Virus record (IMG/VR): IMGVR_UViG_3300037010_001702 | Coordinates: 175,442-239,441 of that record | Length of the DNA stretch: 64,000 nucleotides | Direction: 5' to 3' (one strand) | Shown: positions 1 to 64,000 of the stretch, in pieces | Position numbering within the stretch: position 1 is the first letter of the stretch | Layout: every line of letters starts with the position of its first letter | Made by a program: the position numbers and the translations under genes | Notes under the pieces: generated by a model | Databases searched by the model: none | Told to the model about the DNA's origin: nothing | What the model saw: only the letters and a program-made list of their open reading frames with translations

Positions 1-1329
1 ACTTGGACAAGTGGTGGTACAGAAGGTATTCTCGGGAAGTCAACAATTGTTCTTCCACCTAAGACCCTTAACCAATCTTCCACATCCCTATCCCTTACTG
101 GCAAGGGGGTCTTCAACTATGGTGAGTATCAGCAGGAAAATTTCCTGCGCATCCTCGAAAGCTTTGCATCTGCAAACATACCAGCAAACCCAACGATAGG
201 TCAAATTTGGTTTAACACGACTGAGAGCACTCTCTATGTCTGTGCCGACTCCCAAACCGTTCCAGCTACCATGCAGCAGTACCATATAAATGGTCGCTAC
301 GTTTGGCTTAAGGCTGGTAGCTCAACTGCAATTGGGGATATTTCTGTAGGTCTAGGCTATATCCCAGCTCCACCCGTTGCAATCGCGTCCGATTCTCAGA
401 CAGCAATGTCAGTTGCTATTACGGGTGGCGGCACCCAAACAACTCTTCACATCAACAAGTCAGATGGTACGCACGATGGTTACCTAGCAGCTGCGGACTG
501 GTCTCGCTTTGACACCGTGCAAAGCAAGTTTCCAACAACAAGCACTGGAACCATCATGGTGACTGATGGTGACACGATGACTGGGCCACTGATCCTCGCA
601 GGTGATCCAACTAATTCAAATGGCGCTGCTACCAAAAATTACGTTGACAACCACAGTGTATCGAGCATCATAGCTGGAAGTAACATTACGATTGACCACA
701 GTCAGGGTAACGTAACTATTAGCGGTATGCCGGGAACGGTTACTAGTGTTACAGTTGGTGGTACAGCTGGCAGAATTACTGGTTCTGGAACGATTACATC
801 ATCAGGCTCAATCGCTCTTGACCTAGCAACTTCTGGAGTATCCGCTGGTTACTACGGAATGGCAAACGTAAATGTTGACGCCTACGGTAGAATCACAAGC
901 GCAGTTCCCGGCACTCTAACAGTTCAAGGTACTGGTGCTCTTAGTGGGGGCGGAACTATTGGATCTGGTGGCACTGCTACCCTTGACATGGCAGTAATCC
1001 ATGGCGGTGGTTACTTCACTAATGCGAGCGTTCAGCTTGACGGATATGGTAGAGTAATCGGGGCTTCTTCTGGCACAAATACAGCAACAGCTCCAAATAA
1101 TAGTGGTGGTATTGGATCATGGGTTGTTCTTGGTAGCGGACCGAGTGGTGATGGCGTTCCAGCCCAACTACCCCCAGGTGGAACATGGGCTTACTTTGTG
1201 ATGAATATCGTGGATGATGGTAACGTAACTGATATTGAAAGTCTCGCTGGTGTTGCGGCTGGTGGTACACTTCTGGTTGGTAGCGCTGTCTTCCACTCAG
1301 GTCAAGGATTTGCTTGGAGAATTGCATAA
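1..1329 (+). CDS. Tail fibre / virion structural protein, 5'-truncated (frame is open from base 1, upstream of the track's ATG at 271)
   Basis: Frame 1 is open from base 1. It carries SLSLTGKGVFNYGEYQQENFLRILESFAS...PTIGQIWFNT, GDPTNSNGAATKNYVD and a G/T/S-rich body with VDAYGRIT-type repeats typical of fibre proteins. Confidence 0.7.
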   Translation, partial: TWTSGGTEGILGKSTIVLPPKTLNQSSTSLSLTGKGVFNYGEYQQENFLRILESFASANIPANPTIGQIWFNTTESTLYVCADSQTVPATMQQYHINGRYVWLKAGSSTAIGDISVGLGYIPAPPVAIASDSQTAMSVAITGGGTQTTLHINKSDGTHDGYLAAADWSRFDTVQSKFPTTSTGTIMVTDGDTMTGPLILAGDPTNSNGAATKNYVDNHSVSSIIAGSNITIDHSQGNVTISGMPGTVTSVTVGGTAGRITGSGTITSSGSIALDLATSGVSAGYYGMANVNVDAYGRITSAVPGTLTVQGTGALSGGGTIGSGGTATLDMAVIHGGGYFTNASVQLDGYGRVIGASSGTNTATAPNNSGGIGSWVVLGSGPSGDGVPAQLPPGGTWAYFVMNIVDDGNVTDIESLAGVAAGGTLLVGSAVFHSGQGFAWRIA

Positions 1330-1727
1330 TGTCTAAACTAACCAATCTTGGATTTTCTGGTCCATACAACTTAAATGCTGATGGTAGCGTTAACGCAATC
1401 TTCAAAACCTACCCATATCACATTCATGAGACTGCTACTCCTGAAGCGTGGATGGCTCTTCAAGCAGATCTTGCTGACGCTTCTTCAGGAGTGGTTCTGG
1501 TTCCTTACGTAGAACCAGTTATTAATCCTGCTGAGCAGCTTCGCATTTTAAAGTCGGCAGCAAGTGCAGCTCTCAACCAATCTGACACTGTGGTTATCCG
1601 ATGTGCAGAAGCCGGTGTGGCTGTTCCTCAGGACTGGAAGGACTATCGTTCAGCTCTTAGAGCGATTATCTCTGGAACAGCAATCGTTGCTCTTCCTGTA
1701 AAACCAGCCTATCCTGCTGGAACATAA
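1329..1727 (+). CDS. Tail fibre assembly chaperone-like protein
   Basis: TAATG stop/start overlap with the fibre gene; C-terminal WKDYRSALRAI...LPVKP motif typical of tail fibre assembly proteins. Confidence 0.55.
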   Translation: MSKLTNLGFSGPYNLNADGSVNAIFKTYPYHIHETATPEAWMALQADLADASSGVVLVPYVEPVINPAEQLRILKSAASAALNQSDTVVIRCAEAGVAVPQDWKDYRSALRAIISGTAIVALPVKPAYPAGT

Positions 1728-1781
1728 GATTACTTTCGGTCTGACATTGTAATATAATCTAACTTAGATTAAGGATCAGAC

Positions 1782-2000
1782 ATGTACAAATTTGCAGGAT
1801 ATGGTATCAAGATTGGTGGCGACATTGCTCAATTCGCCCGCAACTTTGAAATTGCCACGACGATTAAGCAGCAAAAACATTTAAACGATGATGCTGTTGT
1901 CATGCTTTACGTCTTTGAACAGCTCAAGGAAATGGCTCCTGTTAAAACGCAAACCGACGATGCGATAGACCTTACAAAAGAAGATGATGGAACAAATTGA
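1782..2000 (+). CDS. Hypothetical protein
   Basis: AAGGA RBS, ATG, TATAAT upstream. Confidence 0.55.
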   Translation: MYKFAGYGIKIGGDIAQFARNFEIATTIKQQKHLNDDAVVMLYVFEQLKEMAPVKTQTDDAIDLTKEDDGTN

Positions 2001-2295
2001 AGGATTTATGGTATTTTGGATCGATGTTACTGACATCGGTTCGCGTAGTGCATTTTTCAGCCACGAAGATTATGCTGACCCAATGGGTGAAGCGATGAAG
2101 CTTATGGCTGAACTTCGTATTGAACCTCAGAACCAATTTGTTACGATGGCATCACAGAACAAGAATTCTGTCGGTAAGTCAGGAGTTGATTCCATTGTTG
2201 ATGGGAAGACTCCAGACGGTTATGCATATGAATGGTCCAAGGCGGGAAGGGCCGGTAAAATGAAGCGTTCTCGCCACGCTGCAAGTTCCAGTTAG
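1984..2295 (+). CDS. Hypothetical protein
   Basis: Overlaps the previous stop; 103 aa ORF in operon orientation. Confidence 0.6.
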   Translation: MMEQIEGFMVFWIDVTDIGSRSAFFSHEDYADPMGEAMKLMAELRIEPQNQFVTMASQNKNSVGKSGVDSIVDGKTPDGYAYEWSKAGRAGKMKRSRHAASSS

Positions 2296-2423
2296 AACTG
2301 CAGATCCAGCAGCGATGTCAGAAATGCTAACTGATCCGACTATTTCTACCACTTTAGAGTTCAAGTTGTAACAGAGTAACATAAAAGTAACCTTAATTTG
2401 GTTACTTTGTTACACAAATAACT

Positions 2424-2453
2424 GTGTTCATTTATCAGGTTCTGTTGTATAAT
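2424..2453 (+). promoter_or_regulatory. T4-type early promoter with upstream GTAAC/GTTAC boxes
   Basis: GTGTTC-N18-TATAAT. Same GT[G/T]T[A/G]C-N17/18-TATAAT pattern at 6385, 26103, 26807, 40220, 40585, 44355, 44765, 45619, 49226 and 49632. Confidence 0.7.
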
Positions 2454-2472
2454 AACTTATCAACGGAAACAA

Positions 2473-2787
2473 ATGATGAATCTGCCTTTTAACTTTATCG
2501 GTCATTGCTACTCTTCAGACAATTTCCTTTGGAGTAAGGAATACGGTCATTTCTCCGCCAATATTGCTGAAGTTCCCTCAGTTCTCCGTCAAATGTTCAA
2601 TGATTCGATGGACCTTGGTTTCGCGATGCGTTCCTCGAAGACAGGCAGCATTGTTTACTTCACTCTTGAAGATGTTTTTCGTAACTCAGATGGTGATGTT
2701 ATCCGATGGGATTTTGTTCCTACTGCTGCTACAGTGAATGCACATCCAGCATTACGTTCTGTTAAGGTTACCATCTATAACGACTGA
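2473..2787 (+). CDS. Hypothetical early protein
   Basis: Directly downstream of an early promoter. Confidence 0.65.
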   Translation: MMNLPFNFIGHCYSSDNFLWSKEYGHFSANIAEVPSVLRQMFNDSMDLGFAMRSSKTGSIVYFTLEDVFRNSDGDVIRWDFVPTAATVNAHPALRSVKVTIYND

Positions 2788-2796
2788 AAGAGGAAA

Positions 2797-3237
2797 ATGG
2801 AATTCTCAGTTGAAGGAAGCGCCAAGAATAGCAAGTTTGCAAATGCTTTGATGCCCTCGATTATCAAGCAACTCAAGATCGAAAACAGTGTTTCTGCGGT
2901 TTGTGTGATCATTGATGATGGCTTTGGTGACAATGAGGGTATTACGGTTAACATGGGTATTAGTGGTGTTGATTGCATCTTGGTTGTGATCAAGCCCCAA
3001 CTTCTTCGTGGCAATAAGTTCTTGATTGCTCACAAGGAACTCGCTTTGTCTTTAGCACACGAGATGGTTCATGTAAAGCAATTGGTAAAGGGTCAGTTAA
3101 AGAGTATGGCTGATGGTTCTCAGACCTGGTTAGGAAAGAGTTATCCAGCAGATACACCATATTTGGATCGTCCATGGGAGATTGAAGCATTCTCCCGTCA
3201 AGAATTGATTATGCGGCGGGCCATAGAATTGATGTGA
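2797..3237 (+). CDS. Zincin-like metallopeptidase (HExxH) protein
   Basis: LAHEMVHVKQ motif and downstream PWEIEA; GAGG RBS. Confidence 0.6.
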   Translation: MEFSVEGSAKNSKFANALMPSIIKQLKIENSVSAVCVIIDDGFGDNEGITVNMGISGVDCILVVIKPQLLRGNKFLIAHKELALSLAHEMVHVKQLVKGQLKSMADGSQTWLGKSYPADTPYLDRPWEIEAFSRQELIMRRAIELM

Positions 3238-3418
3238 TTACGAAAGTTCAAGATCGTTATAAGCACCGCGAAAGTAAGGCACCAGTGGTTGAGGTTGAAT
3301 TTGGCTATGACATGATTAATTATGCATTCCTCTGTGATGCTGGTAATGGTTTCATTTACACTGCTCCAATTGCCGATTTTCTCAAATAGTATACCACCTA
3401 TGCTAAGGTGAAATGTAA

Positions 3419-3604
3419 ATGTGGACTCTTCTTCTAGTCATTCTGATAAATGGTGGAGAACAAACTAAATTTGAAACCCACGTTTACCAAACAGAAGAGC
3501 AGTGTATAATAGCTCAACACAGGTTTGAAACAGCAAGTACTTATGGTTATTGCAAATTAACAAAGGAAGAATCAGATGTGCATCACCACTTTTCTCCACG
3601 ATAG
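3419..3604 (+). CDS. Small secreted/membrane hypothetical protein
   Basis: Hydrophobic N-terminus MWTLLLVILI, two Cys. Confidence 0.5.
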   Translation: MWTLLLVILINGGEQTKFETHVYQTEEQCIIAQHRFETASTYGYCKLTKEESDVHHHFSPR

Positions 3605-3917
3605 TGAATTGAATGTTCCTACCTCTAATGAGGAGTTGAACAAGATATTAAAGACTGTTCGTGATGAGACCAAAGAAGATTGGCAGGTTATCGAACGCTC
3701 TTATGTTCAACGTAAGATTTTCAAGAAGCCTGTTGTTGTAAAGTATTTTGAACTTTACAAGTGGATTGGCGGATTCGGTCCTTGGCAGTTGATAAACTTT
3801 TATCGGGCCAATTCCGAAACATCAATCAATACTGAGAATTCTGCAGATGTCGTGGTATCGTTTCTGATGGGAATTCGTTCTGGCTTTTATACTAAAGGTG
3901 CAAAAAATGCAAGTTGA
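3576..3917 (+). CDS. Hypothetical protein
   Basis: 113 aa ORF, AAGGA RBS. Confidence 0.6.
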   Translation: MCITTFLHDSELNVPTSNEELNKILKTVRDETKEDWQVIERSYVQRKIFKKPVVVKYFELYKWIGGFGPWQLINFYRANSETSINTENSADVVVSFLMGIRSGFYTKGAKNAS

Positions 3918-4236
3918 TCAAATCAAGACCCAAATCGAACTAGCTCTTCAAGCTGCACGGGCTGCAGCTCAAAAGATGATCAATGATAATCCAGATGTCT
4001 GGTATCCTTGCGGTTTTGCATGGGTAAAGATTCGTCCAGCTCGTGGTCCAGTTGTAAAGGCTCTCAAAGAGATGGGTCTTGGAAAGGTAGATAGCTACGC
4101 TGGCGGATACATGGTTTATAACCCAAGTGGTAATGCTACTCAATGGATGGATGCAAAGATTGAAGGGGCCCGTGCTTTTGCTGGTGTGCTCAAGAAGATG
4201 GGAGTCAATGCAACTGTACAATCTAGAATTGATTGA
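3907..4236 (+). CDS. Hypothetical protein (conserved phage type, CGFAWVKIRP motif)
   Basis: ATG at 3907 with AAGG RBS; PCGFAWV motif. Confidence 0.6.
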   Translation: MQVDQIKTQIELALQAARAAAQKMINDNPDVWYPCGFAWVKIRPARGPVVKALKEMGLGKVDSYAGGYMVYNPSGNATQWMDAKIEGARAFAGVLKKMGVNATVQSRID

Positions 4237-4445
4237 TGGAGCAGCATTTCAAGCACATGGCTCCAGAGGCATCGAGATTTTATACTCGATGTGTAAATGA
4301 GATTTTACTGAACATCTTTGCTGTTCGAGCTGGTCATTATGGACGATACATGCAAGAGATGAAGGATGATGAAGACCTCCAAGAATGGAGGGAATGTTTA
4401 CCTTTAGTAACAGCCATTATGGCATATAGAATGGGACAAATATGA
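4233..4445 (+). CDS. Hypothetical protein
   Basis: Translationally coupled to both neighbours. Confidence 0.5.
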   Translation: MMEQHFKHMAPEASRFYTRCVNEILLNIFAVRAGHYGRYMQEMKDDEDLQEWRECLPLVTAIMAYRMGQI

Positions 4446-4714
4446 TGAAAAACATAGCAAGGCAAGTCAAGATTTATCCGAAGTTTTCTGCTGGAGAGTG
4501 GCAGCTGAACACTGCTTCCAGGGATTGTAAACCTGCTGCAGATGCTTTGAATAAAGCTCTCAGGCTGGCAGTGAATACTGATGGTAGCACCAAAGACACT
4601 GCCCAAGAATACATGATGAGCATCATGCGACAGTTTGCTGAGTATGGTGCTTATGATTCAGAACCTATCTGGTTTTTGCGGGATGTTCTAACTCAAGTTT
4701 ACAAACGACCCTAA
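4442..4714 (+). CDS. Hypothetical protein
   Basis: Translationally coupled ORF, 90 aa. Confidence 0.55.
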   Translation: MMKNIARQVKIYPKFSAGEWQLNTASRDCKPAADALNKALRLAVNTDGSTKDTAQEYMMSIMRQFAEYGAYDSEPIWFLRDVLTQVYKRP

Positions 4715-4732
4715 TAAGATTATAATGGAATT

Positions 4733-5350
4733 TTGGAGATAATGTTGTCTGATGTACAAGAACGTTTCGATGCTTTCTTTAAGCGTTTTCGAATGACTCA
4801 AATGTGGCGCGACATGGTTAACACTCGTGAAGATAGCACATGGCATCGTGAAGAGAACGTGTCAGTGCATACGCGCATGTTGCTGGATTGGTACAAAGAT
4901 AACCTGTTCAACTATCGTAATGATGTGCAGCGTGTTTTGACAATGGTAGCCTGTCTGTTTCATGATGTGGGTAAGCCACCAGCTCAAGTGGTAAAGACCT
5001 CTGCCGAGCGTGGTGAGTATCGTTCCTACCATGGTCATGAGCAATTGTCTGCTCGCATGTGGATAGATTATGCGATGTCTAACCAAGAGATGGTAAAGGA
5101 AACCCTGAGACTGTCCAACTTAGATATCTCCAACATAGCGCTGATGATCGAGTATCACGTTCCATTTATGCTGAAGGATAAGAAGAAGCGTAAGGCTCTA
5201 AAGGAATCTCTGATTAATCGAATGGGTAATGCTGGGCATCAAGCGTGGCTGGATATGCTGCTGTGTGATACCCATGGCCGTAACTCTGATGATCAAGCTG
5301 AAAATCTGGCCGCTGTAGATGCCTGGATGAAGGGCTGGGAAATAGTATAA
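4733..5350 (+). CDS. HD-domain phosphohydrolase
   Basis: WHREENVSVHT (first His), LFHDVGKP (HD), YHGHE, IEYH and final LCDTHGR Asp. Confidence 0.8.
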   Translation: MEIMLSDVQERFDAFFKRFRMTQMWRDMVNTREDSTWHREENVSVHTRMLLDWYKDNLFNYRNDVQRVLTMVACLFHDVGKPPAQVVKTSAERGEYRSYHGHEQLSARMWIDYAMSNQEMVKETLRLSNLDISNIALMIEYHVPFMLKDKKKRKALKESLINRMGNAGHQAWLDMLLCDTHGRNSDDQAENLAAVDAWMKGWEIV

Positions 5351-5521
5351 TACAAGATCAAGAGACGGCTGAATTGAAGCTTCAGCTTTACTCGCTCACT
5401 AGTAGATGTAAAATCGAATGGCGAAGGAGCTATTGAATTAGCGTGAGCACATAGCGTTTCATCTCTACTAGTACAACATCATTAATGGGGCTGGAATTAC
5501 CAGTCAAGTCTGGAGAAGAGA

Positions 5522-6082
5522 ATGGCTAAGGTTTGTTTTGTCATGGTTGGTGTATCTGGTTCGGGCAAGTCCACGACCATATCGCGCATCAAGAAGATTG
5601 CTGGTGATGGACTACACATGGTCTTCTCCCTGGATAACTGTCGTATTCGTTTCCTGATGTCAAAGACTGGAATGGTTTCTGACCTGGATGATGAGAAGTC
5701 CATCTACGAGATGGCTTTCCAACATGCAAATGATAATCAGAAGGAGTTCGACGCATTCGTAAATGAATTGTGGGCTAAGTGCCTGGCTGCAGATATTCTG
5801 TTTGTCGACAACATGAACCTGACTCGTAAGTCTCGGGCTCGTTGGATTCAAGATGCACGTTCGAAGAAGTTTGCGATTTGGGGTGTTGAGATGATGACTC
5901 CTCTGGATACCATCCTCTCTCGTCAGTCAACTCGTACTGATAAGACTGTGCCTGAATCTATGGTACGTGATATGTACATGCGCCAGCAATCTCTGATGGT
6001 TGGTGATGAAGTAGATTTTCTGGTTGTTGTAGACGGCTCCAAAGATCGAACAGCAACTGAAAGGTATCCTGTTCCGGGCTGA
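5522..6082 (+). CDS. P-loop kinase (polynucleotide kinase / AAA_33-like)
   Basis: Walker A GVSGSGKST, SLD, VDNMNLTRKSR, RQSTRTDKTVP lid. Confidence 0.75.
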   Translation: MAKVCFVMVGVSGSGKSTTISRIKKIAGDGLHMVFSLDNCRIRFLMSKTGMVSDLDDEKSIYEMAFQHANDNQKEFDAFVNELWAKCLAADILFVDNMNLTRKSRARWIQDARSKKFAIWGVEMMTPLDTILSRQSTRTDKTVPESMVRDMYMRQQSLMVGDEVDFLVVVDGSKDRTATERYPVPG

Positions 6083-6384
6083 TTGATATCCTGAACACTC
6101 CAAATCCTATTACTAAAACGGTGTACCTGGATGTGTTCAAAGACAAGGGTTACTACTCTAAAAGCAGCCTCATTACAAGTGGAGCTTTGCTCATACTCCT
6201 GCTGAGGCTATGTAATATGCAACTGAAAAGCGGGTACTAGAGCAAAGTGGGGTAATTCTGCATTGTCAAATTTGCTCGTCAAGGCTGAAACAAAGTCACC
6301 AATACTTCTGAAACTTGGCGAGAAGAAAGCAGCACAGGGACCCATCGAGAAGATCACTCTGACTTCTTTAATTGCAAAATAAGA

Positions 6385-6414
6385 GTTTACTACACCGCCA
6401 GCGCAGTGTATAAT
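6385..6414 (+). promoter_or_regulatory. Early promoter upstream of gene 32
   Basis: GTTTAC-N18-TATAAT. Confidence 0.65.
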
Positions 6415-6523
6415 AACCTTTACAGACAATGCAATGTTGTCTAGATGATGACTTTGTTCAAGAGTTCTTCTTGAACCACCCATGATGAATTTAATGTCTT
6501 AACTACATACTGGTTGAGCGTAC

Positions 6524-6531
6524 TATAAATA
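6524..6531 (+). promoter_or_regulatory. T4-type late promoter upstream of gene 32
   Basis: Exact TATAAATA. Confidence 0.6.
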
Positions 6532-6592
6532 TTTTGTGCAATTCAATTGCACAGTTTATTTTACTTTGATTTTTAATTTTTAGGAGAAATTT

Positions 6593-7468
6593 ATGTCCAG
6601 CGCAAAAAACAAACTTGAAGCTCTAAAGAGCGCCTTTGATAAGAAGGCCTCCACTACAGGTGGAGGCGACCAATCTTGGAAGCTTAAGTATCCCTTCTGG
6701 AAAATGCCAGATGACTCTACAGCAGTTGTTCGTTTCCTCCCCGACCTTGACGACGAAAACAGCCTCGGATTCCTTGTTGAAAATCTTCAGCACGAGTTGA
6801 TTATTAATGGGCAGAAAAAGACTGTTCCTTGCCTTTCCATGTATGGTGAAGATTGCCCAATCTGTGCTCTTTCACGTAAGTACTACGATGAGAAGAATGA
6901 AGAGATGGGTAAGAAGTATTACCGCAAGAAGTCCTACATCGGACAGGTAATTGTTATCGAGTCCCCAATTGAACATGACCAATCTCAACTTGTTAAGTTG
7001 ATCGAATTTGGACCAGCAGTGTTCAAACAAATCCAAGCTGCATTCCAGTCTGGAGACTTGGAAGTACCTCCTTACGAGCTTAAGGGTGGATACAACTTCC
7101 GCATCAAGAAGACAAAGAATGGTCAGTACGCTTCTTACACCACATCCAGCTTTGCTCCTAAGCAATCTGATTTGGAAGATGAGATTCTTGAAGCCATCAA
7201 TCTTTACAACCTTGCTGACTACCGTGGTGCCAAGATGGACCGTGCTACAGTTGAAGCTCTGCTTACAGCAGACCAAACTGGTGCAGCATTCAAGGAAAGT
7301 AGTCATGATGAAGATGAAGCTCCTGCTGCAAAGCCAGCTCTAGTAGCTAAGCAAGCTCCAGCACCTACTCCTGTAGAAGAGGAAGCACCTACACCAGCTA
7401 AGACTGGTTCTGTCCTTGAACAACTCAAGGCTCGCGCTAAAGCTAAAGCAGCAGCTGAAGCTCAGTAA
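6593..7468 (+). CDS. T4 gp32-like single-stranded DNA-binding protein
   Basis: AVVRFLP, CLSMYGEDCPIC Zn site, YYRKKSYI, GYNFRIKKTKNGQYASY; AGGAG RBS. Confidence 0.88.
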   Translation: MSSAKNKLEALKSAFDKKASTTGGGDQSWKLKYPFWKMPDDSTAVVRFLPDLDDENSLGFLVENLQHELIINGQKKTVPCLSMYGEDCPICALSRKYYDEKNEEMGKKYYRKKSYIGQVIVIESPIEHDQSQLVKLIEFGPAVFKQIQAAFQSGDLEVPPYELKGGYNFRIKKTKNGQYASYTTSSFAPKQSDLEDEILEAINLYNLADYRGAKMDRATVEALLTADQTGAAFKESSHDEDEAPAAKPALVAKQAPAPTPVEEEAPTPAKTGSVLEQLKARAKAKAAAEAQ

Positions 7469-7477
7469 TCCACAAAT

Positions 7478-7517
7478 AGGAATGCTTGGGGGATAATTAC
7501 CCTCCAGCATTTCCTTT
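7478..7517 (+). terminator. Hairpin/terminator after gene 32
   Basis: GGAATGCTTGGGGG...CCCTCCAGCATTTCC stem followed by T's. Confidence 0.55.
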
Positions 7518-7530
7518 CACGAGGAAAAAT

Positions 7531-8607
7531 ATGGCCGGATTATCATTTCTAAAAGATTTCCAAAAGGCTGCTAAGAAAATCAGTACGATCTCTATTGGGG
7601 TTCGACAGGTTAATGAGTGGCTTTCATCTGGAAATTATGCATTAAACTACTCGCTCACTGGCGACTGGAATAAATTTGTACCACTTGGCCGCTCTACAGC
7701 TCTTGTAGGCCCATCTGGTTCAGGCAAATCATTTCTAGCAACCTCTGCTATTCGTGAGGCACAGCGATCGGGCTGGCACGTATTGCTTCTTGATTCTGAA
7801 AATGCTCTTGACATTACTTATCTTCAAAAGATTGGTGTTAAGATTGACGAAGACTCAATGACGTATGTCAAGGTCACCATGATTGAAGATGTGAACCAAG
7901 TTCTCTCTGAGTTCTTTAGTTCATACATCAAGAGCTATGGCACTAATAATTATGATGCCCCTCGTGTTCTTATTGTTATTGATTCTTTGGCTATGCTTGC
8001 ATCTACCACTGAATTGGAAAACTATGAACGCGACGGCACTGTTAAAGGTGACCTTGGTCAGCTAGCAAAACGTCGTAAGGCAATGTTGAAGATGCTTCAT
8101 GGCAAAATTGCAATGCTTCCAATGGCACTCGTGTTTACCGACCACGTCTACCCGCAAGACATCATGATGGGAGATGGCGCATGGGCAATGACTAACAGCG
8201 TTAAGTTCTTCCCGTCTATTACTGCTTTGGCTACCAAGCTTAAGTTGAGGGAAGGTACTGACATTGTCGGTATCAGAATGCGAGTTGAAACATACAAATC
8301 GCGCTTTGCGAAAATCGGAAGTAAAGTTGAACTTGAACTTCCATACAGCACTGGATTATCTCCATTCTCTGGTCTAGCAGAGCTTTTGGAAGATCTTGGT
8401 GTGATTACAAAATCTGATGTTCCTGGTAAGAAACAGGGATGGATGATGTCCGTTGGGCCTATTGATGGTGAAACATATTTCTTTAAGCCTGACAACATGA
8501 CGCACGAAGATGCAGCAAAGCTCTTCAAGCACCCTAAGGCACAACCAACAATTGCAGCAGATGAGATGCCAGAACTTCCTGATCTCGATGCTGAAGAAGG
8601 AGAATAA
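7531..8607 (+). CDS. uvsX: UvsX RecA-like recombinase
   Basis: SSGNYALNYSLTG, Walker A GPSGSGKS, LLDSENA, IVIDSLAML; start re-assigned to ATG 7531 (GAGG RBS). Confidence 0.9.
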   Translation: MAGLSFLKDFQKAAKKISTISIGVRQVNEWLSSGNYALNYSLTGDWNKFVPLGRSTALVGPSGSGKSFLATSAIREAQRSGWHVLLLDSENALDITYLQKIGVKIDEDSMTYVKVTMIEDVNQVLSEFFSSYIKSYGTNNYDAPRVLIVIDSLAMLASTTELENYERDGTVKGDLGQLAKRRKAMLKMLHGKIAMLPMALVFTDHVYPQDIMMGDGAWAMTNSVKFFPSITALATKLKLREGTDIVGIRMRVETYKSRFAKIGSKVELELPYSTGLSPFSGLAELLEDLGVITKSDVPGKKQGWMMSVGPIDGETYFFKPDNMTHEDAAKLFKHPKAQPTIAADEMPELPDLDAEEGE

Positions 8608-8608
8608 C

Positions 8609-8809
8609 ATGGCAAAAAATACATACGGTGAATCAATCACAATCGAAATCGTTTCAGGCGGTTTCATTCTTACTTACCCAGTTAAGAGCGATCAAGCATC
8701 TGACTCTTATGACAGCGCTCAACGTGAAGTATTTGCTTCACCCCGCAAACTAAATAAGAAAATCCAAGAGGTTATCAAGGACATTGGGCTTGTAGCTGAC
8801 GAAGACTAA
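8609..8809 (+). CDS. Hypothetical protein
   Basis: AAGGAG RBS then ATG at 8609 just after the uvsX stop. Confidence 0.6.
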   Translation: MAKNTYGESITIEIVSGGFILTYPVKSDQASDSYDSAQREVFASPRKLNKKIQEVIKDIGLVADED

Positions 8810-8820
8810 GTAACCAAACC

Positions 8821-8851
8821 AGGAGAGGGCTAAATTTAGCCCTCTCCCTTT
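8821..8851 (+). terminator. Rho-independent terminator-like hairpin
   Basis: GAGAGGGCTAAATTTAGCCCTCTC followed by CCTTT. Confidence 0.6.
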
Positions 8852-8854
8852 CAA

Positions 8855-9142
8855 ATGAATAATTTTTTGACGTATTGCGCTCTAGCAAAATTCAAACATC
8901 TAATTGAGTCTACGCCCGGGTGTGTAGCTGTTGCTCTCACTGCTGGTAAAGGTGGTGGGTTTGAAATAGAATTTTTGTTTTCTTCCGGGTCAAAGAGTGA
9001 TATAATGATCTCTAATTCACCCAGAGTCTTTACTGATGTTCCAACCCTTCAACTCATGAAGGAAGATTCAGTAGATTTCAGTTATGATTCAGGGGAATTC
9101 ATAATAACAAAGGATTCAAATGTCATTCCTGCTTTTGCTTGA
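8855..9142 (+). CDS. Hypothetical protein
   Basis: 95 aa ORF between the terminator and uvsY. Confidence 0.45.
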   Translation: MNNFLTYCALAKFKHLIESTPGCVAVALTAGKGGGFEIEFLFSSGSKSDIMISNSPRVFTDVPTLQLMKEDSVDFSYDSGEFIITKDSNVIPAFA

Positions 9143-9581
9143 AGAAGATAAATTAGGCGCGGTGTTGGATAGATTACCGGCCTATGAAAAGAAACTTCAA
9201 GACGCTGAGCCAATCTTCAAATTAGAAGGCAGACGTCTTGAAGAGATTGCTAGAACACTTCCACACTATCAGGCCTCTTATGATCAAACTCTTCAAGAGT
9301 TGAGAGCTCTTGAAGAGTGGTTGAACAATTTAAAAGAGAAACGTGTTGCTAAATACTGGAAAAAGTATCTGGAAGGTTATCAGCGCACACTTACCTCTCG
9401 CGATATCCAAGCATACATTGCTGGCGAAAAAGAAATTGTTGAGCTCAATCAAATCATCATTGAAGTTGCTCTTATGAAGAGTAACGCTTTATCTATTGTA
9501 GAGGCTATTAAGAATCTTGGATGGATGGTAGGTCATATAACTAAATTGAGAGTTGCAGAAATGCAAGATGCTGTACTATGA
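9120..9581 (+). CDS. uvsY: UvsY-like recombination mediator
   Basis: Helical 153 aa protein with RTLTSRDIQAYIAGE and IKNLGWMVGHITKLRVA; position between uvsX and uvsW. Confidence 0.7.
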   Translation: MSFLLLLEEDKLGAVLDRLPAYEKKLQDAEPIFKLEGRRLEEIARTLPHYQASYDQTLQELRALEEWLNNLKEKRVAKYWKKYLEGYQRTLTSRDIQAYIAGEKEIVELNQIIIEVALMKSNALSIVEAIKNLGWMVGHITKLRVAEMQDAVL

Positions 9582-9720
9582 ACACACCAGGATTTACAGG
9601 AAAATTTAAAGTTGATGAAGATCTTCTTAGCTAGATTGCTGGTCTAGAAGATAAAGAGTTGTCAAAGTATTCATACACTTTTGCTGCATAACACAAACTA
9701 GAACGGCACTTCTAAATCAC

Positions 9721-10779
9721 ATGAAATGTATTCTGCGAATAACCGATGAAGTATGGTGCCAGATATCTGGTATAATGCCTGGGCATGTAGAGACATTAGT
9801 AAAAGCATTTTCTGTTCACCCAGAAGGTTATTTTTTTATGCCTGCCTTCAAGCTTGGGAGATGGAACGGATATATCCAATTTTATTCTCCAACAGGTAAG
9901 ACCTATGTCCGTCTATTAGATCAGGTTATCCCTTACTTAGAGAAGTGGGGATATGACATTGAGCTGATAGATAATCGAAAGTACTTTGAACCTCCTGTAG
10001 TTGGCGGTAAGCTTTTGACTATTGACCCTGCGGGCATTGCTCTCACTGCTTCTGGGACTAACATAATGGGCGATGATGTTGTCGTTGGCGGAAAGGTATT
10101 CAATCTCCGCCCATACCAATTACAGTGTGTTCAGATTGCTGTAGAGAATGGAAGTGGTTTCATTATCGCAGGAACTGGTGCAGGCAAAACCTCCATCACA
10201 GGTGCTCTCTCCTACTACTATGCCAATGCCGGCTATAAAGTAATCACGATTGTTCCATCCGGTGATCTTGTAGACCAAACAGCTGAGTGGTATGAACTCC
10301 TAGGTCTAGATGTAGGCACCTATTCTGGTACAGAGAAGGACCTTGACCACATGCACATCGTTGCAACGTGGCAGGCAGTACAGTATAATCCTACAATCAT
10401 GCATGACTTTCAATGTCTGATTTGGGATGAGTGTTTTTGTGGTGAGACTCCTGTATTGATGTCTGACATGACGGAAAAGAAAATAAAAGACGTTCGGGTC
10501 GGTGATTATGTTTTATCAATGGACGCAAACGGAAATTTCGAGCCTTGTAAAGTGTTAAAAACTCACATTAATTTACCAAAATCTAAGGTAAAAATGCTTC
10601 GGCTAACGTTTGATAATGGACGTTATTTAGATGTTACCGAAAATCATATTTTCTATCTAAAAGATGGTAGAAAGGTTATGGCAAAAGATTTAACTGAGCG
10701 TGATGATATATGTGAATTCTCCTTAAATAAAATGAAAGCTCATGGAGATAAAGTGAATGAAGAAGAAAATCATAAATGA
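9721..10779 (+). CDS. uvsW: UvsW SF2 helicase N-extein fused to split intein N-half (Cys1 at 10432)
   Basis: LRPYQ Q-motif, Walker A AGTGAGKT, then LIWDE|CFCGETPVLMSD (intein block A) and VTENHIFY (block B). Confidence 0.88.
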   Translation: MKCILRITDEVWCQISGIMPGHVETLVKAFSVHPEGYFFMPAFKLGRWNGYIQFYSPTGKTYVRLLDQVIPYLEKWGYDIELIDNRKYFEPPVVGGKLLTIDPAGIALTASGTNIMGDDVVVGGKVFNLRPYQLQCVQIAVENGSGFIIAGTGAGKTSITGALSYYYANAGYKVITIVPSGDLVDQTAEWYELLGLDVGTYSGTEKDLDHMHIVATWQAVQYNPTIMHDFQCLIWDECFCGETPVLMSDMTEKKIKDVRVGDYVLSMDANGNFEPCKVLKTHINLPKSKVKMLRLTFDNGRYLDVTENHIFYLKDGRKVMAKDLTERDDICEFSLNKMKAHGDKVNEEENHK

Positions 10780-11674
10780 TTTACTAGGAGATGAATTTTT
10801 AATAGATATTAAGTTTTTACCTAGAACCGGATCAGTCAGATTGCCTTTTGATTCAGCTGTATTTTCATGTGGTCGCAAGCTTAATAAAAAAGAGTTTGGT
10901 AAATTTTATAGACTATTAATGCAAGGTCATCTTGAAGAAGCTAGGACTTTTGTAGCAGCTCCACAAGAATTTGAAAAATTAAACAAACAACGAAGGCAGA
11001 TTGCTGCTTCTAAAGGTGGTAGGGCTGCCATGTTAGATCCGAAAAATTATGTTTGTAATAAAAATGGTACGCATTGGAATAGAGGGACAGTTGGATTAGT
11101 TAAGGCATGGAACAAAGGATTAACTAAAAATACTGATGTTCGATGCAAAAACATCTCTATCGCTAAAATGGGAGCAAAAAACCCAATGTATGGTAGACCA
11201 GTATCAGCTTTAACGCGTGAAAAGTTATCATTAAAAGCAAAGCAAAATATTGAATCAGGTAAATGGACCCCTAATACGTTTAATTCTAGAACAAGAAAGC
11301 AACTTAAATTTAGAGATAAACTTTTCAGAAGTAGCTGGGAGGCTCTTTTTTATCAAGCATTTCCACAAGCAGAATACGAAAAGATTAGAATACCGTATTT
11401 TACTGATAAGCATCACGTTTACATTACCGATTTTAAAGTTGGTAATGTAATTTATGAAATAAAACCTGAGAAGTACGTAAAATTAAAACAACCCATTCTT
11501 GATATAGTAGCACGCTGGTGTGTTAGCAATGGATTTGAATTTGTTATATTAACTGAATTTTCTTTAACAGAACTAATACCAAAACACACTGTTAATTTTA
11601 GTGAATTTGATGAAAATACTGAAAAACTATTAAGAGGATTATATGCATCTGTTGAAAAAAGAAGAAATAGATAA
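10757..11674 (+). mobile_element. Free-standing homing endonuclease (PD-(D/E)XK/TnsA-like with NUMOD-like repeats) inside fractured uvsW
   Basis: AT-rich ORF between intein halves; WNKGLTK, KMGAKNPMYG DNA-binding repeats; FRSSWE...YITDF...IYEIKP nuclease motif. Confidence 0.75.
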
Positions 11675-12500
11675 GCCAGAAAAAGTTTATGATTTAACTG
11701 TTGATAAACACCACAACTATATTGTTAATGGTGCTGTTGTTTCGAATTGTCACGGTATCAAAGCTACTGTTGCGCAGAAACTTGTCAATGATAATGGTAA
11801 GCACATTGCATTCCGCTTTGGCGTAACAGGAACATTCCCTAAACCAGAGTCTGAAAAGCTTTCTCTTATTACTTCAATTGGGCCTATCCTCAAAGAGATT
11901 CCTGCTGCGTGGTTAATTGACCATGGTTATCTTGCTAAGGTTCAGATTCAGCCTGTTGAATTGAATGAGAGTTATATCGATGAAGACTTTCCTGACTATG
12001 CTGCTGAGAAATCCTTCTTAGCTAAGAGCACTAATCGAATGGAGATCATTGCTGATTTGATCATCTCTCAATGTGCAGCGCATGGCAATACTCTTGTCCT
12101 GGTTAACTCTATTCCATTTGGTGAAAAGTTAGCTAAGCTGATTAAGGGTGCTGTCTTTCTTTATGGCGAATCACCAAAAGACTTGCGCCGCGAACATTAT
12201 GATATGTTTGAAGAGAATGATGATATAATAGTAATAGCCTCAGCAGGTATTGCTTCAACAGGCCTCTCGATTGACCGTATTTTCTGTATGATGTTTGTAG
12301 ATGCAGGTAAATCCTTCATCAAAGCTATTCAATCAGTAGGGCGCGGTCTTCGTATTGGACATGACAAAGATTCTGTTATGGTTGTCGATGTTCACTCTAA
12401 ACTAAAATGGGCAGTGAGGCACTTTAAGGAACGAGTGAAGCACTACAAAGAAGCTGGATACCCAATAAACAAGAAACAAACTTTGAAAGTAAAAGGTTAA
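11643..12500 (+). CDS. uvsW: Split intein C-half (35 aa) fused to UvsW C-extein
   Basis: VYDLTVDKHHNYIVNGAVVSN|CHG (intein blocks F/G); helicase motifs GVTGT, STGLSI, IQSVGRGLR; GAGGA RBS. Confidence 0.88.
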   Translation: MHLLKKEEIDKPEKVYDLTVDKHHNYIVNGAVVSNCHGIKATVAQKLVNDNGKHIAFRFGVTGTFPKPESEKLSLITSIGPILKEIPAAWLIDHGYLAKVQIQPVELNESYIDEDFPDYAAEKSFLAKSTNRMEIIADLIISQCAAHGNTLVLVNSIPFGEKLAKLIKGAVFLYGESPKDLRREHYDMFEENDDIIVIASAGIASTGLSIDRIFCMMFVDAGKSFIKAIQSVGRGLRIGHDKDSVMVVDVHSKLKWAVRHFKERVKHYKEAGYPINKKQTLKVKG

Positions 12501-12599
12501 ACTATAACTTTGCAGCATCAAATTCTAAATGCACTTTTTAGTGGTGAGTTTTGTTATCTCTGCAGTATTGCGCCAAGTTTGTTATAGTGAATGATTTCC

Positions 12600-12955
12600 C
12601 AGATATCTTATGAGTAAGAGCAAATGTCTGTGAATTTCTATCTGCTATTTTTGACGTTCACTAACGTTAGCCCATCTGTTTGCACTTGATGATTTCATCT
12701 TAGCGACTATTTCTGGTCTTAGCATTGCTTCTTTAGTTACGTTTTGGAGCAAATATGATATAATAGACATATGGCTCGAATCAATTAATGATTTACAGAA
12801 TTTTGAACATGTTGATTGTATGGACAAATTTCTAAGTGCTGAATTTAAATGAGATTCTGCTCGTGAATTCTCCCCTTATAAACATAGAATGGTTTATTAG
12901 TTACCGGGTTCACGTATTGATAAACATAAAACATAAAACATAAAACATAAAACAT
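12600..12955 (-). pseudogene. Decayed GIY-YIG homing endonuclease remnant
   Basis: Minus strand reads MFYVYQYVNPVTNKPFYVYKG then a stop; further NUMOD-like fragments (MLRPEIVAKMKSS) in other frames. Confidence 0.6.
12921..12955. repeat. Heptamer tandem repeat (AAAACAT)x4 + TAAACAT
   Basis: Seen directly; on the minus strand this is ATGTTTT, the start-codon region of the remnant. Confidence 0.9.
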
Positions 12956-12980
12956 TTTAATACCCCTTCCCAATATGATA

Positions 12981-12993
12981 GGGGGGGGGGGGG
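12981..12993. repeat. G13 homopolymer
   Basis: 13 consecutive G; abuts a minus-strand TATAAATA at 12994-13001. Confidence 0.9.
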
Positions 12994-13013
12994 TATTTAT
13001 AGGAGAAACTACT

Positions 13014-13532
13014 TTGCAGATATTACCCGAATACAATAAGCCCTATTTGATAGACTCTTTAACAGCTCCCGTAGTTGTGAAGCATAATTGGATCTTCAAT
13101 GCAGCTCTAACAGATTTTATGTTGGCGCCTATTACCTATTTGGAAGAAACGACTGGCGCTGTCATTAAAGTTCGAATCAACAACAGCGAGTTCTGGGTTC
13201 CAGCTACGTGGAACATCCTCGTTACTGAACGTGAGACATACCAAATCGATACCGTCGCTATCAAGGCCTGTGCTTCCACCGAACACCTGGCGTTTAGTTT
13301 TTCTCCTGATGAAATGAAGCTGCGCACCCTCGAGGTAATGGTCATTGATTACGCTGACTCCATGGCGCTAGTTCACCCGATGATCAACAAGGGCACTGCA
13401 CTCGTTCATCCTGTAGGACCTACCCCTATCCTTAACAATGGTAAGCCAATCCAGCTTTCGGTGGTAATAGGTCCTCACGATCTTTACAAACACTTAGCGA
13501 ACAAGGTGATTGGCGACATCTTCTCATATTAA
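13014..13532 (+). CDS. Hypothetical protein downstream of uvsW
   Basis: AGGAG RBS then TTG start at 13014; the upstream in-frame ATG would run through the poly-G and is unlikely. Confidence 0.65.
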   Translation: MQILPEYNKPYLIDSLTAPVVVKHNWIFNAALTDFMLAPITYLEETTGAVIKVRINNSEFWVPATWNILVTERETYQIDTVAIKACASTEHLAFSFSPDEMKLRTLEVMVIDYADSMALVHPMINKGTALVHPVGPTPILNNGKPIQLSVVIGPHDLYKHLANKVIGDIFSY

Positions 13533-13550
13533 CCTGTTTAAGATGAGTTA

Positions 13551-13610
13551 GTAAAGTCCGCCATAAATATTCTATCAGATAATGATAGGAGTTTTTATGG
13601 CGGACTTTAC
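13551..13610 (+). promoter_or_regulatory. Late promoter inside a 17-bp hairpin masking the endolysin start
   Basis: GTAAAGTCCGCCATAAA (13551-67) is the exact reverse complement of TTTATGGCGGACTTTAC (13594-610); CATAAATA at 13562-69; AGGAG at 13587-91. Confidence 0.8.
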
Positions 13611-14178
13611 AGATGATTTCCTTCTAGCGTTTAACCACGCTATGAAGTATGAGGTAGGTGGATTTTGGAACCCAAACGATCCTGATGTGCAAGCAGGTAC
13701 TATTGGGTCACAAGACTTGAATCGTAAGGTTGGTTATACGAACGATCCAGTTGATCCAGGCGGTGAGACAAAATTCGGTGTCGCTAAGAGTGGCAACCCT
13801 GATGTCGATATCGCAGCCCTTGATTTGAACGGCGCGATGGACATCTACTCTAACAGATACTGGACCGCGGGTTCCTGCGATAAGCTGCCTGGAGCCATTG
13901 CCATCATTCACTTTGATGGTTGTGTCAATCATGGAGTTGGCCGCGCTGTTAAGTTTCTTCAATCTGCCATTGATGCTACACCTGACGGGCAAATTGGACC
14001 TAGAACTCTAGCAGCAATTGCTGGTGCAGACCAAGCGACCGTAATAAATTCAATCGCTCAACAACGTACCGCATTCTACAACTCCATTGTAGCTGCAAAG
14101 CCAGCACAAGCTAGATTCTTAAACGGCTGGTTAGCACGCATCAATGATGTGTCAGCCTTCGCTCTTTCCAAGATTTAA
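13597..14178 (+). CDS. Endolysin, glycoside hydrolase family 108 with peptidoglycan-binding domain
   Basis: DPGGETKFGV catalytic motif, DGCVNHG, DGQIGPRT, RFLNGWLARI. Confidence 0.85.
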   Translation: MADFTDDFLLAFNHAMKYEVGGFWNPNDPDVQAGTIGSQDLNRKVGYTNDPVDPGGETKFGVAKSGNPDVDIAALDLNGAMDIYSNRYWTAGSCDKLPGAIAIIHFDGCVNHGVGRAVKFLQSAIDATPDGQIGPRTLAAIAGADQATVINSIAQQRTAFYNSIVAAKPAQARFLNGWLARINDVSAFALSKI

Positions 14179-14273
14179 AAATTCACGCTTTCTTCTGATT
14201 GCATTGTATCTTAGATTCGTTCTATGATACAATTGCCATTAGAAGATAACAGTTTTCGGAGAAAAACAAAAAT

Positions 14274-15926
14274 ATGTCAAATGAGATTGGTGTCGTTAAA
14301 CGCAGCGGCAAAAAAGTTCCACTCAACATCGAAAAGTGGCAAGCTCAAATCCAAAAAGTATGTGAGGGACTCGATGGTGTATCTCCCTCCATGATTGAAA
14401 TTGCGGCTCAAGCCCACTTCTATGATGGGATGGAGACAAGAGAATTAGATCGCATGGCTCTTCGAGCAATGATCGATTTAATTGACGAAGAAGAACACCC
14501 AGATACCGGTAATATCAACTATCAATATGCTGCTGGAAGACAGCGCGTATCAATGCTTCGTAAAGATGTTTATGGAGATTACGCCCCACCATCCCTTTTG
14601 AGTATCGTAAAGAAGAATGTAGAGTTGGGTCTCTACACCCCAGAGCTGCTCACGTGGTACTCTGAAGATGAATGGAACCAAATGGAGAAATTCATTGACC
14701 ATGACAAAGATGAAATACTACCAATCGCAGCTGTTGAACAGCTTATTGAAAAATACCTGGTTCAAGATCGCTCAAAGAGCAACTCGGTTGTTGAGACTCC
14801 ACAAGTCCGCTACATCGTCGCAGCAGCTACTGCCTTCCATGCAGAGACCAAGGACAGAATGCGCTGGGTTAAGGACTTCTACAACTCTAGTTCAGACGGA
14901 CTATTCACTCTTGCTACACCAGTCCTTGCCGGGCTTGGAACAAAAACTAAGCAATTCAGTTCATGTGTGCTTATCAAGTCTGACGACACCCTCAAATCAA
15001 TCTTTGCAAGTGGGCAAGTCATGGCCGACTATGCTGCTAAACGTGCGGGAATCGGCCTCGATGTTGGCCGCCTTAGACCATTAGGTGCGCCCATTAGAGG
15101 AGGAGAAGTTAAGCACACTGGATACATTCCATTCCTCAAGAAATGGTTCGGAGACCTTCGTTCGTGCTCTCAAGGTGGAATACGGAATGCGTCTGCCACC
15201 ATCAACTTCCCAATTTGGCATTATCAATTTGACGATCTTATCGTCCTAAAGAATAACCAAGGTACTGACGAGACACGCGTTCGTCACATGGACTACTGCG
15301 TAGTCATGAACAAGTTCTTCTGGAAGCGCTTCAAGCAGCAGGGCGTAATCACCTTCTTCGATCCAAATGAAGTGCCTGATCTTTACGAAGCCTTCTATGC
15401 TGACTCAGTTCGCTTTGAAGAGCTCTACGAGATGTACGAAGCGCGCACTGATCTTCGCAAGAAGGTAGAGCCAGCAGAAGTCGTCATTAAGGATTGGTTG
15501 ATCAAAGAACGTGGTGACACTGGTCGTTACTACATTCTGAACATCGACAACGTTGCTAATCAAGGTCCTCTTGATCCATCTGTTCACCCAATCTACCAAA
15601 CAAATCTCTGTGTATCGCCAGACACTATTATTAATTGCACGGTTGACGGTACTAAAATGGATATTTCTATATTAGAGTTGACCAGCCTATTCAGCATGAA
15701 TAAAAAAATAAAGGCACTTAGTAAAAATGTAGCTACTGGTGAAATATCGTACGAGTCAGTTACAGCTGCTGCTAAAACTGATATCAATCGCAAACTACTG
15801 AAAATTACTGACTCTGTTACTGGAAAATCGATTAAAGTTACAGCAAATCATAAAGTATGGACTAAAAATCGAGGCTGGGTAGAAGCTGGTTCTTTAAAGT
15901 CAGACGATTTACTAGACCTGATTTAA
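14274..15926 (+). CDS. nrdA: Class Ia ribonucleotide reductase alpha N-extein fused to split intein N-half (Cys1 at 15609)
   Basis: ATP cone (VVKRSG), ETPQ, ATPVLAG, FSSCVL, CSQGGIRNASA; YQTNL|CVSPDT intein start; VTANHKVW block B. Confidence 0.92.
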   Translation: MSNEIGVVKRSGKKVPLNIEKWQAQIQKVCEGLDGVSPSMIEIAAQAHFYDGMETRELDRMALRAMIDLIDEEEHPDTGNINYQYAAGRQRVSMLRKDVYGDYAPPSLLSIVKKNVELGLYTPELLTWYSEDEWNQMEKFIDHDKDEILPIAAVEQLIEKYLVQDRSKSNSVVETPQVRYIVAAATAFHAETKDRMRWVKDFYNSSSDGLFTLATPVLAGLGTKTKQFSSCVLIKSDDTLKSIFASGQVMADYAAKRAGIGLDVGRLRPLGAPIRGGEVKHTGYIPFLKKWFGDLRSCSQGGIRNASATINFPIWHYQFDDLIVLKNNQGTDETRVRHMDYCVVMNKFFWKRFKQQGVITFFDPNEVPDLYEAFYADSVRFEELYEMYEARTDLRKKVEPAEVVIKDWLIKERGDTGRYYILNIDNVANQGPLDPSVHPIYQTNLCVSPDTIINCTVDGTKMDISILELTSLFSMNKKIKALSKNVATGEISYESVTAAAKTDINRKLLKITDSVTGKSIKVTANHKVWTKNRGWVEAGSLKSDDLLDLI

Positions 15927-15927
15927 T

Positions 15928-15979
15928 GTGTGCCCCGTTATTTCTCTATAAATAATAGTACAGAGATTATGGGGCACAC
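15928..15979 (+). promoter_or_regulatory. Late promoter inside a hairpin masking the endonuclease RBS
   Basis: GTGTGCCCC (15928-36) pairs with GGGGCACAC (15971-79); TATAAATA at 15947-54 in between; ATG at 15981. Confidence 0.75.
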
Positions 15980-15980
15980 T

Positions 15981-16736
15981 ATGAAAGATGTAATGTACAG
16001 AGTTTATTGTTGGACAAGTAAAAGTTCAGGCAAATCTTATATTGGATACACTGGAGATGGTGTTTATTTTAGATGGTCGAAACATGTTTTGAGGGCAACA
16101 ACTGGTGGAAAGACATATTTTGATAAGGCAATAAGAAAACATGGTGTAGATGATTGGGTATGCAAGATCATTTTTGATACTCATTTGGAGCATGAAGCTA
16201 AACTAATTGAAATTAAAATGATTAAAGAACTGGATACTTTAGCTCCTAATGGATATAATTCAACACCTGGTGGCAGTGGTGGCAATACATGGTTCGGCGA
16301 AAATGTTGCTGCAAGAAAAGAAGTGTTGAGCAAGAGTAACTCTGGCAGAAATAATCCAAGGGCAGCCACAGTAATAGATGATGAGCTACTTGTTGCAGCA
16401 ATTGCTCTGTGGAAAGATAATGGATGCAATTGGATTCAGTCAAAATGGTTTGATTTGTGTAAGTTGAAAAAGTGGCCAACGCACCTGGTTAAATGGAGAT
16501 TTTCTAAATTTGGTGGGGGCCTCAGGGGATTGAAAGCTGCAATGCTAGATAAACTAAAGAGTGATGGATATGATATTTCAGAAATTAAATATTCTGCAAC
16601 ACCTGCCCACCGCAGCAAAGTAAGCAAACAGAATTTAGGTAAAATTTGGGTAACAGATACTGCAGCTAACAAATCTTATTTAGCTTTTGCTACTGAATTA
16701 AAATTAGACACTATTATTAAAGGCAGAAAATGTTAA
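15981..16736 (+). mobile_element. Free-standing GIY-YIG homing endonuclease inside fractured nrdA
   Basis: VYCW...SYIGYT, RWSKH, E...IKELDTLAPNGYNSTPGG; AT-rich. Confidence 0.85.
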
Positions 16737-17818
16737 TTATAGAAGAATTAGATGATGTAAGTGATGTTTTTGATATCACTGTTGAAAACACTCACACTTT
16801 TTATGGAGATGGAATATTGGTTCATAACTGCACAGAAATCATGCAGCATACCCGTCCATTCCAAACAATTGAAGATCCGGAGGGCCGCATTGCTCTATGC
16901 ACGCTTGGCTCCATTAATTGGGGTTCATTCCGCAATCCAGAAGACATGAAGCGTCCAGCTGTAGTTCTTCACAGAGCTCTTCACAACCTTCTTCAGTACC
17001 AAGACTTCCTGTCAGTGCATTCTGAACTTCACAACAAGGAATTTGAACCTCTTGGTATCGGCATCACCAACCTTGCATACTGGCAAGCTAAGCGTAAGCT
17101 GAAGTATGGTGAAGCAGATCAACTAGCTGAAGTAAAGCGCTGGATGGAACACCAATCCTTCTACTTGATCGAAGCTTCTGTCAATCTTGCTAAAGAGAAA
17201 GGTCCTTGCCTTGCATCTGCTCAGACACGTTATGGTCAAGGTATCTTTCCTTGGGAGCTTCGTGCTGAAGGTGTCAATGAACTAACTGACTTCACACCTT
17301 CTGAAGATTTGGATTGGGAAGGTCTTCGTGCTAAGATGAAACAGTATGGCATTCGTAATGCTACAAACATGGCAATTGCTCCAGTTGAATCTTCTTCTGT
17401 TGTTATCAATTCAACAAATGGTTTCAATCTTGTTAAACAGCTGATCATCATTAAGGAATCCAAAGCTGGTGCATTCGCGCAAGTTGTTCCTGAGTATCGT
17501 AAGCTGAAGAATCATTACCAGCTGCTTTGGGATCAAAAGGATTGCATCGAGTACATCAAGACTGCTGCAGTTTTGCAAGTCTATGTTGATCAAGGTATCT
17601 CTACTGATACATTTTACTCTGGAAAGTATTTCCCAGAAGGAAAGATTCCTGCTACATTGATTGCTAAGAACCTTATGCTAGGAGCGAGATGGGGGATAAA
17701 ATCTTGGTATTACGATTTGAGAGATAAGCAAGGATCAAAGGAGATGCTTCAAGAAAGTTTTGTTCCTGTTCAAGCTGAACCCGAAGTTGAAGAATATTGC
17801 GAAAGCTGCATACTGTGA
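16730..17818 (+). CDS. nrdA: Split intein C-half (33 aa) fused to NrdA C-extein
   Basis: VFDITVENTHTFYGDGILVHN|CTEI; ALCTLGSIN, LGIGITN, IAPVESSS, DQGIST, C-terminal CESCIL. Confidence 0.92.
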   Translation: MLIIEELDDVSDVFDITVENTHTFYGDGILVHNCTEIMQHTRPFQTIEDPEGRIALCTLGSINWGSFRNPEDMKRPAVVLHRALHNLLQYQDFLSVHSELHNKEFEPLGIGITNLAYWQAKRKLKYGEADQLAEVKRWMEHQSFYLIEASVNLAKEKGPCLASAQTRYGQGIFPWELRAEGVNELTDFTPSEDLDWEGLRAKMKQYGIRNATNMAIAPVESSSVVINSTNGFNLVKQLIIIKESKAGAFAQVVPEYRKLKNHYQLLWDQKDCIEYIKTAAVLQVYVDQGISTDTFYSGKYFPEGKIPATLIAKNLMLGARWGIKSWYYDLRDKQGSKEMLQESFVPVQAEPEVEEYCESCIL

Positions 17819-18390
17819 AATTAGATGAAATAGTTTGGCCAAATACTATAAATGATGTGGGATTTGAAAATCTACTACCATCATTAGAAGAAAATAACAT
17901 GGAGATTTTGCGACTAACAACACGAATTGTTATCGGTAGATCACAAAATAAATACACACTTATAGTTGATTCCAAAATAGTCGGCTTTTTATCATTAGGC
18001 CCAACGGAAGTTATTGATGATAAGCATTATCTTCCAGTAAAAATGCTTTTTGTTATTGAACAATTTAGAAAAACGCGAGCATCTGGTCTATTCATTCTTG
18101 GATTGTCTAAGCTATTGAAATACCCACTAATAATCGGTAATGAAGCAGATAAAGGAGGTTCATTGTCAAAGGATGGTGGGATGCTTCTTGCATCCCTTGC
18201 TGAAAAAAGCAATTTCAGTGTTAGCATACTGAATTTCAAAACAAACAAGATTACAAAATTTTCAAATAGTGATATCGGGGCAAATGACCCCGATATAACA
18301 TTAATAATTGATGGACAAAAATTTCCATTTATTAGTGAAGCACACATAGATATGGGCACATTCGAATATCTGTGGAATGAAGATTTATAA
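17815..18390 (+). CDS. GNAT-like fold protein with MKLDEI leader (GTG start overlapping the nrdA stop)
   Basis: IVGFLSL...LFVIEQFRKT...SLSKDG resembles the motif order of paralogues at 29945 and 33500. Confidence 0.5.
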   Translation: MKLDEIVWPNTINDVGFENLLPSLEENNMEILRLTTRIVIGRSQNKYTLIVDSKIVGFLSLGPTEVIDDKHYLPVKMLFVIEQFRKTRASGLFILGLSKLLKYPLIIGNEADKGGSLSKDGGMLLASLAEKSNFSVSILNFKTNKITKFSNSDIGANDPDITLIIDGQKFPFISEAHIDMGTFEYLWNEDL

Positions 18391-18399
18391 AGGAAGCAC

Positions 18400-19485
18400 A
18401 TGATTAGAGATTTTAGTATCGTTCCAAATTACTCCAAGCGTCAGATGTTCTTGGATAAAGCTGGCCCAGTAACCACTCAGCGTTTTGATGACTACGCGTA
18501 TCCAAAGATTGCAAAGTTTGAAGAGACACAGCGTGGAGCCTTTTGGGTTCCTGAGGAAATCACCCTGACGAAGGACAAGATTGACTTCAAGGAAGCTAGC
18601 AAGGCTGTTCGCCACATCTTTACAGCCAACTTGTTGCGTCAGACGACTCTCGATTCGATTCAGGGCAGAGCTCCAGCGCAAATCTTTACGCCGGTATGCT
18701 CTATTCCCGAGCTCGAACTCCTCACTCTTACATGGACGTGGTTCGAAGCCATTCACTCTCGTGCTTACTCGCACATCATTCGGAACATCTACAACGTTCC
18801 TAAGGATGAGTTCAACAAGATTCATGACAATGCTGAGATTGTCGCGATGACTTCCTCCATTGGGAAGTACTATGATGCTCTTCACCATCTCAACTGCCTG
18901 GTTGAGACTGGAAAGGAAGTAAGTGAGCACGATTACATCAAGGCAATCTACTTGGCACTTATCGCTTCTTATGGACTTGAGGCTATTCGATTCACTGTTT
19001 CATTTGCTACAAGCTTGGGAATGGTTGAAAATAAGATCTTTATCGGTAATGGGAATGAGATTTCGCTTATTCTTTCAGATGAAATGCTTCACGTGGATTG
19101 GACTGCCTACATAATAAATACAGTAGTCAAGGATGACCCTCGCTTCGCAGCTGTTGCAGCTGAGTGCAAGAAGGAAGCGTACGACATCCTCACGATGGTT
19201 ATCGAGGAAGAGAAGTCATGGGCTAAGTATCTGTTTAAGGAAGGTTCCGTTATCGGTCTTAACGAACGAACAATGATTAACTTCGTTGATTGGACAGCTC
19301 AGTACCGTCTGAAGGACATCGGCATTAAATATGATGCGGGGGTCAAGTCCACTCCAATTCCTTGGTTCAATAAACATCTGAACACAAATAAGAAACAAAC
19401 AGCTCTTCAAGAAAATGAGAGCGTGGCTTACGTTATTGGCTCAATGACCAACAGCGTAAATTATGACGAACTTCCTGATTTGTAA
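18400..19485 (+). CDS. nrdB: Ribonucleotide reductase class Ia beta subunit
   Basis: FWVPEEI, DSIQGRAP, EAIHSRAYSH (radical Tyr retained), LEAIRF, DEMLH, QENE C-terminus. Confidence 0.93.
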   Translation: MIRDFSIVPNYSKRQMFLDKAGPVTTQRFDDYAYPKIAKFEETQRGAFWVPEEITLTKDKIDFKEASKAVRHIFTANLLRQTTLDSIQGRAPAQIFTPVCSIPELELLTLTWTWFEAIHSRAYSHIIRNIYNVPKDEFNKIHDNAEIVAMTSSIGKYYDALHHLNCLVETGKEVSEHDYIKAIYLALIASYGLEAIRFTVSFATSLGMVENKIFIGNGNEISLILSDEMLHVDWTAYIINTVVKDDPRFAAVAAECKKEAYDILTMVIEEEKSWAKYLFKEGSVIGLNERTMINFVDWTAQYRLKDIGIKYDAGVKSTPIPWFNKHLNTNKKQTALQENESVAYVIGSMTNSVNYDELPDL

Positions 19486-19495
19486 AGGATTAAAA

Positions 19496-19723
19496 ATGGC
19501 TAATGAACAATTGAATGCGGCACTCACTGAAGCTGTAGTAGGTAATGCTCTTGGAAAGAAGTGGTATGAATCAAAGACTTTCTGGACTAACATCGTAGCT
19601 GGTCTAACGATGCTTGCTCAGTTGAAGTATGGATTCCTTATCCCAGCGGAATACCAAATGCTTGGTATGTCCTTTATCAACATCGCGCTTAGAAAAATCA
19701 CAAAGGATCCAGTGGTCTGGTAA
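19496..19723 (+). CDS. Small membrane protein, holin-like
   Basis: KKWYESKTFWTN, two hydrophobic segments, NIALRKITKDPV. Confidence 0.5.
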   Translation: MANEQLNAALTEAVVGNALGKKWYESKTFWTNIVAGLTMLAQLKYGFLIPAEYQMLGMSFINIALRKITKDPVVW

Positions 19724-19731
19724 ATCGAAAA

Positions 19732-19983
19732 ATGTCTGACTATACAATATACTCAAAACCCGGTTGCACATACTGCGAACAAGCCAAAAGCCTTCTAGCT
19801 TCTAAGAATCTTTCCTACACGGAGTTGATTCTTGACGTTGGTCAGGTTAAGGACCCAGCAAAGCAGTACTACACAGTTGCTCAGCTCAAGGAGAAAGTTC
19901 CTGAAGCGAGAACGGTTCCTCAGATTTTCAAGGGAACTACGCTCATCGGTGGTTACGACTCCCTAAAGCAACGCTTAGCATAA
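19732..19983 (+). CDS. Glutaredoxin (NrdC/NrdH-like)
   Basis: YSKPGCTYC, TVPQIF, IGGYD. Confidence 0.92.
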   Translation: MSDYTIYSKPGCTYCEQAKSLLASKNLSYTELILDVGQVKDPAKQYYTVAQLKEKVPEARTVPQIFKGTTLIGGYDSLKQRLA

Positions 19984-19997
19984 AGCAATTCGATTGT

Positions 19998-20039
19998 TGT
20001 TCCCGGATAAATAACTTATTACTAAGTTATCCGGGAACA
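19998..20039 (+). promoter_or_regulatory. Late promoter inside a 13-bp hairpin upstream of the large tail gene
   Basis: TGTTCCCGGATAA (19998-20010) pairs with TTATCCGGGAACA (20027-39); GATAAATA at 20006-13; ATG at 20045. Confidence 0.75.
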
Positions 20040-20044
20040 CTCTC

Positions 20045-23000
20045 ATGCGAATTTCATACAGACAAGGTTTAGTTTCTGCTCAACCTGATTTCTTGCAAGT
20101 TGGTCAAGCTGACTCTAGATACGTCGATCTAGTTGTTAGCCCTACACCAGTTCTTGCAGCGCTTGCCAGCCATGATAAGGACTACCTAATTGGTGAGTAC
20201 AAGACGGTTCAGAACGCGTGGGGGCCTTTTGAGGGAACCCAAACTCAGTACCTCTATTGGGAAATTAACGGTCTTGGTAAGCTTGTTCGTGGCTCTACAA
20301 CGATCTCCCCAATCACTTCTCCTGCTGAACCTATCAGACTTGTGGGACAGATGTGGTGGGACACAGTAAATAACTGCTACTTTGTTTATGATGGTGAGCG
20401 CTGGGTAGAGGCAAAGCGCGTTCTCGCTGGAACGCTCCGCTCTGGTGGAATCCTTTCTCCTGTTGGATTCATTTCGCAGGTAGGATTGAACACTGCAGCT
20501 GATGCCGGCTTTATTCTTACTGACAGCTTTGGTAATGTCTTCAGGGACAACCAGGGCAACCTTCTTACTACTGACACGCCACTTACAAGCGCTGATACTG
20601 GTTCTCTTGTTAAGCTTGATGGTGCGCAGATCCTGGTGCAAGCAAATGAGAACATCCCTAAGTTCTCCTTGATCTACCTTATTGGTGGTAGAGCTGCTCT
20701 TGCTTCAGGTATTCCTCCAGACAATATCGCGAAAGCTCCAGTAGCTATTTGCACGACTGACGCATATCAGAATGACGTCATTACCATCACTCCAGCTGGC
20801 AAGACAGTTTCATTTGACCAATGGAGCTGGGATATCTCTACTTGGGGTAAGACTGTCTATTGCGGTCCTCACGGTGAAGTCACCCTTACTCGCCCAGAGT
20901 CTCCAAAGAACGTTCGCGTAGGTACGATCATCTCCGCTCAAAGTGTGTTGCTTAACTTTGACTGGGAAACAGATGCAGCCGTAGCTGCATCTGGAATTTC
21001 AGGCATTGCAGTTCAGGCTCCACTTGTAGTATCAGGTCAGCTTAGCACGCCGGTAATCTCAATGCCACGTGCTACAGAGGTACTTGACGGCTTCATGAAC
21101 AGCTCCGACTTCGCCCGTATCCCAGCTCTTGAAACTGTAGTCGCTCTCAAAGCCGACATTACTCACACCCAGCCCATCTCTTCAGTATTAGGCCTACAAA
21201 CCTCGCTAGATGGAAAGGCGCCGTTGATTCACGCTCACGCTATCTCTGACGTGAATGGTCTTCAGCTCGCTCTTGACAACAAGGCAAACACAGTTCACAC
21301 TCACGCTGTAGCTGACATCACTGACATTCAGCCAATCTTCATCAACATCAACACTGCACTTAACTCTAAGATGCCAATGATTGTCGGTGGAACAGTTGGC
21401 AACTTTACAACGATAACAGCTTCAGGTACAGTCGCTGACAGCTACCTTAATGCAGCAAGCTTCGCGCTAGCTTCTCACACCCACGCGATGGTTGATATCA
21501 TTGAACTTTCAACTGCTCTTAACGGGAAAGCAGCTCTTGTTCACACTCACATCATCTCTGACGTAGGTGGGCTTCAGCTAGCTCTTGATGATAAGGCGAA
21601 TCTAATTCACTCTCACGTCATCGACGATGTGGCTGGATTGGCTGACGCCCTTGCTGGTAAAGCACCTACTATCCACGTTCACGCTATTGCTGACGTAGCA
21701 GGTCTTCAGTCAACTCTTGACGGTAAAGCAAACACCATTCACTCTCACAGTATTGCTGAAGTAACTGGTCTTCAAACGGCTCTTGATGGTAAGTCAGCCA
21801 TTGGACACATCCATGGAATCAATGAAGTAACTGGTCTTCAAATCGTGTTGGACAGTAAGGCTGACGTTGTTCATGCCCACGTCATTGCTGATATCACTGA
21901 TCTCCAGCCAGCGCTTGACTTGAAGGCTAACGTTAATCACACTCAGCTTGCATCAACGATCACTGACTTCGTTAATGCTTCATACATCGCGGCTCGCGCA
22001 GCTCTTGTGCCTGGTCCAAATGTCACTATCACGCCAAATGATGTTAACATGACGCTGACTATCAGCTCAAATGGTGGTGCAGCTACGTGGCCATTTGTAA
22101 GTCCTAATGGTGCCATCGTTGAAGAGGCAAGCGTAGTTCCAGATGCTGGTGGACTTGTTCTTCGTGGCAAGACAAACACTTCAGTCATGATGGCAGTTGG
22201 CGGTAACAATGCTAATAGCCCAGCTCCTTCAGCCTCTATTCTTCTTTCAGATGTTGGTGAAATTAAGATCACTGGAATGGCAGGGGCAGCTGGACAAGTA
22301 CTTACATCTGGTGGTGCGGGGGCTGCAGCGCACTGGGCAGATTCCATTGGAACAATTTCCCTTACACAAGATGAAATAGCTTATGGTACTGTCGGTAATG
22401 TTGCTACATCTTCAGCAAACCTTGGCTTCAAGGATTCAGATGGATCATTCACACTCAACGTTAACGCATCCTCAAATCCAACAACCACACCTGGTCAAGT
22501 GCGAATTGGTGCCCCGTTCGCGCCTGATTACCAAACTCAGATCAATCAAAACATTGCTGGTGATATCACATTGCTAACTAACAATCTGTCAAGATTGAGA
22601 ATTAGCTCGTACGGCGAATTCTTCTTCAACGAGGTTACTGATCCAGCTGTGGCCACGAATACTACTGACACAAATGTGTACACACGCAATGGTTATGTTG
22701 CAGCGCAACCATATTTTGAGAGCGGCGGTAATCTTGCTGTTATGGCTGGAAAGTCAGATGATAATTCACCTATCGCTATTGGTGGTGCTATTGGCCTATA
22801 TGCTGGTGGCAACTTCAATTACATGTCAGATGGTGCTCGTATTCAAGCCTATGGTGGTGGTACTGGGTCTGTTGATGCACCCGATGATGGTGGTGGAATC
22901 TTCCTTCACTCTGGTTCTGTTGGTTGGTATGACACTACCCCGTATAGTCAGCTTCACAATCTAAACAGAACGTCTGGTACCATCGTAGTATCCACTGGCG

Positions 23001-23635
23001 ACGTTTATACTGGAGCATCTTCATCAGGTGGTGCTATAACGTGGGCATCTGGAGATATCACACTGGCTACAGGAGCTGGCAGTGGTGCTGACCCTATTAA
23101 CATCGGCAGAATCAAATTTGCTCCGGGAAACCGTAACTACTTAGCAATTGGCCCTAATGGTGAGATTGAAATGGATCCCAATGGACCAGCTAGTGATGCT
23201 GTTCAAACGTGGAATGCTGGTAACATCGGGCAAGTTCTTACATCTCACGGTGCGGGGTCACCTGTTTATTGGGCCGATGTAAGCGCACCACTGCTTAAAG
23301 TAGCTAATGACAATGCTAATGCATTCCTTAATTTTGGGCAAGATGGTCATCACAATGGATATTTCCGCTCTACGCTATCAACCCCAGTTGAAATTAGAGT
23401 AAAATCCGACGGCTACTGGATTATGCAGCAGACAGAATCTGGTTCCACTGCAGCGCCAATGCCAGTTGGTGGTTACGTTTGGGTTGTTATGCAGGGAACT
23501 GGAACTGTTACCGTTGTCGCTGATGATACTGCAGTCATAATCAACTCAGCGCTTCCACTTACAATAAGCACTCAGTTTTCAAAACTGAAGCTAATTAAAG
23601 TTGGGCCTAATGAATGGGATGTTGCTCCCTGCTAA
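20045..23635 (+). CDS. Large virion/tail fibre protein with HxH...GLQxALDGKA repeats
   Basis: About 10 repeats of HTHAISDVxGLQxALDxKA (aa ~370-630), GAAGQVLTSGG linkers, late promoter. Confidence 0.75.
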   Translation: MRISYRQGLVSAQPDFLQVGQADSRYVDLVVSPTPVLAALASHDKDYLIGEYKTVQNAWGPFEGTQTQYLYWEINGLGKLVRGSTTISPITSPAEPIRLVGQMWWDTVNNCYFVYDGERWVEAKRVLAGTLRSGGILSPVGFISQVGLNTAADAGFILTDSFGNVFRDNQGNLLTTDTPLTSADTGSLVKLDGAQILVQANENIPKFSLIYLIGGRAALASGIPPDNIAKAPVAICTTDAYQNDVITITPAGKTVSFDQWSWDISTWGKTVYCGPHGEVTLTRPESPKNVRVGTIISAQSVLLNFDWETDAAVAASGISGIAVQAPLVVSGQLSTPVISMPRATEVLDGFMNSSDFARIPALETVVALKADITHTQPISSVLGLQTSLDGKAPLIHAHAISDVNGLQLALDNKANTVHTHAVADITDIQPIFININTALNSKMPMIVGGTVGNFTTITASGTVADSYLNAASFALASHTHAMVDIIELSTALNGKAALVHTHIISDVGGLQLALDDKANLIHSHVIDDVAGLADALAGKAPTIHVHAIADVAGLQSTLDGKANTIHSHSIAEVTGLQTALDGKSAIGHIHGINEVTGLQIVLDSKADVVHAHVIADITDLQPALDLKANVNHTQLASTITDFVNASYIAARAALVPGPNVTITPNDVNMTLTISSNGGAATWPFVSPNGAIVEEASVVPDAGGLVLRGKTNTSVMMAVGGNNANSPAPSASILLSDVGEIKITGMAGAAGQVLTSGGAGAAAHWADSIGTISLTQDEIAYGTVGNVATSSANLGFKDSDGSFTLNVNASSNPTTTPGQVRIGAPFAPDYQTQINQNIAGDITLLTNNLSRLRISSYGEFFFNEVTDPAVATNTTDTNVYTRNGYVAAQPYFESGGNLAVMAGKSDDNSPIAIGGAIGLYAGGNFNYMSDGARIQAYGGGTGSVDAPDDGGGIFLHSGSVGWYDTTPYSQLHNLNRTSGTIVVSTGDVYTGASSSGGAITWASGDITLATGAGSGADPINIGRIKFAPGNRNYLAIGPNGEIEMDPNGPASDAVQTWNAGNIGQVLTSHGAGSPVYWADVSAPLLKVANDNANAFLNFGQDGHHNGYFRSTLSTPVEIRVKSDGYWIMQQTESGSTAAPMPVGGYVWVVMQGTGTVTVVADDTAVIINSALPLTISTQFSKLKLIKVGPNEWDVAPC

Positions 23636-23725
23636 TTACCATTTCATAAATAATTCAAATCAACAACCTATACGAGAGGATGAATGACTCCCTAATGTCA
23701 TGCTACAGTGATTTAAAGGGTTATC

Positions 23726-24160
23726 GTGTTTGGTAATACTATGATGGATATCTTCGGCATTCAAATGAATGCATACGCGCTTTCAATCTTCACGTTCTTC
23801 GTGTTCTTCGGTGTTGCCCTGTACAGAGCGCAGCGAGATAACAGACTTGACTGGACAGACATGCTCACCCGCGATGGCAGTAAAGTATCAACAACCAAGT
23901 TGCTTCAGCTTATTGGTGGCGTTGTAGCTACGTGGGTTATCATCAAGCTTACCCTCAACAAAGAGCTCTCGATGGATATGTTCGTAACATATCTCATGTA
24001 CATTGCTGGTTCTGATGGCTATGCTAAGTATATCATGGCAAAGTATGGTGCTGAAGCATCTGACGACTCACATGCAACAGCGCATGTTGTTCAACCTGCA
24101 ATTCCTCAACCTGCGCCAGCAGAAGACTTCTCAGGTCCTTCACCAAAAGCACCAGGTTAA
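23726..24160 (+). CDS. Membrane protein (holin-like)
   Basis: Three hydrophobic segments; late promoter CATAAATA near 23645. Confidence 0.5.
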   Translation: MFGNTMMDIFGIQMNAYALSIFTFFVFFGVALYRAQRDNRLDWTDMLTRDGSKVSTTKLLQLIGGVVATWVIIKLTLNKELSMDMFVTYLMYIAGSDGYAKYIMAKYGAEASDDSHATAHVVQPAIPQPAPAEDFSGPSPKAPG

Positions 24161-24228
24161 AGATTTAACCAAGCATAGCCCTGTTTATAATAGGACTATG
24201 CTACAAATTCACATAAGGAAAAATTTAA

Positions 24229-24690
24229 ATGGCATCTAAGTTGGGAACTTACGTAGGTCTTCACGTCCTGAATCCAGCCAATGAACTTCTGTATAAACAC
24301 TGTAAGGATGCTGGGGTACCAGTACGAACTTCCATGTTCAAAAATCGATTGCACACGACTGTGATTTACAGTCGAACACATTGTAATCAAATAAATCTTG
24401 ATCATGGTCAGAAATATGTTGCTCGATTTGCTGGGTATGACATCTTTAGTGGTCAAAAGGGTGAAAACGTTTTAGTGATGAAGCTTGACGCACCTGGTGT
24501 ATCTGCCCTGCATAATCAGATTATGTCTGAGAATGAAGATGCGACGTACGACTATGCCGTATATAGACCACACATTACGCTCTCATATAATTACACTGAC
24601 AACAGTACAATGGGCATACCAATCTTCCCTCATGACATCATATTGGGCGAGGCATATGTGGAAGCGTTGGATTTAAAATGGGGTAAATAG
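24229..24690 (+). CDS. 2H phosphoesterase, T4 gp57B/Acb1-like
   Basis: Two HxT motifs (RLHTTVIYS, YRPHITLSY), 153 aa. Confidence 0.7.
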   Translation: MASKLGTYVGLHVLNPANELLYKHCKDAGVPVRTSMFKNRLHTTVIYSRTHCNQINLDHGQKYVARFAGYDIFSGQKGENVLVMKLDAPGVSALHNQIMSENEDATYDYAVYRPHITLSYNYTDNSTMGIPIFPHDIILGEAYVEALDLKWGK

Positions 24691-25481
24691 TGGAACAAGA
24701 AACAAATGTTGTAATGGACCCTATGGGTGATCGCCTAAAGGCAGCAGAACGAGTTGAAGCTGGAAGACGTTGCGATCCTAACAAGCCTCTAATGGCTCGT
24801 CTTGATGGCAAAGCATTTCACACCTTCACGAAGGGTCTTGCTCGGCCGTATGATGTGCGTCTAAGCACGCTCATGATCGATACTGCTCGCTATCTAGTTG
24901 AGCACACTCATGCAAAGTTAGGTTACACTCAATCGGATGAGATCACTCTCTACTGGTTAAACAAAGATCCACTCGCAGAGTCCTCGTACATGTTTGATGG
25001 TAAGTTTCAGAAGCTAACTTCTGTTCTTGCTGGGATGGCAAGTGCGTTCTTCACAAAAGAACTTGCTACACGTCTCCCTGAAAAAGCTCATCTGCTTGGT
25101 GTCTTTGATTGCCGTGTTTGGAATGTAGAAAGTTTTGAGGACGTTAAAGATAACTTTATCTGGCGTCAGGATGATGCTATTAAGAATAGTATCTCGATGG
25201 CAGCACAAGCTATCTTCTCTCACAAAACTCTGCATGGGGTTGGTTCGGAAGCTAAGAAGAAAATGCTTCGTGAAGCTGGTAAGCCATGGGAAGATGAACC
25301 CGAATTTTTTAAGTGGGGTTCGTATGTTTCGAGAGTCAGCTTCGAGGCACCTCTTACTGAAGAACAGCTCGCTAAAATCCCAGAAAAGTTTCGACCTACT
25401 GGGCTTGTAATGCGTAGTGATGTTCAAGTGCGAACTGACATTGGGTATCTACGTAACAACCCGAGCGTTTTAGAAGCTTAA
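24690..25481 (+). CDS. tRNA(His) guanylyltransferase Thg1-like protein
   Basis: ARLDGKAFHTFT, YTQSDEITL, FDGKFQKLTS, FDCRV, WRQDDAIKNSISM. Confidence 0.92.
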   Translation: MEQETNVVMDPMGDRLKAAERVEAGRRCDPNKPLMARLDGKAFHTFTKGLARPYDVRLSTLMIDTARYLVEHTHAKLGYTQSDEITLYWLNKDPLAESSYMFDGKFQKLTSVLAGMASAFFTKELATRLPEKAHLLGVFDCRVWNVESFEDVKDNFIWRQDDAIKNSISMAAQAIFSHKTLHGVGSEAKKKMLREAGKPWEDEPEFFKWGSYVSRVSFEAPLTEEQLAKIPEKFRPTGLVMRSDVQVRTDIGYLRNNPSVLEA

Positions 25482-25519
25482 AATCTGATAAATAGCATTG
25501 ATAAAATAAGGATATGGAT

Positions 25520-25674
25520 ATGCTATTAGCAGAATTTAAAAAAATGACCAATCAGAAAGAGTAATTACTCTTAAAGAAAGAAAAGAAATGGAAGAGCTTG
25601 CGAAAACCATTTCTGTCAAATGTGATTTTCCTTCTGATAAAGAAATTGAAGAAATGGAATTTGTGGAAGTATAA
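25520..25674 (+). pseudogene. Small acidic ORF (antitoxin-like) with an apparent 1-nt frameshift in an A-run
   Basis: MLLAEFKK then stop; the -1 frame continues ...EIEEMEFVEV and ends TAA immediately before ATG 25675. Confidence 0.4.
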
Positions 25675-26096
25675 ATGAGAGTTTTTACTTCTAAGAAATG
25701 CAGTTACACTTCAATGGTAAATTAGCAGAAGAATTCAAGGCTTGGAAAAAGTTGTTTGACCCGTGTTCTAGTAAAGTCTTTGGTCGAGATGTAGCTACTA
25801 AAGTACCTGTTGGGCAGGATTTTAATAAACTTATGCATGTGCATCTTATACCATTATCATTAAATGGTATTCCTGAAGACGCATTTGATTACAATAAATG
25901 GATGCGGAACTTTGAAAGCAAAACAGAAAAAGCTAGATGCAGAGACAGAGTTAGCAACATTATTCTTTATTATGCAACTTATGGTGCTGATTATCTGTTA
26001 ATAACAAAATCTAATCATGGCGAACTCACCCCTGATAAAATAAATGCAATGTGTGAAATTGCGAATAAATGGGTAGCTAAACTAAACGAGAAATAA
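25675..26096 (+). CDS. YafO-like mRNA interferase; N-terminus MRVFTSK is out of frame with the body starting at 25698
   Basis: FGRD, LMHVHL, RVSN..LYY, YLLI motif order matches recalled YafO family features. Confidence 0.55.
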
Positions 26097-26208
26097 ATCC
26101 CAGTTTGCTTATACTAAATTCGTGGTATAATTAAAACATCTACAGCAGATTGACTGTTGTAGATGACGCTGATTCACTAAATTCAGCAAACCTAAAAAAG
26201 GAATACTT

Positions 26209-26658
26209 ATGACATTCAGTTCTCTAGGCCTCACAGCAGGTCAAAAATTCAAACTCACAGCAGAAGATTACGCTGATGTGAATCGTAGTAAAAATCAAAC
26301 TGCACAATTTGGTATGGCGATAGACGCTCATATTAAAAATTATCTCCAACCAAAAGGCATTGTCGTTCCTGATGACAAGTACGCCACGCTTGACTTCGAT
26401 TTTCAAGGCACTGCATACGACATCAAATCTTATGCTGGGACAACTATCACTATCAGCGCCCGAGAAAAAGGATTCGCTGATTCAGAGATTAGATCGGGTC
26501 GCGACGTTATCTATGCCATCTTCGAACAGCTCACACATCCAGAATTCAAGTTTAAGGGTTATGTCTCTTACAAAGCATTGATAGAACATAACAAGATCCG
26601 CAATTCCAAATTCGGTGACAGCTTCTACTTCTCTCTAGGCTCTGCTCGGTTGCTTTGA
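26209..26658 (+). CDS. Putative PD-(D/E)XK nuclease-like protein
   Basis: LDFDFQGTAYDIKS motif; own early promoter at 26103-31. Confidence 0.4.
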   Translation: MTFSSLGLTAGQKFKLTAEDYADVNRSKNQTAQFGMAIDAHIKNYLQPKGIVVPDDKYATLDFDFQGTAYDIKSYAGTTITISAREKGFADSEIRSGRDVIYAIFEQLTHPEFKFKGYVSYKALIEHNKIRNSKFGDSFYFSLGSARLL

Positions 26659-26861
26659 TCTAAGCCAAATTCCTGGGTAGGTTTGTTCTGCTCAGGGATT
26701 TTAAGAGTGTTTGACTTATGTCATCATTCAGATGCATTGTCTGGAGTAGAGATTTCGGTAACAAAAGTTACCTTAAAAGTTAGTAACAAAATAACAGCAA
26801 ATAAGTATGTACATTTGTCAGGTTGCAGTGTATAATACATTTAATTGATGGAGATAGTACG

Positions 26862-27794
26862 ATGACACTCAAAGATGAAACACTTGAAATTGATACCCAA
26901 TTACGTTCTCACTTGCAAAAGATTACCGGCAAGCAGGATAAAGCTTTGGAAGACATTATTTTCAATGTGTCCGGATGCATTTCAAGAACAAATATTTCTG
27001 TAAAAGAATATATTGCTGATTTTCAATCTGACAAAATTTTTAATCCTGATTGTTTGCTGCTTGACAATGTTGAAATGTTTAAGTATTTCAACAAGAAATA
27101 TATTGAACTTGCTGCCCATTTATTTGCACGTCGATCGACTGGTCTCGGTACTCCTACTGCAGCTTGTGGAGAGGGAGAACTTATGGCAATCGTTTGCTCG
27201 CCAAGAGTAAAAATTTCTAAAAAGAAGAACGAAGGTGATTTGAAAGTTGATAATAAAACAATTGAACTCAAAGGTGATGGCGTTAGAGTATTTTCAACTA
27301 AATCTGGAAATTCTTTCTATAAAGAAATGATGGCATTGAGCAAACTTTACAACTTCATACCAAATGAAGTTAATAAAGGTCGTACAGCATTTGAACCTTG
27401 GAAAGACGGAAAGACTGGTGAAATGTGGTCTGCACAATTTAAACAATCTGGACCAAAAATTGCTAAAGAGTTTTTGATTAAGCTTATGAATGCTACAGGT
27501 TCGGAATTCTCAGCAGCATCAATTGATAACTGTTTCAAGAATGGAATTTTTTCATCGCATCAATTGCGTTGTGAAATTATAAAATCATTTTTTAGAAATA
27601 CAACAAAGGAATGGGATGCTTTCACTTGTATAAAGGATGGTATTATTCGTTCTGTCAGCCCTGATGCTACATCATTTGACGCACTTGTTGATGCTGGTGT
27701 TATCATTCCAGGATCAAATGAGAAGGATACAGTTGGCAACTATTTTCGTATTTTTAACAACAATGATCTTGGTTGGTACTTCAGGTTCGTATAA
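26862..27794 (+). CDS. Putative PD-(D/E)XK restriction-endonuclease-like protein
   Basis: GEGELM...GDLKVDNKTIELKG; GGAG RBS; early promoter 26807-36; directly upstream of a methyltransferase. Confidence 0.55.
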   Translation: MTLKDETLEIDTQLRSHLQKITGKQDKALEDIIFNVSGCISRTNISVKEYIADFQSDKIFNPDCLLLDNVEMFKYFNKKYIELAAHLFARRSTGLGTPTAACGEGELMAIVCSPRVKISKKKNEGDLKVDNKTIELKGDGVRVFSTKSGNSFYKEMMALSKLYNFIPNEVNKGRTAFEPWKDGKTGEMWSAQFKQSGPKIAKEFLIKLMNATGSEFSAASIDNCFKNGIFSSHQLRCEIIKSFFRNTTKEWDAFTCIKDGIIRSVSPDATSFDALVDAGVIIPGSNEKDTVGNYFRIFNNNDLGWYFRFV

Positions 27795-27833
27795 CAATAA
27801 ATATTGTTATACGAACCTGATTAAGGACAGTAA

Positions 27834-28919
27834 ATGATAAATGAAAATCAAAAAGTTGGTGATCTTGGGCAACACTGGACACCTCGCGATGTTGTCCAGA
27901 CGATGGTAAAATTGAAGAAAAATAAGGGTCTCACTCTCGAGCCATCAGCGGGTTCCGGCAGGTTTGTTGAAGTTTTACCAGATTGCATTGCTATTGAAAT
28001 AGATGCATCTGTAGTGCCAGATAATCTAAAGCACCAATATCTGATAAGCAATTTCTTCGATGTAGATGAAGATCAGAAGTTCGACACTGTAATTGGTAAT
28101 CCCCCATATGTTGCTGGAAAACTTTTAACCCCAGATTGGTTCAATAATTGGACTGGTGTTTTGCCACGCACTGCTAATGCATATTTGCATATCATTGATA
28201 AGTGTATAAATCATTTGAATGATAAGGGTGAAATAATTTTTATTGTTCCATCATCATTATTTTCAGATAGTAGCAGAGGGAAAGAACTTCGTAAGAAAAT
28301 GCTTTCTCTTGGTGCATTTACTGATGTTATTTTTTGTCACGAACAGGTAGAATGGGAAAATGCTGCTGTAGATACTTTGATCTTCAGATGGCAAAAGGGT
28401 TTAAAACAGAAAAAAGTTAAGACTAATCTTGGAGATAAAATTCTTTTTGAGAGCAATGGTTTTACTTGGTTGATTGATTTTATTCCTGCTGGAACAATGG
28501 GTGAATGGTTTAAAGCTACTGTCGGCAGCGCACCTCTGCGCGCTGCTGTGGAAGCTAAGCGAGGTGGTGAGTACATTAAAGAAGGAAAGATTGTTCTCAT
28601 TGAAGAAACAGAATGTGATAAATGGCCGAGGGTTCATCATACTCCAGTAGGTGATAAACTATTCTATGTTGGCGGACCTATTCGTAGATGGCCTGTTTTT
28701 TTTAGTGGAACTTCAGGAAAGCACTTAGATAATGCTTTGTTGCCAAAACATAAAATTGATATTGTAATGGGAGCAGCTCTGCTTAATGAGTGGTTTAAAG
28801 CTAATGGTGAAGCGCTATCACTTATTAAAGGTGGTAGATGGATATGCGGCGTGAAGCAATTTGAAAACTGCCCTATAACAGAAGAGATGAAAGAAGCATT
28901 ATCTGCTTTATTGGAGTAA
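27834..28919 (+). CDS. N6-adenine DNA methyltransferase (gamma class, Eco57I/TaqI-like)
   Basis: GQHWTP, LEPSAGSGRF (motif I), VIGNPPY (motif IV), FIVP. Confidence 0.88.
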   Translation: MINENQKVGDLGQHWTPRDVVQTMVKLKKNKGLTLEPSAGSGRFVEVLPDCIAIEIDASVVPDNLKHQYLISNFFDVDEDQKFDTVIGNPPYVAGKLLTPDWFNNWTGVLPRTANAYLHIIDKCINHLNDKGEIIFIVPSSLFSDSSRGKELRKKMLSLGAFTDVIFCHEQVEWENAAVDTLIFRWQKGLKQKKVKTNLGDKILFESNGFTWLIDFIPAGTMGEWFKATVGSAPLRAAVEAKRGGEYIKEGKIVLIEETECDKWPRVHHTPVGDKLFYVGGPIRRWPVFFSGTSGKHLDNALLPKHKIDIVMGAALLNEWFKANGEALSLIKGGRWICGVKQFENCPITEEMKEALSALLE

Positions 28920-28957
28920 AGAATCATTCTTAATAACAGTCAAAGCGATGGAGCATA

Positions 28958-29812
28958 ATGACATCAGAAAAAAATATTCGTCCATTTTTGAAGTGGGCAG
29001 GAAACAAGTTTAAAGTTCTTCCAACAATAATCCCGTTAATCTCTCATGGAGAGCGACTTATTGAACCATTTATTGGTTCAGGTTCTTTAATGATTAATAG
29101 GCCTATTCTCAACTATGTTGGCGGAGACATTAACGGGGATTTGATTTCTGTTTTCAATTTTATAAAAACAGAAGGTCAAGATTTTGTAGAAGTTATACGC
29201 CCGCTCTTCTCACAAGAAGAATTTGGTACTGACGGTGAAGCAAACTTCTATGAGCGTCGTGCAGAGTTTAATGAGACTACGGACCTCCGGCGCAAAGCTG
29301 CTCTTTTCATTTATTTAAATCAGCATTGCTTTAATGGACTGTGCAGATATAACCGGCATGGTAAATTCACTACACCTTATAATCTTGGTTTTAAACATAA
29401 GGGAAAGCCTGCAGCCTTCGCTGAAGAACGATTTCTTTATGCACATGAGATGTCTAATTCAGCGCAGTTTGTACATGCCTCTTTTGAAGAGCTAATGATA
29501 ACTGCTAAGAGAGGAGATGTTATTTATTGTGACCCTCCTTATCTTCCACAAGATGATAAGCTTGCTACATTTGTTCAATATGCTAAAGGTGAGTTCTCTA
29601 TTGAGCAACAGACATTACTTGCGAATTTAGCAGATGAACTTCGCAACGTTGGAGTGACAACTGTTATTTCCAATCATAACTCTTCTTTAGCTAAAGAACT
29701 TTATGCTACAGCTGATGAAACCATGACATTTGATGTTTCACGAAGTATGGGAAGATACAAAGACCATGAAAATGCTGCTAGCGAAATACTCGCAGTCTTC
29801 AAAGCAAAATAA
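28958..29812 (+). CDS. dam: Dam-family DNA adenine methyltransferase
   Basis: FLKWAGNK, EPFIGSGS, NGLCRYN, YCDPPY. Confidence 0.92.
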   Translation: MTSEKNIRPFLKWAGNKFKVLPTIIPLISHGERLIEPFIGSGSLMINRPILNYVGGDINGDLISVFNFIKTEGQDFVEVIRPLFSQEEFGTDGEANFYERRAEFNETTDLRRKAALFIYLNQHCFNGLCRYNRHGKFTTPYNLGFKHKGKPAAFAEERFLYAHEMSNSAQFVHASFEELMITAKRGDVIYCDPPYLPQDDKLATFVQYAKGEFSIEQQTLLANLADELRNVGVTTVISNHNSSLAKELYATADETMTFDVSRSMGRYKDHENAASEILAVFKAK

Positions 29813-29944
29813 GTACTGGACGAAAGAGCAGGCTTAGACGCTTGAAAATACTCCTATATGGTCCAGTACATTCGATGTATCACTAACAGCAGACTTGATC
29901 GAGAAGCTGTAAAGAATAAATACATTCTTGATTAAGGATGTTAA

Positions 29945-30604
29945 ATGAAGTTGCAAGAGATCAAAACTTTTGAACATAGAACTGGACCGCACGTTGATAT
30001 TGCTTCTAAAGAAACTCAACTTAAGTGGTTGAATGCTGGCACACGCATTGACAATCCCACTGGATTTGAAGGTAAGAGTGCTGTTCTCTTTCTGAATAAG
30101 GAAGGCCCCAACAACCATATCTTTGTGATTGTTGAATGGGCAAAGCAGAATGAACCTATAGGATATTGTGTACTTCACAAGACTGGGAAGTGGTGGGAAG
30201 TAGATGATGCTAACCTTGATCCCAGTTTTAGAGGTAAGGGGTTGATGTCGAATGTTTTATTCACACTTAGCAAGTCAGGTTATTCTTTAAAGAGTGGAGA
30301 TTTGCTTAGCGAGGATATGGAGCGTGTTTGGCAAACTCTAGGTAAAGAAGGAGCTAAGGTTCTTGATGCTGAATCTGGCAAACTTAAATCTTTTGATAAC
30401 AGCCCAATAGGTTCTGGTGATCTTATTTCAGGTATACCTCCTAAATATTACTGGGTTATGGAAGGTGAAGGTGCTAGCACTCTCTTCCATACTGGCGGTG
30501 CAGATAAACTAGCAGAATGTAAAGATTACTATCTTTCTGGTGGGCAATATGGCACTAATGGTACACTAGGTTTAAAGGTAATACTTCTATATGCTTCTGC
30601 TTGA
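29945..30604 (+). CDS. GNAT-like acetyltransferase with MKLQEI leader
   Basis: PIGYCVL, LDPSFRGKGLM (acetyl-CoA motif A), SGDLLSEDMERVW; late promoter AATAAATA at 29915. Confidence 0.6.
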   Translation: MKLQEIKTFEHRTGPHVDIASKETQLKWLNAGTRIDNPTGFEGKSAVLFLNKEGPNNHIFVIVEWAKQNEPIGYCVLHKTGKWWEVDDANLDPSFRGKGLMSNVLFTLSKSGYSLKSGDLLSEDMERVWQTLGKEGAKVLDAESGKLKSFDNSPIGSGDLISGIPPKYYWVMEGEGASTLFHTGGADKLAECKDYYLSGGQYGTNGTLGLKVILLYASA

Positions 30605-30607
30605 ATC

Positions 30608-30877
30608 ATGAAGGTCGTGGATGCCATTGTTGAAGGTAAGCTTGGTGATATCGCTATCATGGCTTACAACAAATCCATTGCTGACGAACTCAAGTCAAAG
30701 CTGGAAAAGACTGGCTATGACTGGAGAGTTGCTCAAGCTGGAACGGTTCACTCTTTCGGTTACGGTGCTTGGAGAAAGATTGCCCTCCACGTTCAAATCG
30801 AAAACAAGAAGATGTATAACATCGTCCAAGAATGTGGTTACGATCAAGGTGGAGAAATCTTCCTGTCCAGCTTCTGA
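30608..30877 (+). pseudogene. SF1 (UvrD-like) helicase fragment
   Basis: IMAYNKSIADELKSKL and GTVHSFGY (motifs Ia/Ib); no Walker A and an early stop. Confidence 0.55.
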
Positions 30878-30940
30878 CTCTAGTTTTCTTTGCAGTCATG
30901 GTGTTGTATAATTCCTCCATAACATGGAGCTTCAAGTAAT

Positions 30941-31174
30941 ATGGATTCATTCTTAGACAGAATTAAAGATGTCATTCAGGACCTCGAAGATGCTAGAAGT
31001 AAATGTCTAGCTTTGGGATTTGATACATTGGCTCTTCGATTGCATGAGTCTGTAAATACCATGCTTGACCTTACTGAAGCTGCGACACAGGTTAAGGTTC
31101 CTCCTCCATCTACTTACAACAACTCAGCTGAGATTATGCGTCTGGTAGCTAAACAACTTATGGAGAGACAATGA
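30941..31174 (+). CDS. Hypothetical protein
   Basis: TATAAT and GGAG upstream. Confidence 0.55.
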   Translation: MDSFLDRIKDVIQDLEDARSKCLALGFDTLALRLHESVNTMLDLTEAATQVKVPPPSTYNNSAEIMRLVAKQLMERQ

Positions 31175-31536
31175 GTAAGGTAAAAAATATTGATGTGAAG
31201 GACGAAATCCTTCTGGCATGTTCAGAGCATGCCAACGAAACTGCTGATTTGATTGATGCCAGCGATAACCACGCTGCCCTTTACTTTGGGGTAAAATACA
31301 CTGAAGGTAGTGAGAAGGTAAAGGAATCTGTTGAGACCTATATCATGGCCGTTGGATACTTTGGAATCCTTGGGGAAGGTTTGTATTCTGAACTTCGTGA
31401 TCAACTTGAAAATGGTCAGCCTCAACTGTTCGCAATTCTCCGTGATGTTATCCATGATCTTGAAGAAGACATGAACATTGCTCCTGATGAAGACTTTGGA
31501 ATGGACGATGGCGAAACACCCAGGACTATTCATTAA
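31171..31536 (+). CDS. Hypothetical acidic protein
   Basis: GGAG RBS, coupled to the previous ORF. Confidence 0.6.
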   Translation: MSKVKNIDVKDEILLACSEHANETADLIDASDNHAALYFGVKYTEGSEKVKESVETYIMAVGYFGILGEGLYSELRDQLENGQPQLFAILRDVIHDLEEDMNIAPDEDFGMDDGETPRTIH

Positions 31537-31542
31537 CTGAAT

Positions 31543-31989
31543 ATGAACAAACAAGAAAAACTTGATTTCCTGTATATGGATATTGCGGCACGCGTATCTG
31601 ATATGTCTTATGGCAGACGTTTAAAGGTAGGAGCAGTCATTGTAAAAGGTGATAACGTAATTTCCATGGGTTGGAACGGTATGCCATCCGGGATGGATAA
31701 CAACTGTGAAATCGAGCATGAGGATGGACATCTATCCACTAGACCAGAAACACTTCATGCTGAGAGTAATGCTCTTATGAAGTTGGCTCGTAGTGGAGGA
31801 GTAGGTTCTCTCGGCGCGACCATCTACACAACATATTCGCCATGCCCAGAATGTGCAAAGCTTATTAAGCAAGCAGGTATTTCTCGGGTAGTTTATCGGC
31901 ACAACTATCGGCTGCTTGATGGTATTGATATGCTTAAGGCACTGGATGTTCCTGTTATTCAACTGAAAGGTCAAAATGAAAGTAAATAG
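31543..31989 (+). CDS. dCMP deaminase (ComEB-like)
   Basis: VGAVIVK, GWNGMPSG, LHAESNA, PCPECAK. Confidence 0.92.
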   Translation: MNKQEKLDFLYMDIAARVSDMSYGRRLKVGAVIVKGDNVISMGWNGMPSGMDNNCEIEHEDGHLSTRPETLHAESNALMKLARSGGVGSLGATIYTTYSPCPECAKLIKQAGISRVVYRHNYRLLDGIDMLKALDVPVIQLKGQNESK

Positions 31990-32045
31990 GATTGAAACAA
32001 TTCAAAAGCTTATAGAACTAATTCAAAAACAGGAGATTAAATATA

Positions 32046-32270
32046 ATGTCTCAAGTTGCTGATATGCTTGGCCAATCAGGTATTCTGCGAAATGCCCGCA
32101 TAGTTCGCGAGGAGTTCGACCCATTAAATAGTGATCATCGTGATTCACTTCGCGAGTTTTTGGATACTGGTAACTGGGGTAAAATACAATTTTACCCAGA
32201 GGCTCCTTGCTTGAATGTTCCTGAAACAGTTCTTCGCAAGATGGCTCATTGGGCACTTGAGAATAAGTAG
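32046..32270 (+). CDS. Hypothetical protein
   Basis: AGGAG RBS; TAGTG coupling to the next gene. Confidence 0.6.
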   Translation: MSQVADMLGQSGILRNARIVREEFDPLNSDHRDSLREFLDTGNWGKIQFYPEAPCLNVPETVLRKMAHWALENK

Positions 32271-32788
32271 TGAAAACAGAACTGAATACTAGAACGCTTT
32301 GGTTTGACGGCACTAGTCAGGTTGCTCCTGAGGATGTCCCAAGTTTACTTCTGGGTGGGTGCAAGATAGATGAGTTGGTTGTTTCTGAACTGAACGATGA
32401 TCTCAGGTTATTTAACCTTCTTGAAGAAGAACCCATTCTAACAGAAAAGAATGAGAACAAACCATTCGACTTTACCTACCTTATTGCAAAAGAATATGAT
32501 CGCTTTGATCTTGAGGGATACATTCGCAAGAAGGTCAGTGAAAAGTTTGCTGATGAACCAGCTTACCTAGCTCGAGTTGAAGCTGAGATGATTGAGATCA
32601 AGAAGAGAGGTATGGAGAAGCTTTACATCACCCTGATCTACATTGTAGACAAGTTTAAAGAGTTGGGCACTGTTTGGGGAGTTGGGCGAGGTTCATCCTG
32701 TGCTAGTCTAATTTTATTTCTGATTGATCTGCATAAGGTTGACCCCATCAAATATAATATTCCAATGACAGAGTTCTTCCACGATTGA
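32270..32788 (+). CDS. DNA polymerase III alpha (DnaE)-like fragment 1
   Basis: RVEAEM, WGVGRGSSCASLILFLI, VDPIKYNI - the DnaE GRGS palm segment. Confidence 0.8.
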   Translation: MKTELNTRTLWFDGTSQVAPEDVPSLLLGGCKIDELVVSELNDDLRLFNLLEEEPILTEKNENKPFDFTYLIAKEYDRFDLEGYIRKKVSEKFADEPAYLARVEAEMIEIKKRGMEKLYITLIYIVDKFKELGTVWGVGRGSSCASLILFLIDLHKVDPIKYNIPMTEFFHD

Positions 32789-32857
32789 CATAGCGCCGGT
32801 CAGATAATAAATACAAGAGTATATTTATCCTATATCCTGTTTTTGGAGAACTCCCTA

Positions 32858-33151
32858 ATGAGCAAGCAAGCACGAAGCGCCCGTGGTGATTTAGTAGACT
32901 TTGACCTACTAGCAATTAAACAACAACTCGCAACCAAACCAGTTCCGGTCAGCGTGAACCAGCGCAGAAAGTTCATTGATGAGAAGGACGGGATTAAGGT
33001 TAAAACAGCAGCGAAACCACTGCCTCTTCCATCAGCTCTTTCAGTGGCAATGGAAGCTGCATCTGTAAGTGCGGCAGCGGATGAAGTAGAAGCGCTAGCT
33101 GAACAAGTCACTGAAGACATCGCTGTTGAAACAACGAGCACGAAAAAATAA
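32858..33151 (+). CDS. Hypothetical late protein
   Basis: AATAAATA near 32806, GGAG RBS. Confidence 0.65.
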   Translation: MSKQARSARGDLVDFDLLAIKQQLATKPVPVSVNQRRKFIDEKDGIKVKTAAKPLPLPSALSVAMEAASVSAAADEVEALAEQVTEDIAVETTSTKK

Positions 33152-33178
33152 TCCATCACATATACTGGGAGAATAATT

Positions 33179-33496
33179 ATGGCGCTGCGTCCGCTCAAGA
33201 ATACTTTTTTGTTTGAATTTTTCGCTGATACATACGGTGGGAAATTCGTAGACCGAAATAGTGGCAGAATCATTCTCACTAACCAGGACCTTAGCACCCA
33301 AGCTACTCAAGCTCGTTGGGGTAAGGTCATCGCCATTGGTGAGGAAGTCATTGACTTTAACGTTGGTGACATCGTGTTGATCGAAGCTCTTCAATGGACA
33401 ATTGAAATGAAGTTTGAAGGACAATCCTACTGGAAGTCTGACGATACTAAGGTCATTGCTCTAGGTGATGACGAGACGGTGACTTACGCATACTAA
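33179..33496 (+). CDS. GroES-like co-chaperonin (gp31-like)
   Basis: LRPLKN, SGRIIL, WGKVIAIG, VGDIVL. Confidence 0.85.
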   Translation: MALRPLKNTFLFEFFADTYGGKFVDRNSGRIILTNQDLSTQATQARWGKVIAIGEEVIDFNVGDIVLIEALQWTIEMKFEGQSYWKSDDTKVIALGDDETVTYAY

Positions 33497-33499
33497 ATT

Positions 33500-34186
33500 A
33501 TGAAGTTGGACGAAATAAAACCTATCAATGAATGGAATGCGGGAGCACTAGATACTAATCTAGATGATATTGGCACTCTAAAATTAGATGATGGGGAAAT
33601 ATTAGTTCACTTTACCACAGCTGCATTAGATGGAATCCCTATTGTTGTTTATTGGGATAAGTCGCTTAAGCCTTCTCATGGATTTATTCTTGCTTCAAAA
33701 GGCGAACCTATTGGTGAAATTTTAACCAAGCATCTCAAAGGTGGAGAACAGATTTTATCAGTTGTTATTAAGCCACCCTTTAGGGGGAAACAGATTATAG
33801 AGAATGCTTATCTAGCAATCGTGTCTGCTTCGGGGTTAACTATTATCTCGGGTGATCAATTATCAAAGCCTGCCGAAAAGATATGGTTAAATCTGCAGAA
33901 CAAATGTAAAATTTACGATTCTAAATTAGATAAATTTTATGCTATGTCTGATATTGGAAAAAAGACTGAAGATGATGTTGAAATTATTTCTCCTAAAGAA
34001 GATAAAAGCACATCTCATGATGCACCAAGATTTCATCTGGCATTAATGGGATCAGGAGTCTCTCACCAAAAGAAAATTCAAGAAGAGATCAAAAAGAATC
34101 GACCAGCATATAAAAACACTTCTATCTTAGAATCTATAACTGGTAAAATTAATGTTAGTGCTGGCGTTAGCCGCATATTTCTTTAA
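33500..34186 (+). CDS. GNAT-like acetyltransferase with MKLDEI leader
   Basis: PIGEIL, VIKPPFRGKQI, SGDQLSKPAEKIW. Confidence 0.55.
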   Translation: MKLDEIKPINEWNAGALDTNLDDIGTLKLDDGEILVHFTTAALDGIPIVVYWDKSLKPSHGFILASKGEPIGEILTKHLKGGEQILSVVIKPPFRGKQIIENAYLAIVSASGLTIISGDQLSKPAEKIWLNLQNKCKIYDSKLDKFYAMSDIGKKTEDDVEIISPKEDKSTSHDAPRFHLALMGSGVSHQKKIQEEIKKNRPAYKNTSILESITGKINVSAGVSRIFL

Positions 34187-34196
34187 AGGAAATTAA

Positions 34197-34751
34197 ATGG
34201 TCCCGTATGTATATCAAATAACACTAATACATACTGGTGAATTTTATATAGGCGTCAATTCGCAAAAACGCTCACCCAGAAAATTTGTGGAAAACATATT
34301 TTACATCATCTAAAAAATTAAGGAGTTAATTAAAATACATGGTAAAGATGTTTGGCGAATTGATTTTATTGAAGAATTTAATTCTCCTAAAGAAGCTCAA
34401 CTTAGGGAAAGTGAATTACAACTTTCTTGTCCTCGAGATAAATTACTTAATATTAGATTAGGAAATACTCTATTTAACCGGTCCGGACCATTATCTCAAG
34501 AAACAAAAAATAAAATATCAGCGTCACGAAAAGGTGGGACTGGGTGGACTAAAGGAAAACCACTATCTGAAGAAACTAAAAACAAAATTTCTAAATCAAA
34601 GATGGGTGCCCCAACTAATATATCAGGTGAAGCTAAAAAACAGATGAAAGAAAATTTGTCAAAGGCGAAAACAGGAATAAAACTTGGTCCTCAAAATCCA
34701 GAATGGATACAGAAAAGAATTAAGTCACGAATGGTATCCGGTTGCGCTTAA
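34197..34751 (+). pseudogene. Frameshifted GIY-YIG homing endonuclease with NUMOD3 repeats
   Basis: PYVYQI...FYIG, then YFTSSK and SQETKNKIS / SEETKNKISKS in shifted frames. Confidence 0.75.
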
Positions 34752-34847
34752 GGGCCAAAAGAAATTCACTAGAAATATTACACCCGAAAAACAAGCATTA
34801 CTAACTGGAAAAAGATTAAATACTTTTAGGATTAATAGGGCACAAAA

Positions 34848-36161
34848 ATGATTTTTTCAATACTGACAATGCTTTCAGCGCTATCGCTGGAAATAATAGG
34901 CACTATCATAAGTGTTATAGGGTTATCGTCGATTTTTTCGGGTAGCTACATAATAGTTATATTAGCAGTGTGTTTAGATTTTGCAAAACTGATTGCAGTT
35001 TCCTTCCTCTATAAGTATTGGAAGAAAGTAAATCTTCTAATGAAGACATACATGACGATTGCAGCTATTGTCCTAATGAGCATTACTTCAGCTGGGGCAT
35101 TTGGTTATCTATCAGCACAGTTCCAAAAGGCAATCTCCAGTACTAATGAATCATCAGTCGTTATCACTGCCTTAGCCGATGAGCAGACACGTCTTCAAAA
35201 GCGTAAGGAAGAGATTGACACTCAGATAGCAAAGCTGCCTGGCAACATGGTGGCTGGTCGTAGATCGCTTATGAAGCAGTTTGCGCCAGAGGTAGAGCAA
35301 ATCAACACCCGACTGGTTGCAATTGATACTGAGCTTCCAAAGCTTAAGGTAGAAACCCTTAAGCAGAACGTAGAGGTTGGTCCAATCATCTACATCGCTG
35401 AAGCATTTCACACTACGCCTGCTCAGGCGGTTAAGTGGGTTATTCTGATCATCATCTTTGTATTTGACCCGCTTGCTATCACTCTTCTTCTTTCTGGTAA
35501 CTTTTTGTTTGAGCAGAAGGGCCAAGAAAGAATTAACATACAGATACGCAAGCTAGAAATACCACCAGATCCAAGCTTGAAGAAGGACGATGACATTACC
35601 GTGGTGCCAGCAAGTGAAGCCTTCACGCCGACAACATCGCCGCCAGCAGTCGCAAATTCTTTTGACACGTATATAACTCGCTACAATGTGACTGGAGCTG
35701 CTGTTATCAATCCGAATACTTTCTCGATGCGGGCTACGTATCGAGACCAAGCAGAAATTATCGAACAAGTTATCCCTCCAACTCCTGAGGAACCAGAAAC
35801 TGAACTGCCTGTTGTTAGCGGGGCTGAGCATGCTCCCGTCGTAGAATTTTCTCCTATTGAAGAAGAACACGCTCCAGCTGAAACCCCAGCGGTATTTGAA
35901 CAAGCTCATATCGCCGGAGAACGAGAGATCATAAAGCTAAATCAGTTAATGAAGAATAATGCTACACAGCCCATCATTGCGCGCTCTCAGCTTGAGGATG
36001 TTGTAGTGCCAATACATCGCTCTCAACTTGAGGACGTCACCGTAAAAGGTGACGTCCTTGTCGGTGAAGGTGCTCTTGCACATCAACCAAACACAGAAGC
36101 TTTGCGACGAATTTACGGTGATGAAGCTGTCTCAATTGGCGGACCATCTGATAGAGTCTAA
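34848..36161 (+). CDS. Membrane protein with coiled coil and low-complexity C-terminus
   Basis: Four hydrophobic N-terminal helices, coiled coil, IIFVFDPLAI helix, Pro/Glu-rich tail. Confidence 0.6.
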   Translation: MIFSILTMLSALSLEIIGTIISVIGLSSIFSGSYIIVILAVCLDFAKLIAVSFLYKYWKKVNLLMKTYMTIAAIVLMSITSAGAFGYLSAQFQKAISSTNESSVVITALADEQTRLQKRKEEIDTQIAKLPGNMVAGRRSLMKQFAPEVEQINTRLVAIDTELPKLKVETLKQNVEVGPIIYIAEAFHTTPAQAVKWVILIIIFVFDPLAITLLLSGNFLFEQKGQERINIQIRKLEIPPDPSLKKDDDITVVPASEAFTPTTSPPAVANSFDTYITRYNVTGAAVINPNTFSMRATYRDQAEIIEQVIPPTPEEPETELPVVSGAEHAPVVEFSPIEEEHAPAETPAVFEQAHIAGEREIIKLNQLMKNNATQPIIARSQLEDVVVPIHRSQLEDVTVKGDVLVGEGALAHQPNTEALRRIYGDEAVSIGGPSDRV

Positions 36162-36405
36162 ATCTGATTGAAGTTTCTTCCAAGTGCGGTGTGGATTATA
36201 ATGAATAATCCACACCGCATTTTAGTATGACATGAATCAATTCAGTCATTGACCCTAAATCGTTGAAGCGAGTTCATCTTGTTGCTGAGCTTCGTGAGAT
36301 TACAATGGTGCCAGCAGTGATCACAATGCTAGCAGATAACAGGATAGATGAAGAACGAATTGCTCTGTGCATTTCGCAAAACTACATTTGTATATTGGAG
36401 ATTAA

Positions 36406-37314
36406 ATGAAGCCTTCTATTTGGGTTGCAAAATACCGTCCTAAAACCATCGCTGATGTCATTTTCCAAGATGACCGGCAGCGTACCACCTTTGAGAATTT
36501 TGTAAGGGAGGGTGACCTTCAAAACTTACTTCTTACTGGTATCCAAGGAACTGGTAAGACAACAATCTCAAGAGCCCTCTTGAATGATTTGGGAGTTGAT
36601 TCGTCTGACATCTTACGTGTTAACTGCTCTGATGAAAAGATTGAAGCAATGCGCAGCAAGGTTACCAGCTTTGCATGGACTATGCCAATTGGTAAGTTCA
36701 AGGTTGTTCAGCTTGAAGAATTCGATTATCTATCCCTTGATGGTCAGGCTCTACTTCGCAGCTTGATTGAGGATACATCTGCCTCCACTCGCTTTATTGC
36801 TACTTGCAATTACGAGAACAAGATCATTCCTCCGCTCAAATCTCGCTTTCAGCAATTCAGCTTCAAAGCTCCTGACAAGGACCTCATCGCTGGGCGCATG
36901 ATTGAAATCCTTGATGCTGAAAAAGTAGAGTATGAACCAGAAGATTTGCTGACATACATCGACGTTGGTTACCCAGATATAAGAAAAACAATTCAGCTTC
37001 TTCAGCAGAACACTCAAAGCGGAAAGCTTCTACCTCCATCTAATGCTGCAATAGACAGTGATTGGAAATTTGGTTTGCTTGATGCGATTAGTTCTGGTGA
37101 CTTCAAGAAAGCGCGTAAGCTAGTTTGCGAAACTGCTACTCGTGAAGAACATGAGGATGTCTTTACATTTCTGTATCAGAATATTAACAAGATGAAGGTT
37201 AGTGACAAAGAAGCTGCCATCGTGACGATTGCTAGTTACATGCGCGGTCACATTCAAAGCTCAGACACTGAGCTCAACATTGCTGCCCTTTTCGTGGAAC
37301 TAAGTAAAGTATGA
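36406..37314 (+). CDS. Clamp loader large subunit (T4 gp44 / RFC-like)
   Basis: WVAKYRP, GIQGTGKTT, LEEFDYLS, LKSRF. Confidence 0.9.
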   Translation: MKPSIWVAKYRPKTIADVIFQDDRQRTTFENFVREGDLQNLLLTGIQGTGKTTISRALLNDLGVDSSDILRVNCSDEKIEAMRSKVTSFAWTMPIGKFKVVQLEEFDYLSLDGQALLRSLIEDTSASTRFIATCNYENKIIPPLKSRFQQFSFKAPDKDLIAGRMIEILDAEKVEYEPEDLLTYIDVGYPDIRKTIQLLQQNTQSGKLLPPSNAAIDSDWKFGLLDAISSGDFKKARKLVCETATREEHEDVFTFLYQNINKMKVSDKEAAIVTIASYMRGHIQSSDTELNIAALFVELSKV

Positions 37315-37520
37315 ACCAAGAATTAATTGATACGCTTAGAAAAATGGTACCTAATATCATGGCTGAAGAACTGTGCGAGGTGCAGCCTATGGATGATGAA
37401 ATTTTTACGCATGCAATGGTTGAAGGAAAATCTGAAAAATGGCTTATTGAGAATGGATATGAGCTTGTTGATTCTCAAACACGATTGATGTGGGTAAAGA
37501 AAGATGGCAACAACACATAA
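37311..37520 (+). CDS. Small protein resembling the gp23 Gol-peptide segment
   Basis: LRKMVPNIMAEELCEVQPM; ATGA coupling to gp44 and overlap with gp62. Confidence 0.55.
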   Translation: MNQELIDTLRKMVPNIMAEELCEVQPMDDEIFTHAMVEGKSEKWLIENGYELVDSQTRLMWVKKDGNNT

Positions 37521-37968
37521 ACTTGACATCTTCGACTTGCTGTCTCGCATTAACTCTGCAAAGAGTGGTGATATCTATTCTACGTTGAGTGACGACGAGA
37601 AGAAAGGATTCAACCCATTAGTTGTCATGCGCTGGTTGTCTGGAACATCAGATGAGCGGCAGATTATCCTACTCAATGAGTTTGTAAATAAGTATGTCTT
37701 CACTCTTGCTAAGCATCCGCAACTCTTGATGCAGCTAATGCAGGTAGCATCCTCAAAAACAAGTAAACGTTACCAATGGATTGGTGTAAAATCTAATAAG
37801 AAGAACACCAACTCTCGCAAGGTTGTTCAGGAGTATTTTGAAATGTCTTCACGAGAAGTTAATCTCGTGAATCCGTTTCCTTGTGAGGCAGAGATTATGC
37901 AGATGGCAGAAGAACTTGGATGGCAGAAGGAGGAGCTAGCAGCTCTTAAAAAGGAATTCAAAGAATGA
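37504..37968 (+). CDS. Clamp loader small subunit (T4 gp62-like)
   Basis: LDIFDLL, FNPLVVMRWLS, adjacent to gp44. Confidence 0.65.
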   Translation: MATTHKLDIFDLLSRINSAKSGDIYSTLSDDEKKGFNPLVVMRWLSGTSDERQIILLNEFVNKYVFTLAKHPQLLMQLMQVASSKTSKRYQWIGVKSNKKNTNSRKVVQEYFEMSSREVNLVNPFPCEAEIMQMAEELGWQKEELAALKKEFKE

Positions 37969-38603
37969 CTTTCAGATATAAATCAGCAAAGCATCGTGAC
38001 AGTACTCGCAAGGAACGAAAGGCTACTTGGCGTAGAGTTACTGGGTTGATGAAGGAATATCCAGAATGCGTTATTGCAAATGGTCAAGCATATTGTGATC
38101 ATGTATGGGACCCAGCATTTCCATGGGTATGGGTTGATTTCCGCTTCTTCCATACTAAACTGAAGCGCTATTTCGCTTGTGCTATGGTTACTGCTGAATA
38201 TAAAGCACACGAGCAGGTTGAAGATGCTGCATGGGAAATTGCAAGAGAGAATTATCCATATGAAGAACATCACACTGCCAGGTGCAGTATCGAACAATGG
38301 AGAACAGAACGTTCTGAAAATGACGATAACCGATACAAAATGTTCAAGGAAAAAGTCACTGCGCTAGGATTGAATACTTATAAAGAAACTCCTAGAATTC
38401 TAGCTAAGGACTATGGTAAGCTTGTTGTGGGGGTCTGGGCAACAGTAAATAGACCATATATCGACGAGGCATACATTGCAGAATTTATAGACTTCTATCG
38501 AAGCCTTGGCGAACCAACTAAACCAGGCCTGGTCTGGAAAGGTGAAGAGATTGAAGTCATACCGGCGAACATCTACAAAAATGACAGAAGTAGTTCTACT
38601 TGA
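37965..38603 (+). CDS. Hypothetical protein
   Basis: 212 aa coupled ORF. Confidence 0.55.
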   Translation: MTFRYKSAKHRDSTRKERKATWRRVTGLMKEYPECVIANGQAYCDHVWDPAFPWVWVDFRFFHTKLKRYFACAMVTAEYKAHEQVEDAAWEIARENYPYEEHHTARCSIEQWRTERSENDDNRYKMFKEKVTALGLNTYKETPRILAKDYGKLVVGVWATVNRPYIDEAYIAEFIDFYRSLGEPTKPGLVWKGEEIEVIPANIYKNDRSSST

Positions 38604-39357
38604 TAAGGAGCAGATTGCTGCTCGACGTATTCCACTTGAGGATGCAGAAGTATCCTTAGGTAAGAATGCGAATTGGTATTGCCATTATTGCAAGCGCAAG
38701 ATGTCGAATGAATCAGTATTCATGAAGCATTTTTGCGAACCTAAACGCCGCACTCAAGAGCTAATGAGCCCTACTGGACAAGCTGCATTTGGTTACTACA
38801 ATGCGTGGATGAAGATGCGACGCTACACTCAGCAAACTTCATCAACCTTCATCGAATCAAAGTTCTTTAAGACTTTTGTAAAGTTTGCTCAGATGGTTAT
38901 CGACGCAAACATCGGTGATCCAGAAAAGTATATGGAGCTGATGGTTGCTGGCAGTATTGACCCAACTCTATGGTGTCGCCAAAGTGCCTACGCTTTGTAC
39001 CTAGAATGGGCTGACAAGAATTCCGATCCTATTGAGGATGTTCAAGCATCGATCAACTACCTGTTTGACATCTGCGAGAAGGAAGATATTCTCACAAGTG
39101 AAGGTGCTCCAGATATTCGTAGGATTTTTGCACACCTTGGTGTCCAGAGAATTTTTGCTCTTGTGCGGCAAAAGCGAATAACTCCATGGTTACTCTTTAA
39201 CGCAACATCCTTTAAGCCAATCCTTGAGCAACTTGACAGCGGTGAAAGAGCTGCCCTGAACAGAATTATCAATGCTGAATATTGGTCTAAGAAATTTACA
39301 ATGAATAAATCTGTTGTTGCATCTATAAAAGAAATCGCAACTGAAATTTGTTTATAA
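38581..39357 (+). CDS. Hypothetical protein with N-terminal Zn-finger-like motif
   Basis: WYCHYCKRK...FMKHFC; coupled to the DnaE-like fragment 2. Confidence 0.6.
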   Translation: MTEVVLLDKEQIAARRIPLEDAEVSLGKNANWYCHYCKRKMSNESVFMKHFCEPKRRTQELMSPTGQAAFGYYNAWMKMRRYTQQTSSTFIESKFFKTFVKFAQMVIDANIGDPEKYMELMVAGSIDPTLWCRQSAYALYLEWADKNSDPIEDVQASINYLFDICEKEDILTSEGAPDIRRIFAHLGVQRIFALVRQKRITPWLLFNATSFKPILEQLDSGERAALNRIINAEYWSKKFTMNKSVVASIKEIATEICL

Positions 39358-39933
39358 ATGCTTGCAGATATTGACATAGACTTACCGACGCAGTTCAAAC
39401 CTAAAACTTTGTTCCCTTGGACTAGAGCAAGTATGGTAAAGAATGGAGAGTTGGGTCCTCATCCGTGCGGATACTATCCTCAGAATATTCCAGTAGATCA
39501 AATCACTAAACTTGCTGCTATACCTTACGGTGATGCAGAAGAATTAGGGTACGGAAAAATCGACTTTCTGCATTTGTCCGTCTACGATTACTTTGAAACG
39601 CGAGAAGAGATTGATGCTCTACTTGAAGAAGAACCAGATTGGGGGTTGTTGCTGATACCCTCAGAGCAAGTAAAGTTGTTTCAACTTGCAAAGCACGGTG
39701 ATATTCTAACAGCAGTAAAGCCAAAGTGCATTGAGGAATTGGCTGACGTGTTAGCTCTTATTAGACCAGGCAAGAAGCAGTTGGTAAAGCTTTATCATTC
39801 ACAGCGAGATGCTACTCGTCGAATCCTTTATGCAAAGGATGAGAACGGCTACTCATTTAAGAAGGCGCATGCGGTGAGTTATGCTATGGTGGTGGTGCTA
39901 CAGCTCCACCTTATATCTGCCGGCATCATATGA
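39358..39933 (+). CDS. DNA polymerase III alpha (DnaE)-like fragment 2 (catalytic DIDxD)
   Basis: ADIDID, HPCG, KIDFLHL, LALIRPG, YSFKKAHAVSY. Confidence 0.8.
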   Translation: MLADIDIDLPTQFKPKTLFPWTRASMVKNGELGPHPCGYYPQNIPVDQITKLAAIPYGDAEELGYGKIDFLHLSVYDYFETREEIDALLEEEPDWGLLLIPSEQVKLFQLAKHGDILTAVKPKCIEELADVLALIRPGKKQLVKLYHSQRDATRRILYAKDENGYSFKKAHAVSYAMVVVLQLHLISAGII

Positions 39934-40273
39934 AGCAGCAGGGTTTAATTTTGTATTCCATTTTTTGTGGGAATAATATTCATAACCAGTCTCGCTCTCT
40001 AAAATAGGCCCACAAAATCTTTTCCAAAATTAAATCTGAATTTTGACATAGATGCTGGAAATTCAGATTTGAATTTTAGTAGATGCCATCTTCTATATAA
40101 TTTTATAGAATTGTTTGGTAGTTAAAGGGGGTTGCCAGTATAAACATAAAATCTCATAATGCTTCTCCTTCAATTATCTATGCTGAAGTCATTCAATCTA
40201 ATCAGAAATCATTCAAACAGTTTACTTTGGGCAGATACAGTGTATAATAAATTTTATTGAAGGATTGTTCTTT

Positions 40274-40585
40274 ATGAGTGGAATTTTAGATAAGCAGCTA
40301 TCAGCTCGAACTATTGAATATCTGGAAATTCTTCAAGAGGAGTGTTCGGAGGTAGTGCAGGCAGTTTCCAAGATTAAGAGATTTGGCCTTCACAGCTTTA
40401 ACCCAACAGATAAAAAGAAAGTTCAGAACATTGACCACTTGATTATTGAGATTGGGGATGTAATTGGTATGGTTCGGTTACTAACAGAATCAGAACTTGG
40501 TTTCAATCATGGACTGAATTTAGAAAACATTTCTAAAGCTGGTGAAAAGAAAGTGAAAAAAGTTGCAAAATACTTGCAAAATTAG
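40274..40585 (+). CDS. MazG-like nucleotide pyrophosphohydrolase
   Basis: LQEECSEV...EIGDV motif; early promoter at 40220-48. Confidence 0.7.
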   Translation: MSGILDKQLSARTIEYLEILQEECSEVVQAVSKIKRFGLHSFNPTDKKKVQNIDHLIIEIGDVIGMVRLLTESELGFNHGLNLENISKAGEKKVKKVAKYLQN

Positions 40586-40703
40586 TGTACTTTTGTCAGG
40601 CTGCAGTGCATAATAACCTATCTAACGAAAAGGGTTTCATATGACTTCAATGAGGATGGTCAAAGAAATTGATGAAGATGTGATGAGCATCTGGGAAGAA
40701 TAA

Positions 40704-41804
40704 ATGATGAAAATATATAGCTGCGGTGGAGCAGTCCGCGATAAATTACTGGACCTACCTGTCAGCGACATGGATTATGTTGTTGTGGGTTCCACCGAGC
40801 GAGAAATGCTGGATGCTGGATTTAAACCTGCTGGAGCATTCTTTCCTGTCTTTCTACACCCTACTACCGGGGACGAATACGCCCTCGCCCGTAAGGAAAA
40901 GAAGAGTGGAGCAGGCCATACGGCTTTCACTGTAGAATTCGACAAGGAAGTTACCCTGGAGGAAGACCTAGCTCGGCGTGATCTGACGATCAATGCGATG
41001 GCAAAGGATCTGGAAACTGGAGAAATCGTTGACCCATTCCATGGTCAACGAGATTTGAAGCACAAAATCCTGCGTCATACGTCCGATGCTTTTGCTGAAG
41101 ACCCCCTGCGCGTGGTTCGCCTTGCCAGATTCTATGCTCGCTTTGACGACTTCGGAGTGGCAGATGAGACGCTGGCAATGGCTCAGAAGGTTGTTCAGTC
41201 TGGTGAAATGGATACTCTGTCCGAAGAACGTTTTTGGGCTGAAATGGACAAGATGTTTCGCACTTGCAGAAAGCCTGACCGCTTCTTTGCTGCGCTGTGG
41301 AGCTTCTATGCTCTAGACAATGTGAAGTTTTTCAAGGATCTGTTTGGTGACAGAACTACCATAGAAGATCTGACTTGCATTGAAGAGTTTGCTATTATGG
41401 CTTCTCGTACTCATCCAGACTTTAGGCTGACTGCATTCGTTGCAGTAGCTGGAAAGTTTGCGCACGACATCAAGGGAACGACTACTGAGATGATGAAGTT
41501 GCATAAGGCTGTGCAAGCAGTCAGAAGTCTGCCAGATGAAATGACGGGATTGGATTTGCTAAACTTTTTGAAGAACATGGGCGCAAGCACAAAGCCTTCG
41601 AAGACACTAGAAAATCTGTACGATCTACTTCGCCTAGGTCCAAAATCTTTGGATACAAAACTGAGTGCTGACAGTTTGACTACTATTTTTGAAGCAGCAC
41701 ATTCTGTTAAGTCTGACGAACCAACGTTTGCTGGACTGGAAGGTATCGCTCTAGGATATGCAATGAACAAAGAACGTGTTAAAAGAATTGATGGAGTACT
41801 ATGA
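40704..41804 (+). CDS. cca: tRNA nucleotidyltransferase (CCA-adding enzyme)
   Basis: GGAVRDKLL, DMDYVV, DLARRDLTINAMA, EDPLRVVR, ERFWAE. Confidence 0.9.
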   Translation: MMKIYSCGGAVRDKLLDLPVSDMDYVVVGSTEREMLDAGFKPAGAFFPVFLHPTTGDEYALARKEKKSGAGHTAFTVEFDKEVTLEEDLARRDLTINAMAKDLETGEIVDPFHGQRDLKHKILRHTSDAFAEDPLRVVRLARFYARFDDFGVADETLAMAQKVVQSGEMDTLSEERFWAEMDKMFRTCRKPDRFFAALWSFYALDNVKFFKDLFGDRTTIEDLTCIEEFAIMASRTHPDFRLTAFVAVAGKFAHDIKGTTTEMMKLHKAVQAVRSLPDEMTGLDLLNFLKNMGASTKPSKTLENLYDLLRLGPKSLDTKLSADSLTTIFEAAHSVKSDEPTFAGLEGIALGYAMNKERVKRIDGVL

Positions 41805-42022
41805 TTGGGATTTTAATATTGAGCGCAGTTTGTCTTGCAATTTTAATTGCTATAAACTGGTATGCTGGGGATAATCTGACGGTCAGTGATTTCACTTTCT
41901 TAGTGTTTGTGTCATTAATCCCGCTCGTGAATGTTCTGACCGTTGCATTTTTCATATGGGCTATGATGACTGACAGCGGCATTAAATCGGAAGTTGTTAT
42001 GCTGAAAGGTCGTGGTGCATGA
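41801..42022 (+). CDS. Small membrane protein
   Basis: Two hydrophobic helices. Confidence 0.5.
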   Translation: MIGILILSAVCLAILIAINWYAGDNLTVSDFTFLVFVSLIPLVNVLTVAFFIWAMMTDSGIKSEVVMLKGRGA

Positions 42023-42172
42023 AAACATTGTTTGCTTGGACCGGTGCTGCACTCTATGTTCGGCCAAAACCAAAGTGCAGTGTTTGTGGTACTACAGAAA
42101 ATGTAAGATACGTGGGCGGGTACCAAGAGTACCTTTTCGATAGTCCGGGATGTATTCCCCTTTGAGGATATT

Positions 42173-42415
42173 ATGAATAAGAACATTGAAGCACTTGCAC
42201 TTGAAGCTGGGATGGTTAAAACCTCATTGCATTATGGTCGTAGAGATCCTTACGTGCTTTGGGAGGATGACATTGAAAAGTTTGCCGACTTGATTGTGGA
42301 GAAATGCTTAGATGCTTGTAGTCGGGCAAATGAGATTAGACATTTCGTGCCACCTACCCAGCAGCAAGTTGTCTTAAGTTGTATGGACGAGATTGAACGA
42401 ATTTTTAGGAGATAA
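42173..42415 (+). CDS. Hypothetical protein
   Basis: GAGGA RBS. Confidence 0.55.
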   Translation: MNKNIEALALEAGMVKTSLHYGRRDPYVLWEDDIEKFADLIVEKCLDACSRANEIRHFVPPTQQQVVLSCMDEIERIFRR

Positions 42416-43432
42416 ATGATGAATGAAACAATGATGTTTAAGGTTCTAGTTGGAAGTCGACTTTACGGAACACATACAGCAAAGTCTGACTTTGACTACA
42501 AGGTAGTTGTCTTGCCAAGCATGGATGATCTGCTAATGGGTAAAAAGCTTGCTAATCGTAAGGAGAAGCCAGAAGGTTCAAATGCGAATAGCAAGATGCA
42601 AGCTGGTGAAGCTGAAACAGAATACTTGCCGCTTCAAGTCTTCATGGATGATTTGTACAACGGCCAAACATACGCCCTCGAATTGATGTTCGCATTCAAT
42701 CAGGGGCTAGCAGAACGATGTAACGACCATGTTTTGAATAACAAGGTTACTGTCATGATGCGGGAACTTCAAGACAGGTTCTTGAATAGCACCATGAAGA
42801 AGATGGTGGGATACGCAGTTGCACAATCTCAGTTGTACGGTCTGAAGACAGAACGTTTCACAACCTTGAAGAAGGTTGTTGAGTTACTTACTGAGCACCT
42901 TGCCTTCTTTCCCGACCACACCACGATGGCTAATGAAGATGGACTACGCAATAAACTGCTACTACTTCCTCACGTAAAGCCGGTGATGATAGAGAATTCC
43001 GCTGGTGGATCAGCCCTTGCTCCAGCCTTGGACATAGTCGGAAAGAAGTTTCCGCTAACTAACAAGGTGCACACTTTGCTAGCATCTCTAAACGGATTGC
43101 TTGCTGGATACGGAGATCGCGTAGCATCATTTGAGGGAGAGGGTGTCGATTGGAAGGCATTGAGTCATGCAGTTCGGATAACGACTCAAGTGCTTGAACT
43201 TTCTAAGACAGGAAAGATGACATTCCCTAATGCACAAGCAGATATGCTGCGCGATATGAAGGAAGGAAAGATGACTCTTGAAGATGCAACTACATTGCTC
43301 GCGAATCATTTTAACCAGATAGATGCCGCAGTTGCTAACTCCACTTTGCCTTTGCGCAACCCAGTAATGGATGCAGATTTTGCAAAGTGGAAGCTAATGT
43401 GGCTACGTGCCTTCTACAGCGGGCAGCTTTAA
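42416..43432 (+). CDS. Pol-beta superfamily nucleotidyltransferase (NrdC.11/RlaP-like)
   Basis: VGSRLYGTHTAKSDFDYK, WKALSHAVR. Confidence 0.75.
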   Translation: MMNETMMFKVLVGSRLYGTHTAKSDFDYKVVVLPSMDDLLMGKKLANRKEKPEGSNANSKMQAGEAETEYLPLQVFMDDLYNGQTYALELMFAFNQGLAERCNDHVLNNKVTVMMRELQDRFLNSTMKKMVGYAVAQSQLYGLKTERFTTLKKVVELLTEHLAFFPDHTTMANEDGLRNKLLLLPHVKPVMIENSAGGSALAPALDIVGKKFPLTNKVHTLLASLNGLLAGYGDRVASFEGEGVDWKALSHAVRITTQVLELSKTGKMTFPNAQADMLRDMKEGKMTLEDATTLLANHFNQIDAAVANSTLPLRNPVMDADFAKWKLMWLRAFYSGQL

Positions 43433-43440
43433 ATCGGTAG

Positions 43441-43494
43441 ATAAGGGCTCGCCTTACCATACTTTATTGTAATGGTGGTAAGGCGAGCCCTTAT
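43441..43494. terminator. 20-bp hairpin between convergent genes
   Basis: ATAAGGGCTCGCCTTACCAT / GTGGTAAGGCGAGCCCTTAT. Confidence 0.6.
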
Positions 43495-43583
43495 AAACTT
43501 CTGGCTTTGATTTATTCGTTTTACCAAAGTATAACGTGCCAGTTAAAGCATGTCTTTTGATAAGAAAAGCGGGTTTAGCGCAC

Positions 43584-44021
43584 TTAGTAGTTTGGCGCAC
43601 GTTTAAGTTTCACTTCAATACCTTCAGGTATTGCCACAACGCGTCTCCGTCGTACCTTGGCTTTTTGCATGCCATCATACGAGAAGGCTTGTCCTACGAT
43701 GCGAGTAACGTAGGTGGTGTCAAATGTTCTGTATAGTGGTGCAAGCTGGGATGTAAGCCCGTGTTGTGCGATCTCTACACTTAGTGGGCTGCGTTCTGAT
43801 TTTCCGTAGAACCATTTAGTAACGATACTAAGAAATTCTTGGAGTGGAATATTTTCTTGGTCCGCATAATCTAACACATATGCCCCAATTTCTGCTGGAG
43901 TTATATTATCGATGATGGCTAAATACGTTTCTCGTTTGTATTCGAGCATACACATATATCCAAGATTAACCCGCTCTGATACGGGCTCAACAACTAATTT
44001 CGGTATTTTCTTTTTTGCCAT
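43584..44021 (-). CDS. Hypothetical protein
   Basis: Start re-assigned to MAKKKIPK with GGAG RBS. Confidence 0.65.
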   Translation of the reverse strand: MAKKKIPKLVVEPVSERVNLGYMCMLEYKRETYLAIIDNITPAEIGAYVLDYADQENIPLQEFLSIVTKWFYGKSERSPLSVEIAQHGLTSQLAPLYRTFDTTYVTRIVGQAFSYDGMQKAKVRRRRVVAIPEGIEVKLKRAPNY

Positions 44022-44257
44022 TTGCCATTCTCCATAATGCATGGGGCATTTTACTTCGGTCTGCACCCTCAACCATTCTTAAGTGACAGATGAAATGCTC
44101 ATGCGCTGTTAATTTTATCATTTCACTTCCCACCAAAGAGTCTGGGATGATGTGATGTCTTTTGTCATGCCCTTCAACACCGGCATTGTTGTTTTCAATA
44201 ATTTGGTAACACTAAGCAAGTGTATTTGATCTTGTAGGAACATAGTGTCCATTTCAT
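43987..44257 (-). pseudogene. HNH homing endonuclease remnant
   Basis: Minus strand RHHIIPDSLVGS...LTAHEHFICHL, with upstream stop/frameshift. Confidence 0.7.
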
Positions 44258-44419
44258 AGATTGAAACTATTTAAACTAATCTTGAACCTGTAACAAAAAT
44301 GTCAATAGTTACACGAAAACAACCTCATTTTGGTTACTTTGTTACTAACAAACTGTGTACATTTCCCCAGGTTAGGGTATAATTACTTTATCGAGTGATT
44401 AACTTAGAAAGTTTCCCAA

Positions 44420-44737
44420 ATGACTGCAATGGCCCTCTCCTCTTTGATTTCTTCTGCTGCTGAACTCTCCATTGACCAACAATTGGAATTGAATCGGGCT
44501 TTAGTTCAAATGATCAAGAACAAGCGTCGGGTTGCAGCAGTTGTTGTTGGTTCGAAGCTTCTCCCTGGTCAGCTTGTTACATTCAATGCCAAGACTCGCA
44601 GTCAGAAAATAATCAAGATCGAAAAGTTCAACCGGGCTGGTACTGCAGTTGTCGGTCGCGAACACAATGCAAAGGGTGAACAAACTTCCACAATGCGCTG
44701 GACTGTTCCTGTGACTCTTTGCACAGTTATTTCCTAA
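44420..44737 (+). CDS. Hypothetical early protein
   Basis: Early promoter 44355-83. Confidence 0.6.
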   Translation: MTAMALSSLISSAAELSIDQQLELNRALVQMIKNKRRVAAVVVGSKLLPGQLVTFNAKTRSQKIIKIEKFNRAGTAVVGREHNAKGEQTSTMRWTVPVTLCTVIS

Positions 44738-44825
44738 TGTGTTACACTTTAACCTGTGAAAACTATGTACTTTTCACAGGTTGTATAGTATAATAATTTA
44801 TCAACGGAAAACAAAGGAATCTAAA

Positions 44826-45170
44826 ATGGCTAAAGTACCTTGCAACTCCTGGTCCATTCTCCCTGCTGGTTGCCTCTTCAATGACAAGACGAAGGTTACA
44901 ATGGAAGAAGTGATGAAGGAATGGGATTCTGGTACCATTGTGGTATGCAAGAAGCCCAATGGCCATTTTGGTTTCATTGCTGGTGGTTATGGTGATTATG
45001 CAAAGATTGGTTCCAGCCAAATGTGCCACCACGATCAAACTTGCGCAAAGCTAGGTTACTGGGAAATTGTTGCTCAAGTCAAGTACAAAAAGGTAGATGG
45101 TGTGACTGTCACGGAAGTTGAAGGTTCCATCGAAGGTGTTAAGAAGGCTACCATCCACGTCTTCAAGTAA
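44826..45170 (+). CDS. Hypothetical early protein
   Basis: Early promoter 44765-94, AAGGA RBS. Confidence 0.6.
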   Translation: MAKVPCNSWSILPAGCLFNDKTKVTMEEVMKEWDSGTIVVCKKPNGHFGFIAGGYGDYAKIGSSQMCHHDQTCAKLGYWEIVAQVKYKKVDGVTVTEVEGSIEGVKKATIHVFK

Positions 45171-45677
45171 GGATAGAAAAGTGTTTGCTATTTCTCTTTC
45201 CGGCCTGTTTATTACTGTTGCGAAGCTCATGTGTTTGATTGTCGTGGCAGCATTTAGCGCATTGACAGTTCTTTGGCCTGTAAGTAAACAGCCCATTTCG
45301 AAGACTCAGAAAGTCATTTTCGCCATTTTGAATGTTATCATGGCGCTGTTCTTGTTTGGTGCAATCAAGCTTACTGATTAAGGATTAAAAAATGATTGAT
45401 GCGAAAACAGCCCGCAATGTCTCAAGATGGTTATCTGCTAATCATGACAGATGTGTTGTTCGTTGAGAACACGGTTAGTACATTTGAAAGTGAATACCTT
45501 TATGATTATGCAGGTATTGCAACGCGTGTAATTGAAAAGAGCAAATAGATGCTGCTAGCCCAGCAAAAGAACCAACTGAAAAGAAATCAAAGCCAGTTTG
45601 CCTAGGAACAGTGGCCTAGTTTACTTTGTTCCTAGGTCAGGTTATAATACATTATCAAACGATTATTGAGGTTAAAG

Positions 45678-46193
45678 ATGAAAAGCGAAATCCTGCTCTC
45701 TAAAGAACTTCGTGCAAAGGTAGAAGCTAAGACGAAGGAATGTTTCAACACTGCTGAGAAGAAATTTAAAACCAAATTTGAGATGCCTGAGATTAGGTAT
45801 AATGTAAAGTCCACAACCGCTGGACTTGCATATCATCAAAAGTGGTTGATTCGCTACAACTTAATTCTCTTGGTTGAAAATGAGGAACACTTCCTCAAGC
45901 ACACTGTTCCCCACGAAGTCGCTCACTTGATTAATCGTCAGGTGAACAAGCCTGCAGATGGCAAGAAGAAGCTGATGCCTCATGGCAAAGAATGGAAAGA
46001 TATTATGGCACTGTTTGGAATTCCAGCAGATGTGAAACATACTTATGATTGCGCGTCAATTGACAGGACACCACGGTCAAAGCGCAAGACTACCGAATCC
46101 AAGGTTGCTCGTATCCTCAACCAAATCAAGAAGCTCAATGAAGAAGATAAGGCAATCCTTGCCGACCGTATTGAGAATGGCGATATCTATTAA
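45678..46193 (+). CDS. SprT-like metalloprotease
   Basis: TAGLA, TVPHEVAH, HGKEWK; early promoter 45619-48. Confidence 0.85.
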   Translation: MKSEILLSKELRAKVEAKTKECFNTAEKKFKTKFEMPEIRYNVKSTTAGLAYHQKWLIRYNLILLVENEEHFLKHTVPHEVAHLINRQVNKPADGKKKLMPHGKEWKDIMALFGIPADVKHTYDCASIDRTPRSKRKTTESKVARILNQIKKLNEEDKAILADRIENGDIY

Positions 46194-46210
46194 TTCACAG
46201 AAAGAAAAGC

Positions 46211-47515
46211 ATGTCTAATTTTGTTCAAGTAATCAAGGAATGCGAAGCTGCTAATGGTGCGGGCACCAAGAAGATTATTCAAGCAGCTCTTGCAAAGGCT
46301 GATGAAATTGCTCAACAGCTTATTATTTATGCATTATCGCCATACCAGGTTTTTGGTGTTCGCAAGTTTGATATGCCAAAGTCTGGACCGAAGGTTACTC
46401 CCAAAAATGCATATGAGGAATTTTTCTGTGTCCTTGAACGTTTGGTCTCTCATGATCTAACTGGCGATGCTGCTCGAAATGCGGTCACTGGTGCTCTTGG
46501 TGGCTTTACTCTTGAAGAGCAAGATTACATTGTTCGAGTCCTTGACAAGGATTTGAAAGCCGGTTTCTCCGCAGATACTTTCAACAAGATCTGGCCTAAC
46601 AACAAGATTCCTACGTTCGAGGTAATGCTTGCTGACAAATGTGAAAACACTGAAGACTTCGAAAAGTATGTCATCTTCCCCTGCCAAGCAGACTGGAAGT
46701 TCGATGGACAGCGCAATATTGCTATCCAGCGCGAAGGTCAACCAGCTGACAATCGTGCTCGCTCTGGCAAGGCTTCTGAACACCTGAACGGTTTATTCGA
46801 TGAAGACCTCGCAAAAATCCGTGAATACCTCGGCTATGACTTCATTTTGGACGGTGAAGCCTTTGCTTCTGACTTTACTGAAACAATCAATGCCAAGAAG
46901 GCTGGCAATGATACTGCAAAAGCTAACATGCGCATTCGTGCATTCTTCTTGATGCCTCTAACTGATTGGATTGCACAGAAGACTAATATCACTATGCGTC
47001 AAAATCGCAAGGCTCTCGGAGAAATTCTGAAGGCTTGTGACTGCAAGAAGATCACTCTCTCCGAAGGTCGTGAAGTTACCGACTACCACGACATGATGGA
47101 ATACTGCAACGAAGTGATCGACGTTCACAAGCAAGAAGGTCTGATCTTGAAGGATTGGGATTCTGAATACACTTGGGATCGTACCTTCGCGTGGACCAAG
47201 GTGAAGCGCTTCTACGACGTGGATGCGCGATTCATCTCCTTCTACCCAGGCCGTCCAAAGAGCCGCCTCGCTAACACTGTTGGCGGCGCAAACTGTGTTG
47301 CCTTCCTTGAAAATGGCGAACGCATTGAGTTCAAAGTTGGCTCTGGCTTCTCTGACAAGGACCGTGAAGACATGAAGACTAACCCTGACAAGTGGTTGAA
47401 GCTTACGCATGTCATCAAGTACCAAGAAGTATCCCGTTCAAAGGGTAAGGAAGTTGCGTCTCTTCGGTTCTGCACCTATGAACGTTCGCGTGACGACAAA
47501 ATGGTGGAGATTTAA
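46211..47515 (+). CDS. ATP-dependent DNA ligase
   Basis: DWKFDGQR (motif I), ILDGEA, EGLILKD, WTKVK, KVGSGFSD. Confidence 0.9.
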   Translation: MSNFVQVIKECEAANGAGTKKIIQAALAKADEIAQQLIIYALSPYQVFGVRKFDMPKSGPKVTPKNAYEEFFCVLERLVSHDLTGDAARNAVTGALGGFTLEEQDYIVRVLDKDLKAGFSADTFNKIWPNNKIPTFEVMLADKCENTEDFEKYVIFPCQADWKFDGQRNIAIQREGQPADNRARSGKASEHLNGLFDEDLAKIREYLGYDFILDGEAFASDFTETINAKKAGNDTAKANMRIRAFFLMPLTDWIAQKTNITMRQNRKALGEILKACDCKKITLSEGREVTDYHDMMEYCNEVIDVHKQEGLILKDWDSEYTWDRTFAWTKVKRFYDVDARFISFYPGRPKSRLANTVGGANCVAFLENGERIEFKVGSGFSDKDREDMKTNPDKWLKLTHVIKYQEVSRSKGKEVASLRFCTYERSRDDKMVEI

Positions 47516-47833
47516 ATGACGGATCATGTATGGGCAGTTCGTGTAGGAACTCTTGGGCGATTGAAAGCAGCTATCAAGAAGTTCCATACTAAGAAGCTTG
47601 CAAAGCTGGGCTTCTATGTTGAAATAGAAGAGCTCGACCAACATGATAATGACAGGCTAATTAGGGCTTATCAGAATAGTGAGGACTTTACATTGAAGCC
47701 ATTTAGCAAAGCCATTCCATTTAAGACCATCAACCATGATATGGATGGAACTATTCGTAACACTACTAAGCAGTTTTTTGTTGCTAAATTTATGGGGCCA
47801 AAGCTCTTGAATGGAGTACCCCGTGCAGACTAG
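47516..47833 (+). CDS. Hypothetical protein
   Basis: Coupled to ligase. Confidence 0.5.
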   Translation: MTDHVWAVRVGTLGRLKAAIKKFHTKKLAKLGFYVEIEELDQHDNDRLIRAYQNSEDFTLKPFSKAIPFKTINHDMDGTIRNTTKQFFVAKFMGPKLLNGVPRAD

Positions 47834-48047
47834 ACGTGGCTCCATAATTGAAACATTTACTAACATCGTTGTTGGTCTAATGGTCTCTATTGTTGCTAAC
47901 GCGGCGGTGGCACCGCTAATCCTCGATCACGCCATCACAGGTGTTCAAAACATCAAGCTGACCTTTTTCTACACAATAATCAGCATGGTCCGTTCATACG
48001 CACTTCGCCGCAGCTTTAACAAAATTTCCATTCGATATGGCATCTGA
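47811..48047 (+). CDS. Small two-helix membrane protein
   Basis: QTRRGSIIETFTNIVVG...SMVRSYALRR. Confidence 0.55.
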   Translation: MEYPVQTRRGSIIETFTNIVVGLMVSIVANAAVAPLILDHAITGVQNIKLTFFYTIISMVRSYALRRSFNKISIRYGI

Positions 48048-48270
48048 GGTATAAATAATGGTGTTAGTAGTTAAACATCATGAACGTTATAGACCTCACA
48101 CTTTATCGCAACAGAAAAATTATTGAACACCTTGAAAAGAAAATAGGGGAGCTATCGCTTTCCTCTGAAGTAGGTGGAGTTCGGCAGATAAAATTTTACT
48201 TCAAAGAATGGCTCAAGGTAAATTACCATTAAGTACGGTGCTATAATAGAACTTTAGATGAGATACACAG

Positions 48271-48501
48271 ATGATAGAAGCAAGAATAAACAATAGACTT
48301 CGCGTAGGCGGAAAAAATCTATATGTATTTCTCCTAGATGATATGAGGGGACATCATCCTCTAAAGTGCGTCGCATTCATTGAGAGAGAAGATTTAAGTG
48401 ATCAAATTTTCTGCAATGAAGAAGGTGAAGAAATGCGGGTTGCGAAATACCACGCTCATGGCACGCTTTCTGATGAGGCTGAAACACTATGGGTGAAGTA
48501 A
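48271..48501 (+). CDS. Hypothetical protein
   Basis: 76 aa ORF with TATAAT upstream. Confidence 0.45.
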   Translation: MIEARINNRLRVGGKNLYVFLLDDMRGHHPLKCVAFIEREDLSDQIFCNEEGEEMRVAKYHAHGTLSDEAETLWVK

Positions 48502-48947
48502 TTCAATTCGTCCGTGATGGCAGAAAACCACATCACCGCGACCACGATAAACCAATCATTCCAGTCAAAACAGTTGATGATGTCTTTGCAGACGTTTATG
48601 AGGACATCATTGGCGAATGGCAGCGGTACGCTATCAGGAACCGTCTTAACGAGTTCATCACAAGCAAGATTCCCGCATCTCTGCGAACAATACCAGAAGC
48701 TGACTTCACGAATGATCTGAACGCTTTAGCTGCGGTAGAGAACAAACTTCAATTACGCGTTTCGCTATTTTGGCCTGGAGGAACAACAGCCAATCCCTAC
48801 GGTTGGATTGCCGGATTCCACAAGGATACAAAGATTTTTACAACACCCGCAGACATGTCGTCTGAGGCAAATGCAAGAGCCCTAAACATTCTTCTTTACC
48901 TGGGATTAGAAAACCAGTTGAGAAGCCTGTCGGGCAGTTTAAAGTAA
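48489..48947 (+). CDS. Hypothetical protein
   Basis: 152 aa ORF in operon orientation. Confidence 0.6.
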   Translation: MGEVIQFVRDGRKPHHRDHDKPIIPVKTVDDVFADVYEDIIGEWQRYAIRNRLNEFITSKIPASLRTIPEADFTNDLNALAAVENKLQLRVSLFWPGGTTANPYGWIAGFHKDTKIFTTPADMSSEANARALNILLYLGLENQLRSLSGSLK

Positions 48948-48967
48948 GTACTAGGAGAAAAATAAAG

Positions 48968-49219
48968 ATGCAAGAAAATACGGCAACCGTTTCACTTTAC
49001 GTTGTAAAAGGTGCAACAGGACTTTACTTTGCTGGGTTTGATACCACAAAAGGTCAGGCAAACTTCGTAGAAGATCCACGATTCGCAAAGACCTTTACAA
49101 ACAAGTATGACATTAAGCTCCGTCCTGATGAGCATCTTGTTGAAATGTCAATTGATCTTTCTGTCGCAGCGATAAAGTTCTCTGAACCATTCAGACCACA
49201 GCGCCGAGCAACTAAGTAA
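48968..49219 (+). CDS. Hypothetical protein
   Basis: AGGAG RBS. Confidence 0.6.
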   Translation: MQENTATVSLYVVKGATGLYFAGFDTTKGQANFVEDPRFAKTFTNKYDIKLRPDEHLVEMSIDLSVAAIKFSEPFRPQRRATK

Positions 49220-49277
49220 TCGCAAGTTTGCTTTTACCACTAAGCGTGTTATAATATCTCCAATAGAAGTAATTCCA

Positions 49278-49475
49278 TTGGAGATTTTTATGCATTTAAC
49301 TGTACGTGAATTGATTGAACGACTTGCACACTACGATGACGACGTGCTAATTGGGATTAAGAAATTTACCCATGGTTCTGATCGCGTCACTATTGATCTT
49401 GTAGAAGAAAGTGAAGTTGACCATGATGTTCTCTTTATTGATGGAGAAGATCATGAAGTGATAATCCTGGGATAA
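49278..49475 (+). CDS. Hypothetical acidic early protein
   Basis: Early promoter 49226-55. Confidence 0.5.
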   Translation: MEIFMHLTVRELIERLAHYDDDVLIGIKKFTHGSDRVTIDLVEESEVDHDVLFIDGEDHEVIILG

Positions 49476-49693
49476 CATTTTTAATCTTTAAGAAATACGA
49501 TGACCCTTCATTTTCCTTGGAAAATGGCTCGCAGACTTCGAGCAACACCCATCTACAAAGAGGGAGACCGGGTTAAAATTAGCCTTGGATAAGGGTCAGA
49601 TTACTCAGCACCTTTAGTCAGTTCGCAACCAGTTTACATTCACATCTTCTGGGTATATAATCAATTATCAAATTTAATTTTTAGGAGTTTTAC

Positions 49694-50170
49694 ATGGCAA
49701 AAGTTTTAACAGTCGCAACCCCTGTTCAAAAGGCAGTTTTTGAGCAAGTTTTCTTGAACGAAATGTCGCACGGCTTCTGGAAGAATGCACGACCTGCTGA
49801 CCATGCCGACTATTGGAAGGGTGTGACGCTCGTTGTTGGTACTGAACTTGGCACCAACGGTTTTGACGTCCCCCGCAACTACAACTTTGTCAATCCTGAA
49901 TTCTTCTGCAAGGTAGAAGACAAGCTGATGGCAGTTGCTGAAGTTGCTCAACCTGGAATTACTACCAAGCAGCTCAAGAAGCAGCTCATCTCCCTCAATC
50001 AAATCATCGGTGGCCGCCTTAAGGAAGTTGGTGGAACAGTTGTTAAGCTGCCGCGTGGTCGCAAGCAACCAACTGAAGTTCAAATCAGCACTGCAAAGAA
50101 GACAGCGACCTCATCTGTTCGTAAGGCACTTGCGAACCTGGTTGAAGCTCCTGTAGCAGAAACGGTTTAA
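49694..50170 (+). CDS. Hypothetical early protein
   Basis: Early promoter 49632-61, AGGAG RBS. Confidence 0.7.
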   Translation: MAKVLTVATPVQKAVFEQVFLNEMSHGFWKNARPADHADYWKGVTLVVGTELGTNGFDVPRNYNFVNPEFFCKVEDKLMAVAEVAQPGITTKQLKKQLISLNQIIGGRLKEVGGTVVKLPRGRKQPTEVQISTAKKTATSSVRKALANLVEAPVAETV

Positions 50171-50390
50171 TCAAATGACACGCTTTATTCTGTCTGTTCT
50201 CGCACTAATTGGGCTCTACGCTCGCCTTGGTTGGACATACGTCACAGCTCCAGTTTCAACAGCTGTAGCGTGGGCAAGGCGGAAGATCATTTATGGTTGG
50301 TACTCCTTCAAGATTTTCCTGTATAGCTAAATCTCTCCGGAACAAAACAAAGGGGATCCTAAAGGATCCCCTTTTCTTTATCTAAACTTT

Positions 50391-50738
50391 TTACTGCTTT
50401 TCTTCGTATTGAAAGTTTCCACCAAACTCCTGTGCTCTGTCAATTGCTTGTTGCTTTCTATCATTGATTTGACCTGCTGCATCTTTTACTGTTGCATTAA
50501 CACTTGATTTTGTTCTGCTGATTTCTCTTTTAAGAAACTCTCTGTACTGTGGAACGGTCATTCTCTTTTTAGCTGCTTGTGCTGCTTCATCTTCTTCTCT
50601 TTTCTTTCTGTCAGCTAAAGCTTTCTTTGCTGCATCACTGTTTTTAAACATTCCAAAAATTTCATCGAGGCGCTCTTCAGTCAACTCCTCCAGAGGAGTA
50701 TCATAGAATTGAGAAAATTGTTTAAATGAAATATTCAT
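50391..50738 (-). CDS. Late charged helical protein (candidate head-internal protein)
   Basis: Minus-strand TATAAATA at 50766-73; N-terminal ISFKQF; shares a bidirectional hairpin terminator near 50350-50375. Confidence 0.6.
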   Translation of the reverse strand: MNISFKQFSQFYDTPLEELTEERLDEIFGMFKNSDAAKKALADRKKREEDEAAQAAKKRMTVPQYREFLKREISRTKSSVNATVKDAAGQINDRKQQAIDRAQEFGGNFQYEEKQ

Positions 50739-50841
50739 TGAAGTTGTCCTGTTAATTCCATTTTGTATTTATAGTTGGTCGCAGAAAATGAGGTTAAATT
50801 TCTTGTAAATATGAAGTGTAAATCTCATAAATGCTACAAGT

Positions 50842-51597
50842 ATGAAACAAGTCCTGACGGTTATTCCTGGCAGTATTGATACTCTTAGAAGAGTGCTGAT
50901 GATTCAGCAATGGTCTGAGCTTAGAAATACACTTGGACAGATTGGATTAGAGGTCATTGTCATTCCGTTTTCCGCAAATAGTGGCACAGCCTTTGATCTG
51001 CCCTTCAGTGAAAAAGCTTTCATATTCGGTAATGATGTCCTGATAGATAAAGTAAAGGAAGATCGCTTGGCAGCGTGGTTATCTGACCGCGGCTTTAACG
51101 CAATCCACCAGCAGAACGTAAAGGCTTCCAGCACGGCTATTATTATTGATGAACAGCAGGCATGGTGCAGCTTTGGATTTGATGGAAGCTTGCGCCGAGA
51201 TAACCAATTTGAGGACATCTTGATTAGCGCTGGAAAGGTATATCGACCGCTTGAGATGAGGATCGGATTAGCAAGTGATGGAATTTTAGCTAACGTCTTT
51301 TGCCCACTCACGGAGATGCGTGGCCTTCTATGGTATCCACCCGCCTTCACAGAACAGGCCCGGCACGAGATACGTGATTGGTATCCTGATGCTATTGAGA
51401 TTAGTAATGAGGACAAGATTGGAATGGCGTGTAGTTCAATCATTCATAATGACCACGTCATTATCCCTGATGGGCTAAGTATGGAGCTTTATGAAAGACT
51501 TGAAGGACTGAACTATCAGGTCATAAAGCAAGACCTGCACGCCTTCATTGACTTAGGATTGGGTTGCAAGTCTCTCATTATTCCAATCAATGAATAA
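50842..51597 (+). CDS. Amidinotransferase/DDAH (pentein)-fold protein, degenerate active site
   Basis: QQWSELRNTL, LLWYPPAF, MACSSI, C-terminal DLHAFIDLGLGCKSL in place of the DxSEFxKxGGxxxC pattern. Confidence 0.55.
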   Translation: MKQVLTVIPGSIDTLRRVLMIQQWSELRNTLGQIGLEVIVIPFSANSGTAFDLPFSEKAFIFGNDVLIDKVKEDRLAAWLSDRGFNAIHQQNVKASSTAIIIDEQQAWCSFGFDGSLRRDNQFEDILISAGKVYRPLEMRIGLASDGILANVFCPLTEMRGLLWYPPAFTEQARHEIRDWYPDAIEISNEDKIGMACSSIIHNDHVIIPDGLSMELYERLEGLNYQVIKQDLHAFIDLGLGCKSLIIPINE

Positions 51598-51627
51598 ATA
51601 AACAATATGATTTAAGGATGAGATATA

Positions 51628-51795
51628 ATGAAGCTACGAGAATTGTTCGAAGATATCGGCAAGAAGACTGAAGTTCAGCTCGAAAAAGGCCTGTCAAGGG
51701 ACGAGGCTTTAAAGTTAGCTCCGTGGAAGAAAAAGTACGGAGACTGCAGAGCATTCTTCTACAATCCTAAAACAGGAGTAGCGACATGGATATGA
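51628..51795 (+). CDS. 55-aa late protein with MKLRELFE leader (below the track cutoff)
   Basis: AATAAATA at 51593-600, AAGGA RBS, MKLRELFEDIGKK...TWI. Confidence 0.6.
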   Translation: MKLRELFEDIGKKTEVQLEKGLSRDEALKLAPWKKKYGDCRAFFYNPKTGVATWI

Positions 51796-52099
51796 GTGAA
51801 GATCAGAAACAAACACTTGAGACTATTGTTGAGGGTGGTGCAGAAGTAAGTACTGTTGCGTATAATCCTTCAAGCGTAACAGGCGACCCTGAGGGTGATG
51901 CTATCTCCACTGGATGGGTCCAGTACGCGAGACAAGCAAGCGCTTCGTTAGTTGAAGTAGTCTACACAAGATAAGGGTAAGAATTGGTGGATTGGTGGAA
52001 TGAATAACTTTTTGCTAAATAAAGAAGATGCAGAAAATAGAGGATTGAAATGAGGACGGATAAATTGTTCATTTTCAAAAACAGCGTAAACTTAGATTA

Positions 52100-52430
52100 G
52101 GAAATGATTGTGACACCCGGGGGCAGTGCCCGGCAGGTCCACCAAAAGAACTCTAAATCTTACAGAAATGTTTGAACAGGTTTGGTATCCCAGATCCCTC
52201 TTGCATAGGTAAAACTGATAACAAAGACAGATATGCCAAGAGTTCTTTTAATGGGCTTGACACAGGATCGACCACGAAAAAAGTATTTGTTTGAGCGCTC
52301 GTCAGGCGATCGACGTTAAAGAAGCAAAACTATAAACGCAAACGACAAATTTGTGATGGCTGCCTAATTGGCTTGCCGGAGTTTTTGAGGGTTTATCTTA
52401 GCAACAGAATTAAACCCTCACCTTCATTTC
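52100..52430 (+). ncRNA. ssrA: Circularly permuted (two-piece) tmRNA gene
   Basis: T-arm CCGGG-GGCAGTG-CCCGG and 3' acceptor strand CAGGTCC-ACCA end at 52144. The 5' acceptor strand GGGCTTG starts downstream at 52253 and gives a G3:U70 pair; D-loop ends GGATCGAC. Tag frame GCA AAC GAC AAA TTT GTG ATG GCT GCC TAA at 52338-67. Outer ends approximate. Confidence 0.88.
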
Positions 52431-52446
52431 GCAAAGGATAAGAATA

Positions 52447-52731
52447 ATGGATATGGGCGAAATTTCACAGCTGGAGCTGGATTTACTTTTGCTGTTCTAC
52501 ACATACTCTAATCAGTTTGGAACTGTTGATATTGACTTCTGTGCCAAGTTCGCCGCCGATAAAATGGGTGTCTTCATTTTGAAGCAGCCCTTCCAATTTA
52601 CTCAAGAGCACCTTGACTGTCTTATGGACAACGGATTAGTTCCGGACACACGCGAACTTCTAACTGTCATCCCACTTAACAGACCAAAGATAAAAGCGAG
52701 AAGAGTTAGAAAGCCCAAGGAATCTGGTTAA
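52447..52731 (+). CDS. Hypothetical protein
   Basis: AAGGA RBS. Confidence 0.55.
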   Translation: MDMGEISQLELDLLLLFYTYSNQFGTVDIDFCAKFAADKMGVFILKQPFQFTQEHLDCLMDNGLVPDTRELLTVIPLNRPKIKARRVRKPKESG

Positions 52732-52746
52732 GCGCAAATAAATAAA

Positions 52747-53007
52747 ATGCACCGCACATATATGTTGAGGTGTAAAATGAATAAGATTATTCCAATACCA
52801 AAGAAAATGTTCATAGGCGTCTTGGCAAGCGCCTTTGTAGTGGGTACAGCTTTACCCAACTTTCTCAATGCTGAACAAACTCCAGTAGCCCAGCCCCACA
52901 AGATAGTTCTTCATCCCCGCGGCCAAAAGAAAGCTTCATCACCTCAAGTAGAAGCTTTAGTATCCCAATTCATCAACCTAATCCCTGGTTCAAGATTACA
53001 TAACTGA
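52747..53007 (+). CDS. Hypothetical membrane-anchored protein
   Basis: Hydrophobic segment FIGVLASAFVVG; true start may be the later ATG (MNKIIP). Confidence 0.4.
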   Translation: MHRTYMLRCKMNKIIPIPKKMFIGVLASAFVVGTALPNFLNAEQTPVAQPHKIVLHPRGQKKASSPQVEALVSQFINLIPGSRLHN

Positions 53008-53302
53008 GCGTAAAGGGTAAAATGTCTAATAGACATTATGCAAGCATCTGCAGTTGAAAATGAGATAATTCAGATGTGTTGCAACACGAAACGGATTAGC
53101 TCCGATCTTGTTGATTTCATCAACATACAAGACTTTTGGGGGGCAAGCACGATGTGTTTAAGTTGTCAGTGCAGCATCTCTTCCAACATTCATGGGCCAA
53201 CTGGCAGCAAGAAGCAGAAGTCACGCTGTTAGATGATGACGTGATAAATGAAAACTTTGAATGGCCTGATCTCCAGGCCAAGGGCAGAATAATTAACATA
53301 AT

Positions 53303-53647
53303 ATGGCATATCAATTCCAACGGATGACTCAGAACGTTCTTCCACTCGCGAAGATACCAAAACCGGACACCAACTATCAGAGCTGGGAAATTGAATCAAT
53401 CCTTGAGATACTCCTGGAGAAAGCTGTTGAAACCGGTGAGATTCACAGTCAGATGTTCTTCGAGCATAAAGGACAATATGCTCCACAAGCTCATAGAGCA
53501 ACTACAATGTACAGGGCAATCGAGATTATTCGACAGCTTCAGTACGAGGTTGCTCGTTTAACAGACGAGCTTGCTGACGCAGATGCGGAAAAGAAACCTT
53601 CTAAGCGCAGGTCGAAGAAAGCAGGCAATCCTAAGGTCGAAGACTGA
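53303..53647 (+). CDS. Hypothetical protein
   Basis: 114 aa ORF with coiled-coil/basic tail. Confidence 0.5.
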   Translation: MAYQFQRMTQNVLPLAKIPKPDTNYQSWEIESILEILLEKAVETGEIHSQMFFEHKGQYAPQAHRATTMYRAIEIIRQLQYEVARLTDELADADAEKKPSKRRSKKAGNPKVED

Positions 53648-53710
53648 TTCTTTCAAGCATAAATAATCTTACTCAATTGGTGAGTTAATAAACACACAAA
53701 GGAAAACACA

Positions 53711-54283
53711 ATGAAGAAAATCATTTTAGCATCCATCCTCGCTCTTGCAGCAGGCGCAGCATCCGCTCAAGTTTCAGCCGTAGCCTCATATGAAGCAAAC
53801 GTTGTTGCGAACTCCGCAGTTAACACACAAGAAGTTTTGGCCGGTGTAAATGTCGGTCTTGGTAATGGATTCGCAGCCCAGGCACTTGGCATTGGTGATT
53901 ACAACCGTGGTGAAGGCGTTTCTGCTTCCACTGGAACAGGTTGGTTGATTGGCGGAACAAAGACATTTAGTGCAATTTACGGTGTTACTCCAACTATCGG
54001 TCTTGGCTACGGTCATACTCGAGTTGACACAGGTACCCAGTTGAACTTTATCCAAGCAACTGCTGAAGGTCGTTACCCTATTGCTCAAGGTACAAACTTG
54101 GTTGTTGGTTATCGCTTCCGTCAAGGTGAGTTTGTTGAAGACTACTTCCGCTCTAACCGCGTTTCAGTTGGTGTTGAAAAGCAGCTTTCAAAGGCACTTG
54201 TTCTTGGAGTACAAGCTCAGCACACTGCTGGTGAAGGTTACATTTCTAATGGCGTAGGTGCTTCAGTCGCTTACACGTTCTAA
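53711..54283 (+). CDS. Outer-membrane beta-barrel protein with signal peptide
   Basis: MKKIILASILALAAGAASA signal peptide, alternating beta strands, C-terminal GVGASVAYTF; late promoter CATAAATA near 53658. Confidence 0.75.
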   Translation: MKKIILASILALAAGAASAQVSAVASYEANVVANSAVNTQEVLAGVNVGLGNGFAAQALGIGDYNRGEGVSASTGTGWLIGGTKTFSAIYGVTPTIGLGYGHTRVDTGTQLNFIQATAEGRYPIAQGTNLVVGYRFRQGEFVEDYFRSNRVSVGVEKQLSKALVLGVQAQHTAGEGYISNGVGASVAYTF

Positions 54284-54333
54284 ATGACACGAACAAGCTA
54301 ATTTAAGACCACCCGTTCTTACCAGGAGACATA

Positions 54334-54678
54334 ATGTCAGAAGTAATTGCATTTAAGATGCTTTCAGGCGGAGAGGTTGTTGCTGAAGTGACTGAAACCA
54401 TCTTTGAGGGTGGAGGTATGTTAGCAGAAAACATCAACTCCCGCACGGTAGTAGCGTATAAGGTTCGCCGTCCGCACATCCTTCAATTCCAACCAATGGG
54501 CAATGGTCAGCTCGGATTGGCTTTTGTTCCTTGGACGCTTGCTAACCCGGACATTCAATCGATGGAAATTCCAGCTACTGCAGTTCTACTTAAGTATGAG
54601 CCTTCCGACAATGTTAGGCGGCAGTACATCTCACAAACATCGGGAATTGAACTAGCACCGCCAGGGACAAAGTTCTAA
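54334..54678 (+). CDS. T4-like conserved hypothetical protein (Sm-like fold suspected)
   Basis: FKMLSGGEVVAEV, LAFVPW; AGGAG RBS; followed by terminator AAGGGAG-TCTTCGA-GCTCCCTTTT. Confidence 0.5.
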   Translation: MSEVIAFKMLSGGEVVAEVTETIFEGGGMLAENINSRTVVAYKVRRPHILQFQPMGNGQLGLAFVPWTLANPDIQSMEIPATAVLLKYEPSDNVRRQYISQTSGIELAPPGTKF

Positions 54679-54904
54679 GTCAACTTGGTTAAAACACACA
54701 AAGGGAGTCTTCGAGCTCCCTTTTCTTTTGCGCGGTGTTTTTCTTGTTTTATTTGTCAAAGTGATAAATATCAGATTAGATTAGTAATGGCGCAGGGCGT
54801 TTTACGATCTTTACAGTCCTAGTTGGTTAAGTAGTCGATCATATCATTCTATCTCATAAATAGTTGTAAGTAAAAATTCCGTAAATCCTTGGAGATAAAA
54901 GAAT

Positions 54905-57565
54905 ATGTTTTTCGATTCAATACAGATTGCTGAAGGTGGCGCAATTTCTAACATGGTTGTGGCATCTGGGACTTCATTCCCAGCACAAGCTAATCCTGGT
55001 GAGCTGTTCTTTCATACCAGTGACAACAAGATGTACCTTTACAACGGTGCTTCTTGGGTATCAATGGCTGACACATCTAGCGTAGTTACATCGGTTGCAA
55101 GCCGCACGGGAGCTATAACACTAATGACCACCGACATTGGTGGTTTAGCTACTGTTGCTTCCTCAGGTTCATATGATGACCTGACAAACAAGCCAACTAT
55201 TCCAGTTGTCACTGGAACAAACACCGGCGACCAAACAATCACCCTTACTGGTGATGTAACGGGATCGGGCACTGGTTCATTCTCAGCAACTCTTGCCACG
55301 GTAAATGGGGCACCAGTTTCAGCTGCATTCCAAAAGATTACAGTAAATGGTAAGGGCCTTGTAACAGCAACTTCAGCTGTCACTCCTACAGACATTACAA
55401 CAGCTCTTGGATACACTCCAGCTAGCCTTAGCGGAGCAACCTTTACTGGCTCTGTTCTTCTTTCAGCAGACCCTACTCAAGCTCTCGGTGCTGTTACAAA
55501 GCAGTATGTTGATAACGTAGCTTCAGGTCTTAACGTCCACAATGCTGTAGTAACAGCCACAACTGCAGCTCTTACTGCAACCTACTCAAATGGCACAGAT
55601 GGTGTTGGTGCTACTCTTACGGGCACAGCGAATGGTTCACTTGGTTCTGTTGGAGGCTATACCCCAGCCAATGGGGATCGCATCATCATTAAGGATCAAG
55701 TTAATGCAGCCCAAAACGGTATCTACGTAGTTACATCAACTGGTTCAGCTGGTTCTCAATACGTACTTACTCGTGCTACAGACTTTGATAATTCTCCAGT
55801 AGGTGAAATTGTTGGTGGTGCTTTTGCTTACGTTCAAAATGGTTCTCTTGCTGGCACCCAGCTTGTAGTTACAACCCCAACAGCTATTACAGTTGGAACA
55901 ACTGGTATTACGTTCTCACAACTTTCCGGTAGTACAACTCTTACAGCTGGTTCTGGTATCTCAATTTCTGGCACAACAATTTCCAACTCTGGTGTTATTA
56001 CCGTAGCTGGCCGAAGCGGTGCTGTTGCTCTTTCAACATCAGACATTTCTGGTCTTGCAGTAGTTGCTTCAACTGGTTCCTACTCAAGCTTGATTGGTAC
56101 TCCATCACTCGCAACAGTAGCAACCTCTGGTTCCTACAATGATCTTTCAAACAAGCCTACCTCATTTGCAAACATTACTGGTGGTGCTTCTGGTTCTATT
56201 CCTTATCAAACAAATTCAAGCACAACGGCACTGCTTGCTAAGGGAACTGACGGACAAGTTCTTACACTTGCTTCGGGTTTACCAGCTTGGTCTACGCTTA
56301 CCACCTCGGGTTCAGCACTCACTGGAACATCTCTTGCTTCCAACATCGTAACATCCAGCTTGACTTCTGTTGGTACGCTTACCAGCTTGACAGTTACTAA
56401 TCCTATTATTGGCTCGGTAACAGGAAATGCTGCAACTGCTACTTCAGCAACAACCGCTACTAACCTTGGTGGTGGAAGCGCTTATGCTGTTCCATATCAA
56501 TCAACAGCTGGTACTACTTTGTTCTTGCCGGCTGGTACTTCAGGTCAAGTTCTTTCAACACAGGGAACTGGCTCTGCTCCTATCTGGACAAGTGCTCAGA
56601 ACCTTATCTCCTACCCAGCAAATCAAATCGTTTATGGTACTGGAACTGGTTCTTCATCTTACTCGTCGCTTACATACAATCCACTTACTAACGTGCTTAC
56701 TGTTGGCGGGGCTGGTACAGCGCTTATGCAGGCAGGAGCAAGTCAGTCCATTGAACTTCTATCTGATACGTCAATTATCCTCACTGTTGGGTCAACCGAC
56801 TTCCTTGTCGTTGATACAGTTGGTACCTTCAAGGTAAATGGTTCAAAGGGAACAGCTGGACAAGTTCTCACGTCAAATGGTTCTGCTGCAGCAGCTTCAT
56901 GGTCAAGTTTCAGCGCTTCATCATTGAGCGGAACATCTCTTCCAGCTACAATCGTTTCCTCAAGCTTGACTTCAGTTGGAACTCTTGGTAACCTCACTGT
57001 AACGGGTACTATCTCTGGTTCTATCTCTGGAAATGCAGCGACTGCAACTCTTGCTACTACAGCAACTAACATTGCTGGTGGTGCTGCTGGTTCTATTGCT
57101 TATCAGACATCCTCTGGTGCAACAACTATGTTGGCTAAAGGAACTGATGGACAAGTTCTTACCCTCGCTGGTGGAGTACCTACCTGGGCTTCTGGCGGCT
57201 CTGGTGGTATTTCAGCTTCATCAAACAATACATTCACCGCTGCACAACGCGGTGCTGTATCGGTTCTTACTGCTGGTTCAACAGTAACACCTAACTTTGA
57301 TGCATCAAATAACTTCTCCCTTACAGCAACATCAAGCTTCACTCTTGCTAATCCAACAGGTACAATTACTCCAGGTCAATCTGGTATTATTGCTATCTCT
57401 CAAGATGCTTCTGGTGGTAGAGTAATTACTTGGGGTTCATACTGGAAGGGTGCAGGTGGCGTTAAGCCCACTCTTTCAACAAGCTCTAATGCGGTTGATT
57501 TAATCTCCTACTACGTTGTTTCAGCAACGTCAATCTTCGTGTCTGCTAACTTGGCAATTGCTTAA
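54905..57565 (+). CDS. Tail fibre protein
   Basis: G/T/S/A-rich; GAVTKQYVDN, NGDRIIIKDQ...QNGIYVV, GQVLT repeats; late promoter CATAAATA near 54855. Confidence 0.8.
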   Translation: MFFDSIQIAEGGAISNMVVASGTSFPAQANPGELFFHTSDNKMYLYNGASWVSMADTSSVVTSVASRTGAITLMTTDIGGLATVASSGSYDDLTNKPTIPVVTGTNTGDQTITLTGDVTGSGTGSFSATLATVNGAPVSAAFQKITVNGKGLVTATSAVTPTDITTALGYTPASLSGATFTGSVLLSADPTQALGAVTKQYVDNVASGLNVHNAVVTATTAALTATYSNGTDGVGATLTGTANGSLGSVGGYTPANGDRIIIKDQVNAAQNGIYVVTSTGSAGSQYVLTRATDFDNSPVGEIVGGAFAYVQNGSLAGTQLVVTTPTAITVGTTGITFSQLSGSTTLTAGSGISISGTTISNSGVITVAGRSGAVALSTSDISGLAVVASTGSYSSLIGTPSLATVATSGSYNDLSNKPTSFANITGGASGSIPYQTNSSTTALLAKGTDGQVLTLASGLPAWSTLTTSGSALTGTSLASNIVTSSLTSVGTLTSLTVTNPIIGSVTGNAATATSATTATNLGGGSAYAVPYQSTAGTTLFLPAGTSGQVLSTQGTGSAPIWTSAQNLISYPANQIVYGTGTGSSSYSSLTYNPLTNVLTVGGAGTALMQAGASQSIELLSDTSIILTVGSTDFLVVDTVGTFKVNGSKGTAGQVLTSNGSAAAASWSSFSASSLSGTSLPATIVSSSLTSVGTLGNLTVTGTISGSISGNAATATLATTATNIAGGAAGSIAYQTSSGATTMLAKGTDGQVLTLAGGVPTWASGGSGGISASSNNTFTAAQRGAVSVLTAGSTVTPNFDASNNFSLTATSSFTLANPTGTITPGQSGIIAISQDASGGRVITWGSYWKGAGGVKPTLSTSSNAVDLISYYVVSATSIFVSANLAIA

Positions 57566-57576
57566 GGACTAACAGA

Positions 57577-58524
57577 ATGCCATCCATTTTTTCTGGCAAC
57601 ATGACTCTGCAGAACATAATCGTTGGCGTCAAGCCATTTGTTCCTGTAGCGTCATTCACATCAACACACACTGGGTCAAACTCAACGTTTAGCTTTTCTG
57701 ATACCTCAGTGAACTATCCAACGAGCTGGTACTGGGATTTTGGGGATGGTACATCATCAACCCTTCAAAGTCCTACGCACACCTTCACGTACAATGGTAG
57801 CTACACTGTCACTCTTACAGCAGCTAATGGAACTGGAAGTAACAGTACTTCCAACGTTATTTCAGTTTCAGATGGCGCTGACCCGTACTTTGGTGACGTT
57901 GGTCTTCTTATTAACGGTGATCAAAGCCCAGTTATTGACATTAAGGGCAACGCTCTTAATGTTCTTGGTGTTGGTAGCACTCCAGTTACCCCATCGCAGG
58001 ATACTGGAAACTATGTTTATGGTAGCGGAAGCGTTTACTTCAATGGTGGCAATGGTTTCAAGATTGCTTACAACTCATCATTTAACCTAAGTGGCGTGGA
58101 TTGGACTCTTGAAACATGGTTTAACGCCGACGCATTTGGCGGTACTATTCTGTCAAAGGATACCCATGGTACTAACTACGACTGGTGCATTGCACTTACG
58201 AATTCTACCCATATTACCATCACCACTGCCGCAACATCCAATTCATTGTCAGCTACTGTGCCAACAATGTCGGCAGGAACCTGGTATCACGTTGCTATCG
58301 TTCGTTACAATGGCGTTGTAACGATCTACCTAAATGGTACAGCGTATGCTTCTAAGACAATGGACGTAACTAATGCTGACGTTGCATGGTTCACCGTTGG
58401 TTGTGCTGGATGGAATAGTCCTAACACGTACTATACTGGTCACGTTGATGATTTGAGAATTACACAGGGCATCGCCCGCTACACTGGTAACTTCACTCCA
58501 ACTGGTCCTGCACCTACTCACTAA
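57577..58524 (+). CDS. PKD + LamG/concanavalin-like domain virion protein (adhesin)
   Basis: WYWDFGDGTSSTLQSPTHTF (PKD), DWTLETWF, WYHVAIVR, GHVDDLRIT. Confidence 0.8.
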   Translation: MPSIFSGNMTLQNIIVGVKPFVPVASFTSTHTGSNSTFSFSDTSVNYPTSWYWDFGDGTSSTLQSPTHTFTYNGSYTVTLTAANGTGSNSTSNVISVSDGADPYFGDVGLLINGDQSPVIDIKGNALNVLGVGSTPVTPSQDTGNYVYGSGSVYFNGGNGFKIAYNSSFNLSGVDWTLETWFNADAFGGTILSKDTHGTNYDWCIALTNSTHITITTAATSNSLSATVPTMSAGTWYHVAIVRYNGVVTIYLNGTAYASKTMDVTNADVAWFTVGCAGWNSPNTYYTGHVDDLRITQGIARYTGNFTPTGPAPTH

Positions 58525-58589
58525 TACCGTGAGCTGTTTCCAATGCTCATAATCGAATAAATAAGTTGTAAAGTTTTAAGGAACACAAA

Positions 58590-60638
58590 ATGATACCTGG
58601 TGGAATAGTCGCAACGCTTCTTCGTGCTGTAAGCAATACTACCGCCGTGGCGGACGCCGTATTTGCATATGTAAGCCTGTTACTTAATGGTGAAACCTCA
58701 TCTGGCACAAACAACAACACCTTTACCGATAGTAGCACTAATGCTATCGCTCTTACTCGTGGCGGCACCCCTACTCAAGGCATCTTTACTCCATTCAGCC
58801 AGACTGGCTGGAGTGGCAAGTTCAATGGATCTTCTGACTACGTTCAAGTTGCTGGCGACACCATCATGAATTTTGGTTCTAGTAATTGGACGTGCGAAGC
58901 TTGGGTTAATCTTAGCGCTATGCCAACATCGGATGCATGGCCTGGCTCTTACTCTCAGCTTATGGTTGTTGTTGGAACCGGTACGTTAAATTTAGGTGAT
59001 GGATGTGACATGCTCATTGGCGCTACTAAGCTAATGATTCAATCAAATGATACGGCATATGTTTCTAATGCAGTTCACAATATGGTGACAGGTGTTTGGT
59101 ACCACCTAGCATACGTTCGTAACGGTAATACTATCTACTTTTACATTAATGGTGTGTTGAATGGAACTGTTGCTTTCAGTGGGTCAGTTGGAACTGGAGC
59201 CAATACTTGGATCGGTTGTGAAACATCCCAGGGTGCTTTCTTCAACGGCTATATCTCTAACGTGCGCGTTGTAAATGGAACGGCTGTTTACACTGGTAAC
59301 TTTACACCATCTACCTCGCCACTCACAAATATAACGAACACAAAACTGCTTACGCTTCAAAATAGCAGATTTTTAGATAACTCTAGCAGCCCAGTATCCT
59401 TTACGTTTGGTGGTGCACCATCTATTCAAGCTGTATCACCATGGGAACCTACCACGGCATGGTCATCCTCAATCAATGGTACTTCAATGTACTTCAACGG
59501 CACGACTGACTATTTGTCAAGTGCATCTGGAAATGCGAACCTTAAATTTGCTGGCAACTTTACGCTTGAGTTCTGGGCATATCCAACTGTTGCGAATGCA
59601 TACAATGAAGTTTTTGATACACGTATTGGTGGCTCATCAACAACAGGCTTAATCTTCTACATCAATAGTTCAAAACAACCTGCCCTTTACACAGGTGGTG
59701 CAGCCCTGCTTACTTCAAGTGTTGCAGTTGCTCTAAACTCTTGGAACCACATTGCATATGTTCGTAATGGAACAACAATAACCATTTACGTAAATGGTGT
59801 TTCAGGTGGAACGGTAACTAACTCTACCAACTTCAGCGATGGTAACGTATCTATTGGTAAAACAAATGAATCTGCTGCTAACTTCTATGCTGGATATATT
59901 TCGGATCTTCGCGTTAATAACAGCACAGCTATCTACACAACCACATTTACGCCGCCCACAGCTCCATTGACAGCATCTGCTGGAACATCTCTTTTAGTTA
60001 CTGGTAATGGTGCTGCTGTTATTGACTATGCCGCCAAGAATGATGTCATCACTCTTGGCGCTGTTACAACCCAAACATCTACAGTAAAATTTGGAACTAA
60101 TGCTCTTCGCTTCCCTGGAACTGCAGCTGATTATATCTCAATGCCTATCAGCAATGGTCTAGCTCTTGGAACGGGGGACTTTACAGTTGAATGCTGGTTT
60201 AACCAGACCGCTAAGACAGCTACTCAACCAGCAATTTTCTCTAACTACAACTCATACACCACCGGTGGTCTTTCATTATTTGCTGGTCATTCATCGGGTT
60301 CTACAACACAGTTTCAGGTCGGTTCGCAAGGTACTACATTCCCAGTTATTCAAAGCACCACAGCAATTACCCCAGGCACCTGGCAACACCTTTGCGTGAT
60401 GCGCACTGGTACTACTCTTCGCCTATTCGTAAATGGTGTACCAAATGGTACAGCCACAATTACTGCAACAACGGCTTACAATGGAGTAGGTACTAACTTT
60501 TTAGTTGGTAACTCAGGAGACAATCTAGCTAATGGTTTCTTAAATGGTTATATTGACGACTTCCGCGTAACTAAAGGCGTAGCTCGTTACGCTACTGGCG
60601 GATTTACTCCACCATCAGCTGGTTTTTACACTCACTAA
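58590..60638 (+). CDS. Triple LamG/concanavalin-like domain virion protein
   Basis: Three repeats of xFTxExW...WxHxAxVR...GYIxxxR; late promoter AATAAATA near 58556. Confidence 0.8.
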   Translation: MIPGGIVATLLRAVSNTTAVADAVFAYVSLLLNGETSSGTNNNTFTDSSTNAIALTRGGTPTQGIFTPFSQTGWSGKFNGSSDYVQVAGDTIMNFGSSNWTCEAWVNLSAMPTSDAWPGSYSQLMVVVGTGTLNLGDGCDMLIGATKLMIQSNDTAYVSNAVHNMVTGVWYHLAYVRNGNTIYFYINGVLNGTVAFSGSVGTGANTWIGCETSQGAFFNGYISNVRVVNGTAVYTGNFTPSTSPLTNITNTKLLTLQNSRFLDNSSSPVSFTFGGAPSIQAVSPWEPTTAWSSSINGTSMYFNGTTDYLSSASGNANLKFAGNFTLEFWAYPTVANAYNEVFDTRIGGSSTTGLIFYINSSKQPALYTGGAALLTSSVAVALNSWNHIAYVRNGTTITIYVNGVSGGTVTNSTNFSDGNVSIGKTNESAANFYAGYISDLRVNNSTAIYTTTFTPPTAPLTASAGTSLLVTGNGAAVIDYAAKNDVITLGAVTTQTSTVKFGTNALRFPGTAADYISMPISNGLALGTGDFTVECWFNQTAKTATQPAIFSNYNSYTTGGLSLFAGHSSGSTTQFQVGSQGTTFPVIQSTTAITPGTWQHLCVMRTGTTLRLFVNGVPNGTATITATTAYNGVGTNFLVGNSGDNLANGFLNGYIDDFRVTKGVARYATGGFTPPSAGFYTH

Positions 60639-60642
60639 CTTA

Positions 60643-60670
60643 GAAAAGGGAGCCTAGGCTCCCTTTTCTA
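60643..60670 (+). terminator. Rho-independent terminator
   Basis: AGAAAAGGGAGCCTAGGCTCCCTTTTCT. Confidence 0.7.
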
Positions 60671-60742
60671 ATTTCCGCACCATAACTGGACGTATCAATA
60701 AATACCTGTAGAGATAACATCCAGTCTGGAGATTTAAGAACT

Positions 60743-63469
60743 ATGAAATTTGATTCGATTGATATTGTTGAAGGCGGGGCAATTCACAACCTGACCGTAG
60801 CATCTGGACCAGACCTGCCATCTATCACCCCAAATGCTGGCGAACTATTCTTCCATACTGGTGATCAACTTCTATACGTTTACAATGGGATATCCTGGAA
60901 TGCAATTGCATCCGCTTCAGACCTAAACGTTACTCTTTCTGGTGATGTATCCGGTTCAGGAACTGGATACATCACAGCCACCCTTGCGTCAGTTAACACT
61001 AGCGTTGGCACGTTTGGCTCAACTGGAAATGTTCCAGTAATTACAGTTGATGCTAAGGGTAGAATTACAAATGTCACAACAGCTTCTATCACAGCAGGTC
61101 AGGTTAGCTCGGTGGCGGGCAGGACGGGCGCTGTAACTCTTTCTCAATCTGACATTGCTGGTCTTAAGACTACCGATAGTCCAACATTTACAGGACTTAC
61201 AGTAACAGACACGATCACTGGAAATGCAGCTACTACTTCAAAGCTTCTTTCCGGGGCGGCGATCAATGGTGTGACGTTCGATGGCAGCGCTCCTATCACC
61301 ATTACTACAAATGCAAACACCCTTACTGGAACATCTCTTGCTTCTAATGTAGTCTCATCCAGCTTAACTTCAGTTGGCACCCTCGGTACTCTTACAGTAT
61401 CTGGAACGGTAACTGCTGGAACACTAGTAGGTGCTCTTTCGTCTGGTCAAATTACTACTGCGCTGGGCTACACTCCATATAGCGCGTCAAACCCGAGTAA
61501 CTTCATTGATGCTTCAGGAGCTCCTGTTCAATCAGTTGCTGGTAAGACTGGCGCAGTCATTTTAAATCAATCAGATATTGGCGGTCTTTCAACCACAAGC
61601 AACGTAACATTTGGGACCGTAGCCGCATCTACATTTACCGGTGCTTTAATTGGTAATGCAACCACTGCCACTACCCTTGCAATAGGCAGAACAATTGCCG
61701 CCAGCGGTGATGCTTCGGGTACTTCAGCTGTATTCAATGGTTCTGTTGGTGTAACTATTCCACTTACACTTGCGATAGTTAATGCGTCACCTGTAAGTAA
61801 CTCATTTCAAAAGATAACAGTGAATGTTAAGGGCCTTGTTACGTCAACCTCAGCGGTAGCTGGAAGCGACATCACTACCGCCCTCGGCTACACCCCAGCT
61901 AATAAAGCTGGTGACACATTTACTGGTGCAGTGGTTCTTGCAGCAGATCCAGCTCAAGCTCTTGAAGCAGCTACTAAGCAGTATGTTGATAATCTTGCAG
62001 CTGGTTTAACAGCTAAATCATCTGTAGTAACTTCTACTACTGCTGCTCTTCCTTTGGTAACATACACTAATGGAACTTCTGGAGTAGGTGCTACTCTTAC
62101 AGCTGCTGCTAATGGTACCCTTGGCGCCATTGGTGGATACACTCCTGCCAATGGCGACCGCATTCTTATAAAGGATCAAGCTGCTTCTCTTCAAAATGGT
62201 ATCTACGTTGTCACAGACGCTGGCTCGGCTGGAACACCGTTCATTCTTACGAGAGCTCCTGAGTTTGATAACACCCCAACTGGTGAAATGGCAGCTGGTG
62301 ACTTCACCTACGTTCAATTTGGCACACTAGGTGGTACTCAGTGGGTGCTTACTACTCCTGGAACAATTGCTGTTGGAACAGACAGCATTACATGGTCACA
62401 GCTCACTGGTGCGAGTGTTGTAACTGCTGGTACTGGCATTGCCGTAACAGGAAATCAAGTATCTAATGCCGGTGTCTTAAGCATCACTACCAGCTCTGGT
62501 CTTAGTGCTAATGCATCAGCTACTGGAAATGTTTCGATCACTAATACTGGTGTTACAAGCTTAACTGGAACTCCTAACCAAGTTGCTGTATCAGGATCAA
62601 CGGGTGCTGTTACGCTAACGCTTCCACAGAACATTAACTCTGGCGCCGCCCCTGTATTTGCTGGTACAAACTTCTCAGCTATTCCAAATGGTGCTTTGTC
62701 TAATAGTTCTATTACTGTAAATGGAACAGCTATTAGCTTGGGTGGTACCGCTACTGTTACAGCGGATGCAGGTACTTTAACCGGTTCTTCTCTTCCAGCT
62801 ACAGTAACTGGTTCTAGCTTAACATCTGTTGGCACTTTAGGTTCATTGGCAGTAACTGGTGGCGTCACTGCTGGTAGCTTCTCTGGTCCTCTTATTGGTA
62901 ATGCTACAACTGCAACTAATGCTTCTGCAGTAAATGGCGCAAATGGACAGATGAATGGTGATGGATGGTGGAGAAGTACTGGTAGCTCTGGATGGTATAG
63001 CACAACATATGCTGTGGGTATCTATGCAACTGAAGCAGGCAACGTTCGCACTTACGGCGGTGCTAACTTTATTTCTGCAGCCGGTCTTCAAGGTACTTCA
63101 CTAGGCGTCGGCACTGCTGCATCAGGAACAACTGGTGAAATTCGTGCTACGAATAACATCACCGCTTACTACTCTGATGACCGTTTGAAGACACGCACAG
63201 GACTTATTGAGAATGCTCTTGATAAGGTTGCTACACTTGACGCATTCTACTACCATGCCAATGAAACAGCTCAAGCTCTTGGCTATGATGTTCACCCAGA
63301 AGTTGGTATCTCTGCACAGCAAGTTCAAGCAATTATGCCAGAAGTAGTTGCTCCAGCTCCAATTGATGATAAGTATCTTACTGTTCGCTATGAACGTTTA
63401 GTACCTCTTTTGATTGCGGCAATTAAAGAACTTCAAGCTGAAGTAGAACTTCTTAAAGCCACTAAGTAA
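60743..63469 (+). CDS. Tail fibre protein with C-terminal intramolecular chaperone (peptidase S74-like)
   Basis: N-terminus paralogous to 54905; YYSDDRLK...GISAQQVQAIMPEVV...VRYERLVPLLIAAIKEL. Confidence 0.85.
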   Translation: MKFDSIDIVEGGAIHNLTVASGPDLPSITPNAGELFFHTGDQLLYVYNGISWNAIASASDLNVTLSGDVSGSGTGYITATLASVNTSVGTFGSTGNVPVITVDAKGRITNVTTASITAGQVSSVAGRTGAVTLSQSDIAGLKTTDSPTFTGLTVTDTITGNAATTSKLLSGAAINGVTFDGSAPITITTNANTLTGTSLASNVVSSSLTSVGTLGTLTVSGTVTAGTLVGALSSGQITTALGYTPYSASNPSNFIDASGAPVQSVAGKTGAVILNQSDIGGLSTTSNVTFGTVAASTFTGALIGNATTATTLAIGRTIAASGDASGTSAVFNGSVGVTIPLTLAIVNASPVSNSFQKITVNVKGLVTSTSAVAGSDITTALGYTPANKAGDTFTGAVVLAADPAQALEAATKQYVDNLAAGLTAKSSVVTSTTAALPLVTYTNGTSGVGATLTAAANGTLGAIGGYTPANGDRILIKDQAASLQNGIYVVTDAGSAGTPFILTRAPEFDNTPTGEMAAGDFTYVQFGTLGGTQWVLTTPGTIAVGTDSITWSQLTGASVVTAGTGIAVTGNQVSNAGVLSITTSSGLSANASATGNVSITNTGVTSLTGTPNQVAVSGSTGAVTLTLPQNINSGAAPVFAGTNFSAIPNGALSNSSITVNGTAISLGGTATVTADAGTLTGSSLPATVTGSSLTSVGTLGSLAVTGGVTAGSFSGPLIGNATTATNASAVNGANGQMNGDGWWRSTGSSGWYSTTYAVGIYATEAGNVRTYGGANFISAAGLQGTSLGVGTAASGTTGEIRATNNITAYYSDDRLKTRTGLIENALDKVATLDAFYYHANETAQALGYDVHPEVGISAQQVQAIMPEVVAPAPIDDKYLTVRYERLVPLLIAAIKELQAEVELLKATK

Positions 63470-63519
63470 AATAAAATAGGAGAGATTAAATCTCTCCTAT
63501 TTCCCCTTAGGAAAATTAA

Positions 63520-64000
63520 ATGACATTACCTGCAACTAATAGCACTATAAGCCTCAGCCAAGTTAATACTGAACTAACTCTATCAGCTACAGCCAACATT
63601 AGCTTGAATGATACTGGGGTTAGAACATTGTTTGGGGTGGCATCTGGCCGAATTTCTATGTCCGATGGTTGGGGGAAGAGCAACTCTGGTCCTCCAGTAA
63701 CGATAACTATTTCGGCTAATATTCAGAACTTTAATATGTTCAACAATAGATTAGCAAGTCAACATGGCACGGCAGTTACAGTTAGCGGTGCATATGCTGC
63801 TGGTTCTACAATCACTGTAGTTATAAATTCTGGCGTTGTCGTTGGCTCATCTTCAAATGCGGCATATGCATTTGATACAGGCACTGGATGGAATGCAGCT
63901 GACACCTTAAAAGTTACCAACAACGGTTACATCGTTGGTACTGGTGGTAATGGAAATGGCGGTGCTGGTGGGCCAGCCTTTAGAGCCCAACGAGCTGTTT
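63520..64000 (+). CDS. Tail fibre adhesin-like protein, 3'-truncated (not in ORF track)
   Basis: MTLPATNSTISLSQVNTEL...GRISMSDGWGKS then Gly-rich GTGGNGNGGAGG; frame open to the window end. Confidence 0.65.
   Translation, partial: MTLPATNSTISLSQVNTELTLSATANISLNDTGVRTLFGVASGRISMSDGWGKSNSGPPVTITISANIQNFNMFNNRLASQHGTAVTVSGAYAAGSTITVVINSGVVVGSSSNAAYAFDTGTGWNAADTLKVTNNGYIVGTGGNGNGGAGGPAFRAQRAV

Follow-up and report, generated by a model that had tools for sequence, protein, structure and literature searches.

A phage ribonucleotide reductase gene divided by a split intein and a GIY-YIG endonuclease gene at its predicted thiyl-radical cysteine

Introduction

How can a phage obtain a complete large subunit of ribonucleotide reductase from a gene that is broken directly before the codon for its predicted thiyl-radical cysteine, with another gene lying in the break? 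The nrdA locus of a 239-kb phage record raises this question. In the window (the whole stretch of DNA analysed, 64,000 nucleotides), the gene order on the + strand is nrdA-N with the intein fragment IntN, a GIY-YIG gene, the intein fragment IntC with nrdA-C, a small ORF, nrdB and a glutaredoxin gene (grx). A sequence-only reading had described the locus as a fractured nrdA, and its coordinates and lengths were matched exactly in our analysis. We consider it probable, at roughly 0.85, that a mini-intein positioned before the thiyl-radical cysteine of a phage nrdA has been split into two genes by a GIY-YIG gene, and that the arrangement works by trans-splicing and homing.

Results

Both halves of NrdA were found on the + strand and in order, with the free-standing endonuclease gene between their IntN and IntC parts. 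The N-ORF (14274-15926, 550 aa) encodes NrdA residues 1-445 followed by the 105-aa IntN, and the C-ORF (16730-17818, 362 aa) encodes the 33-aa IntC followed by the remainder of NrdA; each ORF has its own start and stop, so that the halves are on separate polypeptides. The N-extein (14274-15608) comprises the ATP-cone, the all-alpha domain and the first half of the barrel and ends in YQTNL, and the C-extein (16829-17818, 329 aa) opens with C-T-E-I, the +1 Cys codon being at 16829. Pfam analysis identified the ATP-cone, the RNR all-alpha domain, barrel positions 1-213 and the N part of Intein_splicing in the N-ORF, and Intein_splicing positions 126-155 together with barrel positions 212-522 in the C-ORF. 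The two barrel pieces meet at profile position 212/213, which is not expected by chance. Alignment with phmmer matched the N-extein to residues 3-441 of E. coli R1 (E 5e-115) and the C-extein to residues 437-748 (E 4e-58), placing ...YQTNL on ...RQSNL438 and C-T-E on E. coli C439-L440-E441. These alignments make the +1 Cys the counterpart of C439, which carries the thiyl radical in E. coli R1, as had been proposed from the sequence. Equivalents of C225 and N437 are found in the N-extein, and those of C439, E441, C462, the YY pair and the C-terminal CxxC in the C-extein (motifs QFSSC, NL/CTE, ALCTL, WYY and CESC in the translation). All the features of a class Ia NrdA are present, namely the ATP-cone, the 10-stranded barrel, the Cys triad, the Asn/Glu pair, the Tyr-Tyr path and the C-terminal Cys pair.

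An uninterrupted natural allele, P0008 (775 aa), is carried by a syntenic relative in which UvsW is likewise uninterrupted. This allele has an identity of about 90%, with YQTNL-CTEI as its sequence over the junction. When the exteins were aligned to P0008 one by one, the N-extein matched residues 1-445 without gaps over 445 of 445 aa (90.3% identical), and the C-extein matched residues 446-775 over 329 of 330 aa (87.5% identical). Both the E. coli alignments and the P0008 junction agree with the earlier suggestion that YQTNL-CTEI corresponds to the active-site loop of E. coli NrdA. Along the exteins, protein identity dips near the junction, and it does so elsewhere too. The best 80 viral relatives are all contiguous, and the closest NrdA proteins of cultured phages, from myophages of Xanthomonas, Ralstonia and Stenotrophomonas, are 55-60% identical.

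Downstream, nrdB (18400-19485; Pfam Ribonuc_red_sm, 1.9e-40) encodes the small radical-generating subunit, which would be the partner of the spliced NrdA, and grx (19732-19983; Pfam Glutaredoxin, 8e-12) encodes a glutaredoxin that is likely to be the reductant for the phage reductase. Within the 239-kb record, which is about 67% complete, this nrdA is the sole gene for an RNR large subunit, and NrdD was not found. The sequence-only reading held that dNTP supply depends on trans-splicing. Since a host reductase is normally also present and the record is incomplete, this dependence is limited to the phage-encoded reductase, for which the claim stands; it does not extend to the total supply.

The ORF lying in the break, a free-standing GIY-YIG homing-endonuclease gene (15981-16736), encodes 251 aa in a frame that is open from 15930. 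It matched the Pfam GIY-YIG family with 28.2 bits (cut-off 22.6; 2.3e-6) and the PHROG ‘homing endonuclease’ family (2.4e-19), and a PDB sequence search with it gave nothing meaningful. The predicted structure (pLDDT 80.6) had the I-TevI catalytic domain (1mk0/1ln0) as its best PDB matches, with a target TM of 0.74-0.75 and a Foldseek E-value of only 4e-3. The score above the Pfam cut-off and the I-TevI-like model uphold the claim that a GIY-YIG gene interrupts the split nrdA. In the N-terminal catalytic domain of about 100 aa, the pattern Y..YIGYT..R..KH..E..GYN, which includes the catalytic Y, YIG, R, H, E and N, is invariant in 12 homologues (alignment A1). The C-terminal half is presumed to bind DNA; the model shows these 150 aa as well folded (pLDDT 84-94), and they have no Pfam match even at E 10 and no recognised DNA-binding domain. 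NUMOD3-like SG..NP strings were noticed by eye in this half. The same endonuclease family lies between the nrdA IntN and IntC in all five neighbourhoods examined. Among the natural alleles, P0008 and L013 are uninterrupted, L009 and L011 bear the whole cassette, and L012 has the split intein without an endonuclease.

The IntN stop and the start of the endonuclease gene are separated by an RNA hairpin (15928-15979) of -28.1 kcal/mol, compared with -12.6 +/- 3.2 for shuffled sequences (z -4.83; 0 of 200 shuffles as stable). Within its 3' arm lie an ATG at 15969, the first in frame, and the GGGG Shine-Dalgarno sequence (15971-15974), which serves the ATG at 15981. Hairpins with different stem sequences are present in L009 (-39, z -7.2) and L011 (-26.9, z -7.8), and the equivalent hairpin is absent from L012. 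The stability of the fold and the equivalents in the two relatives support the earlier proposal that the hairpin masks the ribosome-binding site of the endonuclease. The loop of the hairpin contains the T4-type late-promoter motif TATAAATA (15947-15954), and this motif is kept in the hairpin loops of L009 and L011. By raw count it was over-represented neither in the window (5 copies, 2.7 expected) nor in the genome (24 copies, about chance). Same-strand zones from 10 to 110 nt upstream of ORFs cover 6.1% of positions yet contain half of the genomic copies (12/24; p 3.5e-9). At the level of the motif, TATAAATA may be a late promoter, and a transcript begun just downstream of it would be without the 5' arm of the hairpin. 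The suggestion that the GIY-YIG ORF has its own late promoter is therefore sustained in part, by the positional enrichment and the conservation in the loops, and is tempered by a copy number about that of chance. A scan of 13400-20200 found no terminator-like site on the + strand between the NrdA halves; the sigma-70 promoter and terminator scan of this region returned fewer sites than shuffled sequences and was uninformative.

It is possible, if rather unlikely, that the locus is a frozen relic, in which the split intein splices while the GIY-YIG gene, no longer encoding an active homing endonuclease, is inherited vertically and tolerated. The endonuclease is dispensable, since L012 has the split intein with a 40-nt spacer in its place. 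The endonuclease is also under more relaxed constraint, with a dN/dS of 0.3-0.4 compared with 0.05-0.11 for the intein parts, and no joint skipping the cassette was seen in contigs of the four runs that contain the phage, although contigs drop rare variants and empty alleles may exist. Against this, the endonuclease ORF is intact, its catalytic residues are invariant and its predicted fold is I-TevI-like, and the hairpin and promoter have been maintained through compensating changes in the stem. Transfer at some time is also implied by the presence of the cassette in a reductase lineage of only about 30% identity. When the window was compared with L009, IntN was 67% and IntC 76% identical, whereas the NrdA exteins were 29-32% and NrdB 25% identical; the backbone genes were about 48% identical, as in other relatives. 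A cassette of 67-76% identity within nrdA genes of about 30% identity indicates that it has moved between gene lineages. We therefore favour a fractured nrdA whose endonuclease would still act in homing.

The intein fragments were then considered in relation to splicing. IntN (15609-15926, 105 aa and a TAA stop) begins directly after the N-extein with Cys, residue 446 of the N-ORF, and contains block A (C-V-S-P-D-T) and block B (V-T-A-N-H); it covers positions 10-92 of Intein_splicing, and its closest solved structure is the NrdJ-1 intein 8ubs (E 2e-9, roughly 40% identity over 83 residues). IntC (16730-16828, 33 aa) contains blocks F and G (DITVE...GILVHN) and ends in His-Asn. The lengths and positions given for both fragments by the sequence-only reading were exact, and its identification of a split intein in nrdA is confirmed by the presence of every splicing residue (C1, T..H, HN and +1 C). 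C1, the block A DT and the block B T..H are invariant in six homologues, and the terminal HN and the +1 Cys in four. Homologues are 58-69% identical in IntN and 76-85% in IntC, with dN of 0.11-0.37; dS is saturated, so that dN/dS is not computable for most segment pairs, and where it is computable IntC gave 0.05-0.09. The start of IntC and the end of the endonuclease gene share 7 nt (ATGTTAA), which hold the ATG of the one and the stop of the other, and the IntC Shine-Dalgarno sequence, AAGG at 16719-16722, lies within the last endonuclease codons; in relatives the overlap is 7-14 nt, with 14 nt in L009 and L011. IntN is basic (net charge +3) and IntC acidic (-8). In a fold-based binding test the two fragments scored an ipSAE of 0.84 compared with 0.01 for the best of three controls, with at least 87% of contacts shared between runs and a partner pLDDT of at least 72. 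Among solved complexes 51 of 78 attain the mark of this test, and among mismatched pairs 2 of 108 do. The prediction supports pairing of IntN and IntC, and because the test can be passed by memory of solved split inteins, it speaks for likeness to them and not for splicing of this particular copy.

In Aeromonas phage Aeh1, NrdA-a and NrdA-b form an active reductase without splicing, through tails that date from the insertion of mobE (PMC3045599; PMC2677866). The halves described here could by analogy be joined non-covalently into an active unspliced complex, with the intein halves as mere tails, and the predicted binding of IntN and IntC would fit such association equally well. We consider this very unlikely. 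C1, the Thr and His of block B and the His-Asn end, which are required for splicing chemistry and for nothing else, are invariant in homologues down to 58% identity, and the Aeh1 break is without intein motifs. Moreover, the break here falls within the buried active-site loop, between the equivalents of N437 and C439, where an attached 138-residue Hint domain should, on steric grounds, block the active site. Trans-splicing is thus the reading that we retain for the two halves.

T4 tolerates the loss of its own reductase. The interruption might similarly have inactivated nrdA, leaving the phage to live off the host enzyme, and degeneration has been suggested for some intein-riddled phage nrdA genes, such as those of Campylobacter phages (PMC3653736). 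Such decay is highly improbable for this locus, where nrdA is free of stops and frameshifts and retains each of the catalytic equivalents named above, nrdB and grx are intact, and exteins about 90% identical to the uninterrupted allele give no appearance of relaxed constraint. With the catalytic and splicing residues all present, the description of the locus as a complete, apparently intact fractured nrdA holds.

Although the record is a metagenome-assembled viral contig, the chance that an assembler misjoined the intein and endonuclease segment into nrdA is negligible, and the idea is refuted as far as contigs show: the locus sequence is identical in contigs from four runs of four studies, separate contigs of run X4 span N-extein/IntN/endonuclease (15290-16377) and endonuclease/IntC/C-extein (16394-16914), and diverged relatives from other samples show the same arrangement. 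A near-identity DNA search of phage records gave no match for the locus, and none of the runs containing it was an RNA run.

Discussion

The architecture was already established, as the sequence-only reading had stated. Dassa et al. 2009 (PMC2677866) described fractured nrdA loci, NrdA-1 to NrdA-7, in the Global Ocean Sampling (GOS) metagenomes. In those loci, as here, a class I nrdA is cut immediately before the thiyl-radical Cys by a split intein, with a free-standing gene between the halves on the same strand (GIY-YIG or Vsr-like in theirs, GIY-YIG here) and a hairpin in the 5' region of the endonuclease gene, which bears TATAAATA here and often in theirs; the 3' end of the endonuclease gene overlaps the IntC start by 6-69 nt in theirs and by 7 nt here (PMC2677866). 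With the site, the kind of endonuclease, the hairpin bearing the late-promoter motif and the 3' overlap all shared, the present locus is a further example of a known arrangement. It differs in that its NrdA is closest to the Xanthomonas, Ralstonia and Stenotrophomonas myophage proteins, and not to cyanophage enzymes, and in that it stands in a 239-kb phage record and not in a short metagenomic assembly. For the GOS intein NrdA-2 (SNL/CNE), which is allelic, Pinto et al. 2020 (PMC7090010) give cis-splicing of about 75-98%, and splicing in trans in vitro. NrdA-2 enters our comparison by description; the junction here is TNL/CTE, and the whole-fragment charges (acidic IntC, basic IntN) contrast with the opposite polarity reported by Dassa et al. 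for the NrdA-2 interface (PMC2677866).

NrdJ-1 (GOS; PDB 8ubs/9omb) is, like the present intein, a class 1 split intein (Cys1, His-Asn, Cys+1) in a fractured phage-like reductase gene, but it occupies a class II reductase one residue further C-terminal (PMC2677866) and has a longer IntC. In Aeh1 an endonuclease gene likewise cuts nrdA in two (nrdA-a / mobE / nrdA-b; Friedrich et al. 2007; Crona et al. 2010, PMC3045599), with a late promoter inside a hairpin masking the endonuclease ribosome-binding site and an endonuclease 3' end that overlaps the downstream half. The Aeh1 endonuclease is of the HNH type and there is no intein, the halves associating non-covalently via short tails, whereas the complete intein halves here predict ligation. 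The N-terminal catalytic fold, as modelled, and the catalytic residues match those of I-TevI, which is intron-encoded and whose DNA-binding region, with a zinc finger and a helix-turn-helix, is characterised, unlike the free-standing endonuclease described here, whose C-terminal half is without a Pfam family. Expression of T4 I-TevI is late and hairpin-controlled, like that proposed here.

From the gene anatomy, the equivalent residues, the colinear uninterrupted allele and the conserved hairpin and intein, we infer a scheme of splicing, timing and endonuclease action. Upstream transcription would give one message for the whole operon, from nrdA-N with IntN to grx, on which the two NrdA halves would be translated from their own ribosome-binding sites while that of the endonuclease would be locked by the hairpin. 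The basic IntN and the acidic IntC would come together in a Hint fold, and trans-splicing would form the peptide bond from YQTNL to CTEI. This would restore the active-site loop, with the equivalents of N437, C439 and E441, of a normal 774-aa NrdA, which would act with NrdB and glutaredoxin. Late in infection, transcription starting at the loop TATAAATA would yield an RNA without the 5' arm, and the endonuclease would be made. The endonuclease presumably cuts the intein-free nrdA of co-infecting relatives, and repair would then copy the whole cassette in.

Four split-intein genes were found in the 239-kb record, encoding an RnlA-like ligase, TerL (large terminase), the UvsW helicase and NrdA. 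The TerL intein is atypical, with a short IntN, and a sequence search of the PDB with the endonucleases associated with UvsW and with the ligase gave no match. It is conceivable, but doubtful, that the split intein and GIY-YIG gene are currently mobile as a unit between reductase lineages of about 30% identity and that trans-splicing of the four core genes forms a genome-wide post-translational layer. If this were true, replication, recombination and packaging would all rely on trans-splicing, with possible timing or redox control, which would go beyond tolerated parasitism.

For biology in general the locus adds little that is new, the arrangement having been known since 2009. The four new natural split inteins of this one phage, including the 33-aa acidic IntC and the short-IntN TerL intein, are candidate orthogonal ligation tools, and the uninterrupted (P0008, L013), cassette-bearing (L009, L011) and endonuclease-free (L012) alleles provide natural comparators for tests of homing and splicing. 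A complete fractured nrdA can here be seen within its genome, in a phage lineage of sediments and microbial mats that is far from marine cyanophage-like sources, and the 67-76% identity of the intein in nrdA genes of about 30% identity is clean comparative evidence for movement of the cassette between lineages.

Results

The analysed region (G000:C1:175442-239441) ends a 239,441-bp IMG/VR virus record whose completeness is estimated by CheckV at ~67%. Its + strand carries the T4-like replication and recombination genes gp32, UvsX-like RecA and UvsW, together with a GH108 endolysin, nrdA, nrdB and glutaredoxin. The ORF list and sequence reproduced exactly the coordinates of the sequence-only reading for the fractured nrdA, including the lengths proposed for both intein halves. 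The N-half (14274-15926, + strand, 550 aa) contains an ATP-cone, the RNR all-alpha domain, positions 1-213 of the 523-position barrel profile and then the N part of an intein splicing domain; IntN (105 aa) starts at nt 15609, its Cys being residue 446. The C-half (16730-17818, + strand, 362 aa) opens with intein profile positions 126-155 and continues with barrel positions 212-522, so the barrel is cut to within a single profile position; IntC (33 aa) ends in GILVHN at nt 16828. Between them lies a 251-aa GIY-YIG ORF on the + strand, open from 15930 and with a likely start at ATG 15981.

Using phmmer against R1 structures, we aligned YQTNL at the end of the N-extein to RQSNL438 of E. coli R1, and the C-T-E of the C-extein to C439-L440-E441. 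This makes the thiyl-radical cysteine the +1 nucleophile of the intein, as had been proposed, and puts the N437 equivalent on the other polypeptide. Counterparts of C225, C462 and the Tyr-Tyr pair, as well as the CxxC at the C-terminus, were all found in the two halves. The record contains no RNR large-subunit gene other than the fractured nrdA, and NrdD was not found; the phage-encoded reductase thus depends on reconstitution. The claim that dNTP supply depends on trans-splicing holds for that reductase but is too strong overall, because part of the genome is missing from the record and the host would have an enzyme of its own.

The locus was present without any differences in four runs from four studies of sediment and microbial-mat metagenomes, and in one run (X4) both junctions were bridged, by separate contigs. 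No joint skipping the cassette (intein halves plus endonuclease) occurred among the contigs of the four runs, and no RNA run with the locus was found.

Among solved structures, IntN is closest to the NrdJ-1 split intein (8ubs, E 2e-9), and a word search limited to IntN gave five other NrdA-N+IntN proteins, 58-69% identical. Residues invariant among the aligned IntN (six) and IntC (four) sequences were Cys1, block A DT, block B T..H, block F DITVE and block G GILVHN with the following Cys. Synonymous sites were saturated, with dN of 0.11-0.37 and dN/dS of 0.05-0.11 where computable. Net charge was +3 for IntN and -8 for IntC. In a fold-based test of binding between N-ORF residues 436-550 and C-ORF residues 1-45 (median of three runs, 3 controls), the pair scored 0.84 and the best control 0.01. 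Solved complexes attain this mark in 51 of 78 cases and mismatched pairs in 2 of 108; contacts agreed by at least 87% between runs, partner pLDDT was at least 72, and the predicted interface takes in both splice junctions. Since split inteins have already been solved, this result indicates likeness rather than activity. NrdA halves can also work without splicing, as in Aeh1 (PMC3045599), an alternative opposed here by the conserved splicing residues.

The endonuclease matched Pfam GIY-YIG (28.2 bits, cut-off 22.6) and the PHROG 'homing endonuclease' (2.4e-19), and the Tyr, YIG, Arg, His, Glu and Asn positions were kept in twelve homologues. Its AlphaFold model (pLDDT 80.6) best matched the I-TevI catalytic domain (1mk0 and 1ln0, target TM 0.74-0.75, E 4e-3); the C-terminal half, which had no Pfam match, is also confidently folded. 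Four further GIY-YIG-like matches were seen at C1:135674-135928, C1:26065-26331, C1:102306-102518 (- strand) and window ~34203-34421 (C1:209644-209862). The first is the best and has TATAAATA 4 nt ahead of its ORF; the last contains a TAA stop.

The proposed RBS-masking hairpin was borne out by a fold at nt 15928-15979 (-28.1 kcal/mol, z -4.83). Its loop contains the T4-type late-promoter motif TATAAATA (15947-15954), and its 3' arm holds ATG 15969 and a GGGG 6 nt ahead of ATG 15981. Two relative loci with the cassette, L009 (-39 kcal/mol, z -7.2) and L011 (-26.9 kcal/mol, z -7.8), have hairpins that differ in stem sequence, with an identical loop motif and a likewise buried Shine-Dalgarno; L012, with the split intein and without the endonuclease, has none. 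The 24 genome-wide copies of the motif are about the chance number; half of them (12/24), including sites before two other endonuclease genes, fall in same-strand zones 10-110 nt 5' of ORFs, zones that cover 6.1% of positions (p 3.5e-9). The endonuclease stop and IntC start overlap as ATGTTAA, and the endonuclease's conserved C-terminal codons for K-G-R-K serve at the same time as an AAGG-type ribosome-binding site for the IntC gene. No terminator-like site was found on the + strand between the nrdA halves.

A natural uninterrupted allele, the 775-aa protein P0008, was found within the 90% cluster of the C-ORF and reads HPIYQTNLCTEIMQHTR across the intein site. With exteins aligned separately, the N-extein matched it gap-free over 445/445 positions (90.3% identical) and the C-extein over 329/330 (87.5%). 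Its contig shows synteny with the window (gp32, RecA, UvsY, uninterrupted UvsW, GH108, nrdA, nrdB, grx), and a locus with intein-free nrdA, L013, supplied empty-site DNA. NrdA was contiguous in all of the best 80 of 425 viral stretches related to P0008, which makes interruption the exception.

In every neighbourhood examined (L009/L010, L011, L093/L094, L095, L096/L097) the endonuclease family lies between IntN and IntC of nrdA. In the comparison with L011 and L012, divergence is similar in the exteins (69-73% identical) and the intein (58-82%). Relative to L009, identity is 67% for IntN, 76% for IntC and 39% for the endonuclease, with the NrdA exteins at only 29-32% and NrdB at 25%; the backbone genes GH108 and Grx are ~48% identical, as in other relatives. 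The simplest reading of these identities is that the cassette moved into a different reductase lineage, at the same site.

Further breaks were seen in relatives. P0002 and P0005, NrdA middle pieces of ~384 aa from other metagenomes, begin with the long C-intein of another atypically split intein, ending THN before the Ser of a SQGGIRN motif, and end with an IntN of the nrdA cassette type; the nrdA of some relatives thus consists of three pieces joined by two split inteins. In L093:1369-6322 the N-half contains one more intein, a contiguous one; a 102-aa intein ORF stands apart from a 330-aa C-part, and a NUMOD3 gene precedes nrdB. In L095:482-4794 a further break leaves the C-half as pieces of 325, 137 (function unknown) and 162 aa.

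nrdA-C and nrdB are separated by a 191-197-aa ORF (17815-18390) whose start overlaps the stop of nrdA (GTGA). This ORF had no match in Pfam or PHROG; a relation to viral GNAT-like acetyltransferases (protein atlas, 0.94) is a lead only. The same slot, which houses mobE in T4, is taken by the NUMOD3 gene in L093, and in a close relative lacking the ORF nrdB begins 11 nt after nrdA.

Other genes of the phage are also fractured. In the window, a UvsW-like helicase, uninterrupted in relatives, is split in motif II (DE|CH) into an N-half with IntN (9721-10779, + strand), a 305-aa endonuclease with NUMOD3 and TnsA-like PD-(D/E)xK domains (10757-11674), and IntC (...VVSN) followed by C-H-G and Helicase_C (11643-12500). 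No hairpin was found ahead of this endonuclease, and we found no paper linking naturally split inteins to UvsW. The adjoining 12500-13000 includes an unusual 475-nt stretch without a + strand ORF, with (CATAAAA)x5 at ~12922-12955; a 13-G run (12981-12994) at the very start of ORF 12975-13532 (MIGGGG...) may represent either a tract prone to slippage or a weak point of the assembly. In the third fractured gene, an RnlA-like ligase (C1:70529-72600; L004:1168-3238), the break comes immediately behind the K-x-D-G adenylation motif and the +1 residue is Ser; its IntN and IntC are separated by a 345-aa homing-endonuclease-like gene that runs on the opposite strand and has TATAAATA 35 nt 5' of it. 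Just 5' of the window, the large terminase (C1:172953-175353; L006:3-2403) has an atypically split intein, similar to the AceL-TerL type, with IntN of ~36 aa and IntC of ~115 aa (...GVISHN|CEF), ~460 nt apart without a long ORF and with TATAAATA inside the IntN coding part.

Discussion

Seven fractured NrdA loci were described earlier (Dassa et al., 2009; PMC2677866). In all of them a split intein immediately precedes the thiyl radical site, where RNR inteins are most often found, and a GIY-YIG or Vsr-like endonuclease separates the halves. Fractured-gene loci overall showed 5' hairpins with TATAAATA and overlaps with IntC of 6-69 bp, and one locus had lost its endonuclease, as L012 has here (PMC2677866). 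The architecture was thus already established, as the sequence-only reading held. Splicing in cis and in trans was subsequently demonstrated for NrdA-2 (SNL/CNE; PMC7090010).

The split-intein fractured nrdA is confirmed as observed, and its earlier interpretation is supported. The kind of locus is already known and the example is new; what it adds is a set of comparators, evidence for passage from one RNR lineage to another, and the finding of four split-intein genes in one phage.

What the first reader, a model, noticed from the sequence alone, without database searches (positions are those of the whole stretch)
37311..37520. Stand-alone Gol-peptide-like mini-protein inserted between the clamp-loader genes
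LRKMVPNIMAEELCEVQPM aligns without gaps to VRRAIPNLIAFDICGVQPM, the core of the T4 gp23 Gol peptide as I recall it (9/19 identical, most others conservative). In T4 this capsid segment binds EF-Tu and triggers the Lit protease abortive-infection system. Here the motif is detached from any capsid gene, placed in a 69-aa ORF translationally coupled within a replication operon, and made more acidic (F>E, G>E). Inference: an early-expressed capsid mimic acting as decoy or inhibitor of capsid-sensing defences, or an EF-Tu-binding translation modulator.
Basis: partly seen in the sequence, partly recalled or inferred. Interest (0 to 1): 0.75.

Follow-up and report, generated by a model that had tools for sequence, protein, structure and literature searches.

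The report
Stand-alone capsid Gol-segment mini-protein family
A real 69-residue phage gene between the two clamp-loader genes belongs to a widespread, unnamed family of mini-proteins whose front half copies the most conserved segment (the "Gol" segment) of T4-type capsid proteins; that makes it a plausible early-made capsid mimic, but its function is untested.

Summary
ORF 37311-37520 (+) encodes a 69-aa acidic protein. Its start overlaps the stop of a gp44-like clamp-loader gene (ATGA), and its last 17 nt overlap the start of a gp62-like gene.

Residues 3-28 match the Gol segment of Gp23-type major capsid proteins:
- The phage's own capsid protein: 10/23 identical, pairwise E 3e-5.
- This protein alone is sub-threshold against Pfam Gp23 (E 0.012).

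The protein is not an orphan. A profile search found at least 282 clusters of 57-125-aa phage proteins with two conserved blocks:
- Block 1, Gol-like: IA-EE-I-x-S-VQPM.
- Block 2, family-specific: L-x3-GY-x-PV...L-x-W-I-K-K.

The family profile's only significant matches to solved structures are T4 gp23 chains (E 0.002). A profile-profile comparison with capsid proteins gives E 1.9e-6.

Members are accessory: they are absent from two complete related jumbo phage genomes. In every context I examined they lie co-oriented in replication, recombination or early-gene clusters, and all six checkable genomes have a Gp23-type capsid protein. A more capsid-like variant occupies the same gp44|gp62 slot in relatives.

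Function is inferred only. The best reading is an early-made mimic of the capsid Gol segment that engages whatever recognises that segment. An EF-Tu co-fold gave no verdict.

The parts
36406..37314 (+). gp44-like clamp-loader large subunit (AAA+), 302 aa; its stop overlaps the start of the mini-protein gene (ATGA).
   Evidence: phrog_168 E 7e-76; Pfam AAA E 4e-13, with a weak Gp44_lid match.
37311..37520 (+). Gol-segment mini-protein gene: 69 aa, pI 4.45 (P0001).
   Evidence: ORF. Family of at least 282 clusters. AlphaFold2 model with mean pLDDT 89.9. pI.
37317..37394 (+). Block 1 (residues 3-28): amphipathic helix followed by the VQPM loop, similar to the Gol / N-terminal segment of Gp23-type capsid proteins.
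   Evidence: Pfam Gp23 profile positions 6-31. Own capsid protein residues 58-80. T4 gp23 residues 93-119 at family level. hhalign E 1.9e-6.
37443..37502 (+). Block 2 (residues 45-64): family-specific L-x3-G-Y-x-P-V ... L-x-W-x-K motif, predicted as a short helix plus a beta-hairpin. This copy has Leu52 where 97% of members have Pro.
   Evidence: Column statistics on 146 members. Secondary structure of the model. No match of this block to capsid proteins.
37504..37968 (+). Probable gp62-like clamp-loader small subunit, 154 aa; starts 17 nt before the mini-protein's stop codon.
   Evidence: phrog_225 'clamp loader' E 2e-5 and phrog_11758 E 8e-26. Same position and N-terminal sequence as in relatives.

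Best explanation
What it is (well supported). The ORF is a genuine, conserved accessory gene of phages that build T4-type (Gp23-family) capsids. It encodes a compact mini-protein of about 65 residues. The N-terminal helix plus VQPM loop is homologous, or at least profile-level similar, to the Gol / N-terminal segment, which is described as the most conserved part of gp23. The C-terminal half is a family-specific module: two short helices and a GY...W hairpin. The gene is co-transcribed and translationally coupled with the clamp-loader genes, so it should be made early or in the middle of infection, before the late capsid protein.

How it most likely works (inferred, not shown). It presents a folded, soluble copy of the generic Gol surface ahead of capsid synthesis, and so occupies whatever cellular factor recognises that segment on nascent capsid protein. 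In T4 the known binder is EF-Tu (domains II and III), and the known sensor is the Lit protease acting on the Gol:EF-Tu complex. The most economical version is non-productive engagement of a low-abundance capsid sensor, which would be counter-defence. The alternative is modulation of EF-Tu.
For: - Real gene and family: 39 small homologues down to E 1e-28; 282 clusters at E <= 1e-3 and 192 at E <= 1e-10, nearly all 57-125 aa; confident fold, pLDDT 89.9.
- Specific likeness to the Gol segment. In reverse, the family profile finds the capsid proteins of other jumbo phages.
- Always with a Gp23-type capsid: all six checkable genomes that carry a member (five of the main type; phage X1 carries the capsid-like variant) have a Gp23-family capsid protein.
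- Phage-only: no relative turned up in a pattern scan of the genomes of 185,579 bacterial and archaeal species.
- Early or middle operons: in every context I examined the gene is co-oriented within replication, recombination or early-gene clusters. Slots seen are gp44|X|gp62, gp45|X|gp44, gp47|X|gp46, DNA polymerase|X, NrdH|X, near gp59/gp32, and arrays of small ORFs. It was never next to the capsid gene.
- Accessory, as counter-defence genes usually are: absent from two 100%-complete related genomes, and from the gp44|gp62 slot of the closest relatives.
- It keeps the generic Gol consensus rather than tracking its own capsid protein: the own-pair scores are not enriched in the small-protein versus capsid-protein matrix. 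This fits a conserved external target.
- A second, more capsid-like variant occupies the same slot in relatives: hhalign E 1.3e-9 over 39 columns.
- Literature: the Gol segment binds EF-Tu domains II and III and licenses Lit cleavage, and it is described as the most conserved part of gp23 (PMC3014915).
Against: - No binding or phenotype data exist.
- The EF-Tu co-fold gave no verdict.
- The hydrophobic stripe of the helix is probably packed against block 2 in the folded protein. Part of the shared conservation may therefore reflect packing rather than a shared ligand.
- EF-Tu is far too abundant to be titrated by a small early protein.
- A faithful Gol mimic could trigger Lit-type suicide rather than block it.
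- The family was not found in Escherichia T-even phages, where Gol/Lit was defined; those records matched only through their capsid genes.
- P14 of the Gol core is only 56% conserved.
- Early timing is inferred from operon membership only.
Confidence: 0.33

Rival explanations
1. Capsid-assembly modulator. The mini-protein acts in trans as a spare N-terminal/Gol segment. It would bind the phage's own (or a co-infecting phage's) capsid protein, scaffold or chaperonin, and so time, chaperone or poison Gp23-type head assembly.
For: - It occurs only in phages with Gp23-type capsid proteins.
- The variant in L012/L115 extends the likeness into the first strand after VQPM.
- In other HK97-fold capsids the N-terminal arm is a scaffold and neighbour contact (general knowledge, not tested here).
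Against: - The gene is never in the structural module; it always lies in replication or early clusters.
- It is accessory, and absent from complete relatives that assemble the same kind of capsid.
- There is no co-variation with the cognate capsid protein.
Confidence: 0.2
2. Replisome or clamp-loader accessory factor. The protein works with the clamp, clamp loader or recombination nucleases. Its likeness to the capsid segment would be ancestral baggage or convergence with no functional meaning.
For: The gene recurs inside the gp45-gp44-gp62 cluster in the window's lineage (window, L090, L089, L011, L012, L115). It also does so in two unrelated T4-like lineages: DLP_6 (gp44|X|gp62) and L092 (gp45|X|gp44). 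It lies twice between gp47 and gp46.
Against: - Other members lie in arrays of small early ORFs, after NrdH, or among queuosine genes.
- The gp44|gp62 gap is a general dumping slot that holds unrelated ORFs in close relatives.
- This reading does not explain why the capsid-like residues are among the most conserved in the family.
- The conserved Trp lies in a predicted hairpin rather than a free clamp-binding tail.
Confidence: 0.12
3. No function: a chance ORF or a decaying fragment of a duplicated capsid gene.
For: - The single-sequence match to Pfam Gp23 is below the curated threshold.
- This copy carries Leu at a position that is Pro in 97% of members.
Against: - There are hundreds of full-length homologues with a conserved second block, down to about 30% identity.
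- The fold is predicted confidently.
- Start and stop are exactly coupled to the flanking genes.
- The same protein is seen on 5 contigs, and the gp44-gp62 stretch that contains the gene recurs almost word for word in four metagenome runs.
Confidence: 0.02

Closest known systems
Gol segment of T4 gp23 (residues about 93-122), the trigger of the e14 Lit protease through EF-Tu
   Same: Same conserved core pattern, R-x3-P-x2-I-A-x-[DE]-[IL]-x2-V-Q-P-M, with 9/19 identities to T4. The family profile's only significant PDB matches are gp23 residues 93-119.
   Different: It is a separate 65-aa protein, not part of a capsid protein of 410-520 aa, and it has its own C-terminal module. It is encoded in early or middle replication operons. 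It is acidic. EF-Tu binding and Lit activation are untested. It was not found in Escherichia T-even phages.
Pfam PF07068 (Gp23 major capsid protein family); phrog_138 and phrog_12830
   Same: Local similarity to profile positions about 3-32.
   Different: Only about 26-33 residues align. The score (15.5 bits) is below the gathering cut-off (24.4 bits). There is no HK97-fold body.
phrog_21284 (labelled 'hydrolase', 62-position profile) and phrog_27117 (unknown function)
   Same: 20 and 8 of the 41 family members match these small PHROGs at E <= 1e-3. They are probably partial representations of the same family.
   Different: P0001 itself matches them only weakly (E 0.005 and 0.1). Nothing seen here supports the 'hydrolase' label: there is no catalytic motif, no Pfam or NCBIfam match, and no structural match.
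Phage-encoded molecular mimics and decoys used in counter-defence, such as the DNA mimic Ocr, and small phage proteins sensed by CapRel-type capsid sensors (PMC9712102 for capsid sensing)
   Same: It is a small, acidic, accessory protein from an early operon that resembles a phage component known to be sensed by host immunity.
   Different: No interaction or phenotype has been shown. In this case the mimicry would be of a protein segment of the phage's own capsid.

Membership tests
Gp23-family major capsid protein (PF07068) | Whole-protein score above the curated cut-off (24.4 bits) across the profile of about 376 positions | tested here: not met
   15.5 bits, E 0.012, covering only profile positions 6-31. 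The genuine capsid gene of this phage scores 317 bits.
Gp23-family major capsid protein (PF07068) | HK97-type fold body (P and A domains) | tested here: not met
   The protein is 69 aa. The model is three helices plus a hairpin, with no capsid-like structural match.
Functional Gol peptide (T4 gol/lit system) | Sequence core of gp23 residues about 97-119 | tested here: met
   9/19 identities to T4. The family profile matches gp23 residues 93-119 at E 0.002 against the whole PDB. hhalign gives E 1.9e-6.
Functional Gol peptide (T4 gol/lit system) | Binds EF-Tu (domains II and III) | tested here: inconclusive
   The co-fold with EFTU1_ECOLI scored 0.00 and returned no verdict. The host EF-Tu is unknown.
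Functional Gol peptide (T4 gol/lit system) | Licenses Lit (Peptidase U49) cleavage of EF-Tu at Gly59-Ile60 | not testable with these tools
   This needs an in vitro cleavage assay or a plating test.
New mini-protein family (this report; overlaps phrog_21284 and phrog_27117) | Block 1: I-A-x-[ED]-[IL]-x2-V-Q-P-M after an amphipathic helix | tested here: met
   The window copy has all the conserved residues: A18, V24, Q25, P26, M27.
New mini-protein family (this report; overlaps phrog_21284 and phrog_27117) | Block 2: L-x3-G-Y-x-P-V ... L-x-W-x-K | tested here: met
   L45, G49, Y50, V53, L59, W61 and K63 are present. The exception is P52, which is Leu in this copy but Pro in 97% of members. The profile scores this copy at 104 bits.
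New mini-protein family (this report; overlaps phrog_21284 and phrog_27117) | Small stand-alone protein encoded in a replication or early cluster of a phage with a Gp23-type capsid | tested here: met
   plus the context.

The most novel reading that the evidence does not exclude
Phages with T4-type capsids carry a dedicated, horizontally shuffled 'capsid-segment decoy'. This would be an early-made mini-protein that displays the invariant Gol surface of the major capsid protein. It would pre-empt host factors that recognise that surface on nascent capsid protein, either blocking Lit-like or other capsid-triggered abortive-infection sensors or reprogramming EF-Tu. It would be, as far as I could find, the first counter-defence that works by mimicking the phage's own capsid trigger. 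It would also explain why the Gol segment is the most conserved part of gp23.
Probability: 0.28. Interest if true: 0.85.

Novelty: new variant of a known kind. Interest (0 to 1): 0.62.

Why it matters
The Gol segment is the classic example of a capsid-derived trigger of abortive infection. It is also reported to be the most conserved part of T4-type capsid proteins, and the reason for that conservation has not been settled.

This family is stand-alone, conserved and phage-only. It keeps exactly that segment, in early or replication operons. That gives a simple handle on the question, because several cultured phages carry a member: Stenotrophomonas phages DLP_6, Mendera, Marzo and Yut2; Xanthomonas phage Xoo-sp13; and Agrobacterium phage Atu_ph04. 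Deletion, pull-down and plating tests are therefore straightforward.

If the protein binds EF-Tu or a capsid sensor, it would be a new class of counter-defence or host-takeover factor. If it binds capsid or scaffold proteins, it would be a new assembly regulator. Either way, a family of at least 282 clusters with no Pfam or NCBIfam model deserves a name.

Tried and rejected
- **EF-Tu co-fold.** Complex prediction with E. coli EF-Tu and the mini-protein (with alignment A5) scored 0.00 and gave no verdict. I do not use it for or against binding.
- **Structure searches with the confident model.** Foldseek against the PDB, VIA-align wide, BFVD and the ESM Atlas returned nothing except two family members in BFVD. 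The Atlas feature search gave only unnamed clusters below the meaningful score.
- **Model of the phage's own capsid protein.** I wanted to compare the local conformation of the Gol segment. The model failed (pLDDT 34 with a 5-sequence alignment) and I did not use it.
- **'Mini-capsid protein made of two capsid segments'.** I asked whether block 2 derives from the C-terminal DAGY-x-PY motif of the capsid protein. hhalign aligns only block 1, so I rejected this.
- **Recent copy of the phage's own capsid gene, or co-evolution with it.** The small-protein versus capsid-protein identity matrix shows no own-pair enrichment, so I rejected this.
- **EF-Tu-like fusion.** One member (P0129) has an N-terminal extension with a weak GTP_EFTU match (E 0.006). 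It is a generic P-loop fragment that aligns over a longer stretch with RecA. It is not evidence for an EF-Tu link.
- **Other family libraries.** PADLOC and NCBIfam gave nothing.
- **Bacterial genomes.** The pattern scan found no relative.
- **Megablast of the region against cultured phages.** No match.
- **RNA evidence.** Only one metatranscriptome holds 5% of the sampled words, so I did not lay reads.
- **Primary literature.** The Gol mutagenesis paper (PubMed 10801848) is not held. I could therefore not compare which Gol residues are needed for EF-Tu binding with the family's conservation.

Full report
**1. The gene**

The ORF at 37311..37520 (+) encodes 69 residues (P0001). Three features tie it to its neighbours:
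- Its ATG overlaps the TGA of the upstream 302-aa gp44-like clamp-loader gene (36406..37314; phrog_168, E 7e-76).
- The downstream 154-aa gene (37504..37968; phrog_225 'clamp loader', E 2e-5) starts 17 nt before the ORF's stop.
- No promoter-like or terminator-like site lies between the three genes.

They therefore form one translationally coupled unit. The protein is acidic, with pI 4.45.

The window is the last 64 kb of a 239-kb IMG/VR virus record that CheckV rates 67% complete. The same protein occurs on a contig of 290,571 bp, so this is a jumbo phage. Near-identical DNA is present in sediment and microbial-mat metagenomes.

**2. The likeness to the capsid Gol segment**

Chain 6uzc_a reads PAVMGMVRRAIPNLIAFDICGVQPMNS at gp23 residues 93-119, which gives 9/19 identities with residues 9-27 of the ORF.

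Taken alone, the ORF is marginal:
- Pfam Gp23: E 0.012, 15.5 bits against a 24.4-bit cut-off, residues 3-28 on profile positions 6-31.
- phrog_12830 and phrog_138 ('major head protein'): E 0.001 and 0.036.
- T4 gp23 in the PDB: E 0.79.

It is clearer within the phage's own genome:
- The phage's own capsid protein (412 aa; G000:C1 about 149.3-150.5 kb, outside the window; 317 bits to Gp23) aligns at residues 58-80 with 10/23 identities, pairwise E 3e-5.
- In the whole 239-kb record, the Gp23 profile matches only the capsid gene and this ORF.

**3. It belongs to a family**

- tblastn against cultured phages found full-length small homologues in Xanthomonas phage Xoo-sp13 and Agrobacterium phage Atu_ph04. 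It also found a related ORF in Xanthomonas phage X1, and more than 1,300 capsid-gene matches to residues 5-28.
- Scanning relatives found through the gp44-like protein turned up two more copies in the same slot.
- A 5-sequence profile retrieved 39 proteins of 57-126 aa, with E down to 1e-28 in a database of 5.8 billion proteins.
- An exhaustive HMMER search of 1.84 billion cluster representatives found 282 clusters at E <= 1e-3 and 192 at E <= 1e-10. Nearly all are 57-125 aa, with the domain usually at the C-terminal end.

Column statistics on 146 members show two conserved blocks:
- Block 1: R10 69%, P14 56%, I/L/M17, A18 88%, E/D20, I/L21, V24 91%, Q25 97%, P26 96%, M27 81%.
- Block 2: L45 100%, G49 95%, Y50 96%, P52 97%, V53 80%, L59 89%, W61 95%, K63 93%.

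The window copy has every one of these except P52, where it has Leu.

AlphaFold2 with this alignment gives a confident compact model with mean pLDDT 89.9. It has a helix at residues 3-22, the VQPM loop, helices at 31-38 and 42-47, and a hairpin at 50-52/61-63.

No Pfam, NCBIfam or PADLOC model covers the family. Two small PHROGs, phrog_21284 (labelled 'hydrolase') and phrog_27117, partly overlap it. Nothing I saw supports the 'hydrolase' label.

**4. The likeness is significant at family level and confined to block 1**

- The family profile, searched against all PDB sequences, returns the four T4 gp23 sequences as its top and only significant hits (E 0.002-0.004, gp23 residues 93-119).
- 19 of 41 members individually match Pfam Gp23 at E <= 0.1, best 6e-7.
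- hhalign of the family against seven capsid proteins gives Prob 89.7%, E 1.9e-6 over 33 columns (capsid residues 58-90), and no second match.
- In reverse, the family profile picks out the capsid genes of other jumbo phages.

**5. Distribution**

- Every genome with a member that I could check has a Gp23-family capsid protein: the window's own record, Xoo-sp13, Atu_ph04, X1, DLP_6 and Mendera.
- Among 50,697 cultured phage records, only Stenotrophomonas phages (DLP_6, Mendera, Marzo, Yut2), Xoo-sp13 and Atu_ph04 carry the main type.
- Escherichia T-even phages matched only through their capsid genes.
- A pattern scan of the genomes of 185,579 prokaryote species found no relative.
- The gene is accessory. 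Two related jumbo phage genomes rated 100% complete (345 kb and 517 kb) have no stand-alone member; there the profile matches only their capsid genes.
- The closest relatives by gp44 identity (76%, 69% and 68%) have other ORFs, or nothing, between gp44 and gp62.

**6. Genomic context**

In every context I examined the gene is co-oriented inside replication, recombination or early-gene clusters. It was never next to the capsid gene.

| Context | Where seen |
|---|---|
| gp44 \| X \| gp62 | window, L090 (338 kb), L089 (368 kb, with extra ORFs), L011, DLP_6 |
| gp45 \| X \| gp44 | L092 |
| gp47 \| X \| gp46 | L105, and X1 for the variant |
| DNA polymerase \| X | Xoo-sp13 |
| RNR-NrdH \| X | Atu_ph04 |
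| Near gp33-like, gp59 and gp32 | L103 |
| Near gp46 and queuosine genes | L106 |
| Long arrays of small ORFs | Mendera, L091, L104, L107 |

Early or middle expression is an inference from these operons and from T4 biology. I did not measure it.

**7. A second, more capsid-like variant**

In relatives L012 and L115, the slot directly after gp44 holds an 80-81-aa protein. Its front half matches capsid proteins even better: hhalign Prob 96.4%, E 1.3e-9 over 39 columns, including the first strand after VQPM. Its tail (GY-x-RYYG-x-W-I) is only loosely like block 2. It is conserved at 55% identity across contigs. The X1 ORF between gp47 and gp46 behaves similarly (E 3.9e-7). Keeping a free-standing Gol segment is therefore recurrent in these phages.

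**8. Mechanism**

Shown: homology-level likeness to the Gol segment, family conservation, accessory status, operon context, and co-occurrence with Gp23-type capsids.

Inferred: the protein displays the generic Gol surface before capsid synthesis begins, and so engages whatever recognises that surface.

- The small proteins resemble each other and the general capsid consensus. They do not track their own phage's capsid protein. This argues for a conserved external target rather than a phage-specific partner.
- From the literature, the Gol segment binds EF-Tu domains II and III, inhibits its GTPase, and makes EF-Tu a substrate for Lit. It has been noted as the most conserved part of gp23 (PMC3014915).
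- EF-Tu is too abundant to titrate. If the function is counter-defence, non-productive binding to a scarce sensor is more plausible than sequestering EF-Tu.

Against: there are no functional data, and the EF-Tu co-fold gave no verdict. Part of the shared conservation may be helix packing against block 2. The family is missing from the phages where Gol/Lit was defined.

I put the mimic model at about one in three. The rivals are a capsid-assembly modulator (about 0.2), a replisome accessory factor (about 0.12) and a non-functional ORF (about 0.02). The remainder is unassigned.

**9. Comparison with what is known, and novelty**

The protein is not a member of the capsid family: its score is below the cut-off and it has no HK97 body. 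It shares the sequence core of the Gol peptide, but the functional criteria (EF-Tu binding, Lit activation) are untested.

Three literature searches found no paper describing a stand-alone Gol-like protein.

I rate it a new variant of a known kind: a free-standing derivative of a known capsid segment that forms a new, unnamed family. If the decoy reading holds, the mechanism would be new.

Noticed in passing
window 32270-32788 and 39358-39933 (also L115 444-872): A DNA polymerase III alpha-like enzyme appears to be encoded in separate small genes several kb apart. One is a 172-aa ORF with the DNA_pol3_alpha NTPase domain (E 1.2e-13; phrog_11127). The other is a 191-aa ORF with the DNA_pol3_finger domain (E 1.2e-5; phrog_11778, E 3e-58). 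The clamp-loader genes lie between them. The pieces match PHROG profiles of the same short length, so the split looks stable in this phage group.
   Followed up: partly
window 37314-37504 slot; loci L008-L046: The gap between gp44 and gp62 is a hypervariable slot in this phage group. Relatives carry nothing, unrelated small ORFs, proteins of 200-340 aa, or the Gol-like mini-proteins.
   Followed up: partly
window 34186-34848: This stretch of about 660 bp, between a 228-aa ORF and the 437-aa membrane/coiled-coil ORF, holds only short overlapping ORFs in different frames. One begins with a GIY...YIG-like string by eye. Pfam found nothing. It may be a decayed homing-endonuclease gene; this is unconfirmed.
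   Followed up: partly
window 37464-37466 (codon 52 of the mini-protein): The window copy has Leu where 97% of 146 family members have Pro (GY-x-P-V). The 75%-identical relative P0002 has Pro. The functional meaning is unknown.
   Followed up: no
L011 3500-4042; proteins P0043, P0005, P0040, P0037: In some relatives the mini-protein domain is embedded in a longer protein with Cys/His-rich segments on one or both sides (C-x-C-x-C-H... and C-P-x-C-G-H). These look like zinc-ribbon-like additions.
   Followed up: no
P0129 / L107 4001-4321: In one member the first half of the Gol-like helix is replaced by a P-loop-like fragment (G-H-x2-H-G-K-T). It resembles the RecA and EF-Tu P-loops only weakly, and is probably a recombination chimera.
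   Followed up: yes
L091 5688-6155: In one metagenomic phage, a gene with a precomputed Pfam Tad3 hit (by its name probably an anti-Thoeris family; I did not check this) lies 2.5 kb downstream of the family member, in the same array of small ORFs.
   Followed up: no
window 27834-29812, 31543-31989, 40704-41804, 42416-43432, 46211-47515: The neighbourhood encodes two DNA methyltransferases, a dCMP deaminase, a tRNA nucleotidyltransferase, another nucleotidyltransferase and an ATP-dependent DNA ligase. This is an ordinary nucleotide-metabolism and replication module for a jumbo phage.
   Followed up: no

What the first reader, a model, noticed from the sequence alone, without database searches (positions are those of the whole stretch)
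52100..52430. Phage-encoded circularly permuted two-piece tmRNA with its own tag (ANDKFVMAA)
The 3' tRNA-like half (T-arm, CAGGTCC-A-CCA, ending 52144) lies upstream of the 5' half (GGGCTTG from 52253). The stems pair 7/7 with the G3:U70 alanylation determinant. CACGA (after GGATCGAC) pairs with TTGTG before the T-arm. A pk1-like CGCT/GGCG + CGTC/GACG pseudoknot precedes the resume codon, and the tag ends in AA (ClpXP-type). The non-canonical GGCAGTG T-loop and the permutation resemble alphaproteobacterial tmRNA as I recall it, hinting at host or donor. Phage tmRNAs I know of are one-piece, and standard pipelines often miss permuted genes. The variant tag could redirect rescue or degradation during infection.
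Basis: partly seen in the sequence, partly recalled or inferred. Interest (0 to 1): 0.85.

Follow-up and report, generated by a model that had tools for sequence, protein, structure and literature searches.

The report
Two-piece tmRNA gene in jumbo phage
The sequence really is a circularly permuted (two-piece) tmRNA gene carried by a large uncultured phage, but phage-borne two-piece tmRNAs are already documented and this one has over a hundred relatives in viral metagenomes, so it is a new member of a known kind.

Summary
ARAGORN calls a permuted tmRNA at 52051-52458 with tag ANDKFVMAA. Rfam gives tmRNA_permuted 100.5 bits (E 2e-18) and alpha_tmRNA 89.8 bits (E 5e-23).

The gene lies in a 470-nt gap with no long ORF, inside phage DNA (RNR, UvsX, ligase, tail and baseplate genes, all on the + strand). 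The window is 100% identical to pieces of a 239-kb and an 87-kb IMG/VR contig.

The acceptor stem with G3:U70, A73-CCA, the T-arm, P2a, P2d and one PK1 stem all hold. The stems that vary show compensatory changes across 73 distinct relatives.

The novelty claim fails. Buchholz 2022 (PMC9004378) reported 53 two-piece tmRNAs among phage genomes. I found at least 120 IMG/VR contigs carrying the same family.

An alphaproteobacterial origin is only half supported. The T-loop is alpha-like, but the PK1 hairpin and the short tag look beta-like.

No smpB lies in the window. The most likely function is ribosome rescue and tagging using host SmpB, AlaRS and RNase P.

Verdict: new member of a known kind, low to moderate interest.

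The parts
52034..52430 (+). Whole permuted tmRNA (ssrA) gene: acceptor piece, spacer, coding piece
   Evidence: Rfam alpha_tmRNA spans 52034-52418 and tmRNA_permuted spans 52083-52367. ARAGORN spans 52051-52458. No ORF of 70 aa or more overlaps 51975-52446.
52083..52144 (+). Acceptor piece, the 3' tRNA-like half. Its 5' end is inferred, not mapped.
   Evidence: Start of the RF04321 match. It ends in the encoded CCA at 52142-52144.
52083..52087 (+). P2d 5' strand AGCGU, pairing with GCGCU 52295-52299
   Evidence: Rfam consensus structure. Five different complementary sequence variants occur among relatives.
52108..52112 (+). P2a 5' strand UUGUG, pairing with CACGA 52273-52277
   Evidence: 71-73 of 73 distinct relatives keep each pair, with changes on both sides at all five positions.
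52117..52133 (+). T-arm: stem CCGGG/CCCGG and 7-nt loop GGCAGUG (52122-52128)
   Evidence: Rfam alignment. The stem is canonical in 73/73 relatives, with compensatory changes at three pairs. The MFE fold recovers it.
52134..52144 (+). Acceptor-stem 3' strand CAGGUCC, discriminator A73 and CCA
   Evidence: The pairs are canonical in 73/73 relatives and G3:U70 is invariant.
52145..52252 (+). 108-nt intervening spacer, presumed to be excised. Its ends form an 11-bp stem (52144-52154 with 52239-52249) stacked on the acceptor stem.
   Evidence: MFE fold, z = -3.25 with 0 of 200 shuffles as good. 77 of 80 distinct family spacers close the same way, and lengths range from 27 to 382 nt.
52253..52259 (+). 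Acceptor-stem 5' strand GGGCUUG, the inferred RNase P cleavage product 5' end
   Evidence: The U5:G68 wobble is unique to this phage (72 of 73 have C:G).
52260..52272 (+). D-loop analogue ACACAGGAUCGAC
   Evidence: Matches the Rfam consensus. Positions 52260-52271 lie inside the search pattern used to collect the relatives (two of them, the K and W positions, degenerate), so their constancy says nothing; the last base (C 52272) varies in the family.
52273..52299 (+). 3' strands of the P2 helices (CACGA 52273-52277 through GCGCU 52295-52299)
52300..52315 (+). PK1-position hairpin: CGUC (52300-52303), loop AGGCGAUC, GACG (52312-52315)
   Evidence: Helix in RF04321 and in beta_tmRNA. Four complementary variants occur in the short-PK1 subfamily: CGUC/GACG, CGGU/ACCG, CACC/GGUG and CGAU/AUCG. 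No conserved second pseudoknot stem was found.
52338..52367 (+). Tag reading frame: resume codon GCA (52338-52340), ANDKFVMAA, stop TAA (52365-52367)
   Evidence: ARAGORN, sequence, and the context UAUAAAC-GCA-AAC-GAC matching the Rfam consensus.
52358..52377 (+). Small hairpin with the stop codon in its loop (helix-5-like)
   Evidence: MFE folds only. Inferred.
52387..52430 (+). 3' terminal hairpin GAGGGUUUA/UAAACCCUC with loop containing GCAACAGAA, then a U-rich tail. Probable 3' end or weak terminator of the coding piece.
   Evidence: The loop motif matches the alpha_tmRNA consensus GGCAACAGAA. Relatives have clear hairpin-plus-U-run terminators at the same place. The generic terminator scan did not flag it.

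Best explanation
This is a genuine, intact ssrA gene of the circularly permuted type, carried by an uncultured jumbo phage with a genome of at least 239 kb.

Proposed mechanism (inferred unless stated):
1. One precursor of about 350-400 nt is transcribed in the same direction as all flanking genes.
2. In the precursor, the T-arm and the 7-bp acceptor stem form across a 108-nt spacer. The ends of that spacer zip into an 11-bp stem (shown by folding and by conservation in relatives).
3. Host tRNA-processing enzymes remove the spacer. RNase P cuts 5' of G52253, and 3' trimming stops at the encoded CCA at 52144.
4. This leaves an acceptor piece of about 62 nt and a coding piece of about 175 nt, held together by the acceptor stem and the P2 helices (helices shown by covariation).
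5. Host AlaRS charges the RNA through G3:U70 and A73. Host SmpB and EF-Tu deliver it to ribosomes stalled on broken mRNAs.
6. Translation resumes at GCA 52338 and appends ANDKFVMAA. The hydrophobic C-terminus ending in AA sends the product to ClpXP-type proteases.

The likely benefit to the phage is to keep ribosomes free and recycle amino acids while host mRNA is degraded. A second possibility is to back up the host tmRNA.
For: - ARAGORN calls a permuted tmRNA with this tag.
- Rfam RF04321 scores 100.5 bits and RF01849 scores 89.8 bits.
- In 73 distinct relatives the acceptor stem stays canonical (its sequences were fixed by the collection patterns, so this is weak evidence), while the T stem and P2a are canonical with compensatory changes, which is not constrained that way.
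- P2d and the PK1 hairpin each occur in four or five complementary variants.
- The precursor fold has z = -3.25, and the spacer closes in 77 of 80 relatives.
- Tag frames are intact across the family: all 113 tags parsed start AN or AAN, and 105 end in AA (the parser itself required a GCN-AAY start and a final A).
- Phage context is clear. RNR, UvsX, ligase, a CCA-adding enzyme and tail and baseplate genes flank the gene on both sides.
- The same sequence occurs at 100% identity in two IMG/VR contigs.
- Relatives sit inside phage tRNA arrays.
- Literature: the permuted transcript is cut by tRNA-processing enzymes into two base-paired pieces (PMC11915505). Phage two-piece tmRNAs are known (PMC9004378). 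Huge phages carry tmRNA and SmpB (PMC7162821).
Against: - There are no expression, processing, charging or tagging data.
- No smpB was found in the 64 kb, so activity depends on compatibility with an unknown host's SmpB.
- No sigma-70 promoter or canonical terminator was detected on the + strand.
- A full pseudoknot 1 could not be demonstrated; only a hairpin is supported.
- The CM scores are less than half those of cellular alpha tmRNAs (200-229 bits), so the RNA is divergent.
- A second wobble pair, U5:G68, lies near G3:U70 and is unique to this phage.
Confidence: 0.8

Rival explanations
1. The RNA acts as a decoy or inhibitor. It titrates host SmpB or AlaRS and shuts down host trans-translation rather than performing it, as was reported for the tRNA-like-domain-only molecule of mycobacteriophage DS6A.
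For: TLD-only phage tmRNA-like molecules inhibit tmRNA (PMC4131195; PMC11915505). No smpB is present in the window. The pseudoknot is reduced and the CM scores are low.
Against: A complete mRNA-like domain is present, with the resume-codon context and an intact tag frame. Related phages keep degron-like tags of the form AND...AA despite sequence divergence, which implies the frame is translated.
Confidence: 0.08
2. The gene is a replacement that counters defence or damage. The phage copy substitutes for a host tmRNA or CCA ends that are cleaved during infection, either by host defence nucleases or by the phage's own host shut-off. It would work together with the phage CCA-adding enzyme and the other RNA-repair-like genes nearby. 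The molecular mechanism is the same as in the best explanation; only the selective reason differs.
For: The same window holds a tRNA nucleotidyltransferase at 40704-41804 (PHROG E 5e-94) and an RlaP-like nucleotidyltransferase at 42416-43432. The latter is a weak match (Pfam E 1.3e-06, 28.7 bits). Relatives place the tmRNA gene within tRNA arrays.
Against: The link is purely contextual. The repair-like genes lie about 5-12 kb away and are common in large phages. No known defence system is shown to target tmRNA here.
Confidence: 0.15
3. The gene is a decaying, non-functional copy captured from a bacterium.
For: It scores 89.8 bits against alpha_tmRNA, versus 200-229 bits for cellular genes with the same T-arm. 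The second PK1 stem is absent.
Against: All identity elements are intact. Every helix is maintained by compensatory change across a large viral family, and there is no frame disruption. This is purifying selection, not decay.
Confidence: 0.05
4. The sequence is host DNA: an assembly chimera, a prophage flank, or an attP-type fragment of the host ssrA.
For: tmRNA genes are frequent integration sites, and phages often carry 3' fragments of them (PMC4383910 abstract; PMC9004378).
Against: The gene is full length, not a 3' fragment. Phage genes on the same strand flank it on both sides for tens of kb. The sequence is identical in two contigs from different IMG datasets. No bacterial genome among 185,579 species has more than the shared 26-nt T-arm, and those that do have different bodies and tags.
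Confidence: 0.02

Closest known systems
Two-piece tmRNAs of marine phages (Methylophilales phage Melnitz, pelagimyophages such as Mosig, some cyanophages; Buchholz et al. 2022, PMC9004378)
   Same: Phage-encoded, circularly permuted ssrA found by ARAGORN. Carried by large aquatic myovirus-type phages, with alpha-like features regardless of host. No phage smpB was reported for them, and none was found here.
   Different: There is no BLASTN similarity between this gene and any of 50,697 GenBank phage records. I did not confirm that Melnitz itself is in that set. No glutamine riboswitch follows the gene here. The downstream ORFs are unannotated and are not a recognisable late-transcription coactivator.
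IMG/VR family of permuted tmRNAs sharing GGGCYUGACACAGKWUCGA and T-loop GGCAGUG
   Same: Same acceptor stem, T-loop, D-loop analogue, P2 architecture and spacer-closing stem. Tags are of the ANDxxFxxAA type.
   Different: This phage has a 9-residue tag (one residue shorter), a U5:G68 wobble, its own P2a sequence and the short hairpin form of PK1. Apart from L003 and L006, which are the same phage, the nearest relatives are only about 70-80% identical. It is not embedded in a tRNA array.
Cellular alphaproteobacterial two-piece tmRNA (Rfam RF01849; Caulobacter crescentus prototype, Keiler, Shapiro & Williams 2000, from my own knowledge; Micavibrio-like MAGs L010-L017)
   Same: Permuted order and the non-canonical T-loop. 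The 26-nt T-arm plus acceptor strand is identical to Micavibrio-like MAGs, and the 5' strand is nearly identical (GGGCCUGAAACAGGAUCGAC). The spacer has a closing stem and the 3' hairpin carries the GCAACAGAA loop motif.
   Different: Cellular genes score 200-229 bits against 89.8 here. Cellular tags are 13-21 residues (ANDNY...AA) against 9. The cellular PK1 region differs, and their spacers are shorter (about 30-75 nt by eye).
Betaproteobacterial two-piece tmRNA (Rfam RF01850)
   Same: The PK1 hairpin CGUCAGGCGAUCGACG closely matches the beta consensus CGucAGgcgAcggaCG. The consensus frame in that alignment reads as a 10-residue ANDE...AA tag (my reading), similar in length and type. Several family members score best with this model, up to 150.9 bits.
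   Different: The beta consensus T-loop is the canonical UUCGAUU, not GGCAGUG. For this gene alpha_tmRNA outranks beta_tmRNA.
One-piece phage tmRNAs (mycobacteriophage Bxz1 group, Bacillus phage G; PMC4131195) and the TLD-only RNA of phage DS6A
   Same: Phage-borne components of the trans-translation system.
   Different: Those genes are in standard order, or lack a tag frame in the case of DS6A. This one is permuted and has a complete tag frame.

Membership tests
tmRNA, permuted (two-piece) form | Covariance-model score above the curated threshold | tested here: met
   RF04321 scores 100.5 bits (gathering 47) and RF01849 scores 89.8 bits (gathering 50). ARAGORN calls tmRNA*.
tmRNA, permuted (two-piece) form | Gene order permuted: T-arm and acceptor 3' strand with CCA lie upstream of the acceptor 5' strand and coding region, separated by a spacer | tested here: met
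   CCA ends at 52144, G1 is at 52253, and the spacer is 108 nt.
tmRNA, permuted (two-piece) form | 7-bp acceptor stem with the G3:U70 alanine identity pair, A73 discriminator and CCA | tested here: met
   GGGCUUG pairs with CAGGUCC 7/7, followed by ACCA. The stem is canonical in 73/73 relatives, but both strands lay inside the patterns used to collect them, so this constancy is largely by construction.
tmRNA, permuted (two-piece) form | T-arm (5 bp plus 7-nt loop) and D-loop analogue GGAUCGA | tested here: met
   The T stem shows compensatory changes.
tmRNA, permuted (two-piece) form | P2 helices joining the 5' part of the acceptor piece to the coding piece | tested here: met
   P2a keeps 71-73 of 73 canonical pairs with changes on both sides. 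P2d occurs in five complementary variants.
tmRNA, permuted (two-piece) form | Pseudoknot 1 upstream of the resume codon | tested here: inconclusive
One stem (CGUC/GACG) is supported by four covarying variants.
tmRNA, permuted (two-piece) form | Tag frame starting at an Ala resume codon and ending in a hydrophobic ...AA degron plus a stop codon | tested here: met
   GCA at 52338 through TAA at 52367 reads ANDKFVMAA. Relatives keep AND...AA tags.
tmRNA, permuted (two-piece) form | Processing into two RNAs, alanylation, SmpB binding and tagging activity | not testable with these tools
   This needs RNA-end mapping and biochemistry.
tmRNA-SmpB system encoded as a pair | A cognate smpB gene in the same genome | tested here: not met
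   phmmer --max with E. coli SmpB against all six-frame ORFs of 50 aa or more in the window gave a best E of 1.5. Only 64 kb of a genome of at least 239 kb could be searched.
alpha_tmRNA (RF01849) as a lineage, meaning an alphaproteobacterial origin | Alpha-type T-loop, 3' hairpin loop, PK1 and tag, with a score comparable to cellular members | tested here: inconclusive
   The T-loop and the GCAACAGAA loop are alpha-like, and the exact 26-mer occurs only in Micavibrio-like MAGs. The score is 89.8 bits against 200-229, the PK1 hairpin and tag are beta-like, and relatives flip between the two models.
Melnitz-type ssrA plus glutamine riboswitch module | glnA-type riboswitch at the 3' end of ssrA | tested here: not met
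   No Rfam hit other than tmRNA in 51000-53500 at E of 1 or less.

The most novel reading that the evidence does not exclude
The gene may be one tip of a large lineage of two-piece tmRNAs that is propagated by phages. The lineage has at least 120 IMG/VR contigs and no BLASTN match for the two members tested among 50,697 GenBank phage records. It combines an alpha-type tRNA-like domain with a beta-type mRNA-like domain and, in this branch, reduces pseudoknot 1 to a hairpin. On this reading the lineage has evolved and spread among jumbo phages largely independently of any host ssrA, possibly across bacterial classes, and tunes its tag to host proteases. That would make it a viral tmRNA clade in its own right and not a set of repeated host captures.
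Probability: 0.25. Interest if true: 0.5.

Novelty: new member of a known kind. Interest (0 to 1): 0.25.

Why it matters
As an individual gene it adds one more tmRNA to the growing list of translation-related genes in large phages. It does not change the picture, because two-piece tmRNAs in aquatic phages were described in 2022 and standard tools recognise this one.

Three points have modest value:
1. The family it belongs to is abundant in viral metagenomes, yet the two members tested by BLASTN (this gene and L035) have no match in GenBank phages. ARAGORN calls only about a quarter of its members, so phage tmRNA counts based on ARAGORN are underestimates.
2. The mosaic of alpha-like and beta-like features warns against using a phage tmRNA subtype to infer host or donor.
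3. The short hairpin in place of pseudoknot 1, and the 9-residue tag, are natural minimal variants that could inform what trans-translation strictly requires.

Tried and rejected
- BLASTN and megablast of the gene, of 20 kb around it, and of a main-family relative against 50,697 GenBank phages gave no real match. The only hits had E of 0.02-3 and fell in unrelated genes.
- A glutamine riboswitch as in Melnitz is absent.
- The sigma-70 promoter and terminator scan found nothing on the + strand near the gene. A GATAAAT box at 52057-52063 resembles -10-like boxes upstream of relatives, but this is only an impression.
- smpB was searched with E. coli SmpB fetched from NC_000913 and was not found in the window or next to the cellular relatives.
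- Neighbouring ORFs (50842-51597, 51786-51974, 52447-52731, 52747-53007, 53303-53647, 53711-54283) have no PHROG or Pfam match. They therefore give no functional link and no gp33-like coactivator.
In L002, L004, L046 and L130 the loop GGCG is kept while the upstream strand changes to AACA or AGCA. In L001 CGCU is kept while the loop becomes GGAG.
- I looked by eye for a canonical second PK1 stem between the hairpin loop and the stretch before the resume codon. Nothing is conserved; GAU/AUC in some relatives is lost here.
- RNAcofold MFE of the two pieces does not reproduce the comparative P2 structure, so I relied on covariation instead.
- A donor phylogeny was not attempted.
- Keiler 2000 and Sharkady & Williams 2004 are not held in the paper library. 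What I say about them is from memory.
- Searches failed on a coordinate slip and were repeated.

Full report
**1. The observation**

- T-stem CCGGG/CCCGG lies at 52117-52121 and 52129-52133, with a 7-nt loop GGCAGTG.
- The acceptor 3' strand CAGGTCC lies at 52134-52140 and is followed by A and CCA, ending at 52144.
- 108 nt further on is GGGCTTG (52253-52259). It pairs with the 3' strand at all seven positions: five Watson-Crick pairs, G3:U70 and U5:G68.
- Next comes ACACAGGATCGAC, then CACGA (52273-52277), which pairs with TTGTG (52108-52112).
- The frame GCA AAC GAC AAA TTT GTG ATG GCT GCC TAA (52338-52367) reads ANDKFVMAA.

ARAGORN calls one RNA gene in the whole 64 kb, a permuted tmRNA at 52051-52458 with exactly that tag. 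Rfam gives tmRNA_permuted RF04321 at 100.5 bits (gathering 47, E 2.2e-18) over 52083-52367. It gives alpha_tmRNA RF01849 at 89.8 bits (gathering 50, E 4.9e-23) over 52034-52418.

**2. Context**

All sizeable ORFs are on the + strand. They include the following:
- ribonucleotide reductase large and small subunits
- a UvsX/RecA-like recombinase
- an ATP-dependent ligase
- a tRNA nucleotidyltransferase
- phage tail-repeat, tail-fibre and baseplate-wedge proteins

The tmRNA gene fills a 470-nt gap between small ORFs (51786-51974 and 52447-52731). No ORF of 70 aa or more overlaps this gap on either strand.

The window is 100% identical over 6.7 kb and 3.7 kb to loci from IMG/VR contigs of 239,441 bp and 86,692 bp. 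The source is therefore an uncultured jumbo phage. Its RecA-like protein is closest (44% identity) to that of Ralstonia jumbo phage RsoM2USA, followed by Rak2/121Q-like phages. There is no nucleotide-level relative in 50,697 GenBank phage records.

**3. Relatives and comparative support for the structure**

The exact 29-nt T-arm plus acceptor strand occurs in 9 IMG/VR contigs. In 119 of 123 occurrences an acceptor 3' strand with CCA lies upstream, so the genes are permuted.

Across 73 distinct sequences:
- The acceptor stem is canonical in 73/73 and G3:U70 never varies. Both strands of that stem lay inside the patterns used to collect these relatives, so this constancy is largely by construction.
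- The T-stem is canonical in 73/73, with changes on both sides at three pairs.
- P2a is canonical in 71-73 of 73, with changes on both sides at all five pairs.

In the 18 sequences that share the window's short PK1 region:
- P2d (AGCGU 52083-52087 with GCGCU 52295-52299) appears in five different complementary versions.
- The hairpin CGUC/GACG (52300-52303 with 52312-52315) appears in four.

The spacer varies from 27 to 382 nt (median 90). In 77 of 80 distinct spacers the two ends pair with each other. In the window this is an 11-bp stem stacked on the acceptor stem. The fold of 52114-52262 has z = -3.25, and none of 200 shuffles folds as well. This is the precursor geometry expected for excision of the spacer by tRNA-processing enzymes. 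PMC11915505 gives that as the general mechanism for permuted tmRNA genes.

**4. What is not upheld**

CGCU is the 3' strand of P2d. Relatives that keep the loop GGCG have AACA or AGCA upstream, and L001 keeps CGCU but has GGAG in the loop. I could not find any conserved second stem. In this branch the PK1 position may hold only a hairpin. From memory, PK1 of E. coli tmRNA can be replaced by a stable hairpin.

**5. Mechanism**

Shown:
- the helices
- the identity elements
- the intact tag frame and its conservation as an AND...AA degron-like peptide in relatives

Inferred from established tmRNA biology:
- transcription as one precursor
- RNase P cleavage 5' of G52253 and 3' trimming to the CCA at 52144
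- association of the two pieces through the acceptor stem and P2
- charging by host AlaRS and delivery by host SmpB and EF-Tu
- resumption of translation at GCA 52338
- targeting of tagged products to ClpXP-type proteases

No smpB was detected in the window, so host SmpB is assumed. Huge phages are reported to carry tmRNA and sometimes SmpB (PMC7162821).

The purpose is not known. The usual proposals are to sustain the ribosome pool and recycle amino acids during host shut-off (PMC9004378). A back-up role against RNA damage is conceivable, given the CCA-adding enzyme and other RNA-repair-like genes 5-12 kb upstream.

**6. Comparison with what is known**

Phage-encoded two-piece tmRNAs are already in the literature. 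Buchholz et al. 2022 describe one in phage Melnitz. They found that 53 of 133 unique tmRNAs in 18,146 phage genomes are two-piece, and that 50 of those come from aquatic phages. The tmRNA database lists 79 phage sequences and supplied the RF04321 model that hits this gene.

This gene lacks the glutamine riboswitch of Melnitz. Neither it nor the one main-family member tested has a BLASTN match in GenBank phages.

The tag is not exotic. It is one residue shorter than family tags such as ANDEKFLMAA and ANDSKFALAA, and the ...MAA ending recurs in the family.

**7. Alpha or beta?**

Alpha-like features:
- The T-loop GGCAGUG and the 3' hairpin loop GCAACAGAA match the alpha consensus.
- Among 185,579 species genomes, the 26-nt T-arm plus acceptor strand occurs exactly only in eight MAGs. 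Five are labelled Micavibrio, two as uncultured or unclassified Alphaproteobacteria, and two only as Pseudomonadota.
- The tmRNAs of those MAGs score 200-229 bits with alpha_tmRNA, apart from one cut by a contig end (158.7 bits). They carry 13-21-residue tags.

Beta-like features:
- The PK1 hairpin and the neighbouring sequence match the beta_tmRNA consensus. That consensus has a canonical UUCGAUU T-loop and a frame I read as a 10-residue ANDE...AA tag.

Family members with the same tRNA-like domain flip between beta (up to 150.9 bits) and alpha (52-90 bits) as best model. The subtype therefore says little about donor or host, and both remain unresolved.

**8. A side result on tools**

ARAGORN called a tmRNA in only 21 of 87 related viral loci. 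RF04321 hit all 27 loci tested.

**9. Verdict**

This is a real, intact, permuted tmRNA gene in a jumbo phage. It is a divergent new member of a known kind. Interest is low to moderate at 0.25.

The most novel reading still open is that the abundant IMG/VR family is a phage-propagated tmRNA lineage of mosaic origin, and not a series of host captures (probability about 0.25).

Noticed in passing
window 14274-17818: The ribonucleotide reductase large subunit is in pieces. The first piece is 14274-15926 (ATP-cone through barrel positions 1-213). A GIY-YIG endonuclease ORF follows at 15930-16736. The last piece, 16730-17818, has a weak intein-splicing motif followed by barrel positions 212-522. 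This looks like an nrdA interrupted by a mobile element with a homing endonuclease.
   Followed up: partly
window 9721-12500: A UvsW-like helicase is split over three ORFs. The first, 9721-10779, carries UvsW_N, ResIII and the N-terminal part of a Hint/intein domain. The second, 10757-11674, is a TnsA-like endonuclease. The third, 11643-12500, carries the intein C-terminal splicing motif and Helicase_C. This looks like an intein with an embedded endonuclease, read across frame changes.
   Followed up: partly
window 40704-47515: Genes that look like RNA or DNA repair lie 5-12 kb upstream of the tmRNA gene. They are a tRNA nucleotidyltransferase (CCA-adding; 40704-41804, PHROG E 5e-94), an RlaP-like nucleotidyltransferase (42416-43432), a SprT-like protein (45666-46193) and an ATP-dependent ligase (46211-47515).
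   Followed up: no
window 1-64000: There is no tRNA gene anywhere in the 64 kb despite the CCA-adding enzyme and the tmRNA. Several relatives have their tmRNA inside arrays of 9-36 tRNAs (L026, L036, L038, L071, L086, L089).
   Followed up: no
L092 6007-6081: A related viral contig carries a tRNA with a CUA anticodon, which ARAGORN labels tRNA-Pyl. This is a possible amber suppressor. It lies about 250 nt downstream of its family tmRNA 5' motif.
   Followed up: no
L040, L058, L069, L081, L125 (spacers): Some relatives have spacers of 339-382 nt between the CCA end and the 5' end of the coding piece, far longer than the median of 90 nt. What these spacers contain was not examined.
   Followed up: no
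L010-L017: Alphaproteobacterial MAGs, five of them labelled Micavibrio, have long tags with a duplicated ANDN motif, for example ANDNFVVANDNNQAVAIAA.
   Followed up: no
window 20045-23635 and 54905-63469: Very large tail-fibre or baseplate-like proteins are present. They carry phage tail repeats, Laminin_G_3/PKD domains and a Peptidase_S74 chaperone domain. This is consistent with a jumbo myovirus related to Rak2/RsoM2USA-type phages.
   Followed up: partly
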